Origin: an uncultured Acidobacteriota bacterium
GTDB taxonomy: Bacteria; Acidobacteriota; Thermoanaerobaculia; Multivoradales; JAHEKO01
Direction: 5' to 3'
DNA length: 64,000 nucleotides
NCBI GenBank assembly: GCA_963713825.1
Contig: CAVQNG010000025.1
Coordinates: 892,415 to 956,414, forward strand
The translations under genes were made by a program, and so were the position numbers. The notes under the pieces were generated by a model. That model did not search any database and was not told the origin of the DNA. It worked only from the letters and a program-made list of their open reading frames with translations. This document shows positions 1 to 64,000 of this stretch, in pieces (positions within the stretch are counted from its first letter, which is position 1; every line of letters begins with the position of its first letter).

Positions 1-46
1 GTCGCGTTTGTAGTCGGACCTTCTTCGGGTGCAGTTGGGTAGACAT
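1..46 (-). CDS. 5' end of a gene running off the window edge (MSTQLHPKKVRLQTR...)
   Basis: Minus-strand ATG at 46 preceded by purine-rich AAAGGGAGGG RBS-like sequence; frame open to the edge; divergent from arsS-like gene. Confidence 0.35.
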   Translation of the reverse strand, partial: MSTQLHPKKVRLQTR

Positions 47-146
47 GGATTCCCTCCCTTTCTACTCGAAGCGCGGCAGAGGCAGTCTATCTCGTCGCTG
101 AGCGGGGAGATGCCGGTTTGCAGCCTGCGGGTTAGAATTGTCGACC

Positions 147-1127
147 ATGATGATCGCACCGCTGCCTCGGAACTCCTTCGATTCGGCCCTCGAGGGTCAT
201 GGCCTGGAGCCCTTGCGCCGTGGGCCCGTGACAACCCTGCAGGTCAATGTGGGGCTGGTCTGCAATCAGGCTTGCCACCACTGCCATGTCGAGGCAGGCC
301 CGACTCGGACCGAGACCATGGAGTCCGCAACGGTGGAGAGGATCGTGGAGCTTCTATCCTCCGATCCGGTGGTCGAGAACCTCGATCTCACCGGTGGCGC
401 GCCGGAGCTGAATCGTCATTTCAGGCCACTGGTCCAGTGGGGGCGACAGAGAGGTCTGCGCGTCATCGATCGCTGCAACCTGACCGTGCTCGAAGAGCCG
501 GGCCAAGAAGACACAGCAGAGTTCCTGGCCGCGAACCGGGTCGAGATCGTAGCCTCCCTGCCCTGCTACCTGCAGGAGAATGTCGATCGGCAGAGGGGCA
601 GGGGAGTTTACGAGAAGAGCATTGCGGCTCTCAGTCGCCTCAATGCCCTGGGCTATGGCGTGTCGGGAACGGGATTGTCCTTGCACCTGGTCTACAACCC
701 GGGGGGCGCGAGTTTACCGCCTTCACAAGCCGATCTCGAGCCCAGCTATCGACGCGAGCTCAGATCCCGGTTCGGACTCGAGTTCACCAATCTGCTGACC
801 CTGACCAATATGCCCATCCGCCGCTTCGCCGATTTTCTGCAGCGGACCCAACAGCACGCTGCCTATCACTCCTTACTGGTCAACCACTTCAACCCGGCCA
901 CTGTGGCGGAGTTGATGTGTCGGTCGCTTCTCTCTGTCGGGTACGACGGTCGACTCTACGATTGCGACTTCAATCAGATGCTGGCCCTGCCAGTGGCGCA
1001 AGGCCGCGAGACGATCTGGCAGTTGGAAAGCCTGCAGGAGGTAGAGGGCTCGCCAATTGTCACCGGCTCGCACTGCCTCGGGTGCACAGCGGGCGCTGGT
1101 TCCAGCTGCGGCGGAGCGCTAGCCTGA
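147..1127 (+). CDS. arsS: ArsS-family radical SAM / Cys-rich (DUF3641) protein
   Basis: TLQVNVGLVCNQACHHCHVEAGP CxxxCxxC motif, LTGGAPELN, MCRSLLSVGYDGRLYDCDFNQ, C-terminal HCLGCTAGAGSSCGG. Confidence 0.85.
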   Translation: MMIAPLPRNSFDSALEGHGLEPLRRGPVTTLQVNVGLVCNQACHHCHVEAGPTRTETMESATVERIVELLSSDPVVENLDLTGGAPELNRHFRPLVQWGRQRGLRVIDRCNLTVLEEPGQEDTAEFLAANRVEIVASLPCYLQENVDRQRGRGVYEKSIAALSRLNALGYGVSGTGLSLHLVYNPGGASLPPSQADLEPSYRRELRSRFGLEFTNLLTLTNMPIRRFADFLQRTQQHAAYHSLLVNHFNPATVAELMCRSLLSVGYDGRLYDCDFNQMLALPVAQGRETIWQLESLQEVEGSPIVTGSHCLGCTAGAGSSCGGALA

Positions 1128-1148
1128 GTAGCACCCCTGCCTTCGATC

Positions 1149-1487
1149 TCAGTTGAATGACGCGATGGCTTCGTCTTCGTCTTCGAAGATCTCGAAGACG
1201 CGCGCGATCTGCGTGATGGTGAGGACATCCCGGATGTTCGAGGGCAGGCGGAGCAGCTTGATCTGTCCACCAGACTCTGTGACCTTCTTGTAGGCCGCCA
1301 CCAACTCCGCCATTCCTGAGGAGTCCATCTTGCTGGCTTTCTGGAAATCCACCAGGAGACTCATCGAGCCCGCGGCGAGCGCTTCATCGACTGCATCCCT
1401 GAAGGCAATATCTCCGATGCCGATCGTGATTTTGCCCGCCGGCTGGAGGATGGTGACGCCATCTCGGCTACGCACTGGAATCTTCAT
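1149..1487 (-). CDS. STAS-domain anti-sigma factor antagonist (SpoIIAA/RsbV-like)
   Basis: 112 aa, MDSSG phosphorylation-site motif, overlaps upstream anti-sigma gene by 4 nt. Confidence 0.9.
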   Translation of the reverse strand: MKIPVRSRDGVTILQPAGKITIGIGDIAFRDAVDEALAAGSMSLLVDFQKASKMDSSGMAELVAAYKKVTESGGQIKLLRLPSNIRDVLTITQIARVFEIFEDEDEAIASFN

Positions 1488-1945
1488 GACTCGACCTCCT
1501 TGGAGCCTGAGTCTGAGGCAGACGACGGGAGACGTTTTTTGAGAGTCACCTGGGTCGCGCCTTGGCTGTCGAACTTGAAATCGACTTCGTCCATGAAGGC
1601 TCTCATCAGCAGAATCCCTCGGCCACTGGAATTGAACAGGTTGTCAGTGGCCAGAGGATCGGGAACCGCGTCGACGTCGAATCCACTCCCCTCGTCTGTA
1701 ATACGCAGCGCCATCACATCCTGTTTCAAATCGCAGCAGAGCTCGACCTTCTTGGTCGGGTCTTGCTTGTTGCCATGCCGCATTCCATTGGCAACCGCCT
1801 CTCGAATGGCCAGCCCAAGTCGCTCCACCGTTTCCTCGTCGAATCCGAAATGCCGCATGGAGGCTTCCATGACAGCGTCGACGAGGTCGATGTTCTCGAA
1901 GCGACTCGCGATCGCTACCTTGATTTGAAGATCTTGTTCTGCCAT
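1484..1945 (-). CDS. Anti-sigma factor Ser kinase (RsbW/SpoIIAB-like HATPase)
   Basis: EAVANGMRHGN, ITDEGSGFD and SGRGILLM boxes; start taken at MAEQDL. Confidence 0.9.
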   Translation of the reverse strand: MAEQDLQIKVAIASRFENIDLVDAVMEASMRHFGFDEETVERLGLAIREAVANGMRHGNKQDPTKKVELCCDLKQDVMALRITDEGSGFDVDAVPDPLATDNLFNSSGRGILLMRAFMDEVDFKFDSQGATQVTLKKRLPSSASDSGSKEVES

Positions 1946-2023
1946 ATCAGTCAAGGTCACGAAGTGTAGCAAACGCCCTTCCGGGAGGTCGACGACCACC
2001 CCGGAAGGACTTCTGCGGCATCT

Positions 2024-5000
2024 CTACTCCGGAATCAGTACCGCCGGAGCCGCTTTCTCTCTCACCAGTCGATTGAGCTCTGCAATCTCTTCGCCAACGA
2101 CGCCGTCCAGTTCCGCCAGATAGCCGTCCAGCTCGCCTCGCAGGTCGCGATAGAGCTCGATGGCCCCGTCGGTCGGTGCTGCGTCGGCACTTTGCACGCC
2201 GCTCATGACATCCAGGATCTTGTTGTCGAGACGAGGTGGGTAGTTGAGAGTGTCCTGAGAGGATTCGTTCTTGGTCTGATAGATCTTCTCTTCGATGCTG
2301 GTGAGCTGCTCGCCGATCGTTTCTGAGATCTCGGCGATGCCGTCTCCATAGCCAGCCTTCTCCAACCGCTCGGCCAGCACCTCGACCTGGGAACGCATGT
2401 CGCGGATCTTGCCGAGCGCCTGATGGCTGGCGCTCAGAGTCTCCCAGATTTCGGTCGCCAGCTCGTACTGGGCAACCAGGTCCGCCTGGCTGACGTCGAT
2501 CCGGGGATCCTTGACCAATTGGATGTCCACCGTCTGGCTCCAGTCGCCGAGAGTCAGACGAGCCTGGTAGCTACCTGGCGGGACGATCGGGCCACTGGCC
2601 ATCCCCCAGAGGACGGCGTCTTCGACGAGCTCCGCATCGTGCCGGCGCAGGTTCCACACATACCGGTTGAGACCCGTCTCGGCTGTCAGCTTGCGACTGC
2701 CGGCCGCCTCCGGAAAGAAGCGCCGCCATGGGCTCGGCGCCTGGGGCTCGTCCTTCTCACTGGAGAGGGTCCGCAAGACAGATCCTTTCGCGTCCAGAAT
2801 CTCGAGCTGAAGCTCGTCCTCGATCTCCGCGCCCAGCAGGTAGTAGAGGATGACTCCAGTCGGGGGGTTCGAGCCCGAACCACCGCTGCCGAAGCCACCG
2901 CCACCGCCGAATCGATAGGTCGTCCGTGGTTGAAACAGGTGGGCCTCTGCATCAGCCATTTCCGGGGTCATGCTGTGCAGCGGGGTCAGGTCGTCGAGGA
3001 TCCAGAAGGAGCGACCCTGTGTCGCTACGACCAGGTCCCGGCCTGTGATGGCCATGTCGGTAATCGGTGTGATGGGCAGATTCTGTTGGAAGGGTTCCCA
3101 AGTCTGGCCATCGTCGAACGAGGAATAGAGGCCGAACTCCGTGCCTGCGAACAGGAGTCCTTTTCTGTCCGGGTCCTCGCGAATCACTCGAACGAAGTGA
3201 TCGGCGGGGATCCCATTCGTGCCTGTGGTAATCAAAGACCAGCTGTCACCATAGTCGTTGGTGCGAAAGACATACGGCGTGAAGTCGTCTGTCCGGTAGC
3301 GCGTTACCGCAAGGAAGGCGCGTCCGGGGTCGTGAGAGGAGAGCTCGATCATGTTGACCTGGCCCCAGTCCGGCATCCCGGCTGGCGTGATCTCGTTCCA
3401 GGTCTCGCCATTGTCACGAGACAGGTGCACCCTGCCGTCGTCGGTTCCCGCCCAGAGGAGTCCCTGTGTTTGCTTCGACTCCTCGAAGGCGAAGATCGTG
3501 TCGTAGACCTCGACGCCCGTGTTGTCCCACGTCAGGTCACCACCCGCGTAGCCCTGTTTTTCTGCATCGTTGCGAGTCAGATCGGGACTGATCACCTCCC
3601 AGGACTGACCGTGATCGGTAGAGCGGTGCACGAACTGCGACGTGTGGTAGAGGACATCGGGATCATGCGGGGAGAGCCGGATGGGAGCGTTCCACTGAAA
3701 GCGGTAGCGCAGATCCTTGGCTGCCTGACCAACAGCGAGTTGAGGATAGGCATTGATCTCCCTCTCCTGGCCGGTGGCGTGGTCGTATCGTCCTATGGAA
3801 CCGCCGTAGCAGCCAGCGTAGGAGATATTGGGATCACGCGGATCGACCGCTACGTGGCCACTCTCGCAGCCACCGATGACATACCAGTCATGGCGAGCGA
3901 TACCCGAGGACGAGGTACGGCTGGGCAGGGAGACGCACGAATTGTCCTGCTGGCAACCGTAGACGCGGTAGGGGAACTGGTTGTCCACCGTGACGCGATA
4001 CATCTCCGACGTAGGTTGGTTGCCCTGCGTCGACCAGGTCTGGCCACCGTTGAAGCTGACGTTGGCACCACCGTCATTGCCGTTGATCAGGTTCATCGGA
4101 TTGTCGGCGTTGATCCAGAGATCGTGATGGTCGCCGTGAGGGGCCCGGATGTAGGAAAACGTCTTGCCGTCGTCGGTCGATTTCCAGATGCCGGTATTCA
4201 GCACGTAGACCGTTTGCGAGCTCTGAGGATCCGCAAAGACATGCGTGTAGTACCAGGCCCGTTGCCTGAAATTCCTGTCAGGGTTGATGAGGCGAAATTC
4301 ATCGCCACCGTCATCGGATCGGAAAAGGCCGCCTTCGTCCGCTTCGACAAGGGCCCAGACCCGACTGGAATCAGCCGCTGAAACACTGACTCCGATGCGT
4401 CCTTTGATTCCCTCTGGTAAGCCCTCGGTCAGCTCCTCCCAAGAGTTTCCACCGTCCTTGGTTCGGTAGAGGCCACTGAACTCTCCACCGCTCAGCATGG
4501 TCCATGGCTTGCGCTCGGCCTCCCAGATGGCGGCAAACAGGACGCGCGGGTTCGAGGGATCCATCGTCAGGTCCACTGCTCCAGCTCGTTCGTTCACATA
4601 CAGGACCTTGTCCCAAGTCGAGCCGCCGTCGAGGGAGCGGAACACGCCCCGTTCGTCGTTGGGCCCGAAAATGTGCCCCAGAGCTGCGACGTAGACGACA
4701 TCGGGATCCTTCGGGTGCACGTGGATGCGGGCTATCTGTCCCGCTTCGACGAGACCGACGTGATCCCAGGTCTTGCCCGCATCGGTGGAGCGATACACGC
4801 CGTTACCCGGTGACACGTTCCCTCTTGGACAGGCGGAGCCGGTACCGACATAGACGACGTTCGGATCCGAAGGCGCTACAGCAACGGCGCCGACCGAACC
4901 CACCTCGAAGCTGTCGTCCGAGATGTTCTTCCACGAGGTCCCCGCGTCGGTGGTCTTCCAGACGCCTCCTCCAGTCGAGCCCATGTAGTAGGTCAGGGAG

Positions 5001-5221
5001 TCGCCTGGGACTCCGGTGACAGCCGTAACACGGCCGCCTCGGAAGGGACCGATGTTGCGGAACTTCATGGCTTCGAGAAAAGCTTCTTCGGAGTCGTCTT
5101 GCGACTCGCTGTCGGCAGCCAGCACTGGCTGGCCGATGACCATGAGAGTTAGGCAGAAGAGCAGCCCTGCCACCAGGGCGACGAGACTCGGGTTCCCCCC
5201 CAAGTGCTGTGAACGCATCAC
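2024..5221 (-). CDS. Secreted VPS10/sortilin-like beta-propeller glycosyl hydrolase (BNR/Asp-box repeats) with C-terminal helical region
   Basis: Signal peptide; FRNIGPFRGGRVTAV start; many S/T-x-D-x-G-x-T/S-W repeats; RFQWNAPI. Confidence 0.85.
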   Translation of the reverse strand: MMRSQHLGGNPSLVALVAGLLFCLTLMVIGQPVLAADSESQDDSEEAFLEAMKFRNIGPFRGGRVTAVTGVPGDSLTYYMGSTGGGVWKTTDAGTSWKNISDDSFEVGSVGAVAVAPSDPNVVYVGTGSACPRGNVSPGNGVYRSTDAGKTWDHVGLVEAGQIARIHVHPKDPDVVYVAALGHIFGPNDERGVFRSLDGGSTWDKVLYVNERAGAVDLTMDPSNPRVLFAAIWEAERKPWTMLSGGEFSGLYRTKDGGNSWEELTEGLPEGIKGRIGVSVSAADSSRVWALVEADEGGLFRSDDGGDEFRLINPDRNFRQRAWYYTHVFADPQSSQTVYVLNTGIWKSTDDGKTFSYIRAPHGDHHDLWINADNPMNLINGNDGGANVSFNGGQTWSTQGNQPTSEMYRVTVDNQFPYRVYGCQQDNSCVSLPSRTSSSGIARHDWYVIGGCESGHVAVDPRDPNISYAGCYGGSIGRYDHATGQEREINAYPQLAVGQAAKDLRYRFQWNAPIRLSPHDPDVLYHTSQFVHRSTDHGQSWEVISPDLTRNDAEKQGYAGGDLTWDNTGVEVYDTIFAFEESKQTQGLLWAGTDDGRVHLSRDNGETWNEITPAGMPDWGQVNMIELSSHDPGRAFLAVTRYRTDDFTPYVFRTNDYGDSWSLITTGTNGIPADHFVRVIREDPDRKGLLFAGTEFGLYSSFDDGQTWEPFQQNLPITPITDMAITGRDLVVATQGRSFWILDDLTPLHSMTPEMADAEAHLFQPRTTYRFGGGGGFGSGGSGSNPPTGVILYYLLGAEIEDELQLEILDAKGSVLRTLSSEKDEPQAPSPWRRFFPEAAGSRKLTAETGLNRYVWNLRRHDAELVEDAVLWGMASGPIVPPGSYQARLTLGDWSQTVDIQLVKDPRIDVSQADLVAQYELATEIWETLSASHQALGKIRDMRSQVEVLAERLEKAGYGDGIAEISETIGEQLTSIEEKIYQTKNESSQDTLNYPPRLDNKILDVMSGVQSADAAPTDGAIELYRDLRGELDGYLAELDGVVGEEIAELNRLVREKAAPAVLIPE

Positions 5222-5320
5222 GTTCCTCCGAAATTTGAGACCGACTTATGGGTTTGAGACTACCCTCCAACGACAGGCGAAAGCGAAGTATACCTCTGGT
5301 GTCGACGCCTTGATATCAGG

Positions 5321-6514
5321 TCAGGTGACCGCCATGACGACCGCGTCGGTAAGGTAGGGATTGTCGAATTTCACCAACTCACCCGCGGCTTTCCCCGGTA
5401 TGGGAAGGAGCCTTGCGGCCAGTGGCTTCTGAAGCCTGTGCGCCAGGGCAGCGACGTCACCGACAATGGCCTCCAACGAGTGCGTGTCGATATCTCCGGG
5501 CAGCGGAACGACGTCGAGACCGGTGCCGCAGACGGCGGAGTAGAGCAGGAGATCGTTCAGGCAGAACCGCCCCTCGGCAGCGCGCTGCGCCAGCCGGATG
5601 TCTTCCAGGACTGGCAGCATCAACCCCGAATAGCCACACCTTGGTATCGAAGTCTCGGCGATAGCCCCGGTCACCGTCGCGCAGGCGCTCAAGGTCGAAG
5701 CGGAGCCAAACGGCAGCCCCGTCAGATTCTCGATCGCGAGGGCGATGCTGGCATCGAGGCCTGGAGCTGGGCTCAGGTCGATACCCAGAAATTTCCTGCA
5801 ATGCTGGTCAGCGATTGCAGTGGCGATGGCTGCAATCGGCTTCACACGCTCATCGAGGATTTGCCGCAGACGGGATCTTGCCGTCGGCAGATCCGAGGCT
5901 CCATCGAAGGCGAGCTCGACCAGCCGGGCTGATTCGAGGCCGATACTGAAGGCCGGCTCACCGGCATGCAGAGCGACGGGGAAGTAGGGTGTGCCCGGTG
6001 GGATGTGCGCTGCGGCGGCGAACCGGAAGTTCGATCCACCTCCCGCTGTCGCGGCGGCCAGCGCCAGCATGATTCGAGCCGCGACTCGCTGTGCCCGGGC
6101 ATCGATTCCACCCTCGGGCGACGCCACCGAGATGCTGAAGCTCAGGTTCGACGTGGCTTGGATGAGCGCCGCCGCCCAATTCGCGATGGCCTCGGCCGAG
6201 CCCCCCTGGTGTTCGATCGGTCCGATAGAGAGGAGAGCATCGATCTCCGAGACCAGGGAGTCCATTCGCTCCAGGACCGGCAGAGCGAGAGACAGGAATT
6301 TGGCGTCAGCCGAGCGGACCAGGGATTGAGTTGCGAGTCGCACTGTCTGCACTTCGAGTCCGGCCTGCAGAAACTCGCTTCGAGCGGAGTCGAGGAAGAC
6401 GAGGTCTTCCTCCAGGATTCCTGTCTCGGGTAGCCCTGGGATCTCTCGACCTGCCGTGATGGTGCGGACCCTCAGCGGAGGGGCGGTATTCGGGTCGATG
6501 GTCTCTGGTGCCAT
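5321..6514 (-). CDS. DUF711 (PFL-like) family protein
   Basis: VRTITAG, VQTVRLAT, GIDLSPAP, GYSGLMLPVLED, YSAVCGTGLDVVPLPG motifs. Confidence 0.8.
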   Translation of the reverse strand: MAPETIDPNTAPPLRVRTITAGREIPGLPETGILEEDLVFLDSARSEFLQAGLEVQTVRLATQSLVRSADAKFLSLALPVLERMDSLVSEIDALLSIGPIEHQGGSAEAIANWAAALIQATSNLSFSISVASPEGGIDARAQRVAARIMLALAAATAGGGSNFRFAAAAHIPPGTPYFPVALHAGEPAFSIGLESARLVELAFDGASDLPTARSRLRQILDERVKPIAAIATAIADQHCRKFLGIDLSPAPGLDASIALAIENLTGLPFGSASTLSACATVTGAIAETSIPRCGYSGLMLPVLEDIRLAQRAAEGRFCLNDLLLYSAVCGTGLDVVPLPGDIDTHSLEAIVGDVAALAHRLQKPLAARLLPIPGKAAGELVKFDNPYLTDAVVMAVT

Positions 6515-6553
6515 GAGTCGTCTGGCCGGGATCGGTGCGACAACCGCGGGTCA

Positions 6554-7276
6554 CTAAGGGTCCGTCTTGTAGGCGGACCAATCGCCTGAAGCAGGCCGTC
6601 CTGCCGACAGGTCGAAGGCGAACCACCTGCCTCGGATCTCGCCCTTGACGGTGTCGAGCACGCCTTTCACTGTCGCCACCGCGCCCTTGCTCGTGTCGAT
6701 CATCTCGAGTTGTAGCTTGTCGCCTACCAGGGTGCCCCGCATGGCACCCTGGTTGCCATTGCTCATTCGGTAGGTGCCGGTTACCAGGAGGTTTTCGGCT
6801 TCCAGCTCGAAGACCCCATACAGATCGATTGGCTGCGCCTCGACCCGCCAAACTCCGGCGATGCCACCGCTGCGTTCTTGTCGGCGTTCTGCCGTCACCT
6901 CGTACTCCTGGACGATGCTGGAGAGTCGGCGCATGCGCTCGTACATTCGCTGACGGGCTGCAGCGCTTTCTTTGGCGCGAGCACAGGCCGCCTCGATTGC
7001 CACTCCCACTTCTTCCTCCAAGAGCCCGAAGTTCGACAGCGAGGCGTTGGGGTCCTCGATCAGCTCGTCGAGCTCGGCATTGAGCCGCTGCAGATCGGCT
7101 ACCGCTCGATTCTCGCGGGCTCGAGCACGACCATACGCCGCGACCTCCTCGTCGAGCAGGCCGGCCTCGACGGAGAAGGCACTTTGGAGGCTGGCCGCGG
7201 TCTCAGCCGGTGCAGCAAGAGTCGGAAATACAACCAAGAGAACGGAACACAAAAGCAGCATCTTGAAGCTTCGCAT
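6554..7276 (-). CDS. Hypothetical exported protein: signal peptide, coiled coil, C-terminal beta-rich domain
   Basis: Hydrophobic N-terminus with AxA-like site, heptad-rich A/E/R/L segment, then alternating beta pattern. Confidence 0.7.
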   Translation of the reverse strand: MRSFKMLLLCSVLLVVFPTLAAPAETAASLQSAFSVEAGLLDEEVAAYGRARARENRAVADLQRLNAELDELIEDPNASLSNFGLLEEEVGVAIEAACARAKESAAARQRMYERMRRLSSIVQEYEVTAERRQERSGGIAGVWRVEAQPIDLYGVFELEAENLLVTGTYRMSNGNQGAMRGTLVGDKLQLEMIDTSKGAVATVKGVLDTVKGEIRGRWFAFDLSAGRPASGDWSAYKTDP

Positions 7277-7454
7277 CTCTCTATCCTAGCTTGAATTTCG
7301 GTCGGCTTCGCACCGGGTTTCGAAGGTGTTCCGAGCCCTATCTGTAACGAACCGGGAGCTCGTTGGACGAATTATCACCGCTCGTCGATGGGCGGCGGAG
7401 TCCGGACTCCAGGAAGCAGCCGATCACGATCACATTCACACGAGGAGACCAGAC

Positions 7455-8264
7455 ATGAAGCGAAAGAAGTGCTTCCTCGGAGGCACCCTACTCCTGTTCG
7501 TAGCAGCTCTGCCTACGGTCGCGGCAGCCGGCACGGAGACCTTGACAATCTTGAACAAAGCGATCAGTCCCGAGAATCGGACCCTCTCCTTCGATCTCTG
7601 GAACACCACTGACCATGTGATCACAGCCTGGCGCCTCAGCTTGGCCCACGACGATGGCTTCGGAAAGAGCCGGCGCTCGATCCTGGATCAGGACTTTGCC
7701 CTGAGTGCATCGAGGGCAGGAAACGTGGAGCCAGCCATTCGGGGCGCCAGGATCGAGGGACCGATCCAGCCCGGCGAGGTGGTTGCCTCGGAATGGGGCA
7801 TCGAGCTGCCTACAGGAGGACACGAAGCTGCGGCCCTTGGTCTGCGAGTGGCGGCAGTGGTGTTCGAAGATGGGAGCTTCGCTGGTGATCCAGACGGTTC
7901 GAGGGCGATTCTCGCGGCACGATCGGCGCGTCTCGAGGAGATGCGGCAGGCCCTCGACTTCCTGCGGGAGACAGGTGCGGCAGGCTTGCGAGGCGGCCTG
8001 GCCAAGCGGAGATTTGCGGCCAAGGCCCAGGAGCTCCGAGAGGAGAGCAGGGGTTCCGAGATGGCAGATGGACTTCGCAGGGAGGTCGCTGCTCAGATGT
8101 CGGCTGCCAAGTTGGAGGTGGCCGAGCTCCTCGAATCTCTCCAGGATTCGATCGGGGTCGAGGTCTGGACAGGAGACGATGGGCCTGTCGATACTGCTAT
8201 TCGGGACCTGCAGGCACAAATCGACGCTGGTGAGAGCCGTGAGGCTCGAAAGGAGGCGCAATGA
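7455..8264 (+). CDS. Hypothetical exported protein, translationally coupled to the SPM-domain gene
   Basis: GAGGAG RBS, ATG 7455, signal peptide ending AAA; NxTxxxITAW and AVVFEDGSFAGD segments; ATGA overlap with next gene. Confidence 0.75.
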   Translation: MKRKKCFLGGTLLLFVAALPTVAAAGTETLTILNKAISPENRTLSFDLWNTTDHVITAWRLSLAHDDGFGKSRRSILDQDFALSASRAGNVEPAIRGARIEGPIQPGEVVASEWGIELPTGGHEAAALGLRVAAVVFEDGSFAGDPDGSRAILAARSARLEEMRQALDFLRETGAAGLRGGLAKRRFAAKAQELREESRGSEMADGLRREVAAQMSAAKLEVAELLESLQDSIGVEVWTGDDGPVDTAIRDLQAQIDAGESREARKEAQ

Positions 8265-9259
8265 TGAGGCGTTCGCGAACTGGGCTGTTGTCGAGCCTTG
8301 CCGTTGGCTTCCTGTTGCTCGGCTCCATCGATGCTTCGCAGGCTCTCTGTAAGGGCTCCCTGAATGTGGTCGGTGGTGGCTCGGAAATGTCTCGTCGGTG
8401 CCCTTCACCGAATCTGAGGAAGACGTGGCGCATCGAATGTCAGGACGCCTGTGACTATGTGACGTCATCGTTTCAGCAAACGCTGACGGGCTTCGGTGAT
8501 TGTATGAAGGATCCGAAGTGCACCACCGGCATCAAATGCCTGCCGCTCGCGGGCAGCGACATTCGAGCTTACAATCCGCCCTCACTATCCAGCAGTATCT
8601 TGAATCGTGCCGGTCGGTACACCCTACCGCCGTGCGTCTCTCCGGCCTGTTTCACCAGTAGCGTCAATACGATGACGGTCTACTGTGACTGTGATGGCGA
8701 CCACCCAGGTTGGTGGTGTGCGGAGAACGATCCCCTGATCCTCAGTCTCGACGACTCCATCTACCGACTGACGGATCGCGATGGTGGTGTCGAGTTCGAT
8801 TTGGGTGCCAAGGGTGTCGCCCATCAGGTTCCCTGGACCGCCAGGCTCTCGAACGAGGCGTTCTTGGTGCTGGATCGTGATGGCAATGGCACGATCGATG
8901 ATGGAACCGAGTTGTTCGGCGATGTGACTCCTCAGCACCAGACAGCCAACCCCAATGGATTCGAGGCTCTGGCCTTGTACGATGACTCCTTGAGCGGTGG
9001 CAATGAGGATGGTCGGATCGATGCAGCGGATGAGATCTTCATCAGGCTCCAGCTTTGGATCGATCGGAATCACAACGGTCGATCCGAGTCGGCAGAACTG
9101 AGCTATCTCTCGGACTCGGAGGTCGTGTGGATCGGCCTCTCTTACAGGCAGAGTGATCGGGTGGATCGTTTTGGCAACGAGTTTCGCTATCGTGGTCGAG
9201 TAGGCCTGGCCAGCGGCCAAAAGCGGGCGATCTGGAACGTGTTCTTGAACGCCGAGTGA
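8261..9259 (+). CDS. Sec-exported Cys-rich protein with C-terminal FrpC-like calcium-dependent self-processing module (SPM)
   Basis: Signal peptide; 12 Cys in residues ~29-157; then D|PLILSL...FLVLDRDGNGTIDDGTELFGD...NGFEALALYD...DGRIDAAD..F..LQLWIDRNHNGRSE..EL, matching the FrpC SPM pattern; AAGGAGG RBS. Confidence 0.8.
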   Translation: MMRRSRTGLLSSLAVGFLLLGSIDASQALCKGSLNVVGGGSEMSRRCPSPNLRKTWRIECQDACDYVTSSFQQTLTGFGDCMKDPKCTTGIKCLPLAGSDIRAYNPPSLSSSILNRAGRYTLPPCVSPACFTSSVNTMTVYCDCDGDHPGWWCAENDPLILSLDDSIYRLTDRDGGVEFDLGAKGVAHQVPWTARLSNEAFLVLDRDGNGTIDDGTELFGDVTPQHQTANPNGFEALALYDDSLSGGNEDGRIDAADEIFIRLQLWIDRNHNGRSESAELSYLSDSEVVWIGLSYRQSDRVDRFGNEFRYRGRVGLASGQKRAIWNVFLNAE

Positions 9260-9353
9260 GCCAGACGCCCCGATCCGGAGGACTTCGAATGCACCGGAGG
9301 CCGGTGGCCTGGAGCGGGCGCTGGCCTCCGGTCCTTACACAGGAGGTAGAGAG

Positions 9354-9599
9354 ATGCTGGGGTTTTCCCTGACGAAGGTTGTGGAGGTTCTGGTCGTTGT
9401 GCTGGTGCCGATGGCGATGGTTTTTCTCGGGGATCGCAATACATCGCTGCCCAGTCGGCTGGCATTGGGCCTGGGCCTGGTGGGCGGGTTGCTTTTCTTG
9501 GTGTCCGTCCTCTCCAGTTCGGGTGTTGCAGAGGAGTACTTGGTGGCGGCGACGGTCGGTCTGGGCCTTGGCGGCTGGTCGCGGTCTACTTCACCCTGA
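9354..9599 (+). CDS. Small membrane protein (81 aa, about 3 hydrophobic segments)
   Basis: Strong AGGAGGT RBS before ATG; hydrophobic segments; 14-nt overlap with convergent gene. Confidence 0.55.
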   Translation: MLGFSLTKVVEVLVVVLVPMAMVFLGDRNTSLPSRLALGLGLVGGLLFLVSVLSSSGVAEEYLVAATVGLGLGGWSRSTSP

Positions 9600-10149
9600 T
9601 GATGAAGTAGGTGCCGTGGTACTGCGGACGGCCGTCCCCTCCATGGTTGTGGTTGCCGTTGACGTTGATCTGCAGATCGTGCGTATGCCGGAAGCCACGG
9701 TTGCCCGACGAGTCGAGATAGCGGGGTGAGCCTGACACCTGATTCACTCGATTGGTCGCGTTGCCGCGGTGATTGTGCTGGCCGCCCATGGTGATCTCGT
9801 TGGATCCACCCGTGCTGTTCAGCTCATCCGCGGAGGCCACGCCCATGACAAATCGGTTGTCCATGAGGTTGGGTAGCGCTTTGCCATGAAACGGCGAATT
9901 GGCATCGCTGACGGTTCGACCGTCGCAGGGGAGCCACCCCTGAGGTAGCGAGTCGAGGCTGCCAACGTAGGGCAGAATGGCACCGACCGGGACACCGATG
10001 AGGTTCGAGCCTCCGCCGCTGGAAGCCGGATCGGCAGGGGCCATGTCCCCACGGTCGGGCTGTGCAAGGAGTCCGAAAGCGCCAAGGGCGGATACTCCTG
10101 CAACAACCAAGATGAGCCAGAGCCGGTGCTGTCGGGATGAGGGTCTCAT
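9586..10149 (-). CDS. Exported phage tail-collar-domain / HxH fibre-like protein
   Basis: AGGAG RBS; N-terminal hydrophobic segment; PVGAILPY..PQGWLPCDG..LPNL..RFVMG collar motif; three HxH motifs; C-terminal FIIR. Confidence 0.75.
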   Translation of the reverse strand: MRPSSRQHRLWLILVVAGVSALGAFGLLAQPDRGDMAPADPASSGGGSNLIGVPVGAILPYVGSLDSLPQGWLPCDGRTVSDANSPFHGKALPNLMDNRFVMGVASADELNSTGGSNEITMGGQHNHRGNATNRVNQVSGSPRYLDSSGNRGFRHTHDLQINVNGNHNHGGDGRPQYHGTYFIIRVK

Positions 10150-10219
10150 GCTGATCTCCTTGCCGCCGTTTGGCAAGCGGTCCGTTCAATCGTTCGGTTA
10201 CTACCCGAGCCTAGCAGTT

Positions 10220-11938
10220 TCACCTCGAAAAGGCGGTGGACTCCAGGCTCTCGGCCCATTCGGTCTCGATCGTTGCCGGCCCGGGCATCTTCTGGACAAG
10301 GAAGATCTCGGCCAGACGCCGATGGGCATCCACGTCCCGGGTGACGTCGTAGAGATACAAGGAATGGCCCAGGATCGCTTCTGGCTCGCGTGAGGCGAGC
10401 CAGGCAAAGGCCTCGGGCGTTGGCCGATAGACACCCTGTATGTGCGTTGCCGAAACAGCTAAAAGCGCCCGTACTTCCTGGCGTAGGTCGAGGTTTGGAT
10501 CGCCTCTACGCGGTCGCGACGATTCGTAGTGCACCGGCAGGTAGTGGATGCCGTACGCCTCGGGGTCGGCATTGCCAAAGTAGGAAAGGTAGACGCCGTC
10601 AATACCCTCGTTGGCGAGGTAGGAATCGAGGTGGCGTAGCTCCTGGCCCCAGTCGAGGTTGGAGTCGGCCAGGTAGTCTATTGCTGAGTCGGGATCGCCG
10701 ATGAGCTGATTGAAATAGGCGATGTAATGCGGCTGGGCCGTTACCGTGTCGACCACCATCCAGATTCCCAGGGCGCCGAGAAGCAGGCGCCAACCAGGTC
10801 CCTTGCGGTGCCAGATTCGAGCGCCAGCTTCACCCGCGATCAGAAAGAGCAGTGGGAAGAAGGGCAGTAGATGTCGCAGCCCTATCTGGAGGTCCGATAG
10901 TGAAGCGACGACGAAGAACAGCGCCGAAGGAAAGACCAGCCAGAGAGTGACGACGTGGCGATGCGGTGAGCTGCGAAGCATCAAGAGGGCTGCCGCGAGC
11001 AGCAGCAGGAACGGTATCGGGGTTTTCAGTAGGAACGCGACGAGAAAGTAGATGGGCGACCCGCTGACGGAGAGTCGTCCGAGCAGGTAGTTCTCGTGCC
11101 CGGCCGCGCTGTGAAACAGAACCTCCTTTACGGAGGAGAAGAAGGCCCCGAGGTCCCCGAAGTAGATCGTCGTAAGAACCACTGTAGAAGCTGCCAGACA
11201 GAGGCCGCTGTGAACTAGAAAATCCTTGCGGCTCGGTGGTTTTGCGCGCCAGGTCCAGGCCAGGATGAACAGATAGATCGGCAGCAGGATGACGGCCGAG
11301 CCCTTGGTCGCCAGGGCGATGCCGAGTCCGACGCCAGCCACCACAGCCCGTCCAGATGTCGGCTGCTCGACATAGCGATACAGACAGAAGAGAGCGAGAG
11401 GGAAGGCGAGGGCGATCGCCAGGTCCGTGGTAGCGAGGTGGCCGTGCGCCAGGATCAGTGGGTTGAAAGCGCACGAAAAAAGGGCGATCGCTCCGGCTGG
11501 AGGGCCGAACAGGCGGTTGCCCCACCACCAGAGAAAGATCCCGAGCAGGATCGAAATTCCGATCACCATCCGTCGCGCCGGCATCAGCATCTGATCGGCA
11601 GGCACCGTGTTCTCGTAGAGAAACTCGACGCTCAGAGGCCAGTAGGGAGGCATCGATCCGTCGGGATTCGCCTCTGCCTCGTCGATGGGTAGGAAAAGCA
11701 ATGGCAGCGCTTCGATCAGCCGTGCCAGGGGTGGATGCTCACGATCGATGTCGTAGCGACCTGTCTTCCAGAGATGGTGCCCCGCGACCAGGTTGGGAGG
11801 CTCGTCCATGATTCCCGAGTCGTGTCGGGCCGCGCCGTAGGACAAGCCGAAGAGCGCTCCGAGAAGGAGGATTGGAATCAGCGCCGTAAGCACTCGCCGC
11901 AGAGCGGGGAGGATCGATCTGGCTCGGGATGGGGGCAT
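10220..11938 (-). CDS. GT-C fold membrane glycosyltransferase (ArnT/PMT-like)
   Basis: DE and EHPPL motifs in first loop, multiple TM helices, ALATKGS, GLRHLLP, DSNLDWGQ. Confidence 0.8.
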   Translation of the reverse strand: MPPSRARSILPALRRVLTALIPILLLGALFGLSYGAARHDSGIMDEPPNLVAGHHLWKTGRYDIDREHPPLARLIEALPLLFLPIDEAEANPDGSMPPYWPLSVEFLYENTVPADQMLMPARRMVIGISILLGIFLWWWGNRLFGPPAGAIALFSCAFNPLILAHGHLATTDLAIALAFPLALFCLYRYVEQPTSGRAVVAGVGLGIALATKGSAVILLPIYLFILAWTWRAKPPSRKDFLVHSGLCLAASTVVLTTIYFGDLGAFFSSVKEVLFHSAAGHENYLLGRLSVSGSPIYFLVAFLLKTPIPFLLLLAAALLMLRSSPHRHVVTLWLVFPSALFFVVASLSDLQIGLRHLLPFFPLLFLIAGEAGARIWHRKGPGWRLLLGALGIWMVVDTVTAQPHYIAYFNQLIGDPDSAIDYLADSNLDWGQELRHLDSYLANEGIDGVYLSYFGNADPEAYGIHYLPVHYESSRPRRGDPNLDLRQEVRALLAVSATHIQGVYRPTPEAFAWLASREPEAILGHSLYLYDVTRDVDAHRRLAEIFLVQKMPGPATIETEWAESLESTAFSR

Positions 11939-12191
11939 GGTTCCTTGGCTCAGCAGTCAAGAAAGGGGCGACTAGACGACGATGCCGGACCTGTTGTGCA
12001 TGGATGCTCTCATGTTATGGCAAGATCCACGGATCTGAGATTCTTCGCATGACCTCGACGTTTCGAGGCGGCGAGCCGATCGGCTCGAATTGGGATGTCC
12101 GGGGCAGATCGGCAGATAGAATGTCGAGGTCCATCGAGGCATGCTCGACTCGTCGATCTGGCGAGCTACGACGTTGAAAGGGAGGAGAGCT

Positions 12192-12749
12192 TTGAAGAAA
12201 CTACTCATTCTCGCAATGCTGCTCATCGGAGCGACCGGAGCCTGGGCCGGGGAGCTGGCGGGTGTCACCATGCCGGACACGGTGCAGGTGGGTGACGACT
12301 CTCTGTCACTCAACGGAATGGGGCTGCGCAAAAAGTCCATCATCAAGGTCTATGTAGGGGGTCTTTACCTGTCCGAACCCAGTAGCGAAGCTGGGAACAT
12401 CCTGGCTGCTGACAGCCCTCGCGTGACCCGCATGAGCTTCCTCCGGGGAGTCAAGGCGGGTCAGCTGTGTGGGGGATGGACTGAGGGTCTCGAGAACAAC
12501 ACGCCTGGCGCCAGCGCCGAGGTTGCCCAGCAGTTCGAGACGCTTTGTAGCTACATGGAAGACATGGGCAAAGGCGACGCCATGGTCTACGCCTATGAAC
12601 CGGGCAAGGGGACCACCGTCGAAGTCAATGGAGCGGTCAAGGGAACCCTCGGCGGAAAGCCCTTCGCTGACGCCCTTTTTGCGTGCTGGATCGGAGACGA
12701 ACCGCCCAGTGCTGAATTCAGGGATGGGCTGCTGGGCCGATCGCACTAG
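12192..12749 (+). CDS. Exported chalcone-isomerase-like fold protein
   Basis: GGAGGAG RBS before TTG; signal peptide; LNGMGLRKK..IKVYVGGLYL and F..WIG.EPPS..F..GLLG. Confidence 0.85.
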   Translation: MKKLLILAMLLIGATGAWAGELAGVTMPDTVQVGDDSLSLNGMGLRKKSIIKVYVGGLYLSEPSSEAGNILAADSPRVTRMSFLRGVKAGQLCGGWTEGLENNTPGASAEVAQQFETLCSYMEDMGKGDAMVYAYEPGKGTTVEVNGAVKGTLGGKPFADALFACWIGDEPPSAEFRDGLLGRSH

Positions 12750-12770
12750 CCTCGAATTGCGAGCCTGTTG

Positions 12771-13631
12771 CTAGGGCCCGATGCCCATCCAGCGGGGTAG
12801 GTCGGCGATGGAGTCGAGCACTGCGTCGGCTGTTTCCAGAGTGGTTGCCTCTGCCTCGGGTCTGTACTTGCCTGTGCGGACAGCAACTGCGACAAGGCCG
12901 GCCGCGTGGGCGCCTCTGATGTCGGCCTCCAGATCGTCGCCGACCATGGCGATTCGGTCCGTGGCGAGACCGAAATCTCGAGCGACGGTGCGAAACAGCT
13001 CTGGGCTGGGCTTGCCCACGAGGTGAGCCTCCAGGTCGGTGGCGAATTCGAGCGCCGCCACGAAGGGGCCGGCATCGAGACTCAGCTGGCCTTGGTGTTT
13101 CCAGAAGCGATTCTTCTGCATCGCGACCAGTTCCGCTCCTGCCATCAGGGCTCGAAAGGCCCTGTCCAGAATCTCGAATGTCCACTGGTCCCCGAGGTCG
13201 GCGACCACGACGAAGTCGGGGCTGTGACTGTCCAGATCGAATTCTGCGAACTCCTCTCGGGTCGCAGGATCGACCAGCAACATCAGCTTTTCTGCGCCGC
13301 GCTCCCGTAGCCAGGCGGCTGTCACCGCTGGAGCAGTGAGGCAGTCCTGAACTGGGACATCCAGACCGACGGCTGAAAGTTGAGAGAGAAGCTCAGCTCG
13401 CGGCCGCCGTGTCGTATTGGTCAGAAACCGGAAGGGGATCCCTGCTCGCCGTAATCTGGACAGGCTGTCGATGGCCCCGTCGATCGGAACATTGTCCTGC
13501 AGGATGGTTCCATCGATGTCGAGAAGACAGCCTTCGATTCCTCTGTGGACGCTCTCAGGTGAGCCCAAAGTGCGATCTCCTCCCAGAGTTTCAGGGTTGT
13601 TCCCTGAGGCAGTCGCAGCCGCGGTGCTCAA
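12771..13631 (-). CDS. HAD-superfamily class IIA hydrolase (LHPP/NagD-like)
   Basis: LLDIDGT, FLTNTT, VGKPS, MVGDDLEADIRGA, VRTGKY; TTG start overlaps upstream stop. Confidence 0.9.
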   Translation of the reverse strand: MSTAAATASGNNPETLGGDRTLGSPESVHRGIEGCLLDIDGTILQDNVPIDGAIDSLSRLRRAGIPFRFLTNTTRRPRAELLSQLSAVGLDVPVQDCLTAPAVTAAWLRERGAEKLMLLVDPATREEFAEFDLDSHSPDFVVVADLGDQWTFEILDRAFRALMAGAELVAMQKNRFWKHQGQLSLDAGPFVAALEFATDLEAHLVGKPSPELFRTVARDFGLATDRIAMVGDDLEADIRGAHAAGLVAVAVRTGKYRPEAEATTLETADAVLDSIADLPRWMGIGP

Positions 13632-14107
13632 CCCTCGACAAGCTCTGAATAGAGTCCGAACAGTACCAGGAATAGGAGAGTCCCGGCGATGATCGGGACT
13701 GGGTTGGTCGACAGAAGGCCATCGGTGCCACCACCAATGTTGGCGAGGGCTGTGCCGGTCCGACCCAGCCAAGAGCGGACCAGCGGCCAGCTCATGGCGG
13801 TTCCAATCGCCAACCCTACGGCACCGGTGGCCAGGGCGATTTTCTCCGCGGCACGAATTGGCCTCGTGGCTCTGTCGGCTGCCTGGAGTAGGCGTTGCTG
13901 CCGAGCTTGAATCCAGATCCGGCCCGGGTCGGGCAATCTCGATAGCTCCGGCGCCCGACGAGCCTCGCTCTGCAAAAGGTCGTCGATCGAGACGGCCTCC
14001 GAGCAGGATCGGCAGGTGGCGAGGTGTCGGCTCAGCTCTGCGGTCAGACCGTCAGACCGGGTCGCTACCAGTATCTGGTCTTCCAAGGCGCACGGTCGAT
14101 CTCTCAT
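13628..14107 (-). CDS. Zinc-binding (ZAS-type) membrane anti-sigma factor
   Basis: HLATCRSC (HxxxCxxC), two TM segments, coupled directly downstream of the ECF sigma gene. Confidence 0.8.
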   Translation of the reverse strand: MRDRPCALEDQILVATRSDGLTAELSRHLATCRSCSEAVSIDDLLQSEARRAPELSRLPDPGRIWIQARQQRLLQAADRATRPIRAAEKIALATGAVGLAIGTAMSWPLVRSWLGRTGTALANIGGGTDGLLSTNPVPIIAGTLLFLVLFGLYSELVEG

Positions 14108-14688
14108 GAGTCTTCCTCCACGCTGCGATTCGACTCTTCGAGCATAGCGGCGAGCTTCTTTCTGGCCCGAAACAACAGAAGTCGAATGCTGCCTGCCTTG
14201 AGACCCAGAATCTCGGCGATCTCCTTGTGGCTGAAGCGCTCCACATGGCCCAGCCAGAGCAGCTCCCGCTCTCTGGGTTTGAGTTGCATCATGGCCCTTC
14301 GCAGATCATGCTGTAGGTGGACCTGGTGCTCGTGGCCCTTGACGCTGGGTTCGTGCTCGAGAGGTAGCTGGGCCCGTTGGGCACCCCTGAAGTGATCACG
14401 AAGAAGGTTGGTGGCGATTCTGAAAAGGTAGTTCTTGGCGTGATCTTCGCTCTCAGGCTCGAAATTGGCCCGCAGAAAGCGAAAATAGGACTCCTGAACG
14501 AGATCGTCGGCCAGCGAGCCGTTACCCGTGGCTCTGGCTATGTAGCCCCAAAGTGGACGCGCGGTTCGGTCATAGAGGGCTCGGAAAGCGGCTTCGTCGA
14601 GGCCACCCTTCCGCCCGGTGGTTTCGGTGGTCTGGATCGCAAGGTCATCGACCACGGCAACTCCGCTGGCACTTAGAGACCATAGCAT
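14104..14688 (-). CDS. ECF RNA polymerase sigma factor
   Basis: Region 2 (ADDLVQESY, YLFRIATN) and region 4 (SHKEIAEILG..GSIRLLLFRAR); start position uncertain. Confidence 0.9.
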   Translation of the reverse strand: MLWSLSASGVAVVDDLAIQTTETTGRKGGLDEAAFRALYDRTARPLWGYIARATGNGSLADDLVQESYFRFLRANFEPESEDHAKNYLFRIATNLLRDHFRGAQRAQLPLEHEPSVKGHEHQVHLQHDLRRAMMQLKPRERELLWLGHVERFSHKEIAEILGLKAGSIRLLLFRARKKLAAMLEESNRSVEEDS

Positions 14689-14784
14689 TGCAGTCTCACC
14701 TTCCGTTGCTCCGACGAGCCCGTCTGCCTGGCCCTGATTCGGCTCGGCAGCCAAGCTGGGAGAGGCCCCTCTCTCTGGTCGAGT

Positions 14785-15240
14785 CTAGTTACCCTTCTGC
14801 CCATTGAGGAGTCCCCAGCTGCGGGAGAGCCGAGTCGAGACTGCAGCCGAGACCAGAAAGCCGATTCCCAAGGCCAGGCTCAGGGTACCGATGAAGATCA
14901 TCCCCAGGCTGTCATGGGTATCGGTAAACCGTGATTCCATGATCAAGAATGCCATTCCCGCCGCTGTCAAAATGAGCCCGACCTGGACTGAGCCGAGGAT
15001 CCGTTTTAGCGGACTGGCCTGCTCGATCGTCGCAGAGAGGAGAAACCTCTCGCCCACGTCGCTCTCCAGGTAGGTGCGCAAGTCGTCGTTGGAGTTGAAT
15101 TTGTCGAGTAGCTTGCCCTGCAGCTCTGCTTGTAGGGTGGTGGTCTTCAGTTGTCGGCGATGTCCGAGATAGGAGCGAAAGATCCAGCCCAGCGTTGCCA
15201 GTATTCCCACGCTTCCCAGAATTGGTGCCAAAACGTCCAT
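14785..15240 (-). CDS. Membrane protein (3 TM), first gene of the ECF sigma operon
   Basis: AAAGGAG RBS; N-terminal TM, soluble segment, two C-terminal TMs. Confidence 0.75.
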   Translation of the reverse strand: MDVLAPILGSVGILATLGWIFRSYLGHRRQLKTTTLQAELQGKLLDKFNSNDDLRTYLESDVGERFLLSATIEQASPLKRILGSVQVGLILTAAGMAFLIMESRFTDTHDSLGMIFIGTLSLALGIGFLVSAAVSTRLSRSWGLLNGQKGN

Positions 15241-15310
15241 GATCGTCTCCTTTGTTCAAATCGGGCAGCTGTCAGGTGTCGTTTGTCTAGACTGCCTCAT
15301 TCCGACTCTT

Positions 15311-15338
15311 ACAACGACCGGAAGGCAAATTGGTTAAC
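15311..15338 (-). promoter_or_regulatory. Putative ECF-sigma promoter (GTTAAC-N16-CGTTGT)
   Basis: AAC-N16-CGT spacing matches the generic ECF consensus; about 70 nt upstream of the ECF operon. Confidence 0.5.
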
Positions 15339-15413
15339 AGCCCTGCCGGGATCTTGTCATCCCATGTGCAGTCCTCAACTGCTACAGAGCTCGAGAAGCC
15401 CCAGAATACTTGG

Positions 15414-17873
15414 GTGTTCGACTCCGTGCACATAATGTCCCTGTGTTCGGCTCTCGTCGCGGGGCTGAACCTCCTGCTGGGCGCCTACATCATCCTGCGG
15501 AATCGTCGGGAGCGTCTGAATCAGATCTTCTTCCTTATCAGCGTCTGCTTCGCGATGTGGTCTTTCGCCTTCGCCTTCTGGCCCTCGGCCCCCACCAAGG
15601 AGTACGCCTGGTTCTGGTTTCGTCTCTCTGCGATTGGGTGGACCCTCACCCCTTCTCTCCTTCTGCACTTCCTGATCCTTATCTCACGCCGGGATCACGT
15701 GCTGCAGAGCCGGTGGAGCTACCCGGTGATCTACCTGCCGGGTATCTATTTCTTCCTGCAAGCGCAGTTCGGTCGTATGGGGGTCGTTGACTTCGTGCAG
15801 ACGCCCTTTGGCTGGTCGGATGTTTACCAGCCGATGACCTTCAGCTTTGCCGGTTACTTGATCTACTTCTCGCTCTACATCTGCATTGGGATGGTCTTGG
15901 TGCTGCTGTGGGGATTGCGGACCGAGAGAGTCGCGGAGCGCCGCCAGTCCCAGATCCTTTTGATCATGGGCCTGCCGGTTCTGGTCGTCGTAGCGCTGTC
16001 GGGCATCTTTCTGCCCATGTGGGGCATCCGAAGACCGCCCGAGGTAGCACATCTGGTAGCCGCTCTCTGGGTGCTCAGTATCTGGTTCGCGGTCTTGCGC
16101 TACCGACTGATGATCCTGAGTCCGGCAATCGTCGCGCCAGACATCTTCCGGACCATGGCCGATGCGGCCGTACTGGTCGACCTCGAAAACCAGGTCGTTG
16201 GCCTGAATCGATCCGCCGAGGACCTGCTCGGCGCCAAGGAGCAACAGCTCAGAGGTTCGGCGGTCGAAGGGCTGTTCGAGACTGCAGACTCGACGGAGTC
16301 AGAGACCATACGCCGGCTGATCGCCAGCTCCGAGGGACGCACGATGGAGCTCAACATGCGACGGCGGTCAGGAGATACAGCGACCTTGAGAGTCTCCGTC
16401 TCCAAAGTGAGGGATCGGTTCGCGCAACCCCTGGGGACGGTTCTCCTGATGCGGGACATCAGCGACCAGAAGCGAGCCGAAGCCGACTTGAAGTACTTGA
16501 CGACGCACGACCCCTTGACCGACCTGCCCAATCGGTCGTTGCTCAGCGATCGCTTGAAGAGGGCTCTGCAGAGGGCGATTCGGGAGAAGCACCCCTTTGC
16601 CCTCCTGATGTTCGATCTCGACGATTTCAGGCGGATCAACGACGCCTATGGTCCGCAGAGTGGAGACCTCGTGCTGCAGGAGGCTGCTCGTCGCCTCAAC
16701 CGCTCTGTGCGCGGCTTGGACACCGTGTGTCGGCTCGGCGGAGACGAGTTCATGATCGTGGTCGAAGACCTGCTCGAATCGGGTGACTCCGACATCGTTG
16801 CGCAGCGCATTCTGGATTCGTTCGCAGAGCCGATCGAGGCCGAGGAGCGGTCGATCACCGTTACCGGCTCGATTGGCATCAGCACCTATCCGTTCGACGG
16901 CCTCGACACGGAGACCCTGGTCAAGAAGGCGGACCTGGCGCTCACCAGCTCGAAGCAGCGGGGCAGGGGCGGCTATCAGTACTACGCACCTCGCATGGAT
17001 GCCATGAACCGTCAGCGGGTGGCCATCGAGCAAGGACTTCAAGAAGCGATCGCAGCAGACGAGTTCTACCTCGTCTACCAACCTTTGGTGGATTTCTCTT
17101 CCGGCAAGATCGCAGGAATCGAGGCCCTGATCCGCTGGCAGTCGAGAGACCTGGGTTTGATGAGTCCGCTGAGCTTCATTCCGATTGCGGAGAGATCAGG
17201 GTTGATCGTGCCGATTGGGGAGTGGGTCCTGAGAACCGCCTGCGCAGCCAACCGCCAGTGGCAGGACGAAGGGTTCCCGGCAGTTCCCATCGGCGTCAAT
17301 ATCTCGGCCCGGCAGCTCCAGGAGCCGAATTTCGTCGAGATGGTGGAGACGGTGCTGCAGGAGACCGGCTTGAGGCCAGAGCTCCTCGAGCTCGAGCTCA
17401 CCGAGAGTACTGCCATGGAGGATGTTTCTCGATCCCAGGCGCTGCTGACGCAACTGCAGGAGGGTGGGGTCCAGATCGTCATCGACGATTTCGGCACCGG
17501 CTACTCGTCCCTCATGCGACTCAAGCTGCTACCCATGGACACGGTAAAGGTCGATCGCTCCTTCATCGAGAACATCGCCAGGGATCCAAAGGACCGAGCA
17601 TTGGTGATGGCGATTGTCGCCATGGCTCGCAACCTGGGTGTCAAAGTGGTGGCCGAAGGCGTCGAGACGATGGAGCAGCTCGAGGTGCTGCGTTCCTTCG
17701 AGACCCAGCCGCTCGCCGTGCTGCGCTGCGACAAGGTGCAGGGGAACCTCTTCAGCACGCCCGTCGGGACCGAGGGTGTGCCGTCGCTCTTCGATCTCGC
17801 CGCGGATGACGACGGCCCGTTCGAGAGCATTCGGCGAGTAGTCGCCCATAGGTCGAGAGCCCTCCGTCAGTAG
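15414..17873 (+). CDS. 7TM-PAS-GGDEF-EAL diguanylate cyclase/phosphodiesterase
   Basis: N-terminal TM helices, PAS, HDPLTDLPNR, RLGGDEF, IEALIRW, DDFGTGYSS, AEGVET; start may be 15330-15435. Confidence 0.92.
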   Translation: MFDSVHIMSLCSALVAGLNLLLGAYIILRNRRERLNQIFFLISVCFAMWSFAFAFWPSAPTKEYAWFWFRLSAIGWTLTPSLLLHFLILISRRDHVLQSRWSYPVIYLPGIYFFLQAQFGRMGVVDFVQTPFGWSDVYQPMTFSFAGYLIYFSLYICIGMVLVLLWGLRTERVAERRQSQILLIMGLPVLVVVALSGIFLPMWGIRRPPEVAHLVAALWVLSIWFAVLRYRLMILSPAIVAPDIFRTMADAAVLVDLENQVVGLNRSAEDLLGAKEQQLRGSAVEGLFETADSTESETIRRLIASSEGRTMELNMRRRSGDTATLRVSVSKVRDRFAQPLGTVLLMRDISDQKRAEADLKYLTTHDPLTDLPNRSLLSDRLKRALQRAIREKHPFALLMFDLDDFRRINDAYGPQSGDLVLQEAARRLNRSVRGLDTVCRLGGDEFMIVVEDLLESGDSDIVAQRILDSFAEPIEAEERSITVTGSIGISTYPFDGLDTETLVKKADLALTSSKQRGRGGYQYYAPRMDAMNRQRVAIEQGLQEAIAADEFYLVYQPLVDFSSGKIAGIEALIRWQSRDLGLMSPLSFIPIAERSGLIVPIGEWVLRTACAANRQWQDEGFPAVPIGVNISARQLQEPNFVEMVETVLQETGLRPELLELELTESTAMEDVSRSQALLTQLQEGGVQIVIDDFGTGYSSLMRLKLLPMDTVKVDRSFIENIARDPKDRALVMAIVAMARNLGVKVVAEGVETMEQLEVLRSFETQPLAVLRCDKVQGNLFSTPVGTEGVPSLFDLAADDDGPFESIRRVVAHRSRALRQ

Positions 17874-17885
17874 AATGGAGGGGCC

Positions 17886-18629
17886 ATGGAGGCCTCTCGA
17901 GAAGCGAAACTCGCCGACGCCGTCGGTGAGATCGAGGCCTGCCTGCGCCAGGACTCGAACCCGGAGCGGGCGCGCGGGGCTAAGCGCTATCTCAAGAGCG
18001 ATCTCGACTTCCTCGGCGTCGGGGTGCCCGATCTCCGACGGCAGGTTAGCTCTTGGTCGCGGCATCATCCCGCTATCGATCGCCTGGCTCTCTCCGAGTT
18101 GTGCCGAGCCCTCTGGCGGCGCCGCATCAACGAGCTGCGCATCTTCGCCATCGAGCTACTTCGGGATCGCCAGGACTGCCTGGAGCGCTCCGATATCGAG
18201 TTGCTGGAGTGGATGCTGAGGCGCTCGAACACCTGGGCCTATGTCGATGCCATCGCAGTCCATCTGGTGGGTCCGATGGTGGAGCGGTTCCCTCGACTCT
18301 CGAGAGAGATGGACCGATGGGCCAGGGACGATGAATTCTGGTTGCGCCGCGCCGCGATGCTGGCGCTGCTGCTTCCCCTGCGTCGGGGCGCGGGCGACTG
18401 GAAGCGCTTCGAGCGCTATGCGGACGACATGCTGGAGGAGAAGGAGTTCTTCATTCGCAAGGCGATCGGCTGGGTGCTGCGAGAGGTGAGCAAGAAGGAC
18501 ACGGAGAGAGTCTCCGGGTTCGTCGGCCCGCGGATCGGCCGCATCTCGGGAGTGACGCTTCGCGAAGCCGTCAAATATCTACCCGAAGACGAGAAGGAAA
18601 ACCTGCTGCGGGCCTTCCGAGCCCGCTAG
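17886..18629 (+). CDS. DNA alkylation repair protein (AlkD-like HEAT-repeat)
   Basis: FLGVGVPDLR, NTWAYVD, FWLRRAA, EFFIRKAIGWVLRE. Confidence 0.85.
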   Translation: MEASREAKLADAVGEIEACLRQDSNPERARGAKRYLKSDLDFLGVGVPDLRRQVSSWSRHHPAIDRLALSELCRALWRRRINELRIFAIELLRDRQDCLERSDIELLEWMLRRSNTWAYVDAIAVHLVGPMVERFPRLSREMDRWARDDEFWLRRAAMLALLLPLRRGAGDWKRFERYADDMLEEKEFFIRKAIGWVLREVSKKDTERVSGFVGPRIGRISGVTLREAVKYLPEDEKENLLRAFRAR

Positions 18630-18637
18630 GTGCAACC

Positions 18638-21130
18638 TCACGGGGTCACAGGCAATAGTTCTAGTGTGTGAACCGCTGGTCCCGGCAGGAACGGTGTCGG
18701 CTCACCGCGGGCCCAGGCTTCGTGTCCAGCCCGAAAGAAGGGCGACAAGGGGTGCCCGCTCTGGCCCCCAGGCATGTGGAAGATCCCCTGCTCTTCCTGG
18801 CCGGGCGAGACAACAAACCGTTGGGAGGCTCCGTGGGTGGGGCTCTGCACACGGGGCATGTGCGAGTCGCCTGGCAATTGGTCAGCAGGCATGTTCAGCC
18901 ATGCCGCCAGAAAGGGCAGCGAGCCGCTCAGCGGATGGTGGATCCTGGCCGTGTTGCGGTCGCCCCACGTGCGATCCTGAAGCGCGATCTCGGCGTCCGA
19001 GAAGTAGTCGAGGGTATCGTCGACAGCGCGTTGGAAGAGGTCCTGCCAGCTCTCGAATGCAGGTGGGAGGAAGTGGAAGGGCTGCTCCTGTACCAGTGCC
19101 CAGAGCGGCCCTTCCGACTGATTGAGCAAGCCGTAGTCGAAGCGCTCGTCGGCAGCTTTGCATGGCGCCGTAATGGCATCGAAGACGAGGCTCTGGACGT
19201 TCTGGCGGTAGGCTCGCACCATTCGATAGCCGACCGAGTCCACAGCGGCTCGGCCGCCCCATTGCGAAACCAACGCATCGAGCTCGGCATAGGCTCTACC
19301 AGTCGTCGAAACCAGGGGATCCAGGACGTTGAGTAGCTGAGCCTGCCAGGCCTCGAGAAAGAGGGCACGGTCGTCGAGTTGGGTCTCGAGCAGGTCTGTC
19401 TCGGTCGCCCTTTCGAGCGCCAGCAGATCGTCCCGAATCTGCCGGGCACGCGCCCCGAGAGCGAAGCCTCCGTCGCCGATCTTGGCCAACATTTCACCCT
19501 CGACGAGCCGGTTGTTCGCCGACCAGATGCGGCCAATAGGAGGGTCGACCAACCGCGGGTATTCATCGGCTTCCAGCCATCCGTCCCAGCCCCGGGAGCC
19601 GTCGTTCCAGGTGGTTGGCAGGCGACCGGTGTGGCCGAAGCGTCGGGGGATGGCGCCCATGATCGTCCATCCGATGTGGCCTTCCACGTCGGCGACGACG
19701 AGGTTCTGGGGCGGAGCTCCGACCGTAGCAGCGATCCTCAGCGCCTCATCGACGGTTCTGGCGCCTTCCAGAAATTGGAGATTCGCATTGGCGCCCTGTG
19801 GATCGTGGGCAATCCAGCGCACCGCTCGCTGTCGCCCGAGGTGGTCGCGGTCCACGATCGGTCCCCAGATCGTTTCATCCACGGTCAGGTGCTGGTCTCT
19901 GCCGCCTCGGACGCGAATGATCTGGGCGTTGTGGTCCATGGGCAGCGATCCGGTGGGGGTCAGGTATCTTTCATTGTCTTCCGGATCTGCCAGAAGAACG
20001 ACGAGATCGCTCCAGTCGCCCTGGGAGTTGGTATAGCCCCAGGCGATCTCCCCGTTGCTTCCCGCGATGACGAATGGAGTTCCTGGCAGTGTGATACCCG
20101 TCACGCTGCGCTCCCGATCAGGCCGTTTCCTGTCGGGATAGATCAGGCGGGCCCGATACCAGATGTTGGGAACAGAGAGTCCGAGGTGCATGTCGTCGGC
20201 CATCAGGGCCCGGCCGTCTGCGGCGTGGCTGCCGGCAACAGCCCAGTTGTTGCTGCCGATCATGATCTGGGCCGGGTTCCCTGCCGACCGCCCCGAGGTC
20301 GTGCTGCTCGCCCCGGGAGAGGGCACTGTGGCGCGCAGATCAAGAACGCCCGGACCCGGTATGGGAGGAGTGGAGAAGGGCTCTCCAGAGACTGGAGCAT
20401 CCCATTCGGTGCCGGGAGAGGCCAGGAACTCGTAGAGCTCCGGGCCCAGAACATCCTTAAGAACCCCCAGCGTCGATTCGCGCCGACCGTTCGCGTCATT
20501 GAGCTCGAAGAACATGTTGTAGAGCACCAGTAGCGAGTCGACATCCAACCAATCCTCGGGTTCCAGACCGAGAACCATGTACTCGAACGGTGGCTCCTCG
20601 AGACTGGCTAGACCGGCGTTGACGCCTTCGGAGTAGGCTTGAAAAAAGTCCCAACTCTCCTGAGACAGCGCCCTCTTCGTGGCTTCAGCCCTCTCTCTGA
20701 ACCGGTGCAGCCGATAGCGCTTGTCAGCGTTCAAGGCGACTTCTCCGAAAAGCTCAGACAGCTCCCCGGCTCCACGGCGCCGGAGCAGGTCCATTTGGAA
20801 AAACCGGTCCTGGGCGTGCAGATATCCCAGTGCCGTTGCGACGTCCCTGCGGCTCTCACCGCTGAGCGTGGGGATTCCGAGCTCGTCTCGCTCGACCAGT
20901 ACCCGGGCACCGAGGGCTGGCAGGATCGCCGATCCCTCGAGCTGGGGCAGGCTGCCGTTGATCTGTTGCCATGCCCAGTAGCCTCCCAATGCCAGCAGCA
21001 GCAACGCCGAGAGCAGAAGGGCCATGGCGGTGCGGATGCCCCGCCCCGGCCAATTCTGGCGGGACGGCGCGGTTGGACTGATGGGAGTCGGGATTTCCGG
21101 GCTACCCGAAGGCATTTCGACGGCCCTCAT
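18638..21130 (-). CDS. Penicillin acylase / acyl-homoserine-lactone acylase family Ntn hydrolase
   Basis: GYLHAQDRFFQMDLLRR; beta-chain start G|SNNWAV; DMHL; PGGQSGHP; N-terminal TM. Confidence 0.9.
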   Translation of the reverse strand: MRAVEMPSGSPEIPTPISPTAPSRQNWPGRGIRTAMALLLSALLLLALGGYWAWQQINGSLPQLEGSAILPALGARVLVERDELGIPTLSGESRRDVATALGYLHAQDRFFQMDLLRRRGAGELSELFGEVALNADKRYRLHRFRERAEATKRALSQESWDFFQAYSEGVNAGLASLEEPPFEYMVLGLEPEDWLDVDSLLVLYNMFFELNDANGRRESTLGVLKDVLGPELYEFLASPGTEWDAPVSGEPFSTPPIPGPGVLDLRATVPSPGASSTTSGRSAGNPAQIMIGSNNWAVAGSHAADGRALMADDMHLGLSVPNIWYRARLIYPDRKRPDRERSVTGITLPGTPFVIAGSNGEIAWGYTNSQGDWSDLVVLLADPEDNERYLTPTGSLPMDHNAQIIRVRGGRDQHLTVDETIWGPIVDRDHLGRQRAVRWIAHDPQGANANLQFLEGARTVDEALRIAATVGAPPQNLVVADVEGHIGWTIMGAIPRRFGHTGRLPTTWNDGSRGWDGWLEADEYPRLVDPPIGRIWSANNRLVEGEMLAKIGDGGFALGARARQIRDDLLALERATETDLLETQLDDRALFLEAWQAQLLNVLDPLVSTTGRAYAELDALVSQWGGRAAVDSVGYRMVRAYRQNVQSLVFDAITAPCKAADERFDYGLLNQSEGPLWALVQEQPFHFLPPAFESWQDLFQRAVDDTLDYFSDAEIALQDRTWGDRNTARIHHPLSGSLPFLAAWLNMPADQLPGDSHMPRVQSPTHGASQRFVVSPGQEEQGIFHMPGGQSGHPLSPFFRAGHEAWARGEPTPFLPGPAVHTLELLPVTP

Positions 21131-21732
21131 TCGTCGCCTGTTGTGCTGATCAATCCCTCGAGGACTGTGAGAGCTCGTGCCAGCTCATCGACGAGAGGCC
21201 CGTGCTGAACCGGGCAGCGGCGTCGAAAGATCTCCAGCAGGCTTTGGTAGTACCAGATCGTCTGATCCTGGCTGGCCGAGAAGCGCTGCCACAGTTGGTC
21301 GCCGACGCGACGATACTCGAATACCAGGGAGCGCACATTGTGGACTTTGTCCGCAAGAGAGACCAGCAAGGTGGACTCGGGTGCAGTCTCCAGATGCTCC
21401 AGATAGCGCTCCTTCCGCGGCTGCCATCGAGGCTTCGGAGATTCCAGTGTGTCGCTACAGTCCTCCACAATAGCGGCCACGGAGTCTCCGAATCGGCGAC
21501 GGATCTCCTCGAGGACCGGGCGTCCCCCGCAGTCTTCAGCCGTGTCGTGGAGCAGCGCGGCCATGGCTTCGTCCTCACCTCCACCGTTCTCGAGGACAAG
21601 CGCGGTGACCGCCATCAGATGACTGATGGTCGGCACCTGGGTCTTCTTGCGTACCTGGGCGCAATGCAGCCGTTCCGCAAAGAGAAACGCTTCCGCGAAG
21701 CGCGGGGTCATTGGCACGATGGAATCGGACAT
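21127..21732 (-). CDS. HD-domain protein, Mesh1/SpoT-hydrolase-like small alarmone hydrolase family
   Basis: H..Q.RK...P.ISHL, AALLHDTAED, LADKVHN; AGGAG RBS. Confidence 0.85.
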   Translation of the reverse strand: MSDSIVPMTPRFAEAFLFAERLHCAQVRKKTQVPTISHLMAVTALVLENGGGEDEAMAALLHDTAEDCGGRPVLEEIRRRFGDSVAAIVEDCSDTLESPKPRWQPRKERYLEHLETAPESTLLVSLADKVHNVRSLVFEYRRVGDQLWQRFSASQDQTIWYYQSLLEIFRRRCPVQHGPLVDELARALTVLEGLISTTGDE

Positions 21733-21773
21733 ATCTCTCTCCTGGAATGGCAGGTGCTGGCGCTCTCTGGGCG

Positions 21774-22679
21774 CTAGTCGAAGTCGAAAAGACGGGTGCT
21801 GAAATAGCGCTCGCCGCGGTCTCCGAAGAGCACCACGATGTTGCCGCCGTCCATTTCGGTCGCCAGCTGTTGAGCGGCCCAAAGAGCGGCGCCGGAGCTC
21901 AGGCCCGCGATGACGCCTTCCTGCCGAGCGATCTGAACAGTCGTTTCATAGGCTGCGTCCTCGGGCACTTCGATCGTCTCGTCCAGGAGACCGCGGTCGT
22001 AGATCGGCGGCTGATAGGTCTCGGAGCTATGCTTGAGACCGTCGATCTTGGCACGGGGCTCGCCGCCGGGCTCCACGGCCACGATCCGGGCGTCGATTCC
22101 CTGATCCCGGAAATAGTGCGCTGCTCCCATCAAGGTGCCGCCGGTGCCGAAGCCGGCCACGAATGTATCGACCCGGCCATCGAGTTGGCGGGCGACCTCG
22201 GCTGACGTACCACGACTGTGCGCGACGATGTTGTCGGGGTTTTCATTCTGATTGATATAGAAGTAGCTCTCGGGGTCTTCCCCGATGAGGGCTTGTGCTC
22301 CCCAGATGTGGCTGTCGGGATCGTCCTTGGTGGTCAGCACCAGATCGGCACCCCAGTAGCGCAGCATCTTTCTCCTCTCGATCGTCTTGTTCTCGAGCAT
22401 GAAGAGTCGCAGCTTGTAGCCCTTGACGGCCGCCACCATCCCGAGGGCGATACCGGTGTTGCCACTGGTGGCTTCGATGATCGTCATGCCGGGCCGCAGC
22501 TCGCCGCGGCGCTCGGCTTCTTCGATCATGTGCAGGGCGATGCGATCCTTCAGCGAGCCGCTGGGGTTGCTGAGCTCGAGCTTGGCCCAGATCTGGACTG
22601 CCGGGTTGGAGCTCGAGCGCTGGAGGCGAATCAGTGGGGTGTTGCCGATGAATTCGAGTAGATTGTCGTTGGTGGTCAT
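21774..22679 (-). CDS. PLP-dependent cysteine synthase family protein (CysK/CysM-like)
   Basis: IGNTPL, NPSGSLKDR (PLP Lys), ATSGNTG, GFGTGGT, SSGA, DRGERY. Confidence 0.9.
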   Translation of the reverse strand: MTTNDNLLEFIGNTPLIRLQRSSSNPAVQIWAKLELSNPSGSLKDRIALHMIEEAERRGELRPGMTIIEATSGNTGIALGMVAAVKGYKLRLFMLENKTIERRKMLRYWGADLVLTTKDDPDSHIWGAQALIGEDPESYFYINQNENPDNIVAHSRGTSAEVARQLDGRVDTFVAGFGTGGTLMGAAHYFRDQGIDARIVAVEPGGEPRAKIDGLKHSSETYQPPIYDRGLLDETIEVPEDAAYETTVQIARQEGVIAGLSSGAALWAAQQLATEMDGGNIVVLFGDRGERYFSTRLFDFD

Positions 22680-22935
22680 GGTCGGTCGACGTCGGCTCCT
22701 GGGTTGACGGTGAGCGAGGCACCCCTAGGATAGGGGCAACTCGTTCCCGGATCAATTGGTCGCGGTGGGTGACCATGATTCCCGACGGTAGCCCATTCCC
22801 CGGCTCGAGGGCCTGGCCTACCCGCAAGGATGGCTGCACCGCCCCTTTTTCGGGTATGGTGCTGCACCGAGTCAGCCCATAGACTGCTGTTCCGATACAG
22901 CCAATCGGTAGGAAGAACTTCAGGGAGATACCGCC

Positions 22936-24603
22936 ATGACCTCCGGACTCGACAGGGAAACTCTCGAACTCAGTTTGGAGGCCTTTCGCGATTTCGCAGC
23001 GGCAAAGCTGTCGGACGACGTGCTTCTCGACCTGGATGCTCGGGACGAGTTTCCTGTGGACCTGGTTCGCGAGCTCTGTGGGTCGGGTTTGGGTATTCAA
23101 TTGCTGTTCATCGACGAGGAGTACGGTGGTATGGGTGGCGGAGCCTTCGATGTCTACCGGATCTGCGAGGCGCTTGCAGAGGTGGACCTGGGGATCGCTA
23201 CCGGGGTCCTGGCAACCTTTCTCGGTAGCGATCCGATTCGCTTCGGCGGCTCCGAGGAACAGAAGAAACACTGGCTCGGACGAATTGCCGAGGAGGGACT
23301 TCTCTTTGCCTACTGTGCTACCGAGCCGGAGGCGGGAAGCGATCTTGGCGCCCTCAAGTCGACCGCCGAGAGGATCGAGAAGGACGGCGAGGTTGTCGGC
23401 TACTCGATCAGCGGCAGCAAGCAGTGGATCAGCAACGGCGGCTTTGCGGATGTCTATACCGTGCTCGCCACCGCGCCCGACGGGCCGAGCTGGTTCATCG
23501 TCGAAGCCGGTGCCGAAGGCTTGAGCCCTGGCCAGCCGGAGGACAAGCACGGAATTCGCGCCAGCAATACCGCCGCAGTCGGTCTGACCGACGTCAAGGT
23601 CGATGCCGATCGACTCGTTGGTGGCAAGGAGGGGCAAGGGCTTCTCCAGGCGCAGGCAGTGTTCGGCTACACACGACTGATGGTCGCCGCGTTCGGCCTG
23701 GGTGGTGGATGGGCGGCTCTCGATCGCGCGATTCCCTATTCCACTGAGAGAATCCAGGGTGGCAGCCCGCTTTCAGAGAAGCAGGGTTTCACCCACAAGT
23801 TGATCGTGCCCAACGTGGCGTGGCTCGAAGCCGGTCGTGCCTACATCGAAGAGACCGCGCGACGGATCGACAGTGGAGAAGGAACTCTCAATACCGAAGG
23901 GGCCATTGCCAAGTACCTTTCGAGCGAAGCCGGCCTGAAGGCAGCGGAGGCCAGTATCCAGGCCCTGGGTGGCTATGGCTACACCCGCGAGTACATGGTG
24001 GAGAAGATCCGGCGCGATGTGCGCATCACGACGATCTACGAGGGCACTTCCGAGATTCTGGAGATGACCATCGCGCGGGATCTCTGGCAGCTCCACCTCA
24101 AAACGCGGGGCGAGCATTTCCACGAGCGGGCGCGCACATTCGAGACCTTGCACTCGAGGCACCCGAACCTGGGCGCTGACATCGTGGCTTTGACGTTTCA
24201 TGCTCTGGCCGAGGTCATGGAGCGATCGCGAGTGGCGCGATTGACAAGGAACCAGCACCTGCTGCTCCGGTTGGGCGAGCTGATCGCTTACGCGGAAGGG
24301 GCTGCGGGCCTGGTCGGCAGGGCGGCTGAGTCGGCGGAGGGTGCGCTCGACTCGAAAGCCGATCGCCGCATGAATCATGAGACCCTGGCGATCCTCGGTC
24401 GGATCTGTGCGCGACAAGCCGCCTCGATGGTGGCATCCCAGGGGATCCAATGGGTCGTCGGCGCTGGCGGAGTCGCTGGGCCGGCCGGCGTCGGGGACCT
24501 CGAAGCCGCGTTGGACGTGGCTCGAATACACCAGGCTCAGGCAGGCCTGATGGAAGATCTGAATCTGGCGGCCGATCGGATCTACGATCGCCAGACCGCA
24601 TGA
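22936..24603 (+). CDS. Acyl-CoA/acyl-ACP dehydrogenase with C-terminal extension, PKS-associated
   Basis: TEPEAGSD, GSKQWISNG, KHGIRAS, LGGYGYTREY, IYEGTSEI (catalytic Glu position). Confidence 0.9.
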   Translation: MTSGLDRETLELSLEAFRDFAAAKLSDDVLLDLDARDEFPVDLVRELCGSGLGIQLLFIDEEYGGMGGGAFDVYRICEALAEVDLGIATGVLATFLGSDPIRFGGSEEQKKHWLGRIAEEGLLFAYCATEPEAGSDLGALKSTAERIEKDGEVVGYSISGSKQWISNGGFADVYTVLATAPDGPSWFIVEAGAEGLSPGQPEDKHGIRASNTAAVGLTDVKVDADRLVGGKEGQGLLQAQAVFGYTRLMVAAFGLGGGWAALDRAIPYSTERIQGGSPLSEKQGFTHKLIVPNVAWLEAGRAYIEETARRIDSGEGTLNTEGAIAKYLSSEAGLKAAEASIQALGGYGYTREYMVEKIRRDVRITTIYEGTSEILEMTIARDLWQLHLKTRGEHFHERARTFETLHSRHPNLGADIVALTFHALAEVMERSRVARLTRNQHLLLRLGELIAYAEGAAGLVGRAAESAEGALDSKADRRMNHETLAILGRICARQAASMVASQGIQWVVGAGGVAGPAGVGDLEAALDVARIHQAQAGLMEDLNLAADRIYDRQTA

Positions 24604-24702
24604 TGCCGAGTCGAGCCTCCTCCGGGCAAAGTAGAGTCGGGGGTCGATGAAGTTCCCGCCACCGGGTCGGACCTGGGGCGTGACGGAAGGAAAGAACGCG
24701 AG

Positions 24703-27700
24703 ATGAAGAACAGCAGACATCGGGCAGTCGCCATCGTTGGTGTCGGGGCGGTGCTTCCGGATGCGCCGGACGCTCCGACCTTCTGGGAGAACATCAAACA
24801 GAGTCGGTACAGCATCAGTGAGGTTCCCAAAGAACGGTGGGATCCAGAGCTGTTCTGGGATCCCGACCCCAAGGCGCCGGCGAAGACCTACTCGAAGATC
24901 GGCGGCTGGGTGAAGGAGTGGGCCTGGGAGCCGCTGAAGTGGAATCTGCCAATCCCACCGAGAGTGGGCGAGTCCATGGATCGGACCCAGAAGTGGGCCC
25001 TGGTGGGCGCTCGCGAGGCATTGGCAGACTATGGGTATCCGCAGCGCCCCCTGGACCGTGAACGGACAGCCGTGATCCTGGGCAACGCCATGGGCGGCGA
25101 CCTTCACTACGAGACGGCCACCCGTATCTCCTATCCCGAGATCGCCCAGGAGCTGCGGCGAGCGCCGAGTTTCGCGGCGCTGCCGGAGGAAGTCCGGGCC
25201 AAGGTCAGCGACGAGCTCGGCAGCCAGGTGAGTGAGCTCTATCCCCGGATCACCGAAGACACGATGCCAGGAGAGCTGGCGAACATCATTGCCGGCCGGA
25301 TTGCCAATCTGTTCGACTTTCATGGACCGAACTACGTGGTCGATGCGGCCTGCGCTTCCGCCATGGCAGCGATTCACGCCGCCATCGAGGGGCTCGAGGA
25401 AGAGGACTACGACGCCGTTCTGACGGGTGGAATCGACGCCAACATGAGCGCCGCTACGTATACCAAGTTCTGCAAGATCGGCGCCCTTTCCGCGACCGGG
25501 ACCCGGCCGTTCGCCGATGGCGCCGATGGCTTCGTCATGGGCGAAGGAGCGGCCATCTTCTTGTTGAAGCGGCTGCGCGATGCCGAGCGGGACGGTGACT
25601 CCATCTATGCCGTGATTCGCGGTCTGGGCGGATCGAGTGATGGCCGGGGCAAGGGGATCACGGCGCCCAATCCGGTCGGTCAACGATTGGCGGTGGAGAG
25701 AGCCTGGAGACGGGCTGGACTGGTTCCAGATGGGGCCACGCTCATCGAAGGGCACGGCACTTCGACACGGGTCGGAGACGTAGTGGAGCTGCAGTGTCTG
25801 ACCGAGGCATTCATCCCCTACGGATTTGCACCCGGCTCGCTGCCTCTCGGCTCGGTCAAGTCGAACATCGGCCACCTCAAGGGCGCGGCCGGTGCGGCTG
25901 GGATTCTGAAGGCGACCTATGCCTTGCGGGACCAGGTCCTACCTCCGAGCCTCGGTTTCGAGCGCCCCAATCCCAATATCGACTTCACGAGCTGCCCATT
26001 CTTCGTCAATACGAAGCTGCGGCCCTGGACGGCTCGAGAAGGACAGGTGAGGCGGGCTGGCGTCAGTGCTTTCGGCTTTGGTGGAACCAACTTCCATGCG
26101 ATTCTGGAGGAGTACGTTCCCGGCCAGATTGTCGACCGGCCAGAACCTGTCCTTACCGTGGCCCGAGAGTTTGGTTCATCGGCTGTCACGAAGAGCGAAA
26201 AGGTGCCGCTGCGGGGCGCCCTGGTCCTGGGCGGTGATTCCCTGGCCGATGTCGAGGTCAGACTCAAAGGTGTGCTCGCCAAGGCAGAGTCTGGAGAGCT
26301 GCCGCAAGTCCAGGCACCAGCTGAAGCGGACCTGCGAAGCACCACCCGGTTGGCAATCGACTACGGTGACGGCGCTGAGTTGATCAAGAAAGGCGGCAGG
26401 GCGCTGTCGACGATCGAGTCGGGCAAGCTCGAGACCTGGAAGGCGCTCCGGGGTCGAGGCATCTTCCTTGGAACGGGCCAGCCGCCCAAGGTCGCCATGC
26501 TCTTTACGGGTCAGGGATCGCAGTATCTCAACATGCTGAGACAGCTGGCCTCGGACGAGCCGGTGGTGACCGAGACCTTTCGCGAGGCCGACGAGGTCAT
26601 GAAGCCGCTGCTCGGCCGCCCTCTGACCGAGTACCTGTTCGTCGACCCCATGGGTCCGCTCGAAGAAGAGGCCGCCAATGATGCGCTGCGCCAGACAGCC
26701 ATCACCCAACCGGCGGTGCTGGCGACGGACATAGCTCTGTTGAGGCTCCTGGGTACCTATGGTGTCGTGCCAGACATGGTGATGGGCCACAGCCTCGGTG
26801 AGTACGGCGCACTGGTGGCTTCGGGGGCGATCAGCTTCGCTCACGCCCTGGAGGCCGTCAGTGCCCGTGGGCAGGAGATGAGCCGGATCTCGACGGACGA
26901 CAACGGCTGGATGGCCGCGGTCTTCGCCCCCTTGGAGGAGATCGAGCGCATTCTCTCGACGATCGAGGGCTACGTCGTTGTGGCCAATATCAACAGCTAT
27001 AGCGAAGCGGTCATCGGCGGCGCCAGCCAGGCCGTCGAGAGGGCCATCGAGGCGCTGCAAGCGGCTGGGTACCAGGCTCAGCGACTACCGGTGAGCCACG
27101 CTTTTCACACGCAGATCGTGGCTCCATCCAGCGCCGCAGTTCGGCAGGTGTTGGGAAGGATGGGACTGCAGCCGCCGGAGATTCCCGTTGTCGCCAACGT
27201 CAGCGGCGACTTCTACCCGATGGGACCGGGAGTCGAGCCCGAGATGATCGAAATTCTCGCCCGTCAGGTCGCCGAACCCGTGCAGTTCGTCAAGGGATTG
27301 GAGGCTCTGTACCGTGCCGGCACGAGGGTGTTTGTCGAGTGTGGCCCGAAACGGGCCCTGCAAGGCATGGTTCGAAGCGTCTTTCAAGAGCGCGACGACG
27401 CCGTTTCCCTGTCCACGAATCATCCGCGCATGGGTGACGTGGCCTCCTTCAACCAGGCCCTGTGCGGACTGTACTCGGCAGGGCTGGGTGTCGGCAGGGT
27501 TCCTGTTGCCGAGGAGCCCATCGTCATGCGGAGCCCGGTCGGGTCGCGGCCCGCCCTGGCCGTGGACTCCGAGATCGAGTCGATTCAGGCACCGGCCGAT
27601 GCGGCAGGTGTCGACGCCTCTCGTCTCGACAAGGCCGCCTACCTCGAGTTGGGACAGATGTTCGCCGGTTTCCTCGACAAAGGCCTCGAAGTGGTGGGCC

Positions 27701-30700
27701 GCAAGAGCGCGCCCACAACCTCCGAGCGCGGGGTCGTGATTACAGGTGCGGCCATCGGATTGCCGGGTACCGCGAAGGTGTTCGACGACTCGAATCTGGG
27801 ACGACTCTTGACGGGCCAGCAGTTCATCGGAGAGGTACCGGACGATCTGCGACAGGAGATGGTGGCGAGGAACATCACGAGACTGGTGAAGAGCGAGAAC
27901 GGTGGCCCGAGATTCGAGACCATCGAGGGCGTCGATGAGGTGATCAAGCTGGCGGCGCGCCGAGGGGAATTGGATCTGGTCGAAGAGTTCGGCTTCCCGA
28001 GCGACCGCCTGGAAGCGCTGGACGTGGTGACCGAGTTGGCCATCGGATCGGGACTCGACGCCCTCCGGGATGCTGGACTACCGCTCGTCAGGCGCTACAA
28101 AACCACGACGACTGGCAGCAAGCTCCCTGACCAATGGGGCCTGGCCGACGAGGTGCGCGACGAAACCGGCGTGATCTTCGCGTCCGCCTTCCCGGGCGTC
28201 AACTATTTCGCCAGGGAGTCGGGTCGTTACTACACCGCGCAGGCCGCCCAACGACGCCTCGAGGAGCTGCAGAGTCTGAAAGACCGGATGAGCTCGAGCG
28301 GAACGGTTTCCGATGAGTCCATGAGCGAGTTGGATCGGCATCTGGACGAGGCGCGAGAAGAAGTCGAGGCCAGCCCCTACACCTTCGATCGACGATTCCT
28401 CTTCAGACTCTTGTCGATGGGCCACTCCCAGATGGCCGAGTTCATCGGCGCCCGGGGGCCGAACACACAGATCAACGCAGCCTGTGCCAGTGGTACACAG
28501 GCCATCGGTTTGGCCTCGGACTGGATCCGCGCTGGTCGTTGCCGTCGAGTCGTGATCGTCTCGGCGGACGACGTGACGAGCGACGATTTGATGGGCTGGA
28601 TCGGAGCCGGCTTCCTGGCCACGGGTGCGGCGGCTACCGATGCCGAGGTCGAGGAGGCCGCCATCCCGTTCGATCGGCGTCGTCACGGCATGCTGATCGG
28701 CATGGGGGCGGCGGCAATCGTCGTGGAAAGCGAGGAGTCGGCAAGCGAGAGAGGGATTCAGCCCATCTGCGAGGTGCTGGCGACCGCCACGGCCAACAGC
28801 GCCTATCACGGCACCCGTCTCGATGTTGCCCATATCTCCGAGACGATGGAACGGCTCATTACCGAGGCCGAAAAGAAATGGGGTATCGATCGATCTCAGA
28901 TCGCTCCGGAGACGGTCTTTATCTCCCATGAAACCTACACACCTGCCAGGGGTGGCAGTGCGCAGGCCGAGATCTTTGCCCTCCGAAGTGTCTTCGGAGA
29001 GCTGGCTGACAAAATTGTCATAGCGAACACCAAGGGCTATACGGGACATCCGATGGGAGTGGGAATCGAGGACGTCCTGGCCATCAAGGCCCTGGAGACC
29101 GGTTTGGTACCTCCGGTGGCCAACTTCAAGGAAGTCGACCCGGAGCTCGGAGAGCTCAATCTGTCCCGTGGTGGCAGCTACCCGGTGCGCTATGCGCTGC
29201 GGCTGGCCGCCGGATTCGGATCGCAGATCAGCATGGTATTGCTCCGATGGGTCCCCGCCCCGGGTGGCCAACGCCCGGAGATCGACCAGCTGGGCTACGA
29301 CTATCGTCGCGTCGAGCCAGAGAGATGGCGGCAATGGTTGGACTGGGCCAGCGGTCATCCAGGTGCCGAAGTCGAAGTCGAGCACCGGACTCTGCGGATC
29401 AGAGACGAGGGGCCGCCGAGCCAGGTCCTGCCTCGGCCAGTGGCAAACCAGGAGCACCCCGCAGCTCCACCTGCCGATTTCAGCCGTCCTGCCCAGGTCG
29501 CATCTGAGCAGGAGCCGACGGCGGCAGCCGGCCAAGATCCATCCGAGCCGTCGCCGCAGCCCATCCGGCCTTCGACTGCTTCGGTGGCTCCACCTCCAAC
29601 CCCTGTTGGTGGCTTGGATCCCATCCAGAAACGCGTCTTGGAGATCGTGGCGGCGACGACTGGCTATCCGGAAGAGATGTTGGACCTGGATCTGGACATG
29701 GAGGCCGATCTGGGGATCGACACGGTGAAGCAGGCGGAGATGTTCGCGGCGATCCGCGAGGAGTGGGACATCCCGCGTGACGATACGTTGCAGCTGCGGG
29801 ACTACCCGACATTGGCCCGAGCGATTCAGTTCGTCTTCGACCGACGGCCCGACCTGAAGGGCCAGGAGGTGATAGCTGCAGCTGCGGCCCCTGCAGCCGT
29901 CGAGAGCCAGGCGGAATCTGCGTCCGACGACGCGGTCCATCCCGTTCAAAAGCGAGTTCTGGAGATCGTCGCGGCGACGACTGGCTATCCGGAAGAGATG
30001 TTGGATCTGGATCTGGACATGGAGGCCGATCTGGGGATCGACACGGTGAAGCAGGCGGAGATGTTCGCGGCGATCCGCGAGGAGTGGGACATTCCGCGTG
30101 ACGACACGTTGCAGCTGCGGGACTACCCGACATTGGCCCGAGCGATTCAGTTCGTCTTCGACCGACGGCCTGATCTCGCTCCGGGAGCGACCGCAGATGC
30201 TTCCGCCAGTGCTCCCGAGACTCCGGTTCCTGGGACTGAAGAAGAGCACACTCGGGAAATACCTACTGCCGCGACTTCGGTGCACCGCAGGGTGCCGGCC
30301 GTGATGCTGTTACCCGCTCTCGACCTCTGCAAGAGGACCGGCGTCCGATTGCAGAAGGGCTCGCGTGTGGTTGTCATGGCGGACAGGGGTGGTGTCGGCA
30401 AGGCCCTGGAGCAGCGACTCGAACGATTGGGTGCCGAGGTTCTCCTCCTGGAGGCCAACCTCGATGCCGAGGAGGTCGTGCCTCGTCTCGAGGAGTGGAA
30501 GAGGGATGGCGAGGTGCAGGGGATGTACTGGCTTCCCGCGCTCGATGCGTCTGGAGATGCATCCAGCTCCGTGCCCGAGGAGTGGCAGGCGGGCCTGACG
30601 CGCCGGGTCAAGTTGTTGTTCCAGGTTGCAAAGGTGCTGTACGACTCCTTGAATCGAGCCGATTCGTTCCTGGTTGCCGGCACCCGCCTGGGAGGTCGGC

Positions 30701-32758
30701 ACGGCTACGATGAAGCTGGGGCTTGGGCCCCACTCGGAGGCGGAGTCTGCGGCTTCACCAAGGCCCTCAAGAGGGAAAGGCCAGCGTCGCTCATCAAGGT
30801 CGTCGACTTCGAGCCCTCACGGGCGACCGCGGCTCCGGCCGATCGGCTCATCGAGGAGACTCTGCGGGATCCCGGCTCGGTCGAAGTGGGTTACTTCGGA
30901 GCCGAGCGATGGGGAGTCGGTCTGCGGGAGGAGGCCCTGGAAGAAGCCGCCGAACCTGTCGAGATGGGCGCTGAAAGTGTCTTTGTTGTCACCGGAGCCG
31001 CTGGCAGCATCGTTTCGGCGATCGTGGCGGATCTGGCGCAAGGCTCGCAAGGCATCTTTCATTTGCTGGATCTCGCACCGCCTCCCGACCCTGAAGAAGA
31101 AGACCTGCAGCGATTTCGTTCGGACCCCGAGTCTCTGAGGATGGAGCTCTTCGAGCGCATGAAGGCCGAAGGGGAACGGGCCACCCCAGCCAAGGTGGAG
31201 CGCCAGCTCTCCGTCCTCGAGCGGTCTCGATCGGCTCTGGAAGCCATAGAGTCCGTGGAGGCTGTCGGTGGGCAGGCGCACTACCACTCGGTTGACCTGC
31301 TCGACGCCGAGGCGGTGACTCGAGTTATCGACGAGGTGCGCGAGCGCCATGGCAGGATCGACTTCCTCATCCACGCCGCCGGCCTCGAGATCAGCCATGC
31401 CCTGAGCGACAAGAGTGCCGAGGAGTTCGACCTCGTTTTCGACGTCAAGAGCCAGGGTTGGTTCCATCTTCTCGAAGCGGCAGCAGAGATGCCCCTGGGC
31501 GCGACGGTTGTGTTCAGCTCCATCGCGGGGCGTTTCGGCAACGCGGGTCAAACGGACTACAGTGCGGCCAACGATTTGCTCTGCAAACTCACCTCGAATC
31601 TGCGTAGGAGTCGCCCCCAGACGCGCGGTGTGGCGATCGACTGGACCGCCTGGGCTGGAATCGGAATGGCCAGTCGCGGATCGATCCCGAAAATGATGGA
31701 ACTGGCCGGGATCGGAATGTTGTCGCCCGAGTCGGCCCTGCCGATCGTCCGGCAGGAGCTCACAGCCGGAACCCGGGGCGAGGTGGTGATTGCCGAGTCC
31801 CTGGGTTTATTGCTGGAGGACTGGGATCCGGAGGGCGGGTTGGACTCCGAAGCCATTCGGTCAAGGCAGCGGGGACCGATGATCGCCGGCTTCGAATCAC
31901 GGCAGACGCCACGGGGTCTGGTGGCCGAAGGACTGTTGAGCCCCACTGAGCAGCCGTTCCTCGACGACCATCGGATCGAAGGAACAGCGGTCTTGCCAGG
32001 AGTCATGGGAATCGAGGCCTTTGCCGAGGTCGCCGGTCTTCTGGTGCCTGATCGGCAGGTCACGAGACTCGAGGAGGTGGAGTTCCTGTCGCCCTTCAAG
32101 TTCTATCGGGATGAGCCCCGGGCTGTGGAGGTGTCGGCCTTTCTGGGTCTGGAAGGGGAGGAGGTCGTTGCCGCTTGTCGATTGCTGGGCCGGCGGCAAT
32201 TGGCCCTGCAAGCGGAGGAACAGGAAACCGTGCACTTCGTCGGTCGAGCCTGGATGGGAGATCCGTCCCCTGCTGCTGCTTCTATCCAAGCTCCAGCAGC
32301 TCCCCAGGAAGCTCTGCGCGGGTGCGGACATCTATCGCGTCTATTTCCACGGTCCGGCCTACCAGGTACTCGACCTCGCATGGCGACAAGAGTCGAGTCT
32401 GATCGGCAGGTTGTCAGAAGAGCTTCCTCCGAATCACCTTCCGAAGGAGCGAGCCCTGCAAATGGCTCCGCGCCTCATCGAGCTCTGTTTTCAGACAGCC
32501 GGACTCTGGGAGATTTCACAGAGTGGCAGGCTGGGCCTTCCCTGGAAGGTGGCGTCGGTCAGCGTTCATCGACCCGAAGACGCCGCTCGGGGTCGCATCT
32601 TGGCGGTCGTGCAGCCGGCCTCCGACGGTGGTTTCGATGCCCAGGTCATCGACGAGGCAGGCAATCTACTGGTGGATCTGTCGGGCTACAGGACCGTCGA
32701 GTCTGCAACGGAGGTCGAGCCTGAAGCACTGGCCAAGCTGCGCAGCTTCCTGGGCTAG
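24703..32758 (+). CDS. Iterative type I PKS / Pfa-like synthase, KS-AT-KS-ACP-ACP-KR-DH (frameshift near 32280-32325)
   Basis: KS1 DAACAS/EGHGTST/KSNIGH; AT GHSLG and HAFH; KS2 NAACAS/SHETYT/TKGYTGH; ACP LGIDTVKQ x2; KR GQTDYSAAN; DH HRIEGTAVLP, with YFHGPAYQ continuing in the +1 frame to TAG 32758. Confidence 0.9.
29617..30177 (+). repeat. Direct duplication of the ACP-coding segment (~240 bp, offset 321 bp)
   Basis: Two near-identical copies encoding QKRVLEIVAATTGYPEEM...FVFDRRPDL, with a few synonymous differences. Confidence 0.95.
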
Positions 32759-32776
32759 TTCTTAGAGACGGTCGAG

Positions 32777-33562
32777 ATGAATCCGAGAGAGGGAGCCCAT
32801 CACCAGAGGTCGAGTCCTGGCCCCTGGTGGCTGGCGAAGGGTCTCGAAGAGCTTCCCACCAACCTGGATTGGCTGAGCTCGGAAGAGCACCGACATCTGG
32901 CGAGACTCGGGGTCGAGAAGCGGCGCCACGACTGGCTGCTTGGACGCTGGACTGCCAAATCGGCACTCCTGCAAAGCCCTTACTTTCCGGGCTCCGGCAC
33001 GGCTCCTGAGGAATTGACCGTCTGGCAGGCCGCAGACGGGGCTCCGGAAGCTCTGTTCCGAGGGCGAGCTCTACCGCTGACTCTCTCTATCAGCCATCGA
33101 AGTGGTCGAGGATTGTGTGTTCTGGCCCCCGAGGCGCTGCTTGTCGGCTGTGACCTCGAGACAGTCGAGGCCCGAAGCCCTGCCTTCTTGCAGGACTACT
33201 TCACGTCCGATGAGCAGGCTGCTCTGCGGGCGGCTCCTGCCAACGGCAGAGATCGAATCGCGACACTGTTCTGGGGGGCGAAGGAGAGCGCCCTGAAGGC
33301 ACTGAGGCTAGGGCTGAGAGCCGATACCCGACGGATCCGGGTCGAATTGCCTGCCGAGTCGGGGGCAGACGAGAAATGGTGCAACCTGGTCGTGCGGGAT
33401 AGGGAGTCCGATCGGGGGTTCGGAGGGTGGTTTCGGATGCTGGAAGGGCTGACCTTGGTGGTGGTTTCCTCGCCTCCTTCCGAGGCTCCTGTGTCTCTGG
33501 TAGGAAATTCCAGATCTGGCAGCTGGTCAGAGGGCAGGGGGGGAAAAGGTGGCGACCTCTGA
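32777..33562 (+). CDS. Sfp-type 4'-phosphopantetheinyl transferase
   Basis: WLLGRWTAK, LSISHR, VGCDLE, FWGAKESALKA; immediately downstream of the PKS. Confidence 0.9.
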   Translation: MNPREGAHHQRSSPGPWWLAKGLEELPTNLDWLSSEEHRHLARLGVEKRRHDWLLGRWTAKSALLQSPYFPGSGTAPEELTVWQAADGAPEALFRGRALPLTLSISHRSGRGLCVLAPEALLVGCDLETVEARSPAFLQDYFTSDEQAALRAAPANGRDRIATLFWGAKESALKALRLGLRADTRRIRVELPAESGADEKWCNLVVRDRESDRGFGGWFRMLEGLTLVVVSSPPSEAPVSLVGNSRSGSWSEGRGGKGGDL

Positions 33563-33579
33563 GCGGGAGGTCGTCACCT
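33544..33579 (-). terminator. Intrinsic terminator hairpin (possibly bidirectional)
   Basis: AGGTGGCGACCTC-7nt-GAGGTCGTCACCT 13-bp stem with one wobble/mismatch; 4-nt U run follows on the minus strand. Confidence 0.6.
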
Positions 33580-33647
33580 GGCGGGTTAGGGTTTGAGGAT
33601 GTCTAGGCGGGTTCCTATGAGGGTTGCTCGGTAGGCTTCCATACGCC
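33544..33647 (-). ncRNA. Candidate sigma-54-dependent small RNA (~100 nt)
   Basis: Bounded by a perfect -24/-12 promoter and a terminator hairpin; C-rich internal tracts; only an 18-codon ORF without RBS inside. Confidence 0.5.
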
Positions 33648-33657
33648 TAGAAAGTAA

Positions 33658-33673
33658 AGCAAATCCCGTGCCA
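33658..33673 (-). promoter_or_regulatory. Sigma-54 (RpoN) -24/-12 promoter
   Basis: Minus strand TGGCACG-GGAT-TTGCT, exact match to TGGCACG-N4-TTGCW. Confidence 0.8.
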
Positions 33674-33869
33674 ACCAAATCGTAGTTCGCGGTCATCGAC
33701 TCGGAGGCCTCAGAGGCCCAACCCGGCCGAGGTCCTGTCCAAATCACTCGATTCAGGGGCTTGCACCAATACCAGGAAACCAGGGCGTCCTCATCAGGTT
33801 ACAAGAAGGCGTTGTGACGTCCAGTCCCGGCCAAGTTCGGGCGCGCTCATCCCGACCTGCTGCCGAGGT

Positions 33870-34283
33870 TCAGACTCCCAGCGCCCGAGCGGCTTCCTCG
33901 AAGTCTTCACTGCGGACATAGATCACGTAACCGTAGCCGCCCTGTCCGTCGGCGACGCCGGTCGAGGCATAGACGTTGACATCGGCGTCGAAGAGGGCAC
34001 GGTGGGACTCTGCCAGTGCCCCGAGCTCATCGTCGCCCTGAATCAGCAGGGCATGTTGCGGTCCGGTGAGGACCAGTCCTGCTGCACCCGCGACCCGCAT
34101 GAGTGCGTCGGCGCTCTTTGGGAAGAGCATCAACTGCGTGTGCTCGGGCCCAGCTGGGATGGCGCTGAAGGCGAGGAGGCTGACGCCCGAGCTGGCCAGC
34201 TGGGACAGCAGGCGGTAGGCCTCGCCAGGTCGGTCGGTGACGGTGGCGTGAAAGTAGTCGACGCGCTGGATGTTGGTGGCCAT
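33870..34283 (-). CDS. Tandem ACT-like domain protein
   Basis: V.DRPGE..RLL..L...GV.L and G.DELGALA.....L..A.VN ACT-like repeats; AAGGGG RBS. Confidence 0.75.
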   Translation of the reverse strand: MATNIQRVDYFHATVTDRPGEAYRLLSQLASSGVSLLAFSAIPAGPEHTQLMLFPKSADALMRVAGAAGLVLTGPQHALLIQGDDELGALAESHRALFDADVNVYASTGVADGQGGYGYVIYVRSEDFEEAARALGV

Positions 34284-34471
34284 GCTTTCCCCCTTCTTGT
34301 CGGGTCGTCGATCTCGAGTCGGGCCGCACTGGACCCGAATCGAGTCGAACTTCTTGTCCTTAACCCCCGAGATCACCATCGAAGCCCGGGGGAAGATGGC
34401 AACGATCCCGTCAATCTGTGCCGGCAGTCTGCCCGCCTGGCTAGGAGATCTCGGCCGTCATTCAGACGCTC

Positions 34472-34708
34472 CTAGCCGAGATTGGGGGCCTCGTCTTCGG
34501 CGTCCGCCAGGTCGTTGGGAACGCCCAGGCGAGCGCAGGCAGCTGCGTACATCTGCAGTGTAGCTTTTTTGGCCTTCTGAAGCTCGGTCAGCCGGTCCTT
34601 CACCTTGGCAAGCTCAGCGGCGATCTGCTGATCCAGCTCATCGACTTCCTGCTTGGTGATTTCCAGAGACTGCTCGTAGAACTTACGGTTGTCGTCGCTC
34701 AGGGTCAT
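34472..34708 (-). CDS. Small coiled-coil hypothetical protein (78 aa)
   Basis: GGAGG RBS, heptad pattern, codon usage typical of the window. Confidence 0.75.
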   Translation of the reverse strand: MTLSDDNRKFYEQSLEITKQEVDELDQQIAAELAKVKDRLTELQKAKKATLQMYAAACARLGVPNDLADAEDEAPNLG

Positions 34709-34825
34709 GGTTTCCTCCAGTCCGCTCCGGGCTGCAGTGGTCGCGAGACGCCGGCAGCCACCGGTGCTCGATCGAACTCAGTCCACGGAAGATTCAAATC
34801 GATTCTGCCTTTCATCGTTATGCCA

Positions 34826-37800
34826 TCAGGGCTGAAACTGTACCGCCAACTCATGCCACATCTTCACCGGAACACCGTCCTTGGTGGCGGCCCTGAAGGT
34901 CGCCCTACGGGCCGCTTCCAGGGTCTCCTCGTCGAGGCCGACCTTCTGTCTCAGGCCTTCCACCAACCTGGCCTCCAGGACCTGGCCGTTCTCATCGACC
35001 AGTACCGCGATTCGAACCGTGCCCGTCGCTCCGACTCGCCGGGCCACTTCTGAGTAGGCCGGTGGCCGGAACGACTGCACCAGGGGTCCGATGACTCCCG
35101 GTCCCTGCTCGACCAGATCTCCCGGCTGCGTCGCTGTCGCCTCTTCGGCTGGCGGCGCACTCGGCAGATCTGGCTCTGGCTCGGTTGCCTCCGGTTCAGT
35201 TGATGAATCCGGGCTTTCTGGCGGCTCGCCTCCCTCGGCTGTCAAGGGCGGGCTGGTCTCGAGTCCGGCGCTCTCCGAGTCCAATGAGATGGGCTCTTCG
35301 GCATCTCGATCTGCACCAAGCGAGGTGGAATTGGCGAGCTCGTCCTGGCCGAAAGGCGCGGACTCGGCTTCCTGAATGGTCGCGTCCCCGTTGTCGGTAG
35401 TCAGGTCCTGGCTTGTCGCTGCAGGCTCGGTCGAGTCGGGGATGAGCTCTGCGGAGGCCCTGGCGTCCAGCTCACCATCGGCGGCAAACTCCGGCGTCGA
35501 GATCAGCTCTTGAACCCTCTGGAGGTCCTCTTCGACTCGCCTCTCCAACTCGGGATCCGCGGTGCCCGCCTGAGTCTCTCGAGGTGGCGGCTGCTGGGCG
35601 ACGTCGGTCTGGGGCTGGGTTTCGCCGGCTGAGGCCTCATCGACCGCATTGTCTTCGGGAGCGACCTGCAAGACAGGCTCTGCGGGTGCTTGATCTTCGG
35701 GTTCAGGGGAAGGTGCAGCCTGTTCTCGGGTCGCTGCCGGGGGAGCTGCCCGAGTTGAACTGTCTTGGGGTGCTGTCTGATCCTCCGGGTCATCGGGATC
35801 GGGATCCAGACTGGCCTCTACCGCCTCGGGACGAAAGATCTCGGTTCTGGTGACCTGTGGTGACGCCATCCCCGAAGAATCCTGTGAATCCGGCGACTCA
35901 CCCAGGCGGCCTGCGGCCAGGTACCCACCGATCGCGAGCAAGACCACCACGGGCAGCAGCCTGGACAGCCACTTGAGGAAACCAGGACGCTGCTTCTCCT
36001 CCTCCTCGTCGGCTTCTTCCCCGACTCCTTCGACGATTGCCTCGTCCAGAAGGTCTTCCAAGGGCTCGGTCGATTGCTCGTCAACCTCTTCGGCTGCCGG
36101 TTCCGTTACGGCTGTGTCACGCTCCAGGGCCGTCGGCTCGCTCTTCTTGGTGGCCGACTCGGGCAGATCCAGCAACTCGCGAACGTAGCTACTCATCTCT
36201 CTTTGCCCTGGAGTCGGGTCGAACTCGGCCAGCAGCTCTTCGAGGCCGCCGAGCAGCTCGCCTGCCGTCTCGTACCGTTCGTCGGTCTCCTTGGCCAGTG
36301 CCTTGAGCAACAGGCCCTTGACTCGAGAGGGGATAGCCGGGTCCTGGATCACCCTTTCCGGCGTCTCACACTCCCGAACGGCTTCCAGCACGGCCAGCTC
36401 GCTTTCGCCAGTGAAGAGCCGCTCACCGGTGAGCATCTCGAAGAGCAGCGTGCCGGTGGAGAAGATGTCGGAGCGCGGATCGATGGGGCGCCCCCAGGCT
36501 TGCTCGGGCGACATGTACTGGAGCTTCCCCTTCAGGGCACCCATCTGTGTGGTGCTGATCTTGGACACCGCTTTGGCGATTCCGAAGTCACAGAGCTTGA
36601 TGTCGCCTTCATAGCTGATCAGAACATTCTGGGGTGAGACATCGCGGTGCACGAGTCCGAGCTCGGTGTTGTTGAAGTCCTTGCTGCGGTGCGCATAGTC
36701 GAGAGCGTCGGCGATCCGGGATGCGATGTAGAGTGCCAAGCCGGCTGGCAGTGGCTTGTCCCTCTTGCGTCCGGCATCGAGTAGGTGGCGGAGATTTTGT
36801 CCCTCGACATACTCCATGGCGATGAAGTAGTCATCATCGACCTTGCCCAGGTCGTAGATGTGGGTGATGTTCTTGTGATTCAGTTGGGCGGCCAACTTGG
36901 CCTCGTCGATGAACATGTCGACGAAATCCTGGTTCTCGGCGGGTTGAGGGAGAATCTTCTTGATCGCGACTCGCTTCTCGAAGCCCTCGACTCCCTGACG
37001 GCGCGCCTTCCAGACTTCGGCCATGCCGCCGAGGCCGATTCGTTCTTCGAGGGAGTACTCACCGAACTCGATCACAGGCTCGGAAGCCTGCTCCGGCTCC
37101 GGCTCGACTGCATCGACTGCCTGGTCGGGTTCTTCCGAGACGTCCTCTTCGTCGGCTGCTTCCGAGGTCTCTTCTGGCTCGTCTTCCTCCGCCTCGAGCT
37201 CTTCGGAAGTCTCAACCGCGTCCATCTCGTCGGCCTCTTCGGAAGCCGGCTCGTCAGGCTCGACATCGAGCGGGATGACGGGACCGTCCGGGGACCGGGG
37301 CTTGGCGATGTCGAGGTCACCGAGGGCCTGCGATAGCAGACTGTCGACGTCTGTCGTTGTCTCACGATCGACCTCGGTCTTGTCAGGCTCGGTTGCAGCC
37401 CCCAAGGAGGCAGCGAGAACGCCGGCCAGGGTATCGCTGAGCTTGGCTTCGAGATCGTCGTCCCGGTCTTCGACAGCAGGGGGCGTCTCGGGCTTCGGTG
37501 GAGCTGGCGTTGCGGCGGTTTCGCGCAAGAGCTCGGCTACATCCAGTTCTTCCTCCGGCTCGCCGACTTCCCTCGCCTGGGCTTCCACCGCATCGACGAG
37601 TGCCGGGACCGCCTCCTTGGCCAGCTCCTCCAGGTCTGACAGATCCATCATGCTGTCGTCTTGACTGGCGGCTGGCGCTTCAGCGGCGGCGGTCTCTTCG
37701 GGCTCTTCCTCGTCCTCCTCTACCGGCTGCACCGCAGTTGCGACTTCAACCTCGGCAGCTTCGACCTCTTCCTCGGTTTCTTCGGATTCGAGATCTTCCA

Positions 37801-38333
37801 ACTCGATCTCCTCTGAAGAGGTCTCATCGCTGGGGGTGGTTTCTTCTGCAGGGTCTTGCTTTGCCTCGGATGCGGCTGCTTGTTTCGCGATGTCCTTGTC
37901 CAGGATGTCATCGAGGAGATCGCCGAAGATCTCCTCCGAAGAGAGGATTCGAACATCCGCTGCCGTGTCGGTCGCGGCCTTCTTGTCGCTCGCGGTGGAG
38001 AGCTTGTCTTTGATTGTTGCGATCAGCTCTTCGGTCTGAACAGGCTTGGTAAGGACAGCTTCGACGTCCTCGCCATCAACCGGGCTCTCTTCTTGGGAGC
38101 TCAAGAGCACGACCCCTGGTCCGCCACTGCGGCGAGAAAAGGTCCGCACGAGATCGTCGATCCCCTTGAGCTCGTCGTTCAAGAGAACGAGCTGTGGGGC
38201 GAACTCGGAGGCTGCCCTCAGAGCCTGTGCGCGGCTCTTTACCGTCTTGACCAGCCAGCCCTGAGAGGCCAGCACGGACCGAACGAGATCGATGGTCGAA
38301 GCTTTCGTCTTCCGCCAGTAGGATCAACGCCAT
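34826..38333 (-). CDS. Receiver-like domain - acidic linker - Ser/Thr kinase - TM - Pro/acidic stalk - TonB C-terminal domain (frameshift at ~38304)
   Basis: MALILLAEDE start joins the main ORF after removing one A; GLGGMAEV, VAIKK, HRDVSPQN, DFG, YMSPE; TM; AY..VARR.G..G.V...VLVDENG..TonB_C. Confidence 0.85.
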
Positions 38334-38440
38334 AGCGGTCTCCCGTCGTGGATGAGTTTTTTTAGCACTGTATCTCTCTCGCGGTCAATGTAATCTCAAC
38401 GTGAACCCATTGCTCGACAGAGGTTTAGCCGGCTCGTGAG

Positions 38441-39574
38441 TTGAGGGAGAGAGGCGTCATTGAGATAGAGTCCGCGTTGGAGAAAACCGTGGAGAAGAGA
38501 CCAGACCAGGCCGGATCGAGGGATCCGAAAGCCGCCCGACCGGCGCCCGAGCGCGAAGGTGCGGCAGCGCGATCGCTTCTCGATCGACTGTCAAGGCCGC
38601 TGGCAGACCTGCGAATCTCGGTCACCGATCGCTGCAATTTCCGGTGCCGATACTGCATGCCGAAGGAAGTGTTCGGCTCGGACTTTGTCTTTCTGCCACG
38701 CTCGGAGATTCTCACTTTCGAGGAGATCGTTCGCCTGGCTCGAGTCTTTCATGGACTGGGAGTCCGCAAGTTTCGCCTCACCGGTGGGGAACCGTTGCTG
38801 CGGTCCGATCTACCGGTCCTCATCGAGATGCTGGTCGCTCTGCCCGACGCCGAGGTGGCGCTGACTACGAACGGAGCACTGCTGGCTCAGCAGGCGCCAG
38901 CACTGGCGGCGGCTGGTCTCGATCGGGTGACCGTTAGCCTGGACGCCGTCGATGACGAGGTCTTCCATCGGTTCAACGACGTCCGATTTCCCGTCGCGGA
39001 TGTGTTGAAGGGAATCGCTGCCGCTGTCGCCTCGGATCTCGCGCCCATCAAGGTGAACGCCGTCATCAAGAGGGGAGTCAATGACAGTCACCTGATCGAG
39101 TTGGCCGAGCACTTCAAGGGCAGCAACGTCATTCTCCGCCTTATCGAGTACATGGACGTCGGCAACACGAACGGTTGGAGAATGGACGATGTCGTCTCGG
39201 GAGTCGAGATCGTCGAGAGGTTGCAGGCAATCCACCCAATGGAGCCGGTCGAGCCCAATCACCCAGGAGAGGTCGCGAAGCGGTGGCGATACAAGGATGG
39301 AGAAGGCGAGATCGGGCTCATCACCTCGGTAACCCAGCCGTTCTGTGGTGATTGCACCCGGGCGCGTCTGTCGGCCGATGGGCGGATCTTCACCTGCCTG
39401 TTCGCCGCCGAGGGGTTCGATATTCGCCAGGCTCTTCGCGACGGCTCGGATGACGCCGCACTCGCCGACCTCGTCGCCTCGATCTGGACTCGAAGGCGTG
39501 ACCGCTACTCCGAGCTGCGAGCCGAGGCCACGCCGGAACACCGTCGGGTCGAGATGTCGTACATCGGCGGTTGA
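38441..39574 (+). CDS. moaA: GTP 3',8-cyclase MoaA
   Basis: LRISVTDRCNFRCRYCMP, LTGGEPLLR, FCGDCTRARL...C, C-terminal MSYIGG; start uncertain. Confidence 0.95.
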   Translation: MRERGVIEIESALEKTVEKRPDQAGSRDPKAARPAPEREGAAARSLLDRLSRPLADLRISVTDRCNFRCRYCMPKEVFGSDFVFLPRSEILTFEEIVRLARVFHGLGVRKFRLTGGEPLLRSDLPVLIEMLVALPDAEVALTTNGALLAQQAPALAAAGLDRVTVSLDAVDDEVFHRFNDVRFPVADVLKGIAAAVASDLAPIKVNAVIKRGVNDSHLIELAEHFKGSNVILRLIEYMDVGNTNGWRMDDVVSGVEIVERLQAIHPMEPVEPNHPGEVAKRWRYKDGEGEIGLITSVTQPFCGDCTRARLSADGRIFTCLFAAEGFDIRQALRDGSDDAALADLVASIWTRRRDRYSELRAEATPEHRRVEMSYIGG

Positions 39575-39760
39575 GCAGGTCGGCAGCTTCCCGTTCCAAA
39601 CGCAGAAAACAGCTCCGATTTCGCCAGTTTTTGGGCGGGATTGCCGAATTTGTGGAGGATTCCACTGCTCTTGCCGGCCAAGTGGCTTACTCTGAATGCG
39701 GAAGGAATCCGCTCGATTGGGGGCATTCGTCCCTGCCTGAAACAGGCGGAGGAAGGTGCG

Positions 39761-40477
39761 ATGAGACCTAGCCAACAACAGAACCCCAATTCACTGCACG
39801 CCGTTGATTCGGATCCCCGAGTTTCGAATCGGGTGCCTCTAGAGCGCAAGGTAATCCTCAAGTTCCACGACTTCGGTGGTTTTTCCATCGAGTACTCGGC
39901 CAACGTCTCGACCTCCGGCATGTTCGTCAAGACGACCTCGCCGAAGCCCGTAGGGTCGATCTTCATCTTCGAGATCTGGCTGGGCGACGAGCGCAAGCTC
40001 GTGCACGGCCTGGGCGAAGTGATCTGGGTTCGTGACCAGGACGAGTCCTCGGACCGACCCGCCGGCATGGGTGTGTCCTACGTCAAGCTGGATGACGAGA
40101 GTCGGGTCGCCATCGGACGCATCGTCGAGCGTCACCTTCTGGAGGTGAGTGGCGCGGCAGTCGATGCGAGTTGGGACTCCGAAACGACAGCTGTCGATGA
40201 TTTCAAGAGCGACAGTCTTCGACCGATGCCGATCGAGGATCGACGCTCCGGCGAGCTTCTGGTCCTCGATGAGAACGAGTTGCAGCTCGATGACCCCCTC
40301 GGCCCGCCGATGGAGTCCGGTGTCATTGCAACCCAGCCGCGTTCAGGTCAGGGCTCTCGTCGTGGTCGGACGGTGCTCTGGCTGGCTCTGCTGCTGGCCG
40401 TAGCCGGGGGCGTCGGATACCTGTGGTACAGCGGCCTCGTGCCGCCGCTGGGGCCCTGGCTGGAAGGCCTGATGTGA
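39761..40477 (+). CDS. PilZ-domain protein (TIGR02266-like) with C-terminal TM anchor
   Basis: RVSNR (RxxxR) and NVSTSG (D/NxSxxG) c-di-GMP motifs, GEVIW, PAGMGV; GGAGG RBS. Confidence 0.85.
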   Translation: MRPSQQQNPNSLHAVDSDPRVSNRVPLERKVILKFHDFGGFSIEYSANVSTSGMFVKTTSPKPVGSIFIFEIWLGDERKLVHGLGEVIWVRDQDESSDRPAGMGVSYVKLDDESRVAIGRIVERHLLEVSGAAVDASWDSETTAVDDFKSDSLRPMPIEDRRSGELLVLDENELQLDDPLGPPMESGVIATQPRSGQGSRRGRTVLWLALLLAVAGGVGYLWYSGLVPPLGPWLEGLM

Positions 40478-40581
40478 TGAGCGCTCTTCTGATCACTATC
40501 GTCGTCGCCTTGGCGACGGCCGTTTTGCCTCTGAGCCGTCTCGCAACGGCTTCCTGCGCCTCCATGCGCAGACGTCGATAG
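40477..40581 (+). CDS. Possible 34-aa hydrophobic peptide (MSALLITIVVALATAVLPLSRLATASCASMRRRR)
   Basis: TGATG overlap with the PilZ gene stop; hydrophobic stretch and basic C-terminus. Confidence 0.3.
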   Translation: MSALLITIVVALATAVLPLSRLATASCASMRRRR

Positions 40582-40736
40582 TCCGAGGCCGGTCGTTTCT
40601 GTCCGGCGTCCCAACTCGGACCCGTCCTACTCGTTCCCATCTGCGATAGAGTCTGGCCTCGCTTTCCGCGCGACCTTGTCGACGGTCGGAGCCGGGGAGC
40701 TCGATCGATATCCTGCCTCTGGTTGGGGGAACGCTT

Positions 40737-43700
40737 ATGAGACATTCGAGTCCGTTGGCCTTCGCGGCCGTGATTCTGCTGCTCGGCCCGATGACCCTTG
40801 CGGCGCCCGCCGGCGCCGAGTACACCACCCACAAAATGGAGGTCGCCCTGGATCCTGTGGATGGCGAAATCCGGGTGACCGACCGAATCCAGCTGGGTTC
40901 GACGCTCGGCGATGAGCCGGTGGAGTTCCTTCTCAATGCTGCATTGGAGATCGAGAGCTCGAGCCCGCCGGTGGAACAAGTGCCGCTCGGCGAATTCGAT
41001 GGCTTCTTCGGGATCAACGGTGCCAGCATCGAGCTCGATTCCGACCTCGAGCTGGCCCGATACCGCCTGACGTCGATCCCCGATGACGGACTCCTGACGG
41101 TCTCGTACCAGGGGGGCATGGATTTCGGTCTCTCCGCCCAGAAGGAGGAGTACACCCGTGGCTTCCGGGAGACGGCAGGGATCGTCGGCGAGGAAGGGGT
41201 CTACCTGGCGGCGAGCGGGTTCTGGTACCCGTATTTCAGCGCGTCGCTCATCGAGTTCGATCTCGCTATCGATCAGCCGTCAGACTGGCATGTGATCAGC
41301 CAGGGAAATGGGGCGTCTCGGGGTGATGACGGACGAGCTGTCTGGTCTTCGGGTGGTCCCATGGATGAGATCTATCTCGTCGGGGGCCCCCTGATCGCCT
41401 ACCGAGAGGCCGCCGGCGCCGTCGAGGCGCAGGTCTACCTTCACGAAGCCGACGATGCGCTGGCTGACAAATACCTGAAAGCGACGGCGCAATATGTCGA
41501 GATGTATCGAGAGCTCATTGGCCCCTACCCATACGAGAAATTCGCTCTGGTAGAGAACTTCTGGGAGACAGGCTATGGGATGCCCTCGTTCACCCTGCTG
41601 GGCCCGCAGGTCATTCGCTTTCCTTTCATCCTGACCTCCTCCTATCCTCACGAGATTCTCCACAACTGGTGGGGCAACTCCGTCTTCGTGGACTATGCCA
41701 CCGGCAACTGGTGCGAGGGCCTTACGGCCTACATGGCCGACCACTTGATCCAGGAGCAACGCGGCAAAGGAGAGGACTACCGGCGTGCGACGGTGCAGAA
41801 ATATCGCAACTACGTGAAGGAAAGCCGGGACTTTCCGTTGAAAGACTTTCGCTCTCGCCATAGCGCCGCAACGGAAGCCGTCGGCTATGGGAAGACGCTG
41901 ATGGGTTACCACATGCTGCGGCTGCATGTCGGTGACGAGGCTTTCCGCCGCAGCATGGCTCGGTTCTATCGCGATTTCAGGAACAAGCGCGCTTCATTCG
42001 GTGATCTTCAGGCCACCTTCGAAGCTGAAACGGGAGAGGATCTCACCTGGTTCTTCGAGCCGTGGGTCGAGCGCCCAGGTGCTGCCGCGCTCGAGATCGC
42101 GGTGCAGGGCGTACAGGAGTCGGACGGTGGCTTCACTGTCAACGCCTCCCTCGTCCAGAGCCAGGCAGCCGATTTCTTCGAGCTCGAAGTGCCGATCGCC
42201 CTGCTGACCGAGAGCGGTACCGAAGTCACGGTGGTTCGCACCACTGGCAGAGAGACTCCGTTCACCCTCGAAGTCGCCTCCCGACCGCTGGCCATCCAAG
42301 CCGATCCCCAGTTCGATGTGTTCAGACTTCTGGACGCGCGCGAGATCCCGCCATCCATTGGTCAGATCTTCGGTGAGCCGGAGATTCTGGCAGTGCTGCC
42401 ATCGGCGGCAGACGAGTCCGAGCTGGAGGCCTACCGGGCTCTGGCCGAGGGTTGGCAGAGCGATAGTCACTCCGTCGAAGTGGTGTTGGACAGCGCCCTG
42501 GAAAGCCTGCCGTCGGATCGGGCCGTCTGGGTCCTGGGACGCGAGAATCGGCTGGCGGAGGAGCTTTTCGGGGAGGGTCTGGCGAGAGTCGAGGTCAGTC
42601 CGGAGCGGTTGGGCCTGGGTGAAGAAGAGGTGGCTTGGAGCGATCACTCCATGGTTGTCATTCGTCGTCATCCCGCCCAGGTCGACAAGGCTGTGGGTTG
42701 GTTGGTCGTCGAGCCCCGAGCGGCCTTTGCTGGCCTGGGTCGCAAGCTGCCACATTACGGCAAGTACTCGTACCTGGCCTTCGAGGGCGAGGAGCCGGCA
42801 AACGTGGTGAAGGGTCAGTGGCCTACCAGTGACTCCCCCTTGCTCGTCGATCTGCGCGCCGAGGGCGAAGCCCGTGGCACTGCGCTGCCGGCGATGCAGC
42901 TGCCGGAGAGGCAGGCCCTGGCGGATCTGCCCCCCGTCTTCTCCCAGTCTCGTTTGATGGAGCACGTCGAGTACCTGGCCTCAACCGAACTCGAAGGCAG
43001 AGGAGTAGGTACTGCAGGGCTCGAAGAGGCAGCTCGGTATCTCGTCGGGCAGTTCGAGCAAGCGGGACTGGAACCCGCTGGAGACAACGGCTCGTTCTAT
43101 CAACGTTTCACCATGCAGCAGGGACCCGAGGGAGCACCGGTTGATGTGACCAACGTCATCGGAGTGCTGCCAGGGGCTCGAGCCGATTGGAGTGATCAGG
43201 CCGTGGTTGTCGGCGCTCATTTCGATCACCTCGGGTCTGGCTGGCCGGACGTGCACAGCGGTGACGAGGGGAAGATCCATCCTGGAGCGGACGACAACGC
43301 GAGCGGTGTCGCGGTTCTCATCGAGCTGGCCAAGGCTCTGGCGGAAGGCGAGTCCCCGCAGAGGAGTCTGGTCTTCGTCGGCTTCACCGGTGAGGAGGCC
43401 GGTCGGGCTGGCTCGAAGTACTACGTGGCCAATCCGATACCCGTGCCCCTGTCCGGCATTCGAGCGGTCGTCAATATCGACACGGTCGGGCGGTTGGGCG
43501 AAGGTGCTGTTTCGATCCTGGGAACGGGCACCGCGGACGAGTGGCAGCACATCTTCCGAGGGGCTTCCTATGTCACCGGCGTGGACAGCCGCAACATTCC
43601 TGAATCGGCGGAGGCCTCGGATCAGATGAGCTTCATCGAGAAGGGGATCCCGGGAGTGCAGATCTTCACGCAGGCCCATGGTGACTACCATCGGCCGGGT

Positions 43701-44129
43701 GACACGGCGGACAAGATCGACGGCGCCGGCCTGGTCAAAGTAGCAACGCTGGTCAAAGAGTCCGTCGTCTATCTGGGAGGGCGCGAAGATCCCTTGACGG
43801 TAAAGATCGAAGGGCAGTCGTCAGGTCCAGCGAGCGGTCCTCCAGCGGCAGGTCCGTCGGGAGGACGTCGGGTGCGCTTCGGTACGGTGCCGGATTTCGC
43901 CTTCCAGGGGCCCGGAGTCAAGGTGAGCGAAGTCTCGGCAGACTCGCCTGCGGAGAAGGCCGGTTTTCTGGCAGGTGACACGCTGATGGCTATCGGCGAC
44001 CAGGAAGTGACGGATTTGCGAACCTACTCTCAGATCCTCCGCACCCTGGAACCAGGCCAGACTGTCGATGCGAAGGTATTGCGAGAGGGTGAAGAGATCG
44101 TCTTGCCCGTCACGGTGGAAGAACGCTGA
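40737..44129 (+). CDS. Exported M1-like metallopeptidase / M28 peptidase / PDZ fusion
   Basis: Signal peptide; HEILH..NWCEG gluzincin motif; GAHFDH, GADDNASG, GEE, DYH M28 ligands; FGTVPDF..SPAEKAG...GD PDZ. Confidence 0.88.
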   Translation: MRHSSPLAFAAVILLLGPMTLAAPAGAEYTTHKMEVALDPVDGEIRVTDRIQLGSTLGDEPVEFLLNAALEIESSSPPVEQVPLGEFDGFFGINGASIELDSDLELARYRLTSIPDDGLLTVSYQGGMDFGLSAQKEEYTRGFRETAGIVGEEGVYLAASGFWYPYFSASLIEFDLAIDQPSDWHVISQGNGASRGDDGRAVWSSGGPMDEIYLVGGPLIAYREAAGAVEAQVYLHEADDALADKYLKATAQYVEMYRELIGPYPYEKFALVENFWETGYGMPSFTLLGPQVIRFPFILTSSYPHEILHNWWGNSVFVDYATGNWCEGLTAYMADHLIQEQRGKGEDYRRATVQKYRNYVKESRDFPLKDFRSRHSAATEAVGYGKTLMGYHMLRLHVGDEAFRRSMARFYRDFRNKRASFGDLQATFEAETGEDLTWFFEPWVERPGAAALEIAVQGVQESDGGFTVNASLVQSQAADFFELEVPIALLTESGTEVTVVRTTGRETPFTLEVASRPLAIQADPQFDVFRLLDAREIPPSIGQIFGEPEILAVLPSAADESELEAYRALAEGWQSDSHSVEVVLDSALESLPSDRAVWVLGRENRLAEELFGEGLARVEVSPERLGLGEEEVAWSDHSMVVIRRHPAQVDKAVGWLVVEPRAAFAGLGRKLPHYGKYSYLAFEGEEPANVVKGQWPTSDSPLLVDLRAEGEARGTALPAMQLPERQALADLPPVFSQSRLMEHVEYLASTELEGRGVGTAGLEEAARYLVGQFEQAGLEPAGDNGSFYQRFTMQQGPEGAPVDVTNVIGVLPGARADWSDQAVVVGAHFDHLGSGWPDVHSGDEGKIHPGADDNASGVAVLIELAKALAEGESPQRSLVFVGFTGEEAGRAGSKYYVANPIPVPLSGIRAVVNIDTVGRLGEGAVSILGTGTADEWQHIFRGASYVTGVDSRNIPESAEASDQMSFIEKGIPGVQIFTQAHGDYHRPGDTADKIDGAGLVKVATLVKESVVYLGGREDPLTVKIEGQSSGPASGPPAAGPSGGRRVRFGTVPDFAFQGPGVKVSEVSADSPAEKAGFLAGDTLMAIGDQEVTDLRTYSQILRTLEPGQTVDAKVLREGEEIVLPVTVEER

Positions 44130-44145
44130 TGAGGAGATCTGGATC

Positions 44146-45396
44146 ATGGGCTGCACGAGTGATTGGAACCGTCGGTGGCGGGGAGTCGTCCCATTGTTCT
44201 TGCTGAGTCTGGCGATGCTGGGGACCGGATGTGGTCAACAAGAGGCCGCCCCGGAACCCGAGGAAGATCTGCAGGCTCGTGCGGACAGGATCGCTCAGGA
44301 GAGCATCATCGTCGATACCCACATCGACGTTCCCTACCGGATGCAGAAAGGGCGAGAAGACCTTTCCCGACGCACCGCGGATGGAGATTTCGACTATCCG
44401 AGAGCGGTCGAAGGGGGACTGAACGCGCCCTTCATGTCCATCTACACTCCAGCCGAGCTGCAGGTGTCCGGAGGCTCGAAGGAGTTGGCGGACACGCTGA
44501 TCGATCTGGTCGAAGGGTTCGAACAGGAGTGGCCCGACAAGTTCTCTCTGGCCCGTTCCCCGCAGGATGTCCGGGACAATTTCGAGGCTGGGCTGATCTC
44601 GCTGCCGCTGGGCATGGAAAATGGCGCGCCGATTGGTGACGATCTTGCCAACCTGGTTTACTTCCGCGATCGGGGTGTCCGCTATATCACCCTGACCCAT
44701 GGCAAGAGCAACCAGATCAGCGATTCCTCCTACGACGAGGAACGCGTCTGGGAAGGCCTGAGCCCGTTCGGGCGGCAAGTTGTCGAGGAGATGAATCGAC
44801 AAGGGATCATGATCGACGTCTCTCATGTCACCGATGAGGCCTTCGACCAGGTTCTCGATCTGACCCGGGCTCCGGTGATCGCTTCGCACTCTTCGTGCCG
44901 CTCCTTTACCGGCGACTGGGAGCGCAACATGAGTGACGAGATGATCCGTCGCCTAGGCGAGAACGGTGGCGTCATCCATATCAACTTCGGTTCTGCCTTT
45001 CTGACCCAGGAGGCCTGGGAAACTTCGCAGGCCATGTGGGAGGCGGTTGGGAAGTACCAAGAGGAACAGGATCTGGAGGAGGGCGACGAGGCCGTTGAAG
45101 CGTTCGCCGAAGCCTACCGGGCGGAGAACCCGCAGGTGCTGGCGGACGTGACGGATGTCGTGGATCACATTGACCATGCGGTCGCGCTGGCGGGAATCGA
45201 CCACGTCGGAATCGGCTCCGACTTCGATGGTGTGGGTCCGTCGACCCCGACGGGGCTCGAGGACGTCTCCTACTACCCGAACCTGATTCGTCACCTGCTC
45301 GAGCGGGGATACTCCGACGAGGATGTCCGGAAGATCCTGGGAGAGAACACTCTGAGGGTCTGGGCCGAGGTGGAGAAGGTGGCCGCCGAGCTTTGA
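44146..45396 (+). CDS. Membrane dipeptidase (peptidase M19), probable lipoprotein
   Basis: Lipobox-like LGTGC; DTHID, LGMEN, IDVSH, ASHS, GIGSDFDG; GAGGAG RBS. Confidence 0.92.
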   Translation: MGCTSDWNRRWRGVVPLFLLSLAMLGTGCGQQEAAPEPEEDLQARADRIAQESIIVDTHIDVPYRMQKGREDLSRRTADGDFDYPRAVEGGLNAPFMSIYTPAELQVSGGSKELADTLIDLVEGFEQEWPDKFSLARSPQDVRDNFEAGLISLPLGMENGAPIGDDLANLVYFRDRGVRYITLTHGKSNQISDSSYDEERVWEGLSPFGRQVVEEMNRQGIMIDVSHVTDEAFDQVLDLTRAPVIASHSSCRSFTGDWERNMSDEMIRRLGENGGVIHINFGSAFLTQEAWETSQAMWEAVGKYQEEQDLEEGDEAVEAFAEAYRAENPQVLADVTDVVDHIDHAVALAGIDHVGIGSDFDGVGPSTPTGLEDVSYYPNLIRHLLERGYSDEDVRKILGENTLRVWAEVEKVAAEL

Positions 45397-45418
45397 AGCG
45401 GCCGGACCTGTGCCGGCC
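45391..45418. repeat. Single copy of the REP-like palindrome CTTTGAAGCGGCCGGACCTGTGCCGGCC
   Basis: Identical to the core of the tandem unit at 52663-52826; overlaps the dipeptidase TGA stop. Confidence 0.85.
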
Positions 45419-45569
45419 ATGTTTGTCCATCGTTTGGCCTCTGAGCTGTCCTTTTTGGGCGCTAAATGGTGCTTTTTTGGCGTTGGTGTGGCACGGGTCT
45501 CCTGCCCCCTGAAGACACTGGTGGACCCCCAGTGTGTCACGGGCCCCGCCGCTAGCGCATTGCCTGTCG

Positions 45570-46592
45570 TCAGGGCTTGCGGGCGGCCAAGAGGCGGGAC
45601 TTGGTGGCCACATCTACCAGGCTCTCGAATCGAAGACCCAGCTGCGCGAGCCAGGTCTCGACTTGCGCGACCGTGTAGCAGTCGCCACCCTCCGTGCTCA
45701 CCAACATGTTGACGGCAAACACAGCTCCTCCGGGAGGGTTGAGTCGATCCTCGTCGAGCAGAAAGTCCTTGATGACGAGCCGTCCCCCGGGTTCGAGAGC
45801 GGTGGCGCATCGGCCGAGCAGCTGCCGATTGATGGCGGCCGAGTAGATGTGCACGACGTTGGAGAGGAAGATCAGATCGTAGGGGCCTCCCAGGTCGTCC
45901 TCCAGAGCGTTGCCAGCCCGGCAGGTAATGCGTCCTTGGAGCTCGGCCGCGCGAATGTTCCCCTCGGCGACCGCCAACGTGCTCTCGGTATCCAGGACCA
46001 CGACTTCGAGCTCGGGATGGCGTCGGGCGAACTCGATGGCGTAGATAGCGGGTCCACCCCCGATATCCAACATGCGTCGAACGCCCTCGAGATCGAGGAC
46101 CTCACTGGTCGCGGCGGCCGACACCCTGCCGACGTCAGCCATGGCTCGAGCGAACTGCGCCTCGTTGCCGACGAGCGCCGGATCCAGATGCTCATCGGCA
46201 ACTGGCCGCCCATGGACGACTGCATCGTGTAGGTGGCCCCAGCGCTCGTACAGCTTGGCCGTATGTTGAAGGGAGTGAACGCGGGAGGTTGGTGAGCTCG
46301 GCAGTAGGAACTGCTCGACTAGCGGGCCGTTGCCGTAGCCACCGTCCTCTCGTAGAAGGAGGCCTTCGGCCACGAGGGCATCACAGAGGATCCTCACCCC
46401 ACGTTGATCGGCATCGAGCCTGCTGCTCAGTTCTTCGGCGTCAAGGGGTCCTTCGATCAACCTCTCGAACAACCCGAGACGATTGGCGGTCAGCAGGATC
46501 TGGCAGGCTCGATAGCCGGACGCCATCCTGTCGACCGGGTCTGTGAAGTGCTCTCCCGGTGGGTTGGGGTCTTTCGTGGTCATGGGCTTCAA
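45570..46592 (-). CDS. SAM-dependent O-methyltransferase (dimerisation + Methyltransf_2 type)
   Basis: N-terminal winged-helix dimerisation segment; LDIGGGP, SNVVH, PGGRLVI. Confidence 0.88.
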   Translation of the reverse strand: MKPMTTKDPNPPGEHFTDPVDRMASGYRACQILLTANRLGLFERLIEGPLDAEELSSRLDADQRGVRILCDALVAEGLLLREDGGYGNGPLVEQFLLPSSPTSRVHSLQHTAKLYERWGHLHDAVVHGRPVADEHLDPALVGNEAQFARAMADVGRVSAAATSEVLDLEGVRRMLDIGGGPAIYAIEFARRHPELEVVVLDTESTLAVAEGNIRAAELQGRITCRAGNALEDDLGGPYDLIFLSNVVHIYSAAINRQLLGRCATALEPGGRLVIKDFLLDEDRLNPPGGAVFAVNMLVSTEGGDCYTVAQVETWLAQLGLRFESLVDVATKSRLLAARKP

Positions 46593-47221
46593 CTGGTTTC
46601 AGCCAACTTCTCGGCCCGGTTCCGATACAGGTCGGGATCGACGACACTGGCCATTTTCTCGACATCGAGGTGGCCGCCGAGGAACTCGTTGATCGCGCCA
46701 GCGGCCTGCAAGGGCTCGTCGAGGACCTGGCGATAGTGGACCTCGAGATGCTCGAATTGCGGTTGGTGCTTGAGCAGGTAGTTGGCCTTCCAGAGGTCGT
46801 TCTCATAGAGCTCGACCATGCGCTCGTCCTCGGTCTCGGAGGTCTCGTCGCGTCGTTGCAGCATCTTCTGCTGGGACGCCAGGACCTCGCTCAGATCACG
46901 GCGCATGAACAGTACCTTGTAGTTGTAGTCGGGTGGCAGCTCCTTGAGCAGGTACGAGATGATCTTGATGGCCTGCCCTTTGGCGTCGTCGAGCCAACGG
47001 AAATCGTTCTCCTTGGCGAGGTCTTTGACGCGCTCCAATTCGTAGTAGCCCTTGGGATTGTCTTCATCGGCGGAGCGCACCCCGTCCGAAACGATGGAAA
47101 ACCCAGTTGCCTCCAGCATCTTCATGGCCATCGAAGTGCCAGAGCGGGGCAGGCCGGAGACGATGATGACCGGCTCTCCAAACCGCAGTCGTCGGTAGAG
47201 GCTTCTGAGATTGAATGCCAT
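46589..47221 (-). CDS. PAPS-dependent sulfotransferase-domain protein
   Basis: SGLPRSGTS 5'-PSB loop, NPKGYYE, MRRDLSEVLASQ 3'-PB motif. Confidence 0.85.
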   Translation of the reverse strand: MAFNLRSLYRRLRFGEPVIIVSGLPRSGTSMAMKMLEATGFSIVSDGVRSADEDNPKGYYELERVKDLAKENDFRWLDDAKGQAIKIISYLLKELPPDYNYKVLFMRRDLSEVLASQQKMLQRRDETSETEDERMVELYENDLWKANYLLKHQPQFEHLEVHYRQVLDEPLQAAGAINEFLGGHLDVEKMASVVDPDLYRNRAEKLAETS

Positions 47222-47362
47222 GCGGAGTCTTCCTGAATGGTCGGGTAGTGGGTGTTCGGATTCGCGATGTTGTGTATATAATACCAGTCCATTTTGGCGC
47301 CCGGGCTACTGCACAGCGTCGGGGCGCCTTTTTTCGAAACACACTATAGAGCAGGAGAAGGT

Positions 47363-49537
47363 TTGTTGAGCCGCAAGACAACGACGGCATCCAAGAGGTT
47401 CAGCTGGACGACACTCGGGTTGGTGATGTGGCTGGGGCTGGCGATCGTGCCGCCCGCGGCTGCCTACGTAGGCCCTGGTGCCGGTTTCGCTCTGCTGTCC
47501 TCGTTTCTGGTCATCTTCACGACGATTCTGCTGGCCATCGTCGCTTTTCTCGCCTGGCCGTTTCGGATGTTGTGGCGAATGCTGCGCCAGAAGCAGCGGG
47601 CCAGGCCGAACATCAAACGCTTCATCGTGGTCGGACTCGACGGTCAGGACCCGCGATTGACGGATCGCTTCATGGCGGAGGGCAAGCTGCCCAACTTCGA
47701 GCGCCTTGCCAAACAGGGGACCTACTCGAAGCTGCGGACAACCTTTCCCTCGGTTTCACCGGTCGCCTGGTCATCCTTCAGTACCGGGACCTCGCCCGCC
47801 AAGCACAACATCTTCGACTTCCTGGATCGCGACCTGAGAACCTACTTGCCACTGTTGTCGTCGACGCACATCGGCAGCATCGACAAGTTCCTGAAGCTTG
47901 GGAAGTACAAAATCCCCATGCAGAAGCCCGAGCTCCGGCTGCTGCGGAAATCCAAGCCCTTCTGGACCATTCTGGGCGAGCACCGTATCTGGAGCACCGT
48001 GCTGCGAGTGCCGATCACCTTCCCGCCGGACAAGTTCTACGGAGCTCAGCTGAGCGCCATGTGCGTTCCTGACTTGTTGGGTACCCAGGGGACATTTCTC
48101 CTCTTCACGACGCGGCCTCCTGAAGGTGAGTTCAAGGAAGGCGGCATGCGGGTGCCGCTCGAAGGTACCGGAGATCATTTCGAGACCCAGCTCGAGGGGC
48201 CCGAGAACATGTTCCTGCAAGGGGATCCTCCCTTGAGCCTGCCCATGACCCTCGATGTCAATCGAGAGGCCAAGACCGTCAAGCTCAATCTCGCTGGGGA
48301 AGACTACGAGCTCCGTCGTGGCGAGCTCAGCGATTGGATCACCCTGACGTTCAAGGCGGCGCCGGGAATCAAGGTGTCCGGCATCTGCCGGATGCAGATT
48401 ACCGAGATGGAAGAGCATCTGTCGCTCTACATCACGCCTATCAGCCTGGATCCCGAGAATCCGGCCATGCCTGTCTCCCACCCGTCGTACTACTCGACGT
48501 ATCTGGCGAAGAGAATCGGTCCGTATTCGACTCTCGGATTGGCCGAAGATACGTGGGCTTTGAACGAGGAAGTGACCGACGATGCCACGTTTCTCGAGCA
48601 GACGCTGGATATCGACACCGAGCGGGAGAAGATGTTCTTCACCGCCATGGACCGCCTCAAGCAGGGTTCGCTGGTCTGCGTCTGGGATGCAACGGACCGC
48701 ATCCAGCACATGTTCTGGCGCTATATAGAGGAAGGCCATCCGGCCGCCCGTGGCAAGGAAGACGCCAAGCACAGGAATGCGATCGAAGAGCTCTACAAGC
48801 GCAACGACGCGCTGGTGGGTAGGGTCGTCAAGAAACTCAAGAAGGGTGACGTCCTCGTCGTCTGTTCGGATCACGGATTTACCTCCTTTCGGCGGGGTAT
48901 CAACCTCAATAGCTGGCTGCTGGCCAACGGCTACCTGAAGCTCAAGGAGGGCTGCGACGGTGCTTCGGAGTGGCTACGTGAGGTCGATTGGTCCCAGACC
49001 AAGGCCTACGCTCTCGGTCTGACCGGCATGTTCCTGAACCTCGAGGGTCGTGAGAGCGAGGGGATCGTCGCGCCTGGTGAAGAGGCCGAGGCTCTGAAAG
49101 CAGAGCTCATCGAGAAGATCAGCGGCCTCGTGGACGAGGAAAAGGGCGAGGTCGGCATCGTCGAAGTCTTCGACACGCACAAGCTCTACCAGGGGCCTTA
49201 CCTCGGCAACGCACCCGACTTTCTGATCGGCTACAACCATGGCTACCGGACCTCGTGGGATTGCGCCACCGGTGTTGTGGCCGGGCCGGTCTTCGAAGAC
49301 AACACCAAAGCCTGGAGCGGTGACCACTGTGTCGATCCGCGGCTCGTACCCGGTGTGCTGTTCTGCAGTCACAAGATCGACGATGACGACCCGGCGCTGA
49401 TCGACATCGCCCCCACGGCGCTGCAGCTTTTCGGCGTAGGTGTCCCACCGCATATGGAAGGCAAGCCGCTGTTCAGTAGCGAAACGATGTCGAGCGGCAG
49501 GCTCAAGAAGCTCGAATTGGAGCAGTCCGATGTTTAG
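47363..49537 (+). CDS. Alkaline-phosphatase-superfamily (NPP/phosphodiesterase-like) membrane enzyme A
   Basis: AGGAG RBS; signal-like segment, AYVGPGAG, TM; GLDG, TFPSVSPVAW (Ser nucleophile position), DRIQH, SDHG, GDH. Confidence 0.88.
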   Translation: MLSRKTTTASKRFSWTTLGLVMWLGLAIVPPAAAYVGPGAGFALLSSFLVIFTTILLAIVAFLAWPFRMLWRMLRQKQRARPNIKRFIVVGLDGQDPRLTDRFMAEGKLPNFERLAKQGTYSKLRTTFPSVSPVAWSSFSTGTSPAKHNIFDFLDRDLRTYLPLLSSTHIGSIDKFLKLGKYKIPMQKPELRLLRKSKPFWTILGEHRIWSTVLRVPITFPPDKFYGAQLSAMCVPDLLGTQGTFLLFTTRPPEGEFKEGGMRVPLEGTGDHFETQLEGPENMFLQGDPPLSLPMTLDVNREAKTVKLNLAGEDYELRRGELSDWITLTFKAAPGIKVSGICRMQITEMEEHLSLYITPISLDPENPAMPVSHPSYYSTYLAKRIGPYSTLGLAEDTWALNEEVTDDATFLEQTLDIDTEREKMFFTAMDRLKQGSLVCVWDATDRIQHMFWRYIEEGHPAARGKEDAKHRNAIEELYKRNDALVGRVVKKLKKGDVLVVCSDHGFTSFRRGINLNSWLLANGYLKLKEGCDGASEWLREVDWSQTKAYALGLTGMFLNLEGRESEGIVAPGEEAEALKAELIEKISGLVDEEKGEVGIVEVFDTHKLYQGPYLGNAPDFLIGYNHGYRTSWDCATGVVAGPVFEDNTKAWSGDHCVDPRLVPGVLFCSHKIDDDDPALIDIAPTALQLFGVGVPPHMEGKPLFSSETMSSGRLKKLELEQSDV

Positions 49538-51542
49538 GCATTCATCTCGGCGTCTGTCCACAGGTCTCCGCGTCGCTATCGCGATAGGGGTGGTGGCGAG
49601 TGTCGCGTTTCTGGCGAGTGGGATGATCGCCTGCGGCAGCAAGTCCGCCGCCGCCGACTCGGGCAAGAAGGTCATCGTCCTGGGATTCGACGGGTTGGAC
49701 TACGAGTTGACCCAGCGTCTGATGGCTGAAGGCCGAATGCCCAATTTCTCGCGTTTAGCCGATGCCGGAGGCTTCGCGCCGCTGGAGACCTCCGTTCCGC
49801 CGCAAAGCCCGGTCGCCTGGTCGAACTTCATTACCGGCATGGACTCCGGGGGCCACGGGATCTACGATTTCGTCCACCGCGATCCGGAGACGATGCTGCC
49901 GTACCTGTCGACCAGCAAGACGGAAGATGCCGGCAGAGTTCTCGAGGTCGGCAAGTACGAGTTCCCCTTGTCCGGCGGCGAGGTGGAGCTGCTTCGGCAT
50001 GGGACCCCGTTCTGGGAAGTGTTGGAAGACCACGACATCGAGACCACCATTATTCGCATCCCCGCCAACTTCCCGCCTTCGGGCACGGCGACGAGAGAGT
50101 TGAGCGGTATGGGCACGCCCGACCTGCTGGGAACCTCGGGGACCTTCTCTTTCTTCACCTCCGAGCTCTTCGCTTTCCAGGGCGAGGACATCAGCGGCGG
50201 TGAGGTCTACGAGGTCTATCCGTACGACAACACGGTCGAGGCCTCGCTGTTCGGCCCCGACAATCCGTTCCTGCAGGAAAAGGAGAAGATCGAGCTTCCG
50301 TTCACGGTCTATCTGGACGTGGAGGAGGCGGCGGTCAAGCTCGAAGTCGGAGAGACAGAGCTCATCCTGCAGGTCGGCGAGTGGAGCGATTGGGTGCCGA
50401 TCGATTTCGAGCTCATCCCCACGCAGACCGTGCGGGCCATCGTGCGGTTCCATCTCAAGCAGGTGCATCCCGAGCTGGAGCTCTACGCCTCGCCACTGAA
50501 CATCGATCCAGCGCAACCGGTCATGCCGATCTCGACACCGGACGACTACTCGGCCGAACTGGCCGCAGCCACCGGGCGTTTCTACACGCAGGAGATGCCG
50601 GAGGATACGAAAGTTCTGAGCGCTGGTATCTTCTCGCGAGACGAGTTCCTGGAGCAGGCCAGACTGACAGCCGATCAGTTCCTGGAGCAGTACAAGTACG
50701 TCCTGAGTGAGTTTCGTTCGGGGCTGCTGTTCTACTACTTCGGCAACGTCGATCAGACATCGCATATGCTGATGAAGACGCTCGATCCCGGGCACCCGGC
50801 CTACGATTCCGAGGTCGACGCGCCGTTCGCTCACGTCATCGAGGATCTCTACATCGAATTGGATGGCGTCGTCGGTTACACGCTCGACAGTATGCCGGAG
50901 GGGACGAAGCTGATCGTCATGTCCGACCACGGATTCACCAGCTGGCGGCGGTCGTTCAATCTCAATACCTGGTTGATGGAAAACGGCTACGCGGTGCTGA
51001 AGGACCCGAATGTAAGGAAGGATCCGGGCTGGCTGCTCAACGTCGACTGGTCGCAGACCCGGGCCTACGGCCTCGGTCTCAACGGGCTTTATCTCAATCT
51101 GAAGGGCCGGGAGAAGGAAGGCATCGTCGACCCCGCCGACCGCGAAGCCCTGATGAAGGAGATCGCTGACAAGTTACTGGCGACGATGGATCCAGTGACC
51201 GGTGAGCCTGCGGTCACCAAGGTCTACTTCCGAGAAGAGGTCTACAGGGATCGAGGCTATCTAGAGATCGGGCCCGACCTCCAGGTCGGTTACGCCAAGG
51301 GAACCAGGGGGTCCAATGAATCGGCCTCAGGAGAGTTTCCTCCCGAGATCATCGTGGACAACACCGAGGAATGGAACGGCGATCACTGCATGGATCACGA
51401 AGCCGTGCCGGGAATCCTCCTCACCAACGAACCGCTGAGCCGACCGGCACCGAGTCTCAAGGAGCTGGGCGCGTCGATTCTGGCCGAGTTCGGCGTCAAC
51501 GAGGGATTCCCGGTGCTCGAAGCGCCGGCGCCGGCCGGCTGA
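49530..51542 (+). CDS. Alkaline-phosphatase-superfamily enzyme B (paralogue), exported or lipoprotein
   Basis: N-terminal hydrophobic segment ending IAC; GFDG, PPQSPVAW, DQTSH, SDHG, GDH; overlaps enzyme A stop. Confidence 0.88.
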   Translation: MFRHSSRRLSTGLRVAIAIGVVASVAFLASGMIACGSKSAAADSGKKVIVLGFDGLDYELTQRLMAEGRMPNFSRLADAGGFAPLETSVPPQSPVAWSNFITGMDSGGHGIYDFVHRDPETMLPYLSTSKTEDAGRVLEVGKYEFPLSGGEVELLRHGTPFWEVLEDHDIETTIIRIPANFPPSGTATRELSGMGTPDLLGTSGTFSFFTSELFAFQGEDISGGEVYEVYPYDNTVEASLFGPDNPFLQEKEKIELPFTVYLDVEEAAVKLEVGETELILQVGEWSDWVPIDFELIPTQTVRAIVRFHLKQVHPELELYASPLNIDPAQPVMPISTPDDYSAELAAATGRFYTQEMPEDTKVLSAGIFSRDEFLEQARLTADQFLEQYKYVLSEFRSGLLFYYFGNVDQTSHMLMKTLDPGHPAYDSEVDAPFAHVIEDLYIELDGVVGYTLDSMPEGTKLIVMSDHGFTSWRRSFNLNTWLMENGYAVLKDPNVRKDPGWLLNVDWSQTRAYGLGLNGLYLNLKGREKEGIVDPADREALMKEIADKLLATMDPVTGEPAVTKVYFREEVYRDRGYLEIGPDLQVGYAKGTRGSNESASGEFPPEIIVDNTEEWNGDHCMDHEAVPGILLTNEPLSRPAPSLKELGASILAEFGVNEGFPVLEAPAPAG

Positions 51543-51568
51543 AGGCTAAAGAAGTAGATAGGGAGCAC

Positions 51569-51769
51569 ATGACGATGCTGGGAACGACGAAAGTCAAGCT
51601 GGACAAGGATCTGGTGAACAAGGTCAAGCGCTACGCGGACATCGCTGGCTACTCGACGCCGGAAGAGTTCATCACCCACGCTTTGGAGAAGGAGCTGTCG
51701 AAGCTCGAAGGAGCGGACTCCGAAGAAGAGATCAAGAAGCGCCTACGAGGTCTGGGGTATATCTCGTAG
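51569..51769 (+). CDS. Small ribbon-helix-helix (CopG-like) protein with C-terminal EEEIKKRLRGLGY motif
   Basis: AGGGAG RBS; KVKL strand, helix, GYS turn, EEFI..AL helix; LGY tail. Confidence 0.8.
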   Translation: MTMLGTTKVKLDKDLVNKVKRYADIAGYSTPEEFITHALEKELSKLEGADSEEEIKKRLRGLGYIS

Positions 51770-51801
51770 GGGCTCGAGGACTTGCCGAGGCCACTGAAAG
51801 A

Positions 51802-52626
51802 ATGACTGTTCTGAACTCGATACTGCAGACGCTGGTGAACGGGCTGCTGTTCCCCTTTCGGCAATTCCCGATCGGGGCACTGGTCCTGATCTCGATTGTC
51901 ACCGCGGTGGGGATGCTGCTGGTCTTCAAGAAGACCTCCAACCAGACCGCTCTCGAGGCGGTCAAGAAGCGCATCCACGCTTGCCTGTTCGAGATCCGAC
52001 TCTTCAACGACGATTTGGGTGCGATCTTTCGCGCCCAATTCGAGATCTTGAGGACGAACCTGACCTATCTGCGTCTGCAGTTGGTGCCGCTGGTCTTCAT
52101 CTTGCCGCCCATGATCCTGCTGCTGACGCAGCTGCAGCCCCACTATGGGTACCAGGGACTCCACATCGGGGAGCCGGTTCTGGTCAAGGTGAGGGTGGCA
52201 GACTCACTGGCCGGAGAAGGAGCCGCGAAGCCGGCGGTGGACCTCGAAGTGCCGAGTGGGCTGAAATTGGAGACTCCCGCCGTGTGGATACCCTCCCGCG
52301 GTGAGTTGGCCTGGCGAATGGTGGCAGAGGCGGCCGGCGAATACGACCTGACGGTGCACCTGGGCGATGAGAGCTTCGACAAGAGCGTCGAGGTCTCAGA
52401 GGAGTTCTTGAGTCGGTCACCGCTAAGGGCCGTGCCGGGGTTCGTAGATCAGCTGCTCTATCCCGCCGAGAAGCCGCTGCCCAAGGGGGCGTCGGTGAGA
52501 GCCATCGAGCTCGCCTACCCCGAGGATCCCACCTTTCTCTTCATGCCCCGTTGGATGTGGATCTTCTTCGTCTTCACCATCGTCTTCGCCTTCGCCTTGC
52601 GCAAACCGATGAAGGTCACGATCTAA
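51802..52626 (+). CDS. Membrane protein, DUF106/EMC3-TMCO1 (Oxa1-superfamily)-like, with inserted soluble beta domain
   Basis: TM, helical hairpin (TSNQ..L...KK.I), TM with P....PP, soluble domain, final TM W.W.FF......LRK. Confidence 0.55.
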   Translation: MTVLNSILQTLVNGLLFPFRQFPIGALVLISIVTAVGMLLVFKKTSNQTALEAVKKRIHACLFEIRLFNDDLGAIFRAQFEILRTNLTYLRLQLVPLVFILPPMILLLTQLQPHYGYQGLHIGEPVLVKVRVADSLAGEGAAKPAVDLEVPSGLKLETPAVWIPSRGELAWRMVAEAAGEYDLTVHLGDESFDKSVEVSEEFLSRSPLRAVPGFVDQLLYPAEKPLPKGASVRAIELAYPEDPTFLFMPRWMWIFFVFTIVFAFALRKPMKVTI

Positions 52627-52631
52627 CCAAG

Positions 52632-52652
52632 GGGCGGGGCTTGTCCCCGCCC
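52632..52652. repeat. GC-rich REP-like hairpin GGGCGGGG-CTTGT-CCCCGCCC
   Basis: Perfect 8-bp inverted repeat 5 nt after a stop codon. Confidence 0.7.
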
Positions 52653-52662
52653 GCGATCCCTG

Positions 52663-52826
52663 GAAGCGGCCGGACCCGCGCCGGTCGGCTGTGCGTCCAC
52701 GGATCTTTGAAGCGGCCGGACCTGTGCCGGCCGGCTGTGCGTCCACGGATCTTTGAAGCGGCCGGACCTGTGCCGGCCGGCTGTGCGTCCACGGATCTTT
52801 GAAGCGGCCGGACCTGTGCCGGCCGG
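52663..52826. repeat. Tandem array of about 3.5 copies of a 46-bp palindromic unit
   Basis: GAAGCGGCCGGACCTGTGCCGGCCGGCTGTGCGTCCACGGATCTTT starts at 52663 (diverged), 52709, 52755 and 52801 (partial). Confidence 0.95.
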
Positions 52827-52848
52827 GGTGGGTGCGCGAAGGCAGGGC

Positions 52849-52870
52849 CGACCGCCCCGAAGGGCGGTCG
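52849..52870. repeat. Hairpin CGACCGCCC-CGAA-GGGCGGTCG (REP-like)
   Basis: Perfect 9-bp stem in the convergent intergenic region. Confidence 0.65.
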
Positions 52871-53093
52871 ACGTGGGAGGAGGGGGGTAGGAGGGGAATC
52901 GAAAGGGACAGACTTGAAGGAGCAAGATGGGTGCCAGTCCCAGTCCACCCTCCAAATAGGCCCTGATTTACTGAAGTTATGGGCTTCCCGGCCTCGGTCG
53001 GGATTAGAAAAGACTGCTCAGATCTGCAAAATTGTGGCTGGAAAATCAGCCACGCCCTCGAAAAATTGTCGCTCAGAGGCGGGAGAGAGGCAC

Positions 53094-55245
53094 TCAGTCG
53101 AGCTGCGCGGAGGTCGATCCGTTCTCGGCTACGATGATTCTCAGCACGTGAGTTTCGCCGCCCAGGAGGCTCGCGGGCACATTGACGATCTGCGTCTCCT
53201 TGCCTTCCGAGGAGACGTAGATTCGAAACTCGGTGTCGCCAGCCGAGATCTGTTGTTGAGCTTCGAGCCTGCCTGCCGTGCCCTTCTTGAGGAACAGGCG
53301 GCCCTTTCTCGGTAAATCGAAAGGGCTGTAGGAGAATCTGGTCGTCGTCCGCGTAGACGGTGACAATCCCCTTCGGCAAGTAGCTGAATAGATCGACCTT
53401 GAGCCGGGACCAATCGGGACGGCCCACCGCCGGGTCGGGTGTCGGCGCCCGGGCGGCCCCAGGAGTCGCAACCGCGGCTCGTATCGGTTCGACAGAGGGA
53501 GGGCTGATTTGCGCTGCCTCGGCTTCGGCGGCCTGCTGCTTTTCGGCGGCTTGCGCCCTTCGTCTCGCCTCGTCCCGCGAATTCTTGACCCGATGGGCGA
53601 GCTCCAATGCATCGGGACTTTCGGGGTCGATGTCGAGAAGCTGTTGTACGACCTGTGTCGCTTTGTCGAACCGGCCGGAGCGTAGGGCTCTGGTGCCCTC
53701 TTCGAACAGGGCCGCGAACTCTTCATCGTTCACCTTCTGCTCTTGTTGGAGCACGACCTGCCGCTCAGCCCGCTTTCTCAGCTCGGTGACTCCCTCGAGG
53801 TTGGGCGCGATGTCCTCGGCTCTGGAGAAGACCCTGGCTGCGATTGCCGGCTCGTCTTCCTGCAGCAAGCGGTGTCCCTCCTTGAGCAGCGGCACGATGC
53901 GCTGTCGGAGCCGGTGCTCGGCGGAGAAGCCCAGGTTGTCGAAGTCACCTGGATGCGCCAGCCATATTGTCAGAAGGCCGAGTAGGAGCGCTGATACCAA
54001 GGTGATGCATGCGACCAGGGCGGTTCTTCGCCACTCGAGGTCGAGTTGCAGCTGGTCCAACATGGGGCGCAGCTGATCGCGCATCCGCTGCCAGCTCCAT
54101 GACTGGTCTTGCGTGCCAAAGGTGCCGTTCTCGGGCACTGAATCGTTCTCGGCTGTGGAGTCTGGAACGGCAGGAACTACAGGAACGGATGTGGAATCAA
54201 GGTCCGGCAGGTTGAGGACGTCCTCACCGGTGCGGTCCCAGAATACGGAATCGGGCTCTGTCTCTGGCGACTCTGCCGCTGTCTCAGCCGAAGGCGCTAG
54301 CTCGGAAAGATCCTGAGTGGAGACCTGATCCAGGTCCTGCTCGGTCGCGACGGGTGGGGGCTCGGTTCTGGGCTGAGGAATCGGTTCGGGTTGCGGATGT
54401 GCCTGCGCCACGGGATCCACGGCGCCCAGAAGAGCCGAGGCGAATTCGCCGGGACTGGCGAAACGACCCGCGGGATCAACGTGCAGCGCCTGCGCAAGGA
54501 CGCTCTGGACATGAGGGGAGAGCTCGTCGACCTCGGAGGGAAGGCGGTCCATCATGCCCCGCGCGATCTTCCACAGGACTTCGACCGAGTTCTCACCCGT
54601 GTAGGCCGGCAGCCCAGTCAACATCTCGTAGGCCACGACCCCGAGCGAGTAGACATCGGCCCGGCGGCCGATTTCCTTGCCTTGGGCCTGCTCAGGAGCC
54701 GCATAGCGGGGTGTTCCCATCGCCGGGCGATCGGCAGTTTCGCCACTGTTGCTGCCCAGTCGAGCGATTCCGAAATCGATCAACCGAGCGGTCTCGTCGT
54801 CGCTGATCAGGATATTGCCGGGCTTGATGTCGCCGTGCACGACTCCCTTGGAATGGGCATGGTCGAGCGCCGCAGCCACTTGCGTCGTCACCGCAAGAGC
54901 GAAGTCCATGGGAAGCGGCATGCCTGCTGTCAGCAGGGCTCTCAGGCTGGTTCCGTGGACATACTCCATGACCACGAAAGGTGGCGCTCCACCCTCGCCG
55001 GCGACGATCTCATGGACTGTCACGATATTGGGATGGGACAGGAGTTTGGCGACCTGGGCCTCGCGAAGGAGGGATTCCCAGTCACCGGGAGAGCCCTCGG
55101 GCTCGCCGCCAGGGACCAGGGTCTTGATGGCGACGATGCTGCCCGTGTTCGGGTCACTGGCCAGATAGATCGACCCCATGGCGCCATCGGCCAAAGGCTC
55201 GATGACCTCGTAGCGTCCATACCTCTCCTGCGCCGCGTGTTCCAT
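53094..55245 (-). CDS. Membrane Ser/Thr protein kinase with TPR-like repeats and C-terminal beta domain (frameshift at ~53305)
   Basis: VAIK, HPNIV, HGDIKPGN, DFG, YAAPE; TM; helical repeats; C-terminus continues GRLFLKKG...SAQLD in another frame. Confidence 0.85.
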
Positions 55246-55451
55246 GGCCGATTCCAAGGATAGACGAGTTGTTTTCAGGAGAATATGGAACCATCCACAA
55301 GCCGAATCCGCGGCGAATGGGCCTGGATCGGACTTGGTATCCGTTTGGTCCGAATGGCCTTGCCGCGAGCCTCCTGGTTGGGGAGAATAGCGGTGCTCCG
55401 GAGACCGATGGAGTGCGCAACCCGATTTGAATCGACGCGAAGGAGTTCAGC

Positions 55452-56018
55452 ATGGCCCCTATCGATGCCAATCAGTGCCGCCCGGGCACGAAGCTACTAC
55501 TCGACGGAGAGCTCTATACAGTTCTCGAACGAGCCCATCACAAGCCTGGTAAGGGAGGCGCCTTCGTGCGTTTCAAGCTCAAGGGAATCGTCACCGGCAA
55601 GGTGGTCGACCACACCGTTCGGGCCGGCTCCAAGATGGAGCGGGCGGACGTGACGACCCAGCCGATGCAGTACCTGTATCAGCAGGGTGACGATTTCGTG
55701 TTCATGGATATGGAGAGCTACGAGCAGGTCACCATCTCCAGCGAACTGATGGGTCTAATGGCGCAGTTCCTGGTCGAGAGCACCGAGGTTCAGGTCACAA
55801 TGTACGAGGGCCAGGCGATTGGCGTCCAATTGCCGCAGAAGATGGAGTTCGAGGTGGTGGATACCATCGACAACGCGGCCAGGGGCAACACGGCAACCGG
55901 TGCCACCAAGGAGGCTACGCTCGAGACCGGCTTCAACCTGCAGGTTCCCATGTTCATCAAGACAGGCGATCGAGTCCGGATCTTGACCGAGGACGGGAGC
56001 TATCTGGAGCGCGCCTAG
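55452..56018 (+). CDS. efp: Translation elongation factor P
   Basis: HKPGKGGAFVR, QYLY, RGNTA, KEATLETG, VPMFI; AAGGAG RBS. Confidence 0.97.
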   Translation: MAPIDANQCRPGTKLLLDGELYTVLERAHHKPGKGGAFVRFKLKGIVTGKVVDHTVRAGSKMERADVTTQPMQYLYQQGDDFVFMDMESYEQVTISSELMGLMAQFLVESTEVQVTMYEGQAIGVQLPQKMEFEVVDTIDNAARGNTATGATKEATLETGFNLQVPMFIKTGDRVRILTEDGSYLERA

Positions 56019-56606
56019 GTGCTGGATACCGCCCGCTACTGGCTGGCGCTGATTCTGGTGGTCTCGTTTCCACCGGCCTTCCTCTACTGGTTTGTCATCC
56101 ACCCCTTTGCAGACTTCTGGCGTCAGCTGGGTCCCCTCAAAACCCATTTGATCGTGGGGCCGGCGATGATTCTGGTGGGTTTCGGGATTTACAGATTCGA
56201 GGCGCCGCTGATGCGAGTCGATTTCGGATTCGTGCCGGCCTTTGCCGTCCTGGCTGTACTGTCCTACGCGTTCGCCGGGATTCTCGAGCTCCTGTGCCGG
56301 CGATACCTCAAGCTCAGGATCCTGGTGGGCGTTCCAGAGCTGAGTGATGATCCTTCGGCTGGAGGTCTTTTGACTGAGGGCATCTACGGGCGCATACGCC
56401 ACCCCCGCTATGTCAGCGTCTTCTTCGGCGGCCTCGCTGTTGCCCTCTTCTCGAACTACCTGGCCACCTGGGTGCTGCAGATCCTGCTGATACCGATCAT
56501 CTACCTGCTCGCCATCATCGAGGAGCGCGAGCTTCGCGAGCGATTCGGCGAAGAGTACGAGCGCTATATGGAGAGGGTGCCGAGGTTCGTGCCGCGATTC
56601 AGTTGA
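56019..56606 (+). CDS. Isoprenylcysteine carboxyl methyltransferase / PEMT family membrane protein
   Basis: TM helices, GIY..IRHPRY, EERELRERFGEEY..Y...VPRF. Confidence 0.85.
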   Translation: MLDTARYWLALILVVSFPPAFLYWFVIHPFADFWRQLGPLKTHLIVGPAMILVGFGIYRFEAPLMRVDFGFVPAFAVLAVLSYAFAGILELLCRRYLKLRILVGVPELSDDPSAGGLLTEGIYGRIRHPRYVSVFFGGLAVALFSNYLATWVLQILLIPIIYLLAIIEERELRERFGEEYERYMERVPRFVPRFS

Positions 56607-56934
56607 GGACGGACCAAATCCAAGGGGAAACCGCACCGCAATTGGCAGGCATTCTAATCGCTCCGGTTCTCTGGCTACTTCAGGCTGGTGGGCAGATGTA
56701 GATCGGAATCGAGTGGTCCGGTCAGCCCGTATATGATGGATGCCTAGGACCTAGCCGCTGAACTTTTGAGCGATCCGGTATTTTCTGGGGATGTTTGATT
56801 TTGGGTTCCATAAGCATGTACAGAGGACCAACTGACACCTGCCCTCTCGACTGTTCAGGCACTCCTCGCGGTGGTCCCCTTACGAGTCGATCCATCCAAC
56901 GAGGACTACCGAGTCGCAGAGTCTGGAAGTAGCA

Positions 56935-57936
56935 ATGGGGCCGAAGAACGACACAGAGGCTATTCTGATGAACGAGGCTATCTCCCCTCGGATATCGGTG
57001 GTGATTCCAGCGCACAACGAAGCTGCTTCGCTGAGCGAGACCCTGAAAAGGACCTTACAAGTCCTGTCATCAAACTCCATCGCAGCCGAAGTCTTGGTAG
57101 TCGACGACGGTTCGACTGATAGTACCTGGGATCTAATTCAAGACTTTTCTCGCCGAGATCAGCGAGTGAGTGGCATCTCCTTCAGTCGGAACTTCGGAAA
57201 AGAGAGAGCAATCTGTGCTGGTCTGGAATCCGCTACCGGTCAAGCGGTTGTCGTGATGGATGCAGATTTGCAACACCCACCCAGAATCATTCCCGAACTC
57301 ATCGAGAAGTGGTCTGAAGGGTTCCACGTTGTTGATGGAGTAAAACGCTCCCGAGGGAAGGAGACCTGGATCAGTACCAAGCTTGCGAAGGCCTTCTATG
57401 GTCTTTTTGCTTTGGCTGCTGGAATCGACCTTGAAGGACAAAGTGATTTCAAGCTTCTCGACCGAAAGGCAGTCGAGCAGTGGAATCGAATGCCTGAGCG
57501 GACAGTCTTCTTTCGTGGTATGTCTTCTTGGCTGGGTTTCAGAAGATCAAGCGTAGAGTTCGATGTCGAGGATCGCGTAGCCGGTTCGAGCACGTGGTCG
57601 CGAGCCAATTTGGCAAGATTGGCGCTGTCTGCCATCACTTCGTTTTCTTCCATTCCTCTTCGACTGGTGACCTTTACAGGGTTACTGTTCTTCGTATTTG
57701 CGGTCGTCTTAGGGATTCAAACGGTCTACAGGTGGGCGATCGGCGAAGCATTTACAGGATTCCCGACGGTCATCCTTCTTATCCTGATTACCTCGAGTCT
57801 GGTCATGCTGGCACTAGGAATCATCGGAGAGTACCTGGCAAAGATCTACGATGAAATCAAGGGACGTCCTAGATTCGTGATAGAGGATCGCTGCGGTTTT
57901 GATGGGTGGAGTCCGCCTGCGAGAAAACTGCAATGA
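56935..57936 (+). CDS. GT2 polyprenol-phosphate glycosyltransferase (GtrB/ArnC-like)
   Basis: VIPAHNE, VDDGSTD, SRNFGK, MDADLQHPP, two C-terminal TMs, GEY...IY.E.KGRP. Confidence 0.92.
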   Translation: MGPKNDTEAILMNEAISPRISVVIPAHNEAASLSETLKRTLQVLSSNSIAAEVLVVDDGSTDSTWDLIQDFSRRDQRVSGISFSRNFGKERAICAGLESATGQAVVVMDADLQHPPRIIPELIEKWSEGFHVVDGVKRSRGKETWISTKLAKAFYGLFALAAGIDLEGQSDFKLLDRKAVEQWNRMPERTVFFRGMSSWLGFRRSSVEFDVEDRVAGSSTWSRANLARLALSAITSFSSIPLRLVTFTGLLFFVFAVVLGIQTVYRWAIGEAFTGFPTVILLILITSSLVMLALGIIGEYLAKIYDEIKGRPRFVIEDRCGFDGWSPPARKLQ

Positions 57937-59447
57937 AGTTTGTTCCCCGCTTGATTGCACACGAAAAGGTGCGGCCCCAAGGTGTCCTGCTAGTCGTTCT
58001 TCTGGGGACGCTGCTGAGTGCTGGTCTCGTGTTCCTGGTCGATTTCCCGCCCGTTCAGGATTTTCCGAACCACCTCCTACGCCAACACATCATCGAGAAT
58101 ATGGACGTCAGGCCGTATTCTGATTACATTGCCCTTGATCCATCATTCCGGCCCAACATGACCTCAGACATAATTCTGGGTGCTCTCAGGAGAGTTCTGG
58201 ACCTGGACTCGGCGGGCAAGGTGTTGTTGAGTCTGGAGTTGTTGGTCATCAATTTAGGGGCGGCCCTTTTCCTCAGGCGGTTTGGTGCCAGCCTCGCGGG
58301 TGCCTTCCTTGCTGTTCACTTGAGTGCTAGCTGGGTGTTTCTGAAGGGTCTCATGAACTTTGGGTTTGGCGTGGGCTTCGGATTGGCGTGGTTGTCCATA
58401 CTCTGGGGGCAGGATCGCATCTCATTTCCGCGGTGGGTGGTCGCGGCAGGGCTCGGTGTGGCCACGGTCGTGAGTCATGGATTTGTCTTCCTGGCCTCCT
58501 TGTTCCTGATCTTCGCAGGCCTTTTGACCGAGGGGAAGTACTTGTCGAGACGGGCGTTGATGAGCATGCTTTCAGCGCTACCGGGGACCGCGATCTTTGT
58601 CCTGTTTATTCTGAACATCAGGGAGAGCTCGCAGCTCGGTGCGAACAGATTCATCTACGCGGCGAATCTTGAGCATCTGTTCGTCTGGAACCCACTCGGT
58701 ATCTGGGCAAGAGTGAGCGGCAGTCTCGATGAGATGCTCGCGGTGATCGCCTGGGCACTCCTATTCGCTGCTTGTGTTCTTACCGGGCGAAGAGCCCTTC
58801 AATTGAGGAGGGCTGGAAGAGACAGTCTCATGGTGACTGTCTGGGGATTCGTATTGGGCTCCATCTGTCTATACCTGTTGCTTCCAGGCAGGCTGTCTGG
58901 AGGCTGGGGTCTTATGAAAGTCCGAATCTGCCTGATTCTGTTCTTCGTCAGCTTGCCGTTGTTGTCTTTTTTGACGGTGAGGCTCAGAGGTATTGCTGCC
59001 GTCGTTGCATTCGGGGTGTGGGCCTTGGGATTCGGTCTCAGTTTTGTGGACTACCGCGACTTCAGCCACAATGTGTCGGCCTACATGGAAGTAGCTGACA
59101 AACTGCCCAGAGAGGGCGTGGTGCTATCACTCAATCTCATGGCCCCAGGCAGGACCTTGAACCCGTATCAGCATATCTGGGGCTACGCTTGCATCAGGAA
59201 GGACTGTCTTTCTCAGGAACTGTTTGCTGACGAGTACATACAACAGATCTACTTTGACCGGCCCCTGCTGGGAAGAAAGAAAGTTGTTCCCCCGTATGAA
59301 CCGTCTTCCATCTCCGAGGCTTTGGAAGGCGGTCAATACGATGCGGTACTGATAGCTGGTGAAGCGCCTAGCTCGCTCCTGGAGCCTACTCAACTGTGGC
59401 AGGTGGCGGCGACCAATAAGAGCGGCACGTTGATGGTGCCCAAATGA
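57933..59447 (+). CDS. GT-C-like polytopic membrane protein
   Basis: P.QDFPNH in first loop, GLMNF, multiple TMs, soluble C-terminus; ATGA overlap with the GT2 gene. Confidence 0.7.
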   Translation: MKFVPRLIAHEKVRPQGVLLVVLLGTLLSAGLVFLVDFPPVQDFPNHLLRQHIIENMDVRPYSDYIALDPSFRPNMTSDIILGALRRVLDLDSAGKVLLSLELLVINLGAALFLRRFGASLAGAFLAVHLSASWVFLKGLMNFGFGVGFGLAWLSILWGQDRISFPRWVVAAGLGVATVVSHGFVFLASLFLIFAGLLTEGKYLSRRALMSMLSALPGTAIFVLFILNIRESSQLGANRFIYAANLEHLFVWNPLGIWARVSGSLDEMLAVIAWALLFAACVLTGRRALQLRRAGRDSLMVTVWGFVLGSICLYLLLPGRLSGGWGLMKVRICLILFFVSLPLLSFLTVRLRGIAAVVAFGVWALGFGLSFVDYRDFSHNVSAYMEVADKLPREGVVLSLNLMAPGRTLNPYQHIWGYACIRKDCLSQELFADEYIQQIYFDRPLLGRKKVVPPYEPSSISEALEGGQYDAVLIAGEAPSSLLEPTQLWQVAATNKSGTLMVPK

Positions 59448-59682
59448 GACTATGGGCTACCAGCTGTGCCCTATTACAGTTGCTAGGAGCTTCCGGCTCG
59501 ACCTTCAATGCCTCGTCGCCAAGGTCTTCCGGTTGATTTCCCAGCGGAGCCTCCCTTTCGAACTCCTCCAGAAGGCACTATCTAGGGCTTCTTCCTCTTG
59601 AACCCACCTCCCGATCTCTATGGCAAGCTAGGCGTGATGGGGAGGTGAGGTCGCGTTCGGGACCAGATCTCTGGAGGACAAA

Positions 59683-61360
59683 ATGAGAACTCATGCTCGA
59701 ATAGCTCAACGAGGTTCTAGTGACCGAGTCCTGTCGCTCTGGCTGCTCGCTATGGTACTACTGCACCTTCTACTCGATCTGGCTCTTCGAGCACTTCCCG
59801 ACTCAGGATGGGCCCATTCACCTTTCCAATGCGAGAGTCTTCCTCGAATACGACAATCCAGCATGTTCCGTACTGCCTGAGTACTACCAGCTGAAGTCCG
59901 GTGTTGGCCCGAACTGGTTCTCTCTTCTGTCTTTGGCGGGCCTGCTCAAGCTTTTCTCTCCTGAGATAGCAGAAAAGGTGTTTCTAAGCGCCTATGTTCT
60001 TGCTCTCGTAGGCTCAGCCTACTTCGCGATTCTGGGAATCAGCAGGAGGAACAGATTTCTACTGCTTCTCGTGTTTCCCTTCGTCTTCAATTACTTCGTC
60101 TTCCTCGGCTTCTACAACTTCATCTTCGGTCTACCATTTGTCTTCTTGTTTCTCGGAATAGTCCTCAGGTCAGGTTCCAGGCTCGGGTGGCGGGAGGCTG
60201 GTCTCCTGGCCCTGGCGTCTGTGCTGGCCTTCTTCATCCACCCCTTGACGATGCTTGCGGCCTGGTTCATGGCCCTGCCTCCCTTGGCTGCGAAGGTCAT
60301 CCTCACCCATCCAGAGGCTGGGGAGACCGGGAAAGTACCATCAGGCCGATTAATCAACTCCTTGCTCCGGCGGGCAATACCCATCGGGATGGCTGCATTG
60401 CCCAGCGCTGGTCTCTTCCTGCATTACTGGCTGACACATTCCGGCTCTTCGGCAGTACGCCAATCTCTCCTTAGACTGGCGCGCAACGCAGTCGGCCTGG
60501 GCTCCATCATCACTCACTCTCGGTGGGAGGTTTTGCCGTCGCTGGTTCTCTCTGGAAGTTTTCTCGTGATTGGAGTCAGTGTCCTTCGGAGAGGTGCGCT
60601 GAAGGGCAAGCGGGCTTCGGCGGTTGGCCTACTGATAGCCGTTATTGCAATGTTCGCGCTCTACTTCGTAGCGCCCAACTCAGCCGGAGGCGGCAACTGG
60701 ATCAACGCTCGTTTGTTGCTCTACCCTTTCTTGACGACGGTGTTGTGGTTTGCATGCTACCGGTTCAGCCGACGTGAGAGAGGGGGCATTATCGTCGTCG
60801 CTTCGTTGGTAACGCTTGTTCTCCTTGGATTCCATCTTCGGAGCGTATCTAGCCTCAGCGCAGAAATCGAGCAGAGCCTAGCCTGTGGCGCAGATGTTCC
60901 GGCAAACGCTACAGTGCTCCCAGTCAGTCTGTCGCGTCGGGGTCGGGATGAGACGGGTGCTCCAATTTCGTGGAAGGCGGCATCCTTCGGTCATTTCGCA
61001 GGGTATGTGGCGGCCGACCGGTGCTTGGTTCAGTTCGACAACTACGCTGCATGGAAAGGGTACTTCCCGGTTTCCTGGCGGTCGGAGTTGAGTCCCAGAG
61101 AGGGCCGCCTATGGCCAGATGGTCCTGAGGGTGATCGTCCGGCAGTGAACATTCGGAAGTACGAGGAGCTTACAGGTGGGCGAGTCGACTATGTTCTCCT
61201 GCGAGACTTGCGCCCGGAGGATCTCCAGAATCAAGAAGTAGTAGACCTCCTGGATCAACTGGGCAGGGGCTTCGAGGAGGTCTGCCGCGATGGTCTGCTT
61301 GGCGAAACCTATCTTTACCGGAGAAACGATCCGGGCACTGAAAGAGCGTTGCAAGATTGA
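59683..61360 (+). CDS. GT-C-like polytopic membrane protein, paralogue of the previous gene (frameshift at ~59775)
   Basis: GGAGG RBS and ATG 59683; first TM joins IWLFEHFPTQDGPIH after a one-base shift; GFYNF; multiple TMs. Confidence 0.7.
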
Positions 61361-61469
61361 AGCCTAAGAGCTTGTTGAAAAACCCGTCATCGCGCACGAT
61401 TGGGGACATGCTGTCCCTTGACACCTGTTAACCTGACCAACGATCACGGGTCTTGAGAGGTATTCACTC

Positions 61470-63397
61470 ATGTCGAGAGAATCATTTGGAATTCTGATAT
61501 TGCGTGTTCTTGCTGTCGGATTCCTGGCTGGAGCCCTCGTGAGTGCGGTTGCGTCTTGCTCGTTGTTTTGGTTGGTGGACTTCTCCAGTCACCTGGGGGA
61601 TCTCTTCGTTCTGAGCCTCTATGCCGTTGTGCACTTCGGGGCTGTGGGTGCTGTTATAGCAGGAGCCCTTGGCCTTCTCTTCTGGTGGCTTTCAAAGTCT
61701 GAGCTGGTTTCTCTTGCCCCTCAGGGATTCTTGAATGGACTGCTGGTGTTCTGTCTTGGTCAAGCAGCCTTGCTCGTGTTTGGTGTTTGGAACCTGGTCA
61801 GGCAGCGACCCACCTACCTGACAGCACTCCCTGTCGTGCTGCCGATTCTGCTCGGTTTTTGTTTTGTCTTGTGGCTCTCCGCAAGAGCCTCTCGGTCCTC
61901 TTCTCGAGGGGAGTCGAGGCGAGTTCCGGCCTTGTACCGCCCTCGGATCGTACTTGCAGTGCTCCTTACGACTCTTGTGGTGCCGCCAATCTTCGGCTTT
62001 TTGAGCTTTGATAGATCGACTGCGGGTGACAGAGAGACGACAGTGGGGAGTGCAGTGAGCCCTGTTGAGATTTCGAATCGGCCTCGGCTTCTGGTGGTCG
62101 GCTGGGATGCCGCAACCTGGGATGTTCTGGATCCCCTCCTCGCACAGGGTCGCCTTCCCAATCTCGCGGGGCTCATTGAGCAGGGGAGCCGCGTGACTCT
62201 GTGGGCCAGACCTCAGGTTCTTCAGCCTTTCACCGACTCGGCGAGCGGTGGTGCAAGGTCGCCGGCATTGTGGGAGTCCATCGCTACTGGGAAGTCTCCA
62301 CGCCAACATGGTATCTGGGACTTCAGGATCAAGCGCTTCTGGGGTGTGAAGCAACCGGTTCCTTTTCGCTTGGCGGGAGAGTACCTTGGCGAAACAGCTG
62401 CAAGAAGTAGTGCATTGGCCCGAGCAAAGCGCTTCTGGTCCATTCTGGACGACGCTGGATTGAAGACAGCGACTGTGGGTTGGTTGACTACTTGGCCGGC
62501 GTGCTCGATGGAGCGCGGGATTATCGTCAGCGATCGAGCGGCCTACGGGCAAGAGGATGCAGGCTACCCGAGGGACTGTATCGACTCCGATCCCTTGTGG
62601 ATGGCTGCGAAAGAGGAGCGGCGTCGGCTCCTGGAAGGGCTCTCTCCGGAGCTTCAGGAAGTCATCGCTAGAGCATGGAGTCAGGCAGCAAGACTGAAGA
62701 AAACAAGAGGATAATGGCCTATCTACATGACTTGGAAGTAGACATCTTCAAGTACCTGGCAGCCAAGAGCTTACTTGCTGCCGAAAGCCCGCCGGATCTT
62801 GTGGCAATCGTGTTCAAGGTCACGGATCTTGTTCAGCACAAGTTCTGGGGTTTCTTCGATCCTCAGTCCTTCGGCCTTGATTCGACCCCGGAGTCGGAAG
62901 TGATGGGGCAGGTGATCCCAGGTACCTACGAGCAACTCGACGTCCTTTTGGGGGATTCGTTGGAAACCTCGGGTCCGGAGACCTCGGTTATCGTGCTGTC
63001 TGACCATGGTGCCGGCCCATGGGTATCCGGTGGGATCGCCGGTTTCGTGAAGAAGTTCATTCAGAGGTCGTTCCATCCAGACTACTCTGGGAATCATCGG
63101 TTCAGCGGGATGGCAAGCTTCAGTGGTCCAAAGTTCCGCCCGGGTGACGTCGTGCTGGATGCCTGGGGAGAGGATATCGCTCCGACGATCCTGCACTACT
63201 TTGGACTTCCCGTGGCTGATGACATGACCGGGAGGGCTCTGGTCAGTGTTTTTGATGACAGCGTTCGTGACGACAGGCAGAGTGCGACGGTTTCTTCCTA
63301 TGGGCCACCTCCAGAATTGGTCGATCCAGAGTCCAGCGGATCTGAGACTGACGAAGAGATATTGGAGAGATTGAAGAGTCTTGGTTACGTCCAGTAA
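61470..63397 (+). CDS. Multi-TM alkaline-phosphatase/sulfatase-superfamily enzyme (frameshift near 62640-62705)
   Basis: About 5 TMs; GWDAATW, SPALWESIATG; then in a second frame DLVQH, SDHG, GNH, DIAPTIL, ERLKSLGYVQ. Confidence 0.78.
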
Positions 63398-63522
63398 CTA
63401 TAAGATCTTGAGGGCTCGAGGTTCGCCCAGCAGTCCGGGTTGTGTCACTGGGAGTTGGCCTTGATCGACACCAGAAGATGCAGATTGCCTCGATCCCGCA
63501 GTCGAAGGCTGAGAGATTAAGA

Positions 63523-64000
63523 ATGACGGAAGACACAGGTTCGCAGCGATTGAGGTTGTTGAGGTTGGCTCTTGGAACGAGCCTTCTGTGGAGTCTCCTT
63601 GTTGGTGTTGGGGTCTTCGTTTCGATCACTCTCTAGGTTTATGTAATGACGCCTCCTATTTCGTGGGGCCGTAGCAATCGTAATTGCTCTGCGTCAGCGC
63701 ACAGCTATCTGCGCTGCTGATGGTCTCTTCGGCCCTGATCGTCGGAGTATTGCTTAGAAGTTGGCCTTGAGAGCTCTCGGGGGAGTGCGACTGAAATTGA
63801 GAAAAATAAATACCAGCTGGCCTAGCGGTGCCCCCATTTACGATTGTCGTGCCCATGCTGTTGCTGGGAGTGAACGTTATTCTCTTGCGCTATCGATACT
63901 CCCCGATAAGCATTTTGACCGATACGGCCATTGTTCTGGCAAGTGCGTTCGTCTTCGTGATGGTCGTCAGATGGCTTTCGACGAAGGAGTTGGACTTTGT
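63523..64000 (+). pseudogene. Fragmented N-terminus of another polytopic membrane protein (error-rich or degenerate), runs off the window
   Basis: Hydrophobic coding-like segments broken by stops; start resembles the neighbouring island genes. Confidence 0.3.

What the first reader, a model, noticed from the sequence alone, without database searches (positions are those of the whole stretch)
8261..9259. FrpC-type clip-and-link self-processing module on a Sec-exported 12-cysteine cargo
Seen: signal peptide (~1-28), a ~129-aa domain with 12 Cys, then Asp157-Pro158 (GAT CCC at 8729-8734) opening DPLILSL...LDRDGNGTIDDGTELFGD...GFEALALYD...IDAAD..F..LQLW.D.NHNG.S...EL. The protein ends right after the module, with no RTX repeats and no T1SS genes nearby. 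Established: the Neisseria FrpC SPM cleaves an Asp-Pro bond on Ca2+ binding, leaving a reactive Asp anhydride that forms an isopeptide bond to Lys of other proteins. Inference: a minimal system that releases a disulfide-rich mini-protein and covalently staples it to a target, the cell surface, its partner, or itself (cyclisation). That would be a RiPP-like or toxin/adhesin use outside RTX biology.
Basis: partly seen in the sequence, partly recalled or inferred. Interest (0 to 1): 0.85.

Follow-up and report, generated by a model that had tools for sequence, protein, structure and literature searches.

The report
Self-cleaving secreted protein with partner
This bacterium, probably an Acidobacteriota member, has a two-gene cassette whose second protein joins a disulfide-rich domain to a calcium-triggered self-cutting module so far studied only in large RTX proteins of pathogens, so this cut-and-link chemistry may be used much more widely in nature.

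Summary
ORF 8261-9259 (+) encodes 332 aa: a signal-peptide-like N-terminus, a 129-aa domain with 12 conserved Cys, Asp157-Pro158 (GAT CCC, 8729-8734), then a C-terminal FrpC-type self-processing module (SPM). Support for the SPM: phmmer E 5e-13, profile E 5e-31, Foldseek E 1e-12, VIA Z 20.5 to PDB 6sjw. There are no RTX repeats and no type I secretion (T1SS) genes within 2-39.5 kb.

Asp-Pro, three Ca loops and the Trp pair are kept under purifying selection, so Ca-triggered cleavage is likely, though untested. The protein is not a stand-alone "minimal system".
- An uncharacterised secreted protein ("UP", 7455-8264) sits directly upstream, stop overlapping start, in distant relatives too.
- UP is fused to the cargo-SPM protein in three natural 632-641-aa proteins.
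- The pair is missing as a unit from two genomes of the same genus.

The Cys-rich domain is conserved, not hypervariable, and occurs only with the SPM. Nothing is RiPP-like.

The wider family (at least 545 loci, mostly Acidobacteriota) usually has Ser/Thr-Pro instead of Asp-Pro, with a compensating Asn-to-Asp change at the FrpC D579 position. That weakens "anhydride stapling" as the shared purpose. Linking to UP or another target is unproven: the complex prediction was not run by the tool.

Verdict: a new variant of a known kind. Interest 0.66.

The parts
7455..8264 (+). Gene for the partner protein 'UP': 269 aa from Met44 of ORF 7326-8264. It has a signal-peptide-like N-terminus, a predicted Ig-like beta-sandwich (about 30-144) and a four-helix bundle (146-268). 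No Pfam, NCBIfam or PADLOC family matches.
   Evidence: ORF. Other pipelines call the same 269-aa protein (P0245). AlphaFold model pLDDT 77. Fold matches are only generic: 5tta_B Z 9.2, ApaG Z 7. No families. It lies directly upstream on the same strand in distant relatives. It is fused to the cargo-SPM protein in P0130, P0134 and P0139.
8251..8256 (+). Shine-Dalgarno-like AGGAGG, 4 nt before ATG 8261 and 7 nt before the second ATG at 8264. The UP stop codon TGA (8262-8264) overlaps both candidate starts, which suggests translational coupling.
   Evidence: Sequence printed. The same 4-nt stop/start overlap is seen in 7 other loci.
8261..9259 (+). Gene for the cargo-SPM precursor (332 aa, P0001).
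   Evidence: There are 473 homologues of 182-581 aa. It is a single copy in its own genome.
8261..8344 (+). Residues 1-28: signal-peptide-like leader. Cleavage after Ala28 is inferred. There is no lipobox, and the twin Arg is not conserved in orthologues.
   Evidence: Sequence, helix 5-25, alignment A1, heuristic 55 of 56. Inference only: no predictor was run.
8345..8731 (+). Residues 29-157: cargo, an all-beta domain with 12 conserved Cys (six disulfides inferred). It is 14.0 kDa, pI 6.7, and ends in Asp157.
   Evidence: Cys conservation is at least 44 of 51 at every site. AlphaFold predicts long beta-hairpins with high confidence. No convincing known fold: best VIA Z is 3.4. phmmer over 1.84 billion representatives finds 6 hits, 5 of them about 330-aa proteins of the same build.
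8729..8734 (+). Asp157-Pro158 (GAT CCC): the predicted scissile bond, aligned to FrpC Asp414-Pro415.
   Evidence: alignments (6sjw starts at Pro415 = Pro158; 6sjx Asp = Asp157). Codons vary GAT/GAC and CCC/CCG/CCT among 10 loci while the residues stay.
8732..9256 (+). Residues 158-332: FrpC-type self-processing module, 19.5 kDa, pI 4.55.
   Evidence: The collection tags it PF26745.1, the same tag carried by RTX proteins with PF00353.
8744..8758 (+). Residues 162-166 (SLDDS): degenerate counterpart of FrpC Ca site 1 (D419-G424). Glu199 stands in for FrpC D456.
   Evidence: alignment. In Asp-Pro non-RTX members, Ser162 occurs in 59 of 63 and Asp165 in 53 of 63.
8873..8911 (+). Residues 205-217 (DRDGNGTIDDGTE): intact EF-hand-like Ca site 2 (FrpC D462-E474). 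It is followed by L218-F219-G220-D221 (FrpC L475, G477, D478).
   Evidence: weak EF-hand Pfam hit at 199-213.
9002..9031 (+). Residues 248-257 (NEDGRIDAAD): Ca site 3 (FrpC D499-D510 region). It is preceded by a 5-residue insertion relative to FrpC.
   Evidence: N248, D250 and D257 are conserved in all groups.
9056..9097 (+). Residues 266-279 (WIDRNHNGRSESAE): Trp266 (FrpC W519) plus Ca site 4 (FrpC D521-E532). Its partner Trp192 (FrpC W451) is encoded at 8834-8836.
9233..9244 (+). Residues 325-328 (WNVF): the C-terminal strand that covers the scissile bond. Asn326 aligns with FrpC Asp579, a ligand of the transient fifth Ca.
   Evidence: Profile alignment. Residue 326 covaries with the junction residue.

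Best explanation
The two genes at 7455-9259 form an accessory cassette of two exported proteins.

1. The second protein is made as a precursor: signal peptide, a six-disulfide beta domain (the cargo, residues 29-157), then a C-terminal FrpC-type SPM (158-332).
2. It crosses the inner membrane unfolded through Sec, N-terminus first. The cargo can then oxidise and fold before the SPM emerges.
3. Outside the Ca-poor cytoplasm the SPM binds Ca2+ and folds. This strains the Asp157-Pro158 bond. The Asp side chain attacks its own carbonyl, as in FrpC.
4. The chain breaks into a 14.0-kDa cargo ending in an Asp anhydride and a 19.5-kDa free SPM.
5. The short-lived anhydride is either hydrolysed, giving simple release, or captured by an amine that is already close by. 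The most plausible candidate is the co-expressed partner protein UP, which I infer forms a complex with the cargo.

**Shown here:** domain identity, the Asp-Pro position, conservation, and the gene pairing and fusion.
**Inferred:** export route, Ca-dependent cleavage, the complex with UP, and any covalent link.
For: **SPM identity**
- phmmer E 5.3e-13; family profile E 5e-31.
- Foldseek E 1.1e-12 to 6sjw, and 3.4e-12 to the precursor structure 6sjx.
- VIA Z 20.5, rmsd 2.7 A, 157 residues aligned.

**Functional residues named in Kuban et al. 2020 (PMC7078468; sections 8, 11 and part 1 of 15 read) map as follows**
- D414-P415 to D157-P158.
- W451/W519 to W192/W266.
- D462-E474 to D205-E217.
- G477-D478 to G220-D221.
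- G491 to G233.
- D521-E532 to D268-E279.

**Purifying selection**
- Asp157 uses GAT in 5 and GAC in 5 of 10 loci. Ser162 uses both AGY and TCN codons.
- Pro158 and Ser162 are invariant in the 56 sequences of A1.

**Asp-Pro in the family, defined by the Cys-rich domain rather than by the junction**
- 54 of 63 are Asp-Pro.

**Precedents from the literature**
- D414A abolishes cleavage and coupling in FrpC. The cleaved protein gives hydrolysed, self-cyclised and target-linked products. The residue before Asp matters: D, G and P are poor. Here it is Asn156 (PMC7846742 passages).
- SPM affinity for Ca is about 150 uM, and the cytosol is below 100 nM (PMC7078468 Discussion).

**Partner gene**
- A UP-family ORF lies within 150 nt upstream on the same strand of 23 of 94 SPM ORFs in the loci held. 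With the first-round HMM the count is 20.
- This covers all 9 Asp-Pro orthologues with a recognisable Cys-rich domain, drawn from three families of the phylum.
- Three natural proteins of 632-641 aa fuse UP (about 8-250), a linker, the Cys-rich domain (about 330-460) and the SPM (about 460-640).
- Two genomes of the same genus have the flanking genes but only a 266-nt gap with a 50-residue remnant of the UP 5' end.
Against: - No biochemical data exist for any SPM this divergent. It is 31-32% identical to FrpC. Tested homologues were 60-98% identical, plus ApxIVA (PMC12538545 section 7; PMC7078468 Discussion).
- Ca site 1 has lost FrpC D419 and G424. The fifth-site ligand D579 is Asn326. Site 3 carries a 5-residue insertion.
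- Among the 23 partner-associated modules the junction is Ser-Pro in 11, Asp-Pro in 9, Thr-Pro in 1, Glu-Pro in 1 and unreadable in 1. The fusions have Cys-Pro. If those relatives cannot form an anhydride, the shared role of the cassette does not need one.
- No Lys is strongly conserved in the cargo: K54 in 31 of 51, K83 in 28 of 51. None is invariant in UP.
- The signal peptide and the Sec route rest on sequence inspection only.
- The cargo and UP have no recognisable function.
Confidence: 0.55

Rival explanations
1. Clip only. The SPM is a self-removing C-terminal pro-domain, a Ca-sensing folding or export helper for the disulfide-rich cargo. It cuts itself off once outside the cytoplasm. 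The anhydride is simply hydrolysed, and no covalent link is part of the biology. UP binds the cargo non-covalently as chaperone, inhibitor or co-factor.
For: - The same UP-plus-Cys-rich-domain-plus-SPM build occurs with Ser, Thr, Glu or Cys before the Pro. The junction residue switched between Asp and Ser several times on the SPM tree: 6 changes needed, at least 2 forced by well-supported branches (quick tree).
- No Lys is conserved in the cargo or in UP.
- Hydrolysis is a normal fate of the FrpC anhydride in vitro (PMC7846742).
- Many other Acidobacteriota proteins, some with reprolysin-type peptidase domains (PF13688), carry the module at the extreme C-terminus like a removable tag.
Against: - Within the query's own clade Asp is strictly kept, together with the Asn326/Ser162 pair. 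That suggests the carboxylate matters here.
- For FrpC, cross-linking to other proteins is documented (PMC7078468 Discussion).
- Whether Ser/Thr-Pro modules cleave at all is unknown.
Confidence: 0.25
2. No cleavage. In this lineage the module is a Ca-binding structural domain that has lost self-processing. The protein works as an intact 32-kDa two-domain protein together with UP.
For: - Ca site 1 is degenerate (S162, S166), and the FrpC D579 position is Asn.
- Most relatives lack Asp at the junction altogether: Ser-Pro 142, Thr-Pro 19, Asp-Pro 69 of 241.
- In FrpC, D414A abolishes cleavage (PMC7846742).
Against: - Asp157-Pro158 and the narrow-port residues (W192, L218, G220, G233) are conserved.
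- Kuban et al. report that D478 and D579 are not catalytic (PMC7078468, heading of section 12 seen in the outline; Discussion). Asn can still ligate Ca through its carbonyl.
- The junction position holds residues with nucleophilic side chains (D, S, T) in 230 of 241. One is Gly and 10 did not align, among them the three Cys-Pro fusions. This pattern is not expected for a purely structural site.
Confidence: 0.12
3. The role is antagonism. The cargo is a secreted antibacterial or otherwise toxic mini-protein, and UP is its periplasmic immunity or inhibitor protein. The SPM serves only for maturation or activation.
For: - The cassette is accessory and is present or absent as a unit within one genus.
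- In genome G031 several UP-plus-SPM pairs lie in tandem within about 25 kb.
- The cargo evolves faster than the SPM (45% against 61% median identity).
- Both proteins are exported.
Against: - No similarity to any toxin, immunity or defence family.
- The gene order, with UP first, and the natural UP-cargo fusions are unusual for toxin-immunity pairs.
- No secretion system across the outer membrane is encoded nearby.
Confidence: 0.08

Closest known systems
Self-processing module of Neisseria meningitidis FrpC/FrpA and Actinobacillus pleuropneumoniae ApxIVA (RTX 'clip-and-link'; PDB 6sjw, 6sjx)
   Same: - Homologous domain of the same length and fold (Z 20.5).
- Asp-Pro at the same boundary.
- Three EF-hand-like Ca loops, the Trp-Trp pair and the ELFGD motif are conserved.
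   Different: - 31-32% identity.
- The module is C-terminal, not internal.
- No RTX repeats and no T1SS; an N-terminal signal peptide instead.
- Ca site 1 is degenerate, FrpC D579 is Asn, and there is a 5-residue insertion before site 3.
- The cargo is a small six-disulfide domain, so it emerges and folds before the SPM. In T1SS export the order is reversed.
FrpD-FrpC pair (lipoprotein FrpD, encoded upstream of frpC, binds FrpC residues 1-414 with Kd about 0.2 nM; PMC5233953 abstract, PMC7078468 Discussion)
   Same: A partner gene lies immediately upstream of the SPM protein gene in one operon, and the partner is exported.
   Different: - No sequence or fold relation between UP and FrpD was seen. 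UP matched only generic Ig-like and helical-bundle folds.
- UP has no lipobox.
- Binding is not shown here.
- UP is fused to the cargo-SPM protein in some species.
GDPH autocleavage in von Willebrand D assemblies (FCGBP, mucins; PMC8267560, search listing and abstract only)
   Same: Asp-Pro self-cleavage occurs in a disulfide-rich secreted protein. That it can leave a reactive Asp anhydride is recalled, not seen in a call.
   Different: Unrelated fold and motif (GDPH there, ENDPLI here). It is not known to be Ca-triggered in the same way (recalled), and it is eukaryotic.
NeissLock (engineered binder-SPM fusions; PMC7846742, PMC12538545)
   Same: The build is the same as this natural protein: a binding or cargo domain placed directly N-terminal to a C-terminal SPM, meant to couple to a pre-bound partner.
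   Different: NeissLock is man-made and uses FrpC/FrpA modules. The natural cassette has its own diverged module, and its partner is not proven.
Ser/Thr/Cys-dependent autoprocessing domains (inteins, Hedgehog, SEA, GPS), named from general knowledge
   Same: This applies only to the sister clades. The residue before the invariant Pro is Ser, Thr or Cys, the classic nucleophile set.
   Different: No homology. Whether the Ser/Thr/Cys-Pro SPM-like modules process at all is unknown. The query itself has Asp.

Membership tests
FrpC-type self-processing module (domain family; tagged PF26745.1 in the protein collection) | Full-length sequence similarity to the FrpC SPM | tested here: met
   phmmer E 5.3e-13, query 158-324 to 6sjw 1-163. 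Profile of 56 homologues E 5e-31. PF26745 itself is not in the local Pfam copy, so its name was not seen.
FrpC-type self-processing module (domain family; tagged PF26745.1 in the protein collection) | SPM fold (two perpendicular beta-sheets with N- and C-terminal strands adjacent) | tested here: met
   AlphaFold model pLDDT 89.9. Foldseek 6sjw E 1.1e-12, TM 0.78 by target. VIA Z 20.5, rmsd 2.7 A, 157 residues; the next hit has Z 3.4.
FrpC-type self-processing module (domain family; tagged PF26745.1 in the protein collection) | Asp-Pro scissile bond at the N-terminal boundary of the module | tested here: met
   Asp157-Pro158 aligns with Asp414-Pro415. It is kept in 54 of 63 proteins sharing the Cys-rich domain.
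FrpC-type self-processing module (domain family; tagged PF26745.1 in the protein collection) | Four EF-hand-like Ca2+ sites | tested here: inconclusive
   Sites 2 (D205-E217) and 4 (D268-E279) are intact. Site 3 is kept but has a 5-residue insertion. Site 1 keeps D164/D165 and E199 but has Ser at the FrpC D419 and G424 positions. Binding cannot be judged from sequence.
FrpC-type self-processing module (domain family; tagged PF26745.1 in the protein collection) | T-shaped Trp pair (W451/W519) and narrow-port residues (L475, G477, G491) | tested here: met
   W192, W266, L218, G220 and G233.
FrpC-type self-processing module (domain family; tagged PF26745.1 in the protein collection) | Transient fifth Ca site (D414, D478, D579) | tested here: inconclusive
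   D157 and D221 are present. D579 is Asn326, as in 50 of 63 Asp-Pro non-RTX members. Kuban et al. report that D478 and D579 are not catalytic.
FrpC-type self-processing module (domain family; tagged PF26745.1 in the protein collection) | Ca2+-dependent autocleavage and Asp-Lys isopeptide formation | not testable with these tools
   Needs protein biochemistry.
RTX clip-and-link exoproteins (FrpC/ApxIVA class) | Gly/Asp-rich nonapeptide RTX repeats | tested here: not met
   No GGxGxD motif and no PF00353 hit.
RTX clip-and-link exoproteins (FrpC/ApxIVA class) | Export by a type I secretion system (C-terminal signal, T1SS genes) | tested here: not met
   The N-terminus is signal-peptide-like. The protein ends with the SPM. 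No ABC exporter, HlyD or TolC family among ORFs from 2024 to 39571. The rest of the genome was not searched for T1SS.
RiPP precursor | Short core peptide with leader, and adjacent modifying enzymes | tested here: not met
   The cargo is a 129-aa folded domain predicted with high confidence. The neighbours are UP, a Collar-domain protein, a PMT_2 glycosyltransferase, DUF711 and a BNR protein. None is a RiPP enzyme.
vWD-type GDPH autocleavage | GDPH motif within a von Willebrand D domain | tested here: not met
   The sequence around the site is AENDPLIL, and there is no vWD Pfam hit.

The most novel reading that the evidence does not exclude
The UP-plus-cargo-SPM cassette is a self-contained, Sec-dependent covalent ligation device. 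On export, Ca2+ fires the Asp anhydride, and the six-disulfide domain becomes permanently coupled to UP, or to an amine of the envelope such as a peptidoglycan or lipid amine. The sister modules with Ser, Thr or Cys before the invariant Pro, which always carry Asp at the FrpC D579 position, would then run a second, undescribed self-processing chemistry on the same fold. That could be an acyl shift, or attack by the D579-position carboxylate. If so, Acidobacteriota would hold hundreds of natural Ca-triggered protein-ligation or cleavage modules with different warheads.
Probability: 0.18. Interest if true: 0.88.

Novelty: new variant of a known kind. Interest (0 to 1): 0.66.

Why it matters
- **Scope of the chemistry.** The Ca-triggered Asp-Pro "clip-and-link" reaction has been studied only in a few RTX proteins of pathogens, and is used as the NeissLock ligation tool. 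Here the same module sits at the C-terminus of a small Sec-type protein, in a conserved operon with an unknown partner.
- **Size of the family.** It belongs to a very large uncharacterised family in Acidobacteriota: at least 545 loci in one scan.
- **No description found.** My four literature searches found no description of non-RTX, signal-peptide-bearing SPM proteins, although the protein collection already carries a Pfam tag on them.
- **If cleavage is confirmed.** It gives a natural example of the binder-SPM design and a new pool of diverged modules for protein engineering.
- **A testable partner.** The pairing and the natural fusions point to a target for the link step, which remains poorly understood even for FrpC.
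- **A mechanistic handle.** The Asp or Ser/Thr/Cys switch, with its compensating change at the D579 position, is a clean way into how the fold activates the bond.

Tried and rejected
- **Complex prediction.** UP with the mature cargo-SPM protein was answered "not folded", because chain 1 resembles a protein class the tool does not fold.
- **Local family libraries.** Local Pfam gave only sub-threshold EF-hand hits. NCBIfam gave nothing for the protein, UP, the fusion or two neighbours. PADLOC gave nothing.
- **PF26745.** It is not in the local library and not in any searched paper, so its official name is unknown to me.
- **Fold of the Cys-rich domain.** Foldseek found nothing beyond the SPM. 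The best VIA Z was 3.4: DUF3298, an uncharacterised Fervidobacterium protein and LptE-like rows. The ESM Atlas had no usable hit. A weak or missing match does not prove a new fold.
- **UP fold.** Only generic Ig-like (5tta_B Z 9.2, ApaG about 7) and helical-bundle rows. The Atlas shows 30 clusters of hypothetical proteins, mostly from Acidobacteriota.
- **Names.** Cluster look-up gave no names. Earlier findings of this scan gave nothing.
- **Regulatory signals.** The promoter/terminator scan of 7000-9700 was no better than shuffles.
- **P0233.** I first took P0233 (1829 aa) for FrpC. It is not. FrpC numbering therefore rests on the PDB alignments.
- **Tree.** The careful tree did not finish, so only the quick tree is reported.
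- **Tat export.** Considered and rejected: the twin Arg is not conserved in orthologues, and a disulfide-rich, Ca-folded protein fits Sec better. This is inference.
- **Spurious ORF.** Rejected on the hundreds of homologues and the conserved synteny.
Full report
**1. Observation**

The window holds an ORF at 8261-9259 (+) of 332 codons.
- It has 12 Cys between residues 30 and 153, and Asp157-Pro158 encoded by GAT CCC at 8729-8734.
- AGGAGG lies at 8251-8256.
- The stop codon of the upstream ORF (TGA, 8262-8264) overlaps the start.
- The N-terminus has the n-, h- and c-regions of a type I signal peptide and is modelled as a helix at 5-25. By a crude heuristic of my own, 55 of 56 aligned homologues share this.
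- It has no lipobox, and the twin Arg is not conserved.

I could not run a dedicated predictor, so Sec export is an inference.

**2. The C-terminal domain is a FrpC-type self-processing module (SPM)**

- phmmer against all PDB chains finds only FrpC SPM entries above noise: 6sjw_A E 5.3e-13 (query 158-324 to chain 1-163) and 6sjx_A E 8.9e-13.
- A profile of 56 homologues raises this to E 5e-31.
- An AlphaFold model (pLDDT 89.9) matches 6sjw by Foldseek (E 1.1e-12, TM 0.78 by target).
- It also matches by VIA-align (Z 20.5, rmsd 2.7 A, 157 residues, model 158-332). The next row has Z 3.4.

The residues that Kuban et al. 2020 name as functional map as follows (PMC7078468; sections 8, 11 and part 1 of 15 read; mapping).

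| FrpC | This protein |
|---|---|
| D414-P415 | D157-P158 |
| W451/W519 | W192/W266 |
| D462-E474 | D205-E217 |
| L475, G477, D478 | L218, G220, D221 |
| G491 | G233 |
| D521-E532 | D268-E279 |
| D456 | E199 |
| D579 | N326 |
| D419/D421/D423/G424 | S162/D164/D165/S166 |

A 5-residue insertion precedes Ca site 3.

The local Pfam copy has no model for this domain. The protein collection tags all listed homologues PF26745.1. The same tag sits on RTX proteins that also carry PF00353. A Pfam family therefore already spans both kinds, though I never saw its name.

**3. It is not an RTX protein**

- There is no GGxGxD repeat and no HemolysinCabind hit.
- The module is at the extreme C-terminus.
- No ABC exporter, HlyD or TolC family occurs among the ORFs scanned from 2024 to 39571.
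- The protein's own genome has a single copy.

**4. The cargo domain**

- Residues 29-157 (14.0 kDa, pI 6.7) are predicted with high confidence as an all-beta domain of long hairpins.
- Each of the 12 Cys is kept in at least 44 of 51 Asp-Pro members of the alignment, so six disulfides are likely.
- I found no convincing known fold.
- An exhaustive phmmer run of this domain alone over 1.84 billion representatives found 6 proteins at E <= 1e-3. Five are about 330 aa with the same build.
- The domain is therefore a conserved family seen only with the SPM. It is not a hypervariable N-terminus. Median identity to the query is 45%, against 61% for the SPM.

**5. Is Asp-Pro conserved?**

I defined the family by an HMM of the Cys-rich domain, not by the junction. 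The HMM was built from A1, so A1 members match by construction.
- 63 of 241 collected homologues belong. Of these, 54 have Asp-Pro, 5 Ser-Pro and 1 Thr-Pro. The other 3 are the fusions described below, with Cys-Pro.
- The 46 members that score better than the best-scoring Ser-Pro member (P0043) are all Asp-Pro.
- Across 10 DNA loci, Asp is GAT in 5 and GAC in 5. Pro uses three codons. Ser162 uses both AGY and TCN. This is purifying selection on the residues.
- The diverged first Ca loop is thus a fixed trait of the clade, not decay.

**6. The wider family**

- The word-indexed search found 473 relatives of 182-581 aa and 430 of 582-2000 aa.
Of these, 545 were confirmed, nearly all from Acidobacteriota MAGs: Blastocatellia, Pyrinomonadaceae, Terriglobia, Vicinamibacteraceae and Bryobacterales.
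- In a sample of the window's phylum, 49 of 401 genomes had a match at E <= 1e-5.
- Among relatives, 17 of 41 had a match. This tally includes the window's own genome and the unpublished genome G006.
- Aligning the 241 collected proteins to an SPM HMM gave Ser-Pro 142, Asp-Pro 69, Thr-Pro 19, Gly-Pro 1 and 10 not aligned at that column.
- The junction residue covaries with two other sites:
  - Ser/Thr-Pro goes with Asp at position 326 (159 of 161) and Asp at position 162 (152 of 161).
  - Asp-Pro in non-RTX proteins goes with Asn326 (50 of 63) and Ser162 (59 of 63).
- Some proteins with many RTX repeats also have Ser-Pro.
- A quick maximum-likelihood tree of 133 modules (a subsample: all Cys-rich-domain and RTX-type members, every third of the rest) shows three groups:
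  - an RTX group (13 rows, SH-aLRT 99);
  - a large Ser/Thr group (50 rows, 97);
  - the Cys-rich-domain group (62 rows, 88; Asp 56, Ser 5, Thr 1).

  Asp needs 6 changes on this tree, at least 2 of them forced by well-supported branches. The careful search did not finish.

**7. The partner gene**

The ORF upstream (7326-8264) is called as a 269-aa protein from Met44 by other pipelines (P0245). It has a signal-peptide-like start and no family in Pfam, NCBIfam or PADLOC. Its model (pLDDT 77) is an Ig-like sandwich plus a four-helix bundle, with only generic fold matches.

- **Adjacency.** Homologues of this protein lie directly upstream on the same strand of the orthologous SPM genes, usually with the same 4-nt overlap. 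This holds in three genomes of the same genus, in G031 (several pairs), G412, G364 and G162, and in named Acidobacteriota MAGs.
- **Counts.** Over all loci I held, 23 of 94 SPM ORFs have a UP-family ORF within 150 nt upstream. With the first-round HMM the count is 20.
  - These SPM proteins are 322-398 aa, plus one 182-aa fragment. The median for the rest is 425 aa.
  - Their junctions are Ser-Pro 11, Asp-Pro 9, Thr-Pro 1, Glu-Pro 1 and unreadable 1.
  - The set of loci is not random: eight were fetched because they hold orthologues.
- **Fusions.** Three natural proteins (P0130, P0134, P0139; 632-641 aa, from different sources) fuse UP (about 8-250; E 1.8e-15 and 2.5e-15 for two and 3.3e-06 for the third, with an HMM that did not include them), a linker, the Cys-rich domain (about 330-460) and the SPM (about 460-640). 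They have no internal signal peptide. P0134 reads Cys-Pro at the junction, and all three are unaligned at that column.
- **Present or absent as a unit.** In G003 and G004, of the same genus, the flanking genes are all present: PMT_2, Collar-domain, 240-aa, DUF711 and BNR. Only 266 nt lie where the pair would be, with a 50-residue remnant of the UP 5' end (E 1.5e-7 and 2.3e-6). The pair therefore comes and goes as a unit, here probably by loss.

Gene pairing, translational coupling and fusion together make a functional, probably physical, link between UP and the cargo-SPM protein likely. I could not test binding: the complex prediction was not run by the tool.

**8. Mechanism**

By homology with FrpC, the best-supported sequence of events is as follows.
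1. Sec export, N-terminus first.
2. Oxidative folding of the cargo.
3. Ca-driven folding of the SPM outside the cytoplasm. SPM affinity for Ca is about 150 uM and the cytosol is below 100 nM (PMC7078468 Discussion).
4. A strained Asp157-Pro158 bond, attack by the Asp side chain and cleavage. This leaves a C-terminal Asp anhydride on the 14-kDa cargo.

For FrpC modules the anhydride is hydrolysed, cyclises onto its own protein, or couples to a pre-bound partner within minutes. D414A abolishes everything. The residue before Asp tunes the rate: D, G and P are poor, and here it is Asn (PMC7846742 passages; PMC12538545 section 7). The anhydride is short-lived, so only something already docked can be linked efficiently. 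UP is the obvious candidate.

Points against the link being the purpose:
- sister cassettes use Ser, Thr, Glu or Cys;
- no Lys is conserved in the cargo (K54 in 31 of 51) or in UP.

No SPM as divergent as this one (31-32% identity) has been assayed. The tested ones were 60-98% identical, plus ApxIVA.

**9. Comparison and novelty**

The protein is a member of the SPM domain family. It is not a member of the RTX clip-and-link class.

Four literature searches found no description of signal-peptide-bearing, non-RTX SPM proteins or of the UP partner:
- 'self-processing module' with FrpC: 13 papers;
- 'clip-and-link': 15 papers;
- PF26745: 0 papers;
- 'self-processing module' with Acidobacteria: 0 papers.

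The library lacks most subscription journals, and supplements were closed. I did not see Osicka et al. 2004, nor the homologue lists in supplements of the NeissLock papers.

I rate this a new variant of a known kind.

**10. Verdict**

| Claim | Probability |
|---|---|
| Domain identity | about 0.97 |
| Ca-dependent cleavage | about 0.65-0.7 |
| Functional partnership with UP | about 0.8 |
| Covalent link to UP or another defined target | about 0.25 |

Interest: 0.66.

Noticed in passing
Homologues P0043-P0241; loci L049-L129: Most SPM-like modules in Acidobacteriota, and some in proteins with many RTX repeats, have Ser-Pro or Thr-Pro (rarely Cys-Pro or Glu-Pro) instead of Asp-Pro. They almost always have Asp at the FrpC D579 position: 159 of 161, against Asn in 50 of 63 non-RTX Asp-Pro members. 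The position is nearly always a nucleophile-bearing residue, which hints at a second processing chemistry on this fold.
   Followed up: partly
P0130, P0134, P0139 (632-641 aa): These are natural single-chain fusions of the partner protein UP, the Cys-rich domain and the SPM. P0134 reads Cys-Pro at the junction.
   Followed up: partly
L016 and L017 (G031:C1:4672000-4700000): Several UP-plus-SPM gene pairs and fragments lie in tandem within about 25 kb. This is a paralogous expansion of the cassette.
   Followed up: partly
P0061, P0071, P0074, P0101, P0112 and others: Other Acidobacteriota proteins carry the module at the C-terminus of reprolysin-type metallopeptidase domains (PF13688, PF13582) or of other large N-terminal regions. 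These lack a UP neighbour.
   Followed up: no
P0232 (1184 aa) and P0228 (744 aa): Asp-Pro modules also occur in non-RTX proteins outside Acidobacteriota. P0232 is named by its source as from a Streptococcus sp. P0228 has a Big_6-type domain tag and a C-terminal module.
   Followed up: no
window 9586-10176 (-): A 196-aa protein with a weak Phage Tail Collar domain hit (E 1.5e-4, below the Pfam cut-off) lies convergent to the cassette. It is conserved in the genus whether or not the cassette is present.
   Followed up: partly
window 24703-32721 (+) and 32777-33559 (+): A 2673-aa multidomain synthase (KS, AT, carrier-protein, KR and DH domains) is followed by a 4'-phosphopantetheinyl transferase. 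Together they look like a polyketide or polyunsaturated-fatty-acid-type synthase locus.
   Followed up: no
window 34829-38275 (-): A 1149-aa protein combines a Ser/Thr protein kinase domain (407-669) with a C-terminal TonB_C domain (1071-1148), an unusual pairing.
   Followed up: no
window 2024-5221 (-): A 1065-aa secreted-looking protein has Sortilin-Vps10 and BNR/Asp-box repeats.
   Followed up: no
window 6554-7276 (-): A 240-aa protein with a signal-peptide-like start and no family is transcribed divergently from UP. It is conserved in the genus but was not found next to distant cassettes.
   Followed up: partly

What the first reader, a model, noticed from the sequence alone, without database searches (positions are those of the whole stretch)
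29617..30177. Both PKS carrier domains have Thr, not Ser, at the phosphopantetheine site, next to a dedicated PPTase
Seen: both ACPs read DLDMEADLGIDTVKQAEMF, with ACG codons at 29722-29724 and 30043-30045 (residues 1674 and 1781). No Ser-type ACP is recognisable in the cluster, and an Sfp-type PPTase begins 18 nt after the PKS stop. Established: PKS/FAS/Pfa ACPs carry 4'-phosphopantetheine on the Ser of (L)G(I/L)DS. The copies differ at synonymous sites yet both keep Thr, so a read error is unlikely. Inference: KS, AT, KR and DH motifs are intact, so the synthase may use threonine-linked phosphopantetheine installed by a specialised PPTase, which would be an unusual post-translational chemistry.
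Basis: partly seen in the sequence, partly recalled or inferred. Interest (0 to 1): 0.9.

Follow-up and report, generated by a model that had tools for sequence, protein, structure and literature searches.

The report
Lipid synthase carrier domains with threonine
A widespread soil-bacterial fatty-acid/polyketide synthase carries threonine instead of the textbook serine at the spot where its carrier domains should receive their swinging arm, and it always travels with its own arm-attaching enzyme, which points to an undescribed threonine-linked version of a classic protein modification.

Summary
Both carrier (ACP) domains read DLGIDTVKQAEMF with ACG codons at 29722-24 and 30043-45.

- **Identity.** The gene belongs to the "Type R secondary lipid synthase" (KS-AT-KS-ACPn-KR-DH plus PPTase), catalogued in 2011. 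Its product is unknown.
- **Thr conservation.** Thr fills this site in 585 of 587 ACPs from 121 homologues and in 301 of 304 ACPs from 79 genome loci. All four Thr codons are used and no Ser occurs in the loci. The nearest Ser-type relatives are classical Pfa ACPs.
- **No alternative site.** No Ser or Cys is conserved elsewhere in the domain. The model is a normal ACP fold with Thr at the start of helix II.
- **PPTase link.** A distinct Sfp-type PPTase clade lies downstream in 64 of 69 informative loci. It co-occurs genome-wide: 16 of 18 genomes with close ACP relatives against 0 of 283 without. In 17 relatives it is fused to the synthase, and 11 of those carry only Thr carriers.
- **Verdict.** Thr-linked phosphopantetheine is the most economical reading (about 0.6), but the chemistry is untested. 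I found no Thr-specific change in the PPTase active site, and ten literature searches found no report.
The DH domain here is interrupted by a frameshift.

The parts
22936..24603 (+). Acyl-CoA dehydrogenase-family gene (555 aa) directly upstream of the synthase. It is the conserved first gene of the core cluster.
   Evidence: Pfam Acyl-CoA_dh N, M and C domains. The best solved relatives are MCAD and butyryl-CoA dehydrogenase. A homologue lies upstream of KS1 in 61 of 62 loci with enough upstream DNA.
24703..32758 (+). Type R-like iterative synthase gene, KS-AT-KS2-ACP-ACP-KR-DH. It reads through only with a frame change in the DH domain.
   Evidence: ORF list and translation. Pfam and NCBIfam domains. 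About 5000 homologues.
24721..26112 (+). KS1 domain, with DAACAS, EGHGTST and KSNIGH motifs
   Evidence: PF00109 and PF02801, residues 7-419. Motifs found.
26500..27411 (+). Acyltransferase domain (GHSLGE)
   Evidence: PF00698, residues 600-903. The GHSxGE motif is present in 98 of 98 full-length homologues.
27700..29382 (+). Second ketosynthase-like domain (KS2; called 'CLF' in the 2011 paper) with a Cys (NAACASG), SHET and KGYTGH
   Evidence: Second PF00109 stretch and an ACP_syn_III hit. The Cys is present in 97 of 97 aligned homologues.
29617..29871 (+). ACP domain 1. Thr1674 (ACG 29722-29724) sits where the phosphopantetheine Ser normally is.
   Evidence: AlphaFold model pLDDT 89.5, with helix II starting at the Thr. 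ACP fold matches in PDB, TM 0.75-0.87.
29938..30177 (+). ACP domain 2. Thr1781 (ACG 30043-30045).
   Evidence: Shares 224 of 241 bases with copy 1.
31201..31656 (+). Ketoreductase domain (YSAAN)
   Evidence: PF08659, residues 2167-2318. Motif found.
31903..32262 (+). DH domain, N-terminal half (HRIEGTAVLP), in the frame of the start codon
   Evidence: PF21089, residues 2401-2479. tblastn with homologues aligns this frame up to 32262.
32262..32330 (+). Zone holding a +1 frame change inside the DH domain. It is either an assembly error or a recent lesion.
   Evidence: Homologues align in one frame up to 32247-32262 and in the next frame from 32315-32330. The translation after this point in the first frame is unrelated sequence. 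The same-genus genome has an unbroken 2606-aa gene.
32321..32758 (+). DH domain, C-terminal half, in the shifted frame. Stop codon TAG at 32756-32758.
   Evidence: PF14765 hit in ORF 32021-32758. 37-52% identity to the C-termini of homologues.
32777..33562 (+). Sfp-type 4'-phosphopantetheinyl transferase (261 aa) of the clade that accompanies Thr-type carriers
   Evidence: PF01648 at 1.6e-18. Invariant H107, D126, E128, W166, K169, E170 and K174 in 39 clade members. Model pLDDT 90 matches AASDHPPT, Sfp, PptT and PcpS. Scores 274 bits against the clade profile, while other PPTases of the phylum sample score 92 or less.

Best explanation
The gene encodes a Type R secondary-lipid synthase, an iterative FAS/PKS-like enzyme with the order KS-AT-KS2-tandem ACPs-KR-DH. 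In this family the carrier domains have replaced the universal phosphopantetheine-bearing Ser with Thr.

Most likely mechanism:
1. The cluster's own Sfp-type PPTase transfers 4'-phosphopantetheine from CoA onto the hydroxyl of this Thr, which is the first residue of helix II.
2. The holo-ACPs then work as ordinary thiol carriers. The AT loads malonyl units, KS1 and KS2 condense, and KR and DH process the chain.
3. The upstream acyl-CoA-dehydrogenase-like enzyme probably acts on the tethered chain, as an enoyl reductase or a desaturase. In many genomes it has EtfAB partners.

Shown by sequence: the Thr, its family-wide conservation, the ACP fold, the absence of any other conserved nucleophile, and the co-inheritance and occasional fusion of the PPTase.

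Inferred: that the Thr is actually modified, that the cognate PPTase does it, and the role of the dehydrogenase. The product remains unknown.

I see no evidence that the PPTase needs a special active site. The dedicated enzyme may simply tolerate or prefer Thr in this helix-II context (DTVKQAE rather than DSIKRVE).
For: 1. **Conservation with silent variation.** Thr occurs in 585 of 587 ACPs of 121 homologues. It occurs in 301 of 304 ACPs of 79 genome loci from several phyla, and the 3 exceptions are alignment gaps. The codons are ACG 156, ACC 121, ACT 12 and ACA 12. Ser is one base away from every Thr codon.
2. **Only hydroxyl residues are tolerated.** In the best 150 representatives of a 1.84-billion-protein search, 592 domains have T 435, S 139, gaps 14, and A, D, G and C once each. 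A dead site would be expected to drift more widely.
3. **No substitute nucleophile.** No column of the domain has more than 23% Ser or more than 20% Cys.
4. **Correct structural position.** The domain is a confident ACP fold with Thr36 at the N-terminus of helix II. The flanking recognition residues D31, L32, G33, D35, K38 and E41 are invariant.
5. **The rest of the enzyme is maintained.** Among 98 full-length homologues, AT Ser is present in 98, KS1 Cys in 91, KR Tyr in 95 and DH His in 88. KS2 Cys is present in 97 of 97 aligned.
6. **No other carrier in the cluster**.
7. **PPTase linkage by synteny.** It lies downstream in 64 of 69 loci that include the DH end. In 4 others the contig ends within 150 nt, and 1 (L070) has none in 6.8 kb.
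8. **PPTase linkage genome-wide.** In a 301-genome phylum sample, 18 genomes hold a close relative of this ACP (E 7e-18 or better; I read the site in 4 of them, see the Full report section). The clade profile scores 157 bits or more in 16 of these 18. For 5 of those 16 the PPTase lies on a different contig from the synthase. One more match is cut by a contig end, and one genome (81% complete) has none. None of the other 283 genomes reaches 157 bits; their best is 92 bits, next to a Ser-type carrier. The 283 include the unpublished genome G152.
9. **Fusion.** 17 fetched relatives have the PPTase fused to the C-terminus of the synthase, and 11 of them have only Thr carriers.
10. **Ser and Thr occupy the same site in close kin.** Examples are P0076 STTTTT, P0274 TTTTST, P0191 STT and P0210 SSSSSS. 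P0210 has the same architecture and a PPTase of the same subfamily.
Against: - There is no biochemical evidence at all. Nothing here shows a +340 Da adduct.
- The one experimental precedent I could read goes the other way. E. coli ACP S36T 'cannot be post-translationally modified by 4'-PP' and is non-functional (PMC3340395, passages). A canonical PPTase/ACP pair therefore does not accept Thr.
- I found no active-site change in the PPTase clade that would explain Thr use.
- PPTase genes sit beside Pfa-type synthases in general (PMC3098273). The genomes are also related to each other. Co-occurrence therefore shows co-inheritance of a cluster and not an enzyme-substrate relationship.
- Whether the all-Ser relative P0210 is a reversion or a sister lineage is unresolved. 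It is nested among Thr forms in the free tree, but with Thr forms held as one clade the AU p is 0.7.
- In this particular window the gene carries a frameshift, so this copy may not make a full enzyme.
Confidence: 0.6

Rival explanations
1. The Thr domains are never phosphopantetheinylated. They are ACP-derived scaffolding or docking modules, the growing chain rides on a Ser-type ACP encoded elsewhere (for example the housekeeping AcpP), and the neighbouring PPTase serves that carrier.
For: E. coli ACP S36T is not modified (PMC3340395 passages). The genome has other Ser-type carriers, including an AcpP-like one with LGADSLD. Some relatives add a single Ser-type ACP to the Thr array (P0076, P0191, P0141, P0229, P0274).
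Against: No Ser-type carrier lies in the window. 119 of 121 homologues and all 79 loci show no Ser at this site in any carrier domain. A non-functional site should not hold one residue in more than 99% of copies across all four codons, and should not keep the DLGxD...K..E recognition surface invariant. 11 synthases with only Thr carriers have a PPTase fused to them. The genome already has an AcpS and three other Sfp-type PPTases, each beside its own carrier.
Confidence: 0.13
2. The Thr hydroxyl is used, but for different chemistry. Either acyl groups are carried as direct O-esters, or the PPTase-like enzyme installs a different phosphodiester-linked group.
For: Strict retention of a hydroxyl residue fits any O-linked chemistry. 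The product of Type R synthases is unknown (PMC3098273).
Against: The PPTase keeps every CoA/Mg-binding and catalytic motif of Sfp-type enzymes, and its model matches Sfp, PptT and AASDHPPT over its full length. Without the roughly 20 Å arm, a carrier could hardly reach KS, AT, KR and DH; this point rests on established knowledge of FAS/PKS and was not tested here. Ser-type and Thr-type carriers alternate within one protein in close kin, which suggests the same role.
Confidence: 0.07
3. Local caveat, independent of the family-level question. In this genome the synthase is a decaying or non-functional copy, so nothing is made here whatever the Thr does.
For: There is a frame change in the DH domain between 32262 and 32330. 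Only 2 ACPs are present, against 3-6 in the 2011 description and mostly 4-6 in the homologues.
Against: The 146 codons after the shift are still open and 37-52% identical to homologues. All other motifs are intact. The same-genus genome has an unbroken gene with one Thr-ACP and the same ACAD-synthase-PPTase order. A single-base assembly error, and collapse of near-identical ACP repeats during assembly, are equally possible and cannot be told apart without reads.
Confidence: 0.25

Closest known systems
Type R secondary lipid synthase cluster (Shulse & Allen 2011, PLoS One 6:e20146, PMC3098273; passages read)
   Same: A pfaA homologue with KS-MAT-second KS/CLF-tandem ACPs-KR is followed by a PPTase gene. 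It was described in Koribacter, Solibacter, Elusimicrobium and Roseiflexus, and in Koribacter an acetyl-CoA carboxylase gene lies between synthase and PPTase. I found this arrangement in 34 of 79 loci. The Type R PPTase motifs x(G/D)xP and hShxH appear here as DGAP and SISH.
   Different: The paper does not contain the word threonine (0 occurrences) and treats the ACPs as ordinary. It calls the second KS a CLF, whereas the domain keeps its Cys here and in 97 of 97 aligned homologues. It lists no DH domain and no upstream acyl-CoA dehydrogenase. This copy has 2 ACPs, not 3-6.
Classical PfaA tandem ACPs of PUFA synthases (TIGR02813)
   Same: These are the closest Ser-type relatives of these carriers in the 1.84-billion-protein search. 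They are tandem, near-identical ACPs with the DLGID-x-IK motif, and each has a dedicated PfaE-type PPTase.
   Different: The motif is DLGIDSIKRVEIL with Ser. There is no second KS between AT and the ACPs in 15 of 16 Ser-type representatives. Helix II differs systematically: I/R/V/L in Ser types against V/Q/A/F in Thr types at positions +1, +3, +4 and +7. This protein scores 906.9, below the TIGR02813 cut-off of 1010.1.
E. coli ACP S36T with AcpS
   Same: The same Ser-to-Thr change at the prosthetic-group site of an ACP.
   Different: In E. coli the change abolishes modification and function (PMC3340395 passages). Here Thr is the conserved natural state, alongside a dedicated Sfp-type PPTase.
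Enediyne PKSE-type synthases with a C-terminal PPTase domain (recalled from memory, not tested)
   Same: Iterative KS-AT-ACP-KR-DH synthases with their own PPTase fused at the end. The 17 fused relatives found here have the same arrangement.
   Different: PKSE has a single Ser-type ACP and no second KS, as far as I recall. No comparison was run.

Membership tests
Type R secondary lipid synthase cluster (Shulse & Allen 2011) | pfaA homologue with the order KS - MAT - second KS/CLF - tandem ACPs - KR | tested here: met
   Pfam domain order. KS2 lies between AT and the ACPs. Two ACPs are present, below the 3-6 given in the paper for five genomes. The same-genus genome has one.
Type R secondary lipid synthase cluster (Shulse & Allen 2011) | PPTase gene downstream of the synthase, with P1a x(G/D)xP and P1b' hShxH motifs | tested here: met
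   The PPTase starts 18 nt after the stop. DGAP and SISH are present. Paper passage read.
Type R secondary lipid synthase cluster (Shulse & Allen 2011) | Sequence kinship with the named members (Koribacter, Solibacter) | tested here: inconclusive
   The named strains were not compared directly. Loci titled Solibacteraceae and Candidatus Korobacteraceae (L018, L043, L049) are 66-72% identical in the ACP and share the gene order.
Carrier protein, PP-binding (PF00550) | Profile match above the curated cut-off and a four-helix ACP fold | tested here: met
   44.2 bits against 20.8. Model pLDDT 89.5. ACP structures match at TM 0.75-0.87, rmsd about 1.5 Å.
Carrier protein, PP-binding (PF00550) | Ser at the N-terminus of helix II as the phosphopantetheine attachment site | tested here: not met
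   Thr in both copies and in over 99% of family members. Whether Thr is modified cannot be tested with these tools.
Sfp-type (group II) 4'-phosphopantetheinyl transferase | A two-lobed fold of about 230 aa with a metal-binding Asp/Glu pair and the W/F-x-x-K-E-x-x-x-K motif | tested here: met
   GCDLE and WGAKESALK; invariant D126, E128, E170 and K174 in 39 sequences. Model pLDDT 90. Full-length matches to AASDHPPT (1e-14), Sfp 4mrt (3.9e-12), PptT and PcpS.
Sfp-type (group II) 4'-phosphopantetheinyl transferase | Transfers phosphopantetheine from CoA to a carrier-protein Ser | not testable with these tools
   The only carriers in the cluster have Thr. An enzyme assay is needed.
PfaA of omega-3 PUFA synthase (TIGR02813) | Score above the curated cut-off, and partner genes pfaB, pfaC and pfaD | tested here: not met
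   906.9 bits, below 1010.1. No PfaB-, PfaC- or PfaD-like gene among the 16 neighbouring ORFs scanned.

The most novel reading that the evidence does not exclude
An entire, widespread family of carrier proteins carries its prosthetic group as O-(4'-phosphopantetheinyl)threonine. The family has thousands of synthases in Acidobacteriota, Gemmatimonadota, Chloroflexota, Calditrichota, Bacteroidota-like and even Heimdallarchaeota-labelled genomes. This would be the first natural exception to the 'Ser only' rule for ACP/PCP domains. It would be installed by a co-evolved PPTase lineage, and the Thr/helix-II combination could insulate these carriers from the cell's other PPTases or from ACP hydrolases.
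Probability: 0.55. Interest if true: 0.9.

Novelty: new variant of a known kind. Interest (0 to 1): 0.8.

Why it matters
Attachment of phosphopantetheine to a conserved Ser is treated as universal for fatty-acid, polyketide and non-ribosomal peptide carriers. It is built into motif definitions and annotation rules.

A large natural family with Thr at that site would have several consequences.
- It would extend the chemistry of a textbook modification.
- It would explain why these domains score weakly against carrier-protein profiles (29 bits in the genome scan).
- It would offer a naturally orthogonal carrier/PPTase pair for protein labelling and pathway engineering.
- It would give a handle on the Type R synthases, which are common in soil phyla and whose lipid product is still unknown.

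The question can be settled with one co-expression and mass-spectrometry experiment.

Tried and rejected
- **Read error or chance.** Rejected by the family-wide conservation.
- **A Thr-specific PPTase residue.** Cys125 in GCDLE is nearly invariant in the free-standing clade. However, the same GCD occurs in PPTases next to Ser-type carriers (G151, G162), and the fused Thr-associated PPTases have GIDLE or GVDLE. Dropped.
- **PPTase fusion in the Gemmatimonadota loci L019, L022, L034, L037, L045 and L048.** My ORF extension suggested this. It was an artefact of long open frames in GC-rich DNA. The synthase ORF ends first and the PPTase is in another frame. Real fusions were later found in other proteins.
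- **Pinpointing the frameshift with the same-genus genome.** The two genomes are only 75-82% identical in DNA and the linker is variable, so the indel could not be placed.
- **Neighbourhood of the all-Ser relative P0210.** The metagenome scan found nothing, so the gene neighbourhood of P0210 could not be read. Its own fused PPTase domain was seen.
- **Whether P0210 is a reversion from Thr.** It is nested among Thr forms in the free KS1 tree (support 86-92). Holding all Thr forms as one clade is not rejected (AU p 0.7). Left open.
- **Sequence search of the PPTase against PDB.** No hit at E 0.01 or better with the single sequence; hits came only with the family profile.
- **Complex prediction** (PPTase + CoA + Mg + ACP).
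- **Literature.** Ten searches found no report of Thr at a phosphopantetheine site or of the DTVKQAE motif.
- **Earlier notes of this scan.** Look-ups by words, sequence and place showed two notes on the Type R architecture in other genomes. None mentioned the Thr.
Full report
**What is in the window.**
An 8-kb ORF starts at 24703. Pfam gives the domain order KS (residues 7-419), AT (600-903), a second ketosynthase-like region, two PP-binding stretches, KR (2167-2318) and the N-terminal half of a PKS dehydratase (2401-2479). NCBIfam's best model is PfaA (TIGR02813), at 906.9 bits, below its cut-off of 1010.1.

Both carrier stretches read DLDMEADLGIDTVKQAEMF. The two copies share 224 of 241 compared bases.

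An acyl-CoA-dehydrogenase-family gene lies directly upstream at 22936-24603. A 261-aa PPTase (PF01648, 1.6e-18) starts at 32777. The genes beyond these three are unrelated: a PLP enzyme, an HD protein and a penicillin amidase on the other strand upstream, and a Ser/Thr kinase downstream.

In the frame of the start codon, the last roughly 130 residues are unrelated, Arg/Gly/Ser-rich sequence that ends at 32724. The true C-terminal half of the DH domain lies in the next frame. That is ORF 32021-32758, which has a PS-DH hit.

Homologues align in one frame up to 32247-32262 and in the other from 32315-32330. The TAG that lies 18 nt before the PPTase belongs to this second frame. This copy therefore has a frame change inside DH.

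The same-genus genome G119 has an unbroken 2606-aa gene between the same neighbours. It is too divergent (75-82% DNA identity) to locate the indel. I cannot tell an assembly error from a recent lesion.

**Is the Thr a family trait?**
- *Word-indexed protein search.* A search with the ACP region found 5015 proteins at E 0.001 or better among 8000 scored candidates. In the best 120 plus the query, a profile of the ACP found 587 domains: 585 Thr, 1 Ser and 1 gap. 119 of the 121 proteins have Thr only. The consensus is DLG(V/I)DTVKQAE.
Going by the record titles, most are Acidobacteriota. Others are Gemmatimonadota, Calditrichia, Rhodothermales, Longimicrobiales and Thermoanaerobaculia. In these loci 301 of 304 ACP domains have Thr, and the other 3 are alignment gaps. 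No Ser occurs, and all four Thr codons are used (ACG 156, ACC 121, ACT 12, ACA 12).
- *Index-free search.* A search of 1.84 billion representatives gave 5675 hits at E 0.001 or better and 680 at 1e-30 or better. Among the best 150 proteins, 107 are all-Thr, 12 more have Thr plus gaps, 23 are all-Ser and 1 more has Ser plus a gap. Three mix Ser and Thr, and 4 have one degenerate copy with A, D, G or C.
- *The Ser-type hits.* These are classical Pfa carriers (DLGIDSIKRVEIL, DLGIDSIKKAQLF). They differ systematically along helix II.
- *Within this genome.* The nine other PF00550 matches all have Ser.

**Could another residue carry the arm?**
Across the 587 domains, no column has more than 23% Ser or more than 20% Cys. 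The only strongly conserved hydroxyl residues are three Thr: KTGYP at 97%, DT at 100% and PTL at 100%.

An AlphaFold model of ACP1, built with 43 aligned sequences, has pLDDT 89.5. Its helices span residues 2-15, 36-50 and 66-76, so Thr36 is the first residue of helix II, the canonical attachment position. Foldseek matches solved ACPs at TM 0.75-0.87 and rmsd about 1.5 Å. The flanking residues A30, D31, L32, G33, D35, K38 and E41 are invariant in the 43-sequence alignment.

**Is the rest of the enzyme maintained?**
Among 98 homologues longer than 2500 aa:
- AT GHSxGE is present in 98.
- KS1 Cys is present in 91, and the two KS1 His motifs in 94 and 89.
- KR Tyr is present in 95 and the DH His motif in 88.

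These are regular-expression counts, so the misses may be motif variants. The KS2 Cys is present in all 97 that aligned. The 2011 label 'CLF' therefore understates this domain.

**The PPTase.**
- *Motifs.* Thirty-nine PPTases taken from these loci align with invariant H107, D126, E128, W166, K169, E170 and K174 (SLSH, GCDLE, WSAKESALK).
- *Relation to solved structures.* The single sequence finds nothing in PDB. The family profile finds AcpS, fungal FAS PPT, Sfp (7e-7), EntD and human AASDHPPT.
- *Fold.* The model (pLDDT 90, pTM 0.87) matches group II PPTases over its full length: AASDHPPT 1e-14, Sfp-CoA-PCP 4mrt 3.9e-12, PptAb/PptT and PcpS.
- *Other PPTases in the genome.* This genome also has an AcpS and three other Sfp-type PPTases, each close to other carriers.

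**Link between this PPTase clade and the Thr carriers.**
- *Synteny.* Of the 79 loci, 69 include the end of DH. A clade PPTase lies downstream in 64 of them: 30 within 400 nt, and 34 at 4-6 kb. In 4 more the contig ends within 150 nt. One (L070) has none in 6.8 kb. In L031 the gene lying in that 4-6 kb gap is an 1877-aa single-chain biotin carboxylase-BCCP-carboxyltransferase. A homologue of it was detected in 35 of the 79 loci.
- *Genome-wide co-occurrence.* In a 301-genome sample of the phylum, 18 genomes have a close ACP match (E 7e-18 or better). I read the motif in four of them (G000, G119, G228, G235), and it is Thr in all four. Seven genomes have only weak matches (about 1e-11 to 1e-12). 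I read all seven, and all are DLGIDSIK Ser types.
- *Clade profile scores.* The PPTase clade profile scores 157-320 bits in 16 of the 18. In five of these 16 the PPTase lies on a different contig from the synthase. One further match (G300, 90.6 bits) is cut by a contig end. G235 has none; it is 81% complete and its synthase contig ends after 5.7 kb. In the other 283 genomes the best score is 92 bits (G115, beside a Ser-type carrier), and all others are 68 bits or lower. The 283 include the unpublished genome G152. These genomes are related to each other, so this is an association, not a statistical proof.
- *Fusion.* The clade profile finds a C-terminal PPTase domain in 17 of the fetched representative proteins. 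Their carrier states are all-Thr in 11; Thr plus one degenerate copy in 3; Thr plus one Ser in 2 (P0076, P0274); and all-Ser in 1 (P0210).
- *PPTase tree.* In a tree of 46 PPTases, the free-standing enzymes beside Thr synthases form one well-supported clade (SH-aLRT 98; 20 of 20 rows). The PPTases of Pfa-like synthases, Thr-associated and Ser-associated together, separate from the other Sfp types (support 91). P0210's PPTase groups with those of Thr-type P0274 and P0218.

**Looking for a chemical adaptation.**
Cys125, next to the metal-binding Asp, is nearly invariant in the free-standing clade. It also occurs in PPTases beside Ser-type carriers (G151, G162). The fused Thr-associated domains have Ile or Val there. 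I found nothing else.

**Architecture and the Ser/Thr switch.**
KS2 is present in 14 of 15 Thr-type full-length representatives and in 1 of 16 Ser-type ones. That one is P0210, which has six Ser carriers (DLGIDSVKVAEIF). On a KS1 tree of 35 proteins, the Ser/Thr label needs 2 changes, against a shuffled mean of 10.7 (0 of 500 shuffles as low). P0210 sits among Thr forms, with unstarred support of 86-92. Holding all Thr forms together is not rejected (AU p 0.7). P0210 may therefore be either a reversion or the nearest Ser-type sister. Either way, Ser and Thr occupy the same site in the same kind of enzyme.

**What is known.**
Shulse & Allen 2011 (PMC3098273; I read passages, not the supplements) defined the Type R cluster. 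It is a pfaA homologue with KS-MAT-CLF-ACP(3-6)-KR plus a downstream PPTase. They found it in Koribacter, Solibacter, Elusimicrobium and Roseiflexus, with a carboxylase gene between the two in Koribacter, and with an unknown product. Its PPTases have x(G/D)xP and hShxH motifs. The word 'threonine' does not occur in that paper.

Two earlier notes of this scan, on other genomes, reached the same Type R assignment for the architecture. Neither note, as shown, mentions the Thr.

For the chemistry, the only experimental statement I could read is that E. coli ACP S36T cannot be modified with 4'-phosphopantetheine and is non-functional (PMC3340395, passages). A preprint shows that the neighbouring Asp35 is needed for AcpS but not for Sfp (10.1101/2025.01.28.635281, passages).

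Ten full-text searches found no paper on Thr-linked phosphopantetheine or on this motif. The library holds only open-licence PMC papers and bioRxiv, so subscription journals remain unsearched.

**Interpretation.**
A hydroxyl residue is held at the exact attachment position in more than 99% of thousands of tandem carrier copies, in an otherwise intact synthase that has no other carrier. That synthase is always inherited with, and sometimes fused to, a catalytically complete PPTase. The most economical explanation is phosphopantetheinylation on Thr. I put this at about 0.6.

The main alternatives are unmodified scaffold domains with a trans-acting carrier (about 0.13) and some other O-linked chemistry (about 0.07). 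Separately, this window's copy may be defective (about 0.25).

The role proposed for the upstream dehydrogenase is inference from neighbourhood only. Its closest named relatives are MCAD, butyryl-CoA dehydrogenase and the Etf-dependent acryloyl-CoA and caffeyl-CoA reductases. EtfB and EtfA genes lie upstream of it in 35 of 79 loci.

**Verdict.**
- The architecture is already catalogued.
- The Thr carriers appear to be undescribed in the literature I could search.
- The modification itself is untested but can be settled by one co-expression and mass-spectrometry experiment.

Noticed in passing
window 32262-32330: There is a frame change inside the DH domain of the synthase. The C-terminal 146 codons continue, conserved, in the next frame. 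The same-genus genome has an unbroken gene. This is either an assembly error or a recent lesion.
   Followed up: partly
window 29617-30177; L103 (G119): This genus has only 2 ACPs (window) or 1 ACP (same-genus genome). Most homologues have 4-6, and the 2011 description gives 3-6. Collapse of near-identical repeats in assembly cannot be excluded.
   Followed up: partly
L031 54-4640 and 13270-18903, and 34 other loci: In many Acidobacteriota the core ACAD-synthase-PPTase set is extended. A CCG/Fe-S protein, EtfB and EtfA lie upstream, and an 1877-aa single-chain biotin carboxylase-BCCP-carboxyltransferase (a eukaryote-like acetyl-CoA carboxylase layout) lies between synthase and PPTase. This looks like a self-contained fatty-acid-type factory. 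None of these extra genes is in the window.
   Followed up: partly
proteins P0210, P0141, P0274 (no window coordinates): NCBI names several relatives 'Candidatus Heimdallarchaeota archaeon' (MAGs). These include the only all-Ser protein with the KS-AT-KS2 architecture (P0210) and a TTTTST form (P0274). Either Asgard archaea carry this bacterial-type lipid synthase, or the bins are contaminated.
   Followed up: no
proteins P0196, P0217, P0227, P0171, P0180, P0153, P0237, P0076, P0243, P0210, P0274, P0218, P0192, P0255, P0249, P0226, P0266: Seventeen relatives have the PPTase fused to the C-terminus of the synthase (KS-AT-KS2-ACPn-KR-DH-PPTase). As far as I recall, this layout is otherwise known from enediyne PKSE.
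   Followed up: partly
G000 contigs C4, C1, C14, C34 (L091-L095, L001-L011): The genome holds an AcpS and four Sfp-type PPTases, each within a few kb of its own carrier proteins. This suggests one private PPTase per carrier system.
   Followed up: no
window 34826-38275 (-) and 40737-44129 (+): An 1149-aa protein combines a Ser/Thr kinase domain with a C-terminal TonB_C domain. An 1130-aa protein combines M1 and M28 peptidase domains with a PDZ domain. Both are unusual fusions and neither was examined further.
   Followed up: no

Follow-up and report, generated by a model that had tools for sequence, protein, structure and literature searches.

Characterised NPPs are secreted or ecto-enzymes, and to our knowledge none of them is paired with a second NPP across a membrane or tied to a fixed set of partner genes. 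Other members of the alkaline-phosphatase superfamily, namely LtaS, EptA/MCR-1 and OpgB, use a Ser/Thr nucleophile to take a phospho-substituent off a membrane lipid and place it on an envelope acceptor. These proteins are of the sulfatase type (PF00884), possess a five-helix N-terminal membrane domain and act only outside the cytoplasm, without a DUF106 or RHH partner. The sites sulfated by TPST enzymes lie in acidic contexts. Membrane proteins of the DUF106 group, in turn, are treated as archaeal and eukaryotic in PMC5868721 and bioRxiv 10.1101/2020.12.20.422553.

Here we describe a locus in which genes related to these systems lie side by side. A sequence-only reading of the stretch analysed (64,000 nucleotides, referred to as the window) had named six genes, all of which were present, and the gene starts were refined (Table 1). 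The open reading frame of enzyme A spans 47294-49537; its likely start is the TTG codon at 47363, which is preceded by GGAGAAGG. The ATG of enzyme B at 49530 results in an 8-bp overlap with the stop of A. A sulfotransferase (ST) and an O-methyltransferase (OMT) had been read as divergent neighbours of A; ST does adjoin A, but OMT sits beyond ST. The leaders, the YVGPGAG and SPVAW motifs and the metal ligands pointed out by the same reading were all found. Since they recur in every orthologue examined and the genes are kept together across phyla, these features reflect more than chance.

Table 1. Coordinates of the genes and sequence features of the locus within the window.
Feature	Coordinates	Strand	Description
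O-methyltransferase (OMT)	45570..46592	-	340-aa ORF from TTG, ATG at codon 4
PAPS-type sulfotransferase (ST)	46589..47221	-	210 aa, divergent from A; PF13469
Enzyme A	47363..49537	+	724 aa, predicted membrane-anchored NPP-type alkaline-phosphatase-superfamily enzyme; PF01663
A residues 1-34	47363..47464	+	basic N-region and hydrophobic leader ending PAAA, signal-peptide-like
A residues 35-87	47465..47623	+	YVGPGAG, 26-residue uncharged helix, basic cluster RMLWRMLRQKQRAR
Ser132 codon of A (SPVAW)	47756..47758	+	nucleophile position
Enzyme B	49530..51542	+	670 aa, predicted exported lipoprotein paralogue of A; PF01663
RHH-like protein	51575..51769	+	64 aa, acidic linker, C-terminal tail ...RLxGLGYIS
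MEM	51802..52626	+	274 aa, predicted three-helix DUF106/Oxa1-superfamily membrane protein; follows RHH gene

The linkage of the genes was assessed in surveys of other genomes. Starting from the membrane protein MEM, the RHH-like gene was found upstream in 76/76 loci and A or B in 71/71, with both A and B present in 63 of 65 loci. In a survey of 79 loci, B was absent from about a tenth. ST was linked in 50 of the 65 loci of the MEM survey and absent from the neighbourhood in the other 15, while in other phyla it lay co-directionally after MEM in 21/31 loci and was missing in 10/31; its linkage thus takes two different gene orders, and a PAPS synthase gene was found nearby in six loci. Given these absences, neither ST nor B is obligatory. 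The RHH-like protein, A and MEM occur together throughout the loci examined, and B usually accompanies them, so that the core gene set is kept together in other genomes. OMT, which the sequence-only reading had counted in the set, falls outside the conserved module: it was found beside the module in 2/79 loci and, in a second count, in 3/78, and is a lineage-specific add-on. It matches PF00891 (82.9 bits, cut-off 22.3) and the dimerisation domain PF08100 (47.6 bits, cut-off 25.6). The module is chromosomal and single-copy, and its carriers belong to the Acidobacteriota, Gemmatimonadota, Myxococcota, Planctomycetota and Aminicenantes, which are mostly uncultured and abundant bacteria of sediment and soil. 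In agreement with the earlier statement that no pathway of such composition has been described, a literature search returned no description of the module.

Enzyme A matches PF01663 with 109.8 bits against a cut-off of 23, the match being divided in two by an insert. Across 34 aligned A sequences, D93, D445, H449, D503 and H504 are invariant, D654 and H655 are conserved in 33, and the nucleophile column holds Ser in 27 sequences and Thr in the remaining seven. We take these residues to fill the metal-ligand roles of the NPP site (D / D..H / DH / DH). The sequence distance to any characterised NPP is large: a single-sequence search gave no match, and the best E-values of profile searches were about 1e-4. 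The AlphaFold2 model of A is of moderate confidence (pLDDT 75.7). Its core superimposes on ENPP5 with a Z-score of 27.7 (rmsd 4.1, 342 residues aligned), on the Xanthomonas NPP with 27.3 and on PhnA with 25.3; taken together, ENPP5, the Xanthomonas NPP, ENPP4, ENPP7, ENPP6, ENPP1/3, PhnA and autotaxin gave Z-scores of 27.7-24.3 over some 335-365 aligned residues. In the model, the beta-rich insert of about 200 residues contains two low-confidence stretches and carries no fold assignment. Judged from sequence and model, A is an enzyme of the NPP-type bimetallo phosphodiesterase fold, with a predicted activity of this kind. Going by the PDB titles, several of its structural neighbours cleave lipid head-group diesters. 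More than 7,700 relatives of A are detectable, many of them at least 70% identical across phyla and bearing generic names only.

The N-terminus of A consists of a leader (...AIVPPAAA), the motif YVGPGAG, a 26-residue uncharged helix and the basic cluster RMLWRMLRQKQRAR. The leader is probably cleaved before Tyr35: [A/V/L]xA/G directly precedes this Tyr in 71/71 orthologues, and in all 71 exactly 26 uncharged residues are followed by at least five K/R within the next 20. The same succession of leader, YxGPGAG, helix and basic cluster was found in 44/44 orthologues from distant phyla, so that it is present in all 115 orthologues with a readable N-terminus (71 plus 44; motif Y[IV]GPGAG). Mean column identity is 0.34 in the leader, 0.94 in the following seven residues (YVGPGAG) and 0.67 in the helix, and the AlphaFold2 model of A shows a helix at 38-75. 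With its cleavable-looking leader removed, mature A would have the invariant YxGPGAG as its N-terminus, located in the periplasm, and the pattern of leader, anchor and basic cluster predicts a cytoplasmic catalytic domain.

The leader of B ends in ...LASGMIAC, with Cys35 at 49632-49634. Of 61 B orthologues with a readable N-terminus, 53 satisfy a strict lipobox-Cys rule and seven more have a hydrophobic leader, in most of them with a Cys recognisable by eye; the last one fails the rule solely through a His that interrupts the leader before the Cys. All 26 B orthologues of distant phyla carry an export leader for the Sec, Tat or lipoprotein route. Like A, B matches PF01663 (110.9 bits, cut-off 23) with a match divided by an insert, and the SPVAW motif and the metal ligands, said earlier to be kept in both enzymes, are present in B, with the ligands invariant in the B sequences as well. 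A comparison of 68 A with 38 B sequences yielded 78 common invariant positions, including every metal ligand as well as R156, R195, W201, R215, R343, Y356 and E395, while 138 positions are privately invariant in A and 25 in B. By its sequence, B is an exported paralogue of A and usually a lipoprotein, and many of the invariant residues that it has in common with A lie outside the core. For both enzymes the topology was derived from sequence rules, and the invariant N-terminal pattern of A together with the export leaders of B bears out the proposal that the two sit on opposite membrane faces; for the core genes, neither a common side of the two catalytic domains nor a separation of the genes was seen. 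A further B-like paralogue, with a Tat signal and a lipobox, stands alone elsewhere in the same genome, beside a sulfatase.

MEM had been called a DUF106-like membrane protein, and a profile of 43 orthologues searched against all PDB sequences upholds this: the sole match was MJ0480 (5c8j, E 2e-10), covering MEM residues 7-121 and 249-274, that is, TM1, the coiled coil, TM2 and TM3. The Pfam family PF01956 is not matched by MEM of the window; weak matches to it occur in 5/43 orthologues (best E 3e-4), and a precomputed match exists for 2 of the 120 MEM relatives listed, many of which bear the JGI name 'DUF106 family'. The AlphaFold2 model (pLDDT 94.6) shows helices at 23-45, 48-67, 72-115 and 250-267 and a beta domain at 125-237. 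This domain of about 130 residues is Ig-like, lies between TM2 and TM3 and is placed in the periplasm; it contains 12 K/R against 21 D/E, compared with 7 K/R against 5 D/E in the cytoplasmic coil. The whole membrane core superimposes on chain 8 of 7tut, which we take to be TMCO1, with a Z-score of 8.4 (132 residues aligned) and on YidC (3wo7) with 7.9 (147 aligned). As Z-scores of about 8 are common for helical models, the case for an Oxa1 relationship is carried mainly by the sequence profile. By profile and predicted fold, MEM belongs to the DUF106 branch of the Oxa1 superfamily, as a bacterial representative that has gained a beta domain in the periplasm. Among 301 genomes sampled from the phylum, 88 contain it, tied to one operon, and it is therefore not a housekeeping insertase.

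The membership of MEM in an insertase family brings up another explanation, in which MEM is a dedicated insertase or chaperone for the N-out anchor of A, while A and B are independent phosphate-scavenging or diester-degrading phosphodiesterases, one cytoplasmic and one periplasmic, between which nothing is passed. Substrates of this type, with a short N-tail in the periplasm and then a single helix as in A, are described for the Oxa1 superfamily in PMC5868721, and the dispensability of B in some loci as well as its lone paralogue elsewhere in the genome would fit enzymes that work separately. However, one would expect the general insertase YidC to take on this task, and a private insertase for a single protein would be unusual, as would an identity of 60-75% across phyla, which is found for A, in a scavenging hydrolase. 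The periplasmic domain of MEM, the YxGPGAG motif, the tailed small protein and the linkage to ST and PAPS synthesis would also be left unexplained, and we consider this explanation to be on the unlikely side.

The small protein encoded upstream of MEM comprises an N-terminal strand-helix-helix region, an acidic linker and an invariant tail. Its homologues begin with MFG or MLG, and their alignment (A2) has a mean column identity of 72%, with L57, G59, L60, G61 and Y62 invariant. The protein of the window scores 15.1 bits against PF07704 (E 0.044), below the cut-off of 28.3. Among 31 orthologues, weak matches were obtained to PF07704 in 21 (best 1.7e-4) and to PF01402 in 10 (best 2.5e-5), and there were FitA-like matches in three orthologues and a TacA-like match in one. 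Its profile found NikR as the best PDB match, at an E-value of only 0.37. In the Atlas, the protein's own family is automatically named CopG, and the nearest PF01402 cluster scores 0.86. In one lineage, the RHH-like protein is joined in frame to the cytoplasmic C-terminus of A. This fusion is present in 15/15 members of one protein cluster, and in three metagenome loci (100, 90 and 72% identity) leader, anchor, catalytic domain, linker and RHH tail form one open reading frame, which is directly followed by MEM; B is absent from these loci. The fusion indicates that the RHH-like protein probably works on A and provides a concrete prediction of who binds whom.

Such weak matches to antitoxin families, the strand-helix-helix region with its invariant tail, a conservation as strong as that of A and the fusion to A would all suit an antitoxin-like control, with A as a nucleotide pyrophosphatase that could do harm in the cytoplasm, the RHH-like protein as its inhibitor and the repressor of the operon, in the manner of RHH antitoxins whose tail blocks the partner, and MEM and B as accessories. 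On the other hand, PADLOC returned no match for ST, A, B, the RHH-like protein or MEM, the intergenic regions between ST and A share no conserved operator-like word beyond G+C-rich ones, a membrane-tethered repressor, as in the fusion, would be awkward, and the module is chromosomal, single-copy and strictly accompanied by MEM, unlike mobile toxin-antitoxin pairs. We regard this control as very unlikely. A type II toxin-antitoxin pair proper was rejected, as PADLOC gave no match and the adjacent genes encode a DUF106 protein and an enzyme of the NPP type.

ST matches PF13469 (40.3 bits, cut-off 27). Its SGLPRSGTS loop is invariant in 57 orthologues and in a 33-sequence alignment (A4), as are R108, S116 and Q117; from an alignment with TPST2, we take these to be the PAPS loops. 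The closest solved relatives are TPST2 and TPST1, with an E-value of 5e-4 confined to the P-loop. The APS-kinase gene of the same genome is located on another contig.

The linkage of ST in two gene orders and the nearby PAPS synthase genes could also be accounted for if A and/or B acted on APS, PAPS, PAP or a sulfate ester, resulting in membrane-spanning delivery or removal of sulfate on envelope molecules, which comes close to the sequence-only reading. The best PDB sequence match of the A profile is the sulfatase S1_8A (E 6.9e-5), in which the Cys of the sulfatase motif falls opposite Ser132, and NPP enzymes cleave nucleotide diesters and anhydrides, according to PDB titles. Against this stand the presence of a canonical PAPS transferase, the lack of a neighbouring ST in roughly a quarter to a third of the loci and the genome's own APS-kinase gene outside the contig. 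Moreover, PAPS and APS are cytoplasmic, so that B, in the periplasm but with a pocket lined by the same residues as in A, would be left without such a substrate. Sulfuryl or nucleotide-sulfate chemistry of this kind appears distinctly unlikely to us.

Our tentative preference, to which we give somewhat less than an even chance, is that the locus carries one copy of a widespread and undescribed inner-membrane system that would modify or turn over some component of the membrane or the envelope, in connection with sulfation. The 78 common invariant positions, including all metal ligands, suggest that A and B would share their phospho- or sulfo-ester chemistry and direct it at a single substrate embedded in the membrane. 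This substrate may be either a lipid head group or an intermediate linked to a lipid, on which the enzymes would act at the inner and the outer leaflet. A sulfate or phospho group might be relayed across the envelope, as the sequence-only reading proposed. MEM would grip the unusually conserved anchor helix of A, and its hydrophilic groove could pass the polar head of the substrate through the bilayer. The RHH-like protein may dimerise or regulate A via its RHH fold and invariant tail, while ST would modify this substrate as well, from the cytoplasm. Insertases of the Oxa1 superfamily are reported to scramble lipids (PMC11047089), and archaeal and eukaryotic Oxa1 members pair with a partner helix bundle via one face of H5 (bioRxiv 10.1101/2020.12.20.422553).

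A more specific form of this proposal, in which A, MEM and B build one trans-membrane machine, is in our view unlikely as a whole. Here, a DUF106/EMC3-type protein would have been repurposed from protein insertion to lipid-head passage, with the NPP-type A on the inner side, under the control of its RHH-tail subunit and in concert with ST, and the periplasmic twin B outside. If true, envelope molecules with sulfate or phospho-substituents would be built or remodelled by a route that is new, and a protein of the Oxa1 superfamily would for the first time in bacteria have a dedicated task other than housekeeping. Should the module alter lipids or envelope glycans in conjunction with sulfation, this would contribute an undescribed piece to the envelope chemistry of mostly uncultured soil and sediment bacteria. 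A bacterial DUF106 member would also bear on the evolution of the Oxa1 superfamily and on other uses of the hydrophilic groove.

Compared with the described NPPs (Xanthomonas NPP 2gsn/7mw8, ENPP1-7) and PhnA, A has the same core fold, as reflected in the Z-scores given above, and A and B share PF01663, the same six metal-ligand positions and a Ser/Thr nucleophile. However, the sequence similarity is marginal, the beta-rich insert of A and B lies outside the coverage of NPP structures, and A is predicted to face the cytoplasm on a conserved anchor. LtaS, EptA/MCR-1 and OpgB carry out the type of task proposed for A and B, which differ in being NPP-type enzymes held by one helix or a lipid anchor. 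The ST loop GLPRSGTS resembles GVPRSGTT of TPST2, but the likeness to TPST1/2 and the cytosolic SULTs is limited to this loop and ST is merely 210 residues long; in contrast to TPST sites, the invariant Tyr residues (Tyr35 of A, Tyr26 and Tyr62 of the small protein) lie outside acidic contexts. Finally, MEM has the same three-helix core and cytoplasmic coiled coil as MJ0480/Ylp1 (5c8j), EMC3, TMCO1, GET1 and YidC, while differing from MJ0480, EMC3, TMCO1 and GET1 in being bacterial and in bearing the beta domain between TM2 and TM3.

Six genes were found in the region, with an O-methyltransferase gene (OMT) and a PAPS-type sulfotransferase gene (ST) on the minus strand and, on the plus strand, the genes for a membrane-anchored NPP-type enzyme of the alkaline phosphatase superfamily (A), its exported paralogue (B), a small ribbon-helix-helix-like (RHH) protein and a DUF106/Oxa1-superfamily-like membrane protein (MEM). 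The sequence-only reading had placed ST and OMT in the reverse order relative to A; the gene that faces A is ST, and its stop codon is overlapped by the start of the OMT open reading frame. The sequence ahead of the TTG of A at 47363 is GGAGAAGG, the stop codon of A and the ATG of B overlap by 8 bp, and the start of the small protein was placed as listed because all orthologues begin with MFG or MLG. Neither the small protein nor MEM of the window matched Pfam, and NCBIfam returned nothing specific beyond Pfam for the genes of the region. MEM and a convergent open reading frame for a 944-aa Ser/Thr kinase overlap at their 3' ends by about 200 nt (window 52423-52626), and the close relatives L013 and L014 show the same overlap.

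Genes of the region, in window coordinates
Gene	Position	Strand	Length	Pfam match
OMT	45570-46592	-	340 aa	PF00891, above cut-off
ST	46589-47221	-	210 aa	PF13469, above cut-off
A	ORF open from 47294, likely start TTG 47363	+	724 aa	PF01663, above cut-off
B	49530-51542	+	670 aa	PF01663, above cut-off
Small protein (RHH)	start put at 51575	+	64 aa	
MEM	51802-52626	+	274 aa	

Among 79 homologous loci fetched with A, the order ST (minus strand), A, B, RHH, MEM was observed in 46, ten more lacked only B, and most of the remaining loci were cut by contig ends. A second set of 78 new loci was fetched from MEM, which removes the bias of a search based on A. RHH lay directly upstream of MEM in 76 of the 76 loci with room, A or B was found upstream in 71 of 71, and A and B occurred together in 63 of 65; ST was present in 50 of 65 and OMT in 3 of 78. 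In metagenome-assembled genomes of Myxococcota, Binatota and similar groups, ST was relocated and lay co-directionally after MEM in 21 of the 31 loci with room, while the ten loci without ST after MEM were labelled Planctomycetota/Phycisphaerales or Aminicenantes, and one was labelled Eubacteriales. Because ST stayed linked to the module despite this rearrangement, there is good evidence that the two share a function. A gene for a bifunctional ATP sulfurylase/APS kinase was found near the module in six loci, and the genome of the window carries its APS-kinase gene on another contig. A cluster of sulfatase/TPR neighbours (33 members, 21 loci) was rejected as a part of the module, being heterogeneous and lineage-specific. 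Extra lipoproteins of 700-850 aa were also observed near the module in L063, L064, L070, L075 and L077 and in the Gemmatimonadota loci L007, L008, L010, L011, L016 and L047; some of them combine a sulfatase-type domain, in which Thr replaces the sulfatase Cys (…PITRPSH…), with TPR repeats, and the extra lipoproteins as a whole are lineage-specific.

To place the two paralogues relative to the membrane, we compared their N-termini. Of the 79 loci obtained with A, 71 include the N-terminus and contain the motif; L009, L020, L021, L027, L032, L042, L044 and L071 were left out, either cut or with the motif absent in the frame examined. All 71 show a variable hydrophobic leader ending in [A/V/L]-x-A/G, followed by Y[IV]GPG[AP]G, exactly 26 uncharged residues and at least five K/R within the next twenty residues, and the same pattern was present in 44 of 44 readable N-termini from 46 further loci of distant phyla. 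The leader has a column identity of 0.34, compared with 0.94 for YVGPGAG and 0.67 for the helix. Since the leader is unconserved and conservation starts sharply after the AxA site, the leader resembles a cleaved signal peptide; cleaved or not, the positive-inside rule would put the catalytic domain of A in the cytoplasm. For B, 53 of the 61 readable N-termini were picked up by a strict rule (a run of 8 or more uncharged residues followed by Cys, at most 35 residues from the first catalytic strand), seven further ones carry hydrophobic leaders, in most cases with a Cys recognizable by eye, and one fails solely through a His that interrupts the leader. In distant phyla, an export leader was present in 26 of 26 B proteins, among them Tat-type (RR) leaders in Aminicenantes loci and plain Sec leaders in some other loci. 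Several export routes leading to one destination argue for selection on the periplasmic location of B itself.

A single-sequence search of A against the PDB gave no match, and the family profile reached sulfatase, PhnA, NPP, ENPP1 and iPGM with E values of about 1e-4; by sequence, the A family is distant from anything solved. In the AF2 model of A (pLDDT 75.7, with residues 221-242 and 367-387 poor), the core aligned with ENPP5, Xanthomonas NPP, ENPP4, ENPP7, ENPP6, ENPP1/3, PhnA and autotaxin at Z scores of 27.7 to 24.3 over approximately 335-365 residues, whereas a beta-rich insert of about 200 residues, at approximately 216-430, lies outside the alignments and sets A apart from these structures. 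The metal-ligand positions of A are essentially invariant, and of 34 sequences, 27 have Ser and 7 have Thr in the nucleophile column. Comparison of 68 A with 38 B orthologues identified 78 invariant positions at which the two share the same residue, among them all metal ligands and many positions beyond the core motifs, while 138 invariant positions are private to A and 25 to B. Because of this distribution, A and B read as having the same predicted chemistry on both faces of the membrane, with an additional constraint on A that probably stems from contacts with partners. The genome of the window also encodes a third full-length paralogue (G000:C1:125828-127738; 8826-10925 on the minus strand of L091, the genome's own locus), which has a Tat-type RRRFLQ leader and the lipobox LTSC, lacks RHH and MEM, and is divergent from a PF00884 sulfatase gene.

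The small protein is strongly conserved, with 72% mean column identity and an invariant L-x-G-L-G-Y close to the C-terminus. Modest E-values to RHH families were obtained for its 31 orthologues (PF07704 in 21, PF01402 in 10), pointing weakly to an RHH nature. A search for longer proteins with this domain returned 71 matches, most of them artefacts. In one cluster, comprising 15 proteins of several sources and at least two sequence variants, a complete A is cleanly fused in frame to the small protein. In three metagenome loci (100, 90 and 72% identity), a single open reading frame comprises the leader, YVGPGAG, the helix, the catalytic domain, a variable linker and the RHH tail; MEM lies 29-146 nt downstream, and these loci lack B. 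The fusion argues that the small protein would act on or with A in the cytoplasm, and is hard to square with a small protein that serves only as a free repressor. Other candidate fusions were rejected: P0248, P0254, P0255, P0269 and P0283 contain out-of-frame junk, B-like C-termini running into RHH are 5'-truncated singletons, and B and RHH share one open frame in just one of 173 genome loci, L066, which is itself frameshifted. Long upstream open frames, 31 by raw count, are likewise misleading, since chance alone keeps reading frames open where DNA is G+C-rich. The best PDB match of the small-protein profile (window 51575-51769) was the C-terminal tail of the yeast-type ribosomal protein uL13 (4v91 chain O, …QLAALGYMS, E 0.0029), which we took as chance; relatives of MEM are ribosome-binding insertases.

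The early description of MEM as DUF106-like proved right. A profile of 43 orthologues had a sole match among PDB sequences, MJ0480 (E 2e-10), with one aligned segment from TM1 through the coiled coil to TM2 and another over TM3; MJ0480 is an archaeal DUF106 "YidC-like" protein, whereas MEM is bacterial. PF01956 was weakly matched by 5 of the 43 orthologues, and many relatives are named "DUF106 family" by the JGI pipeline. In the AF2 model (pLDDT 94.6), TM1 is preceded by an N-terminal helix and separated from TM2 by a helical hairpin, and a beta domain (125-237) lies between TM2 and TM3. Matches to the whole membrane core were limited to chain 8 of the multipass translocon entry 7tut, presumably TMCO1 (Z 8.4, 132 residues aligned), and YidC 3wo7 (Z 7.9, 147 aligned), Z values of about 8 being common for helical models in general; all remaining structural matches covered the coiled coil alone. 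Foldseek returned only Ig-like matches, to the beta domain (S-layer and filamin domains, best E 1.6e-3), and this domain looks Ig-like in the model. The charge distribution is consistent with a coil in the cytoplasm and a beta domain in the periplasm. MEM is a single-copy gene that 88 of the 301 genomes sampled from the phylum carry, a tally that includes the window's own genome and G049 (flagged unpublished), and its presence is all-or-none by family. In passages of two papers, DUF106 is described as archaeal and eukaryotic (PMC5868721; bioRxiv 10.1101/2020.12.20.422553). By analogy with the lipid scrambling that a further paper reports for insertases (PMC11047089), the DUF106 groove of MEM might pass a lipid head group.

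A single-sequence search of ST against the PDB likewise gave no match, and relatives were reached by profile, the nearest solved one being TPST. Tyrosine sulfation was considered for this reason and, as a lead only, ST might sulfate the invariant tyrosines of the module.

No operator-like word was shared among 40 non-redundant ST-A intergenic regions, where just G+C-rich words were slightly above mononucleotide shuffles, and no meaningful inverted repeat was found upstream of A. A consensus scan gave no promoter-like site and two terminator-like sites against 4.6 expected, and neither an Rfam scan nor PADLOC on ST, A, B, the small protein and MEM returned a match. One marine-sediment RNA library contained eight short contigs (223-409 nt) that match parts of A, B and MEM at 92-98% identity, the parts without cover being uninformative; this is at most a hint of transcription, with DNA carry-over possible.

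Eighteen runs, from metagenomes of sediment, salt marsh and marine sediment, contain near-identical DNA with half or more of the sampled words; all 20 runs with such DNA belong together to 13 studies. The record titles of the fetched loci all begin with 'MAG'. Seven loci (L075, L077, L167, L177, L178, L194 and L204) are titled Alphaproteobacteria, Acidimicrobiia, Gammaproteobacteria, Klebsiella or Enterobacteriaceae, and in sequence their modules fall with Vicinamibacterales-like or Myxococcota-like loci; mislabelling or contamination of the bins is probable. The window also encodes, some 12 kb upstream of ST and OMT, a 2673-aa multidomain synthase (24703-33562; KS, AT, ACP, KR, DH) of the PUFA-synthase or polyketide-synthase type; after it comes a gene for a 4'-phosphopantetheinyl transferase. 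Between 56000 and 64000 the G+C content falls from about 0.62 to 0.55, and this part contains a GT2 glycosyltransferase gene (56935-57936), two open reading frames without a Pfam match and two overlapping ones (61470-62714 and 62675-63397), which correspond to the N- and C-terminal halves of another PF01663 enzyme and may represent a frameshifted or split gene.

In the main texts of the literature on COG3379, on bacterial DUF106/Ylp1, or on sulfotransferase together with nucleotide pyrophosphatase, ribbon-helix-helix and membrane proteins, we found no description of a system of this composition; every part of the module is a member of a known superfamily.
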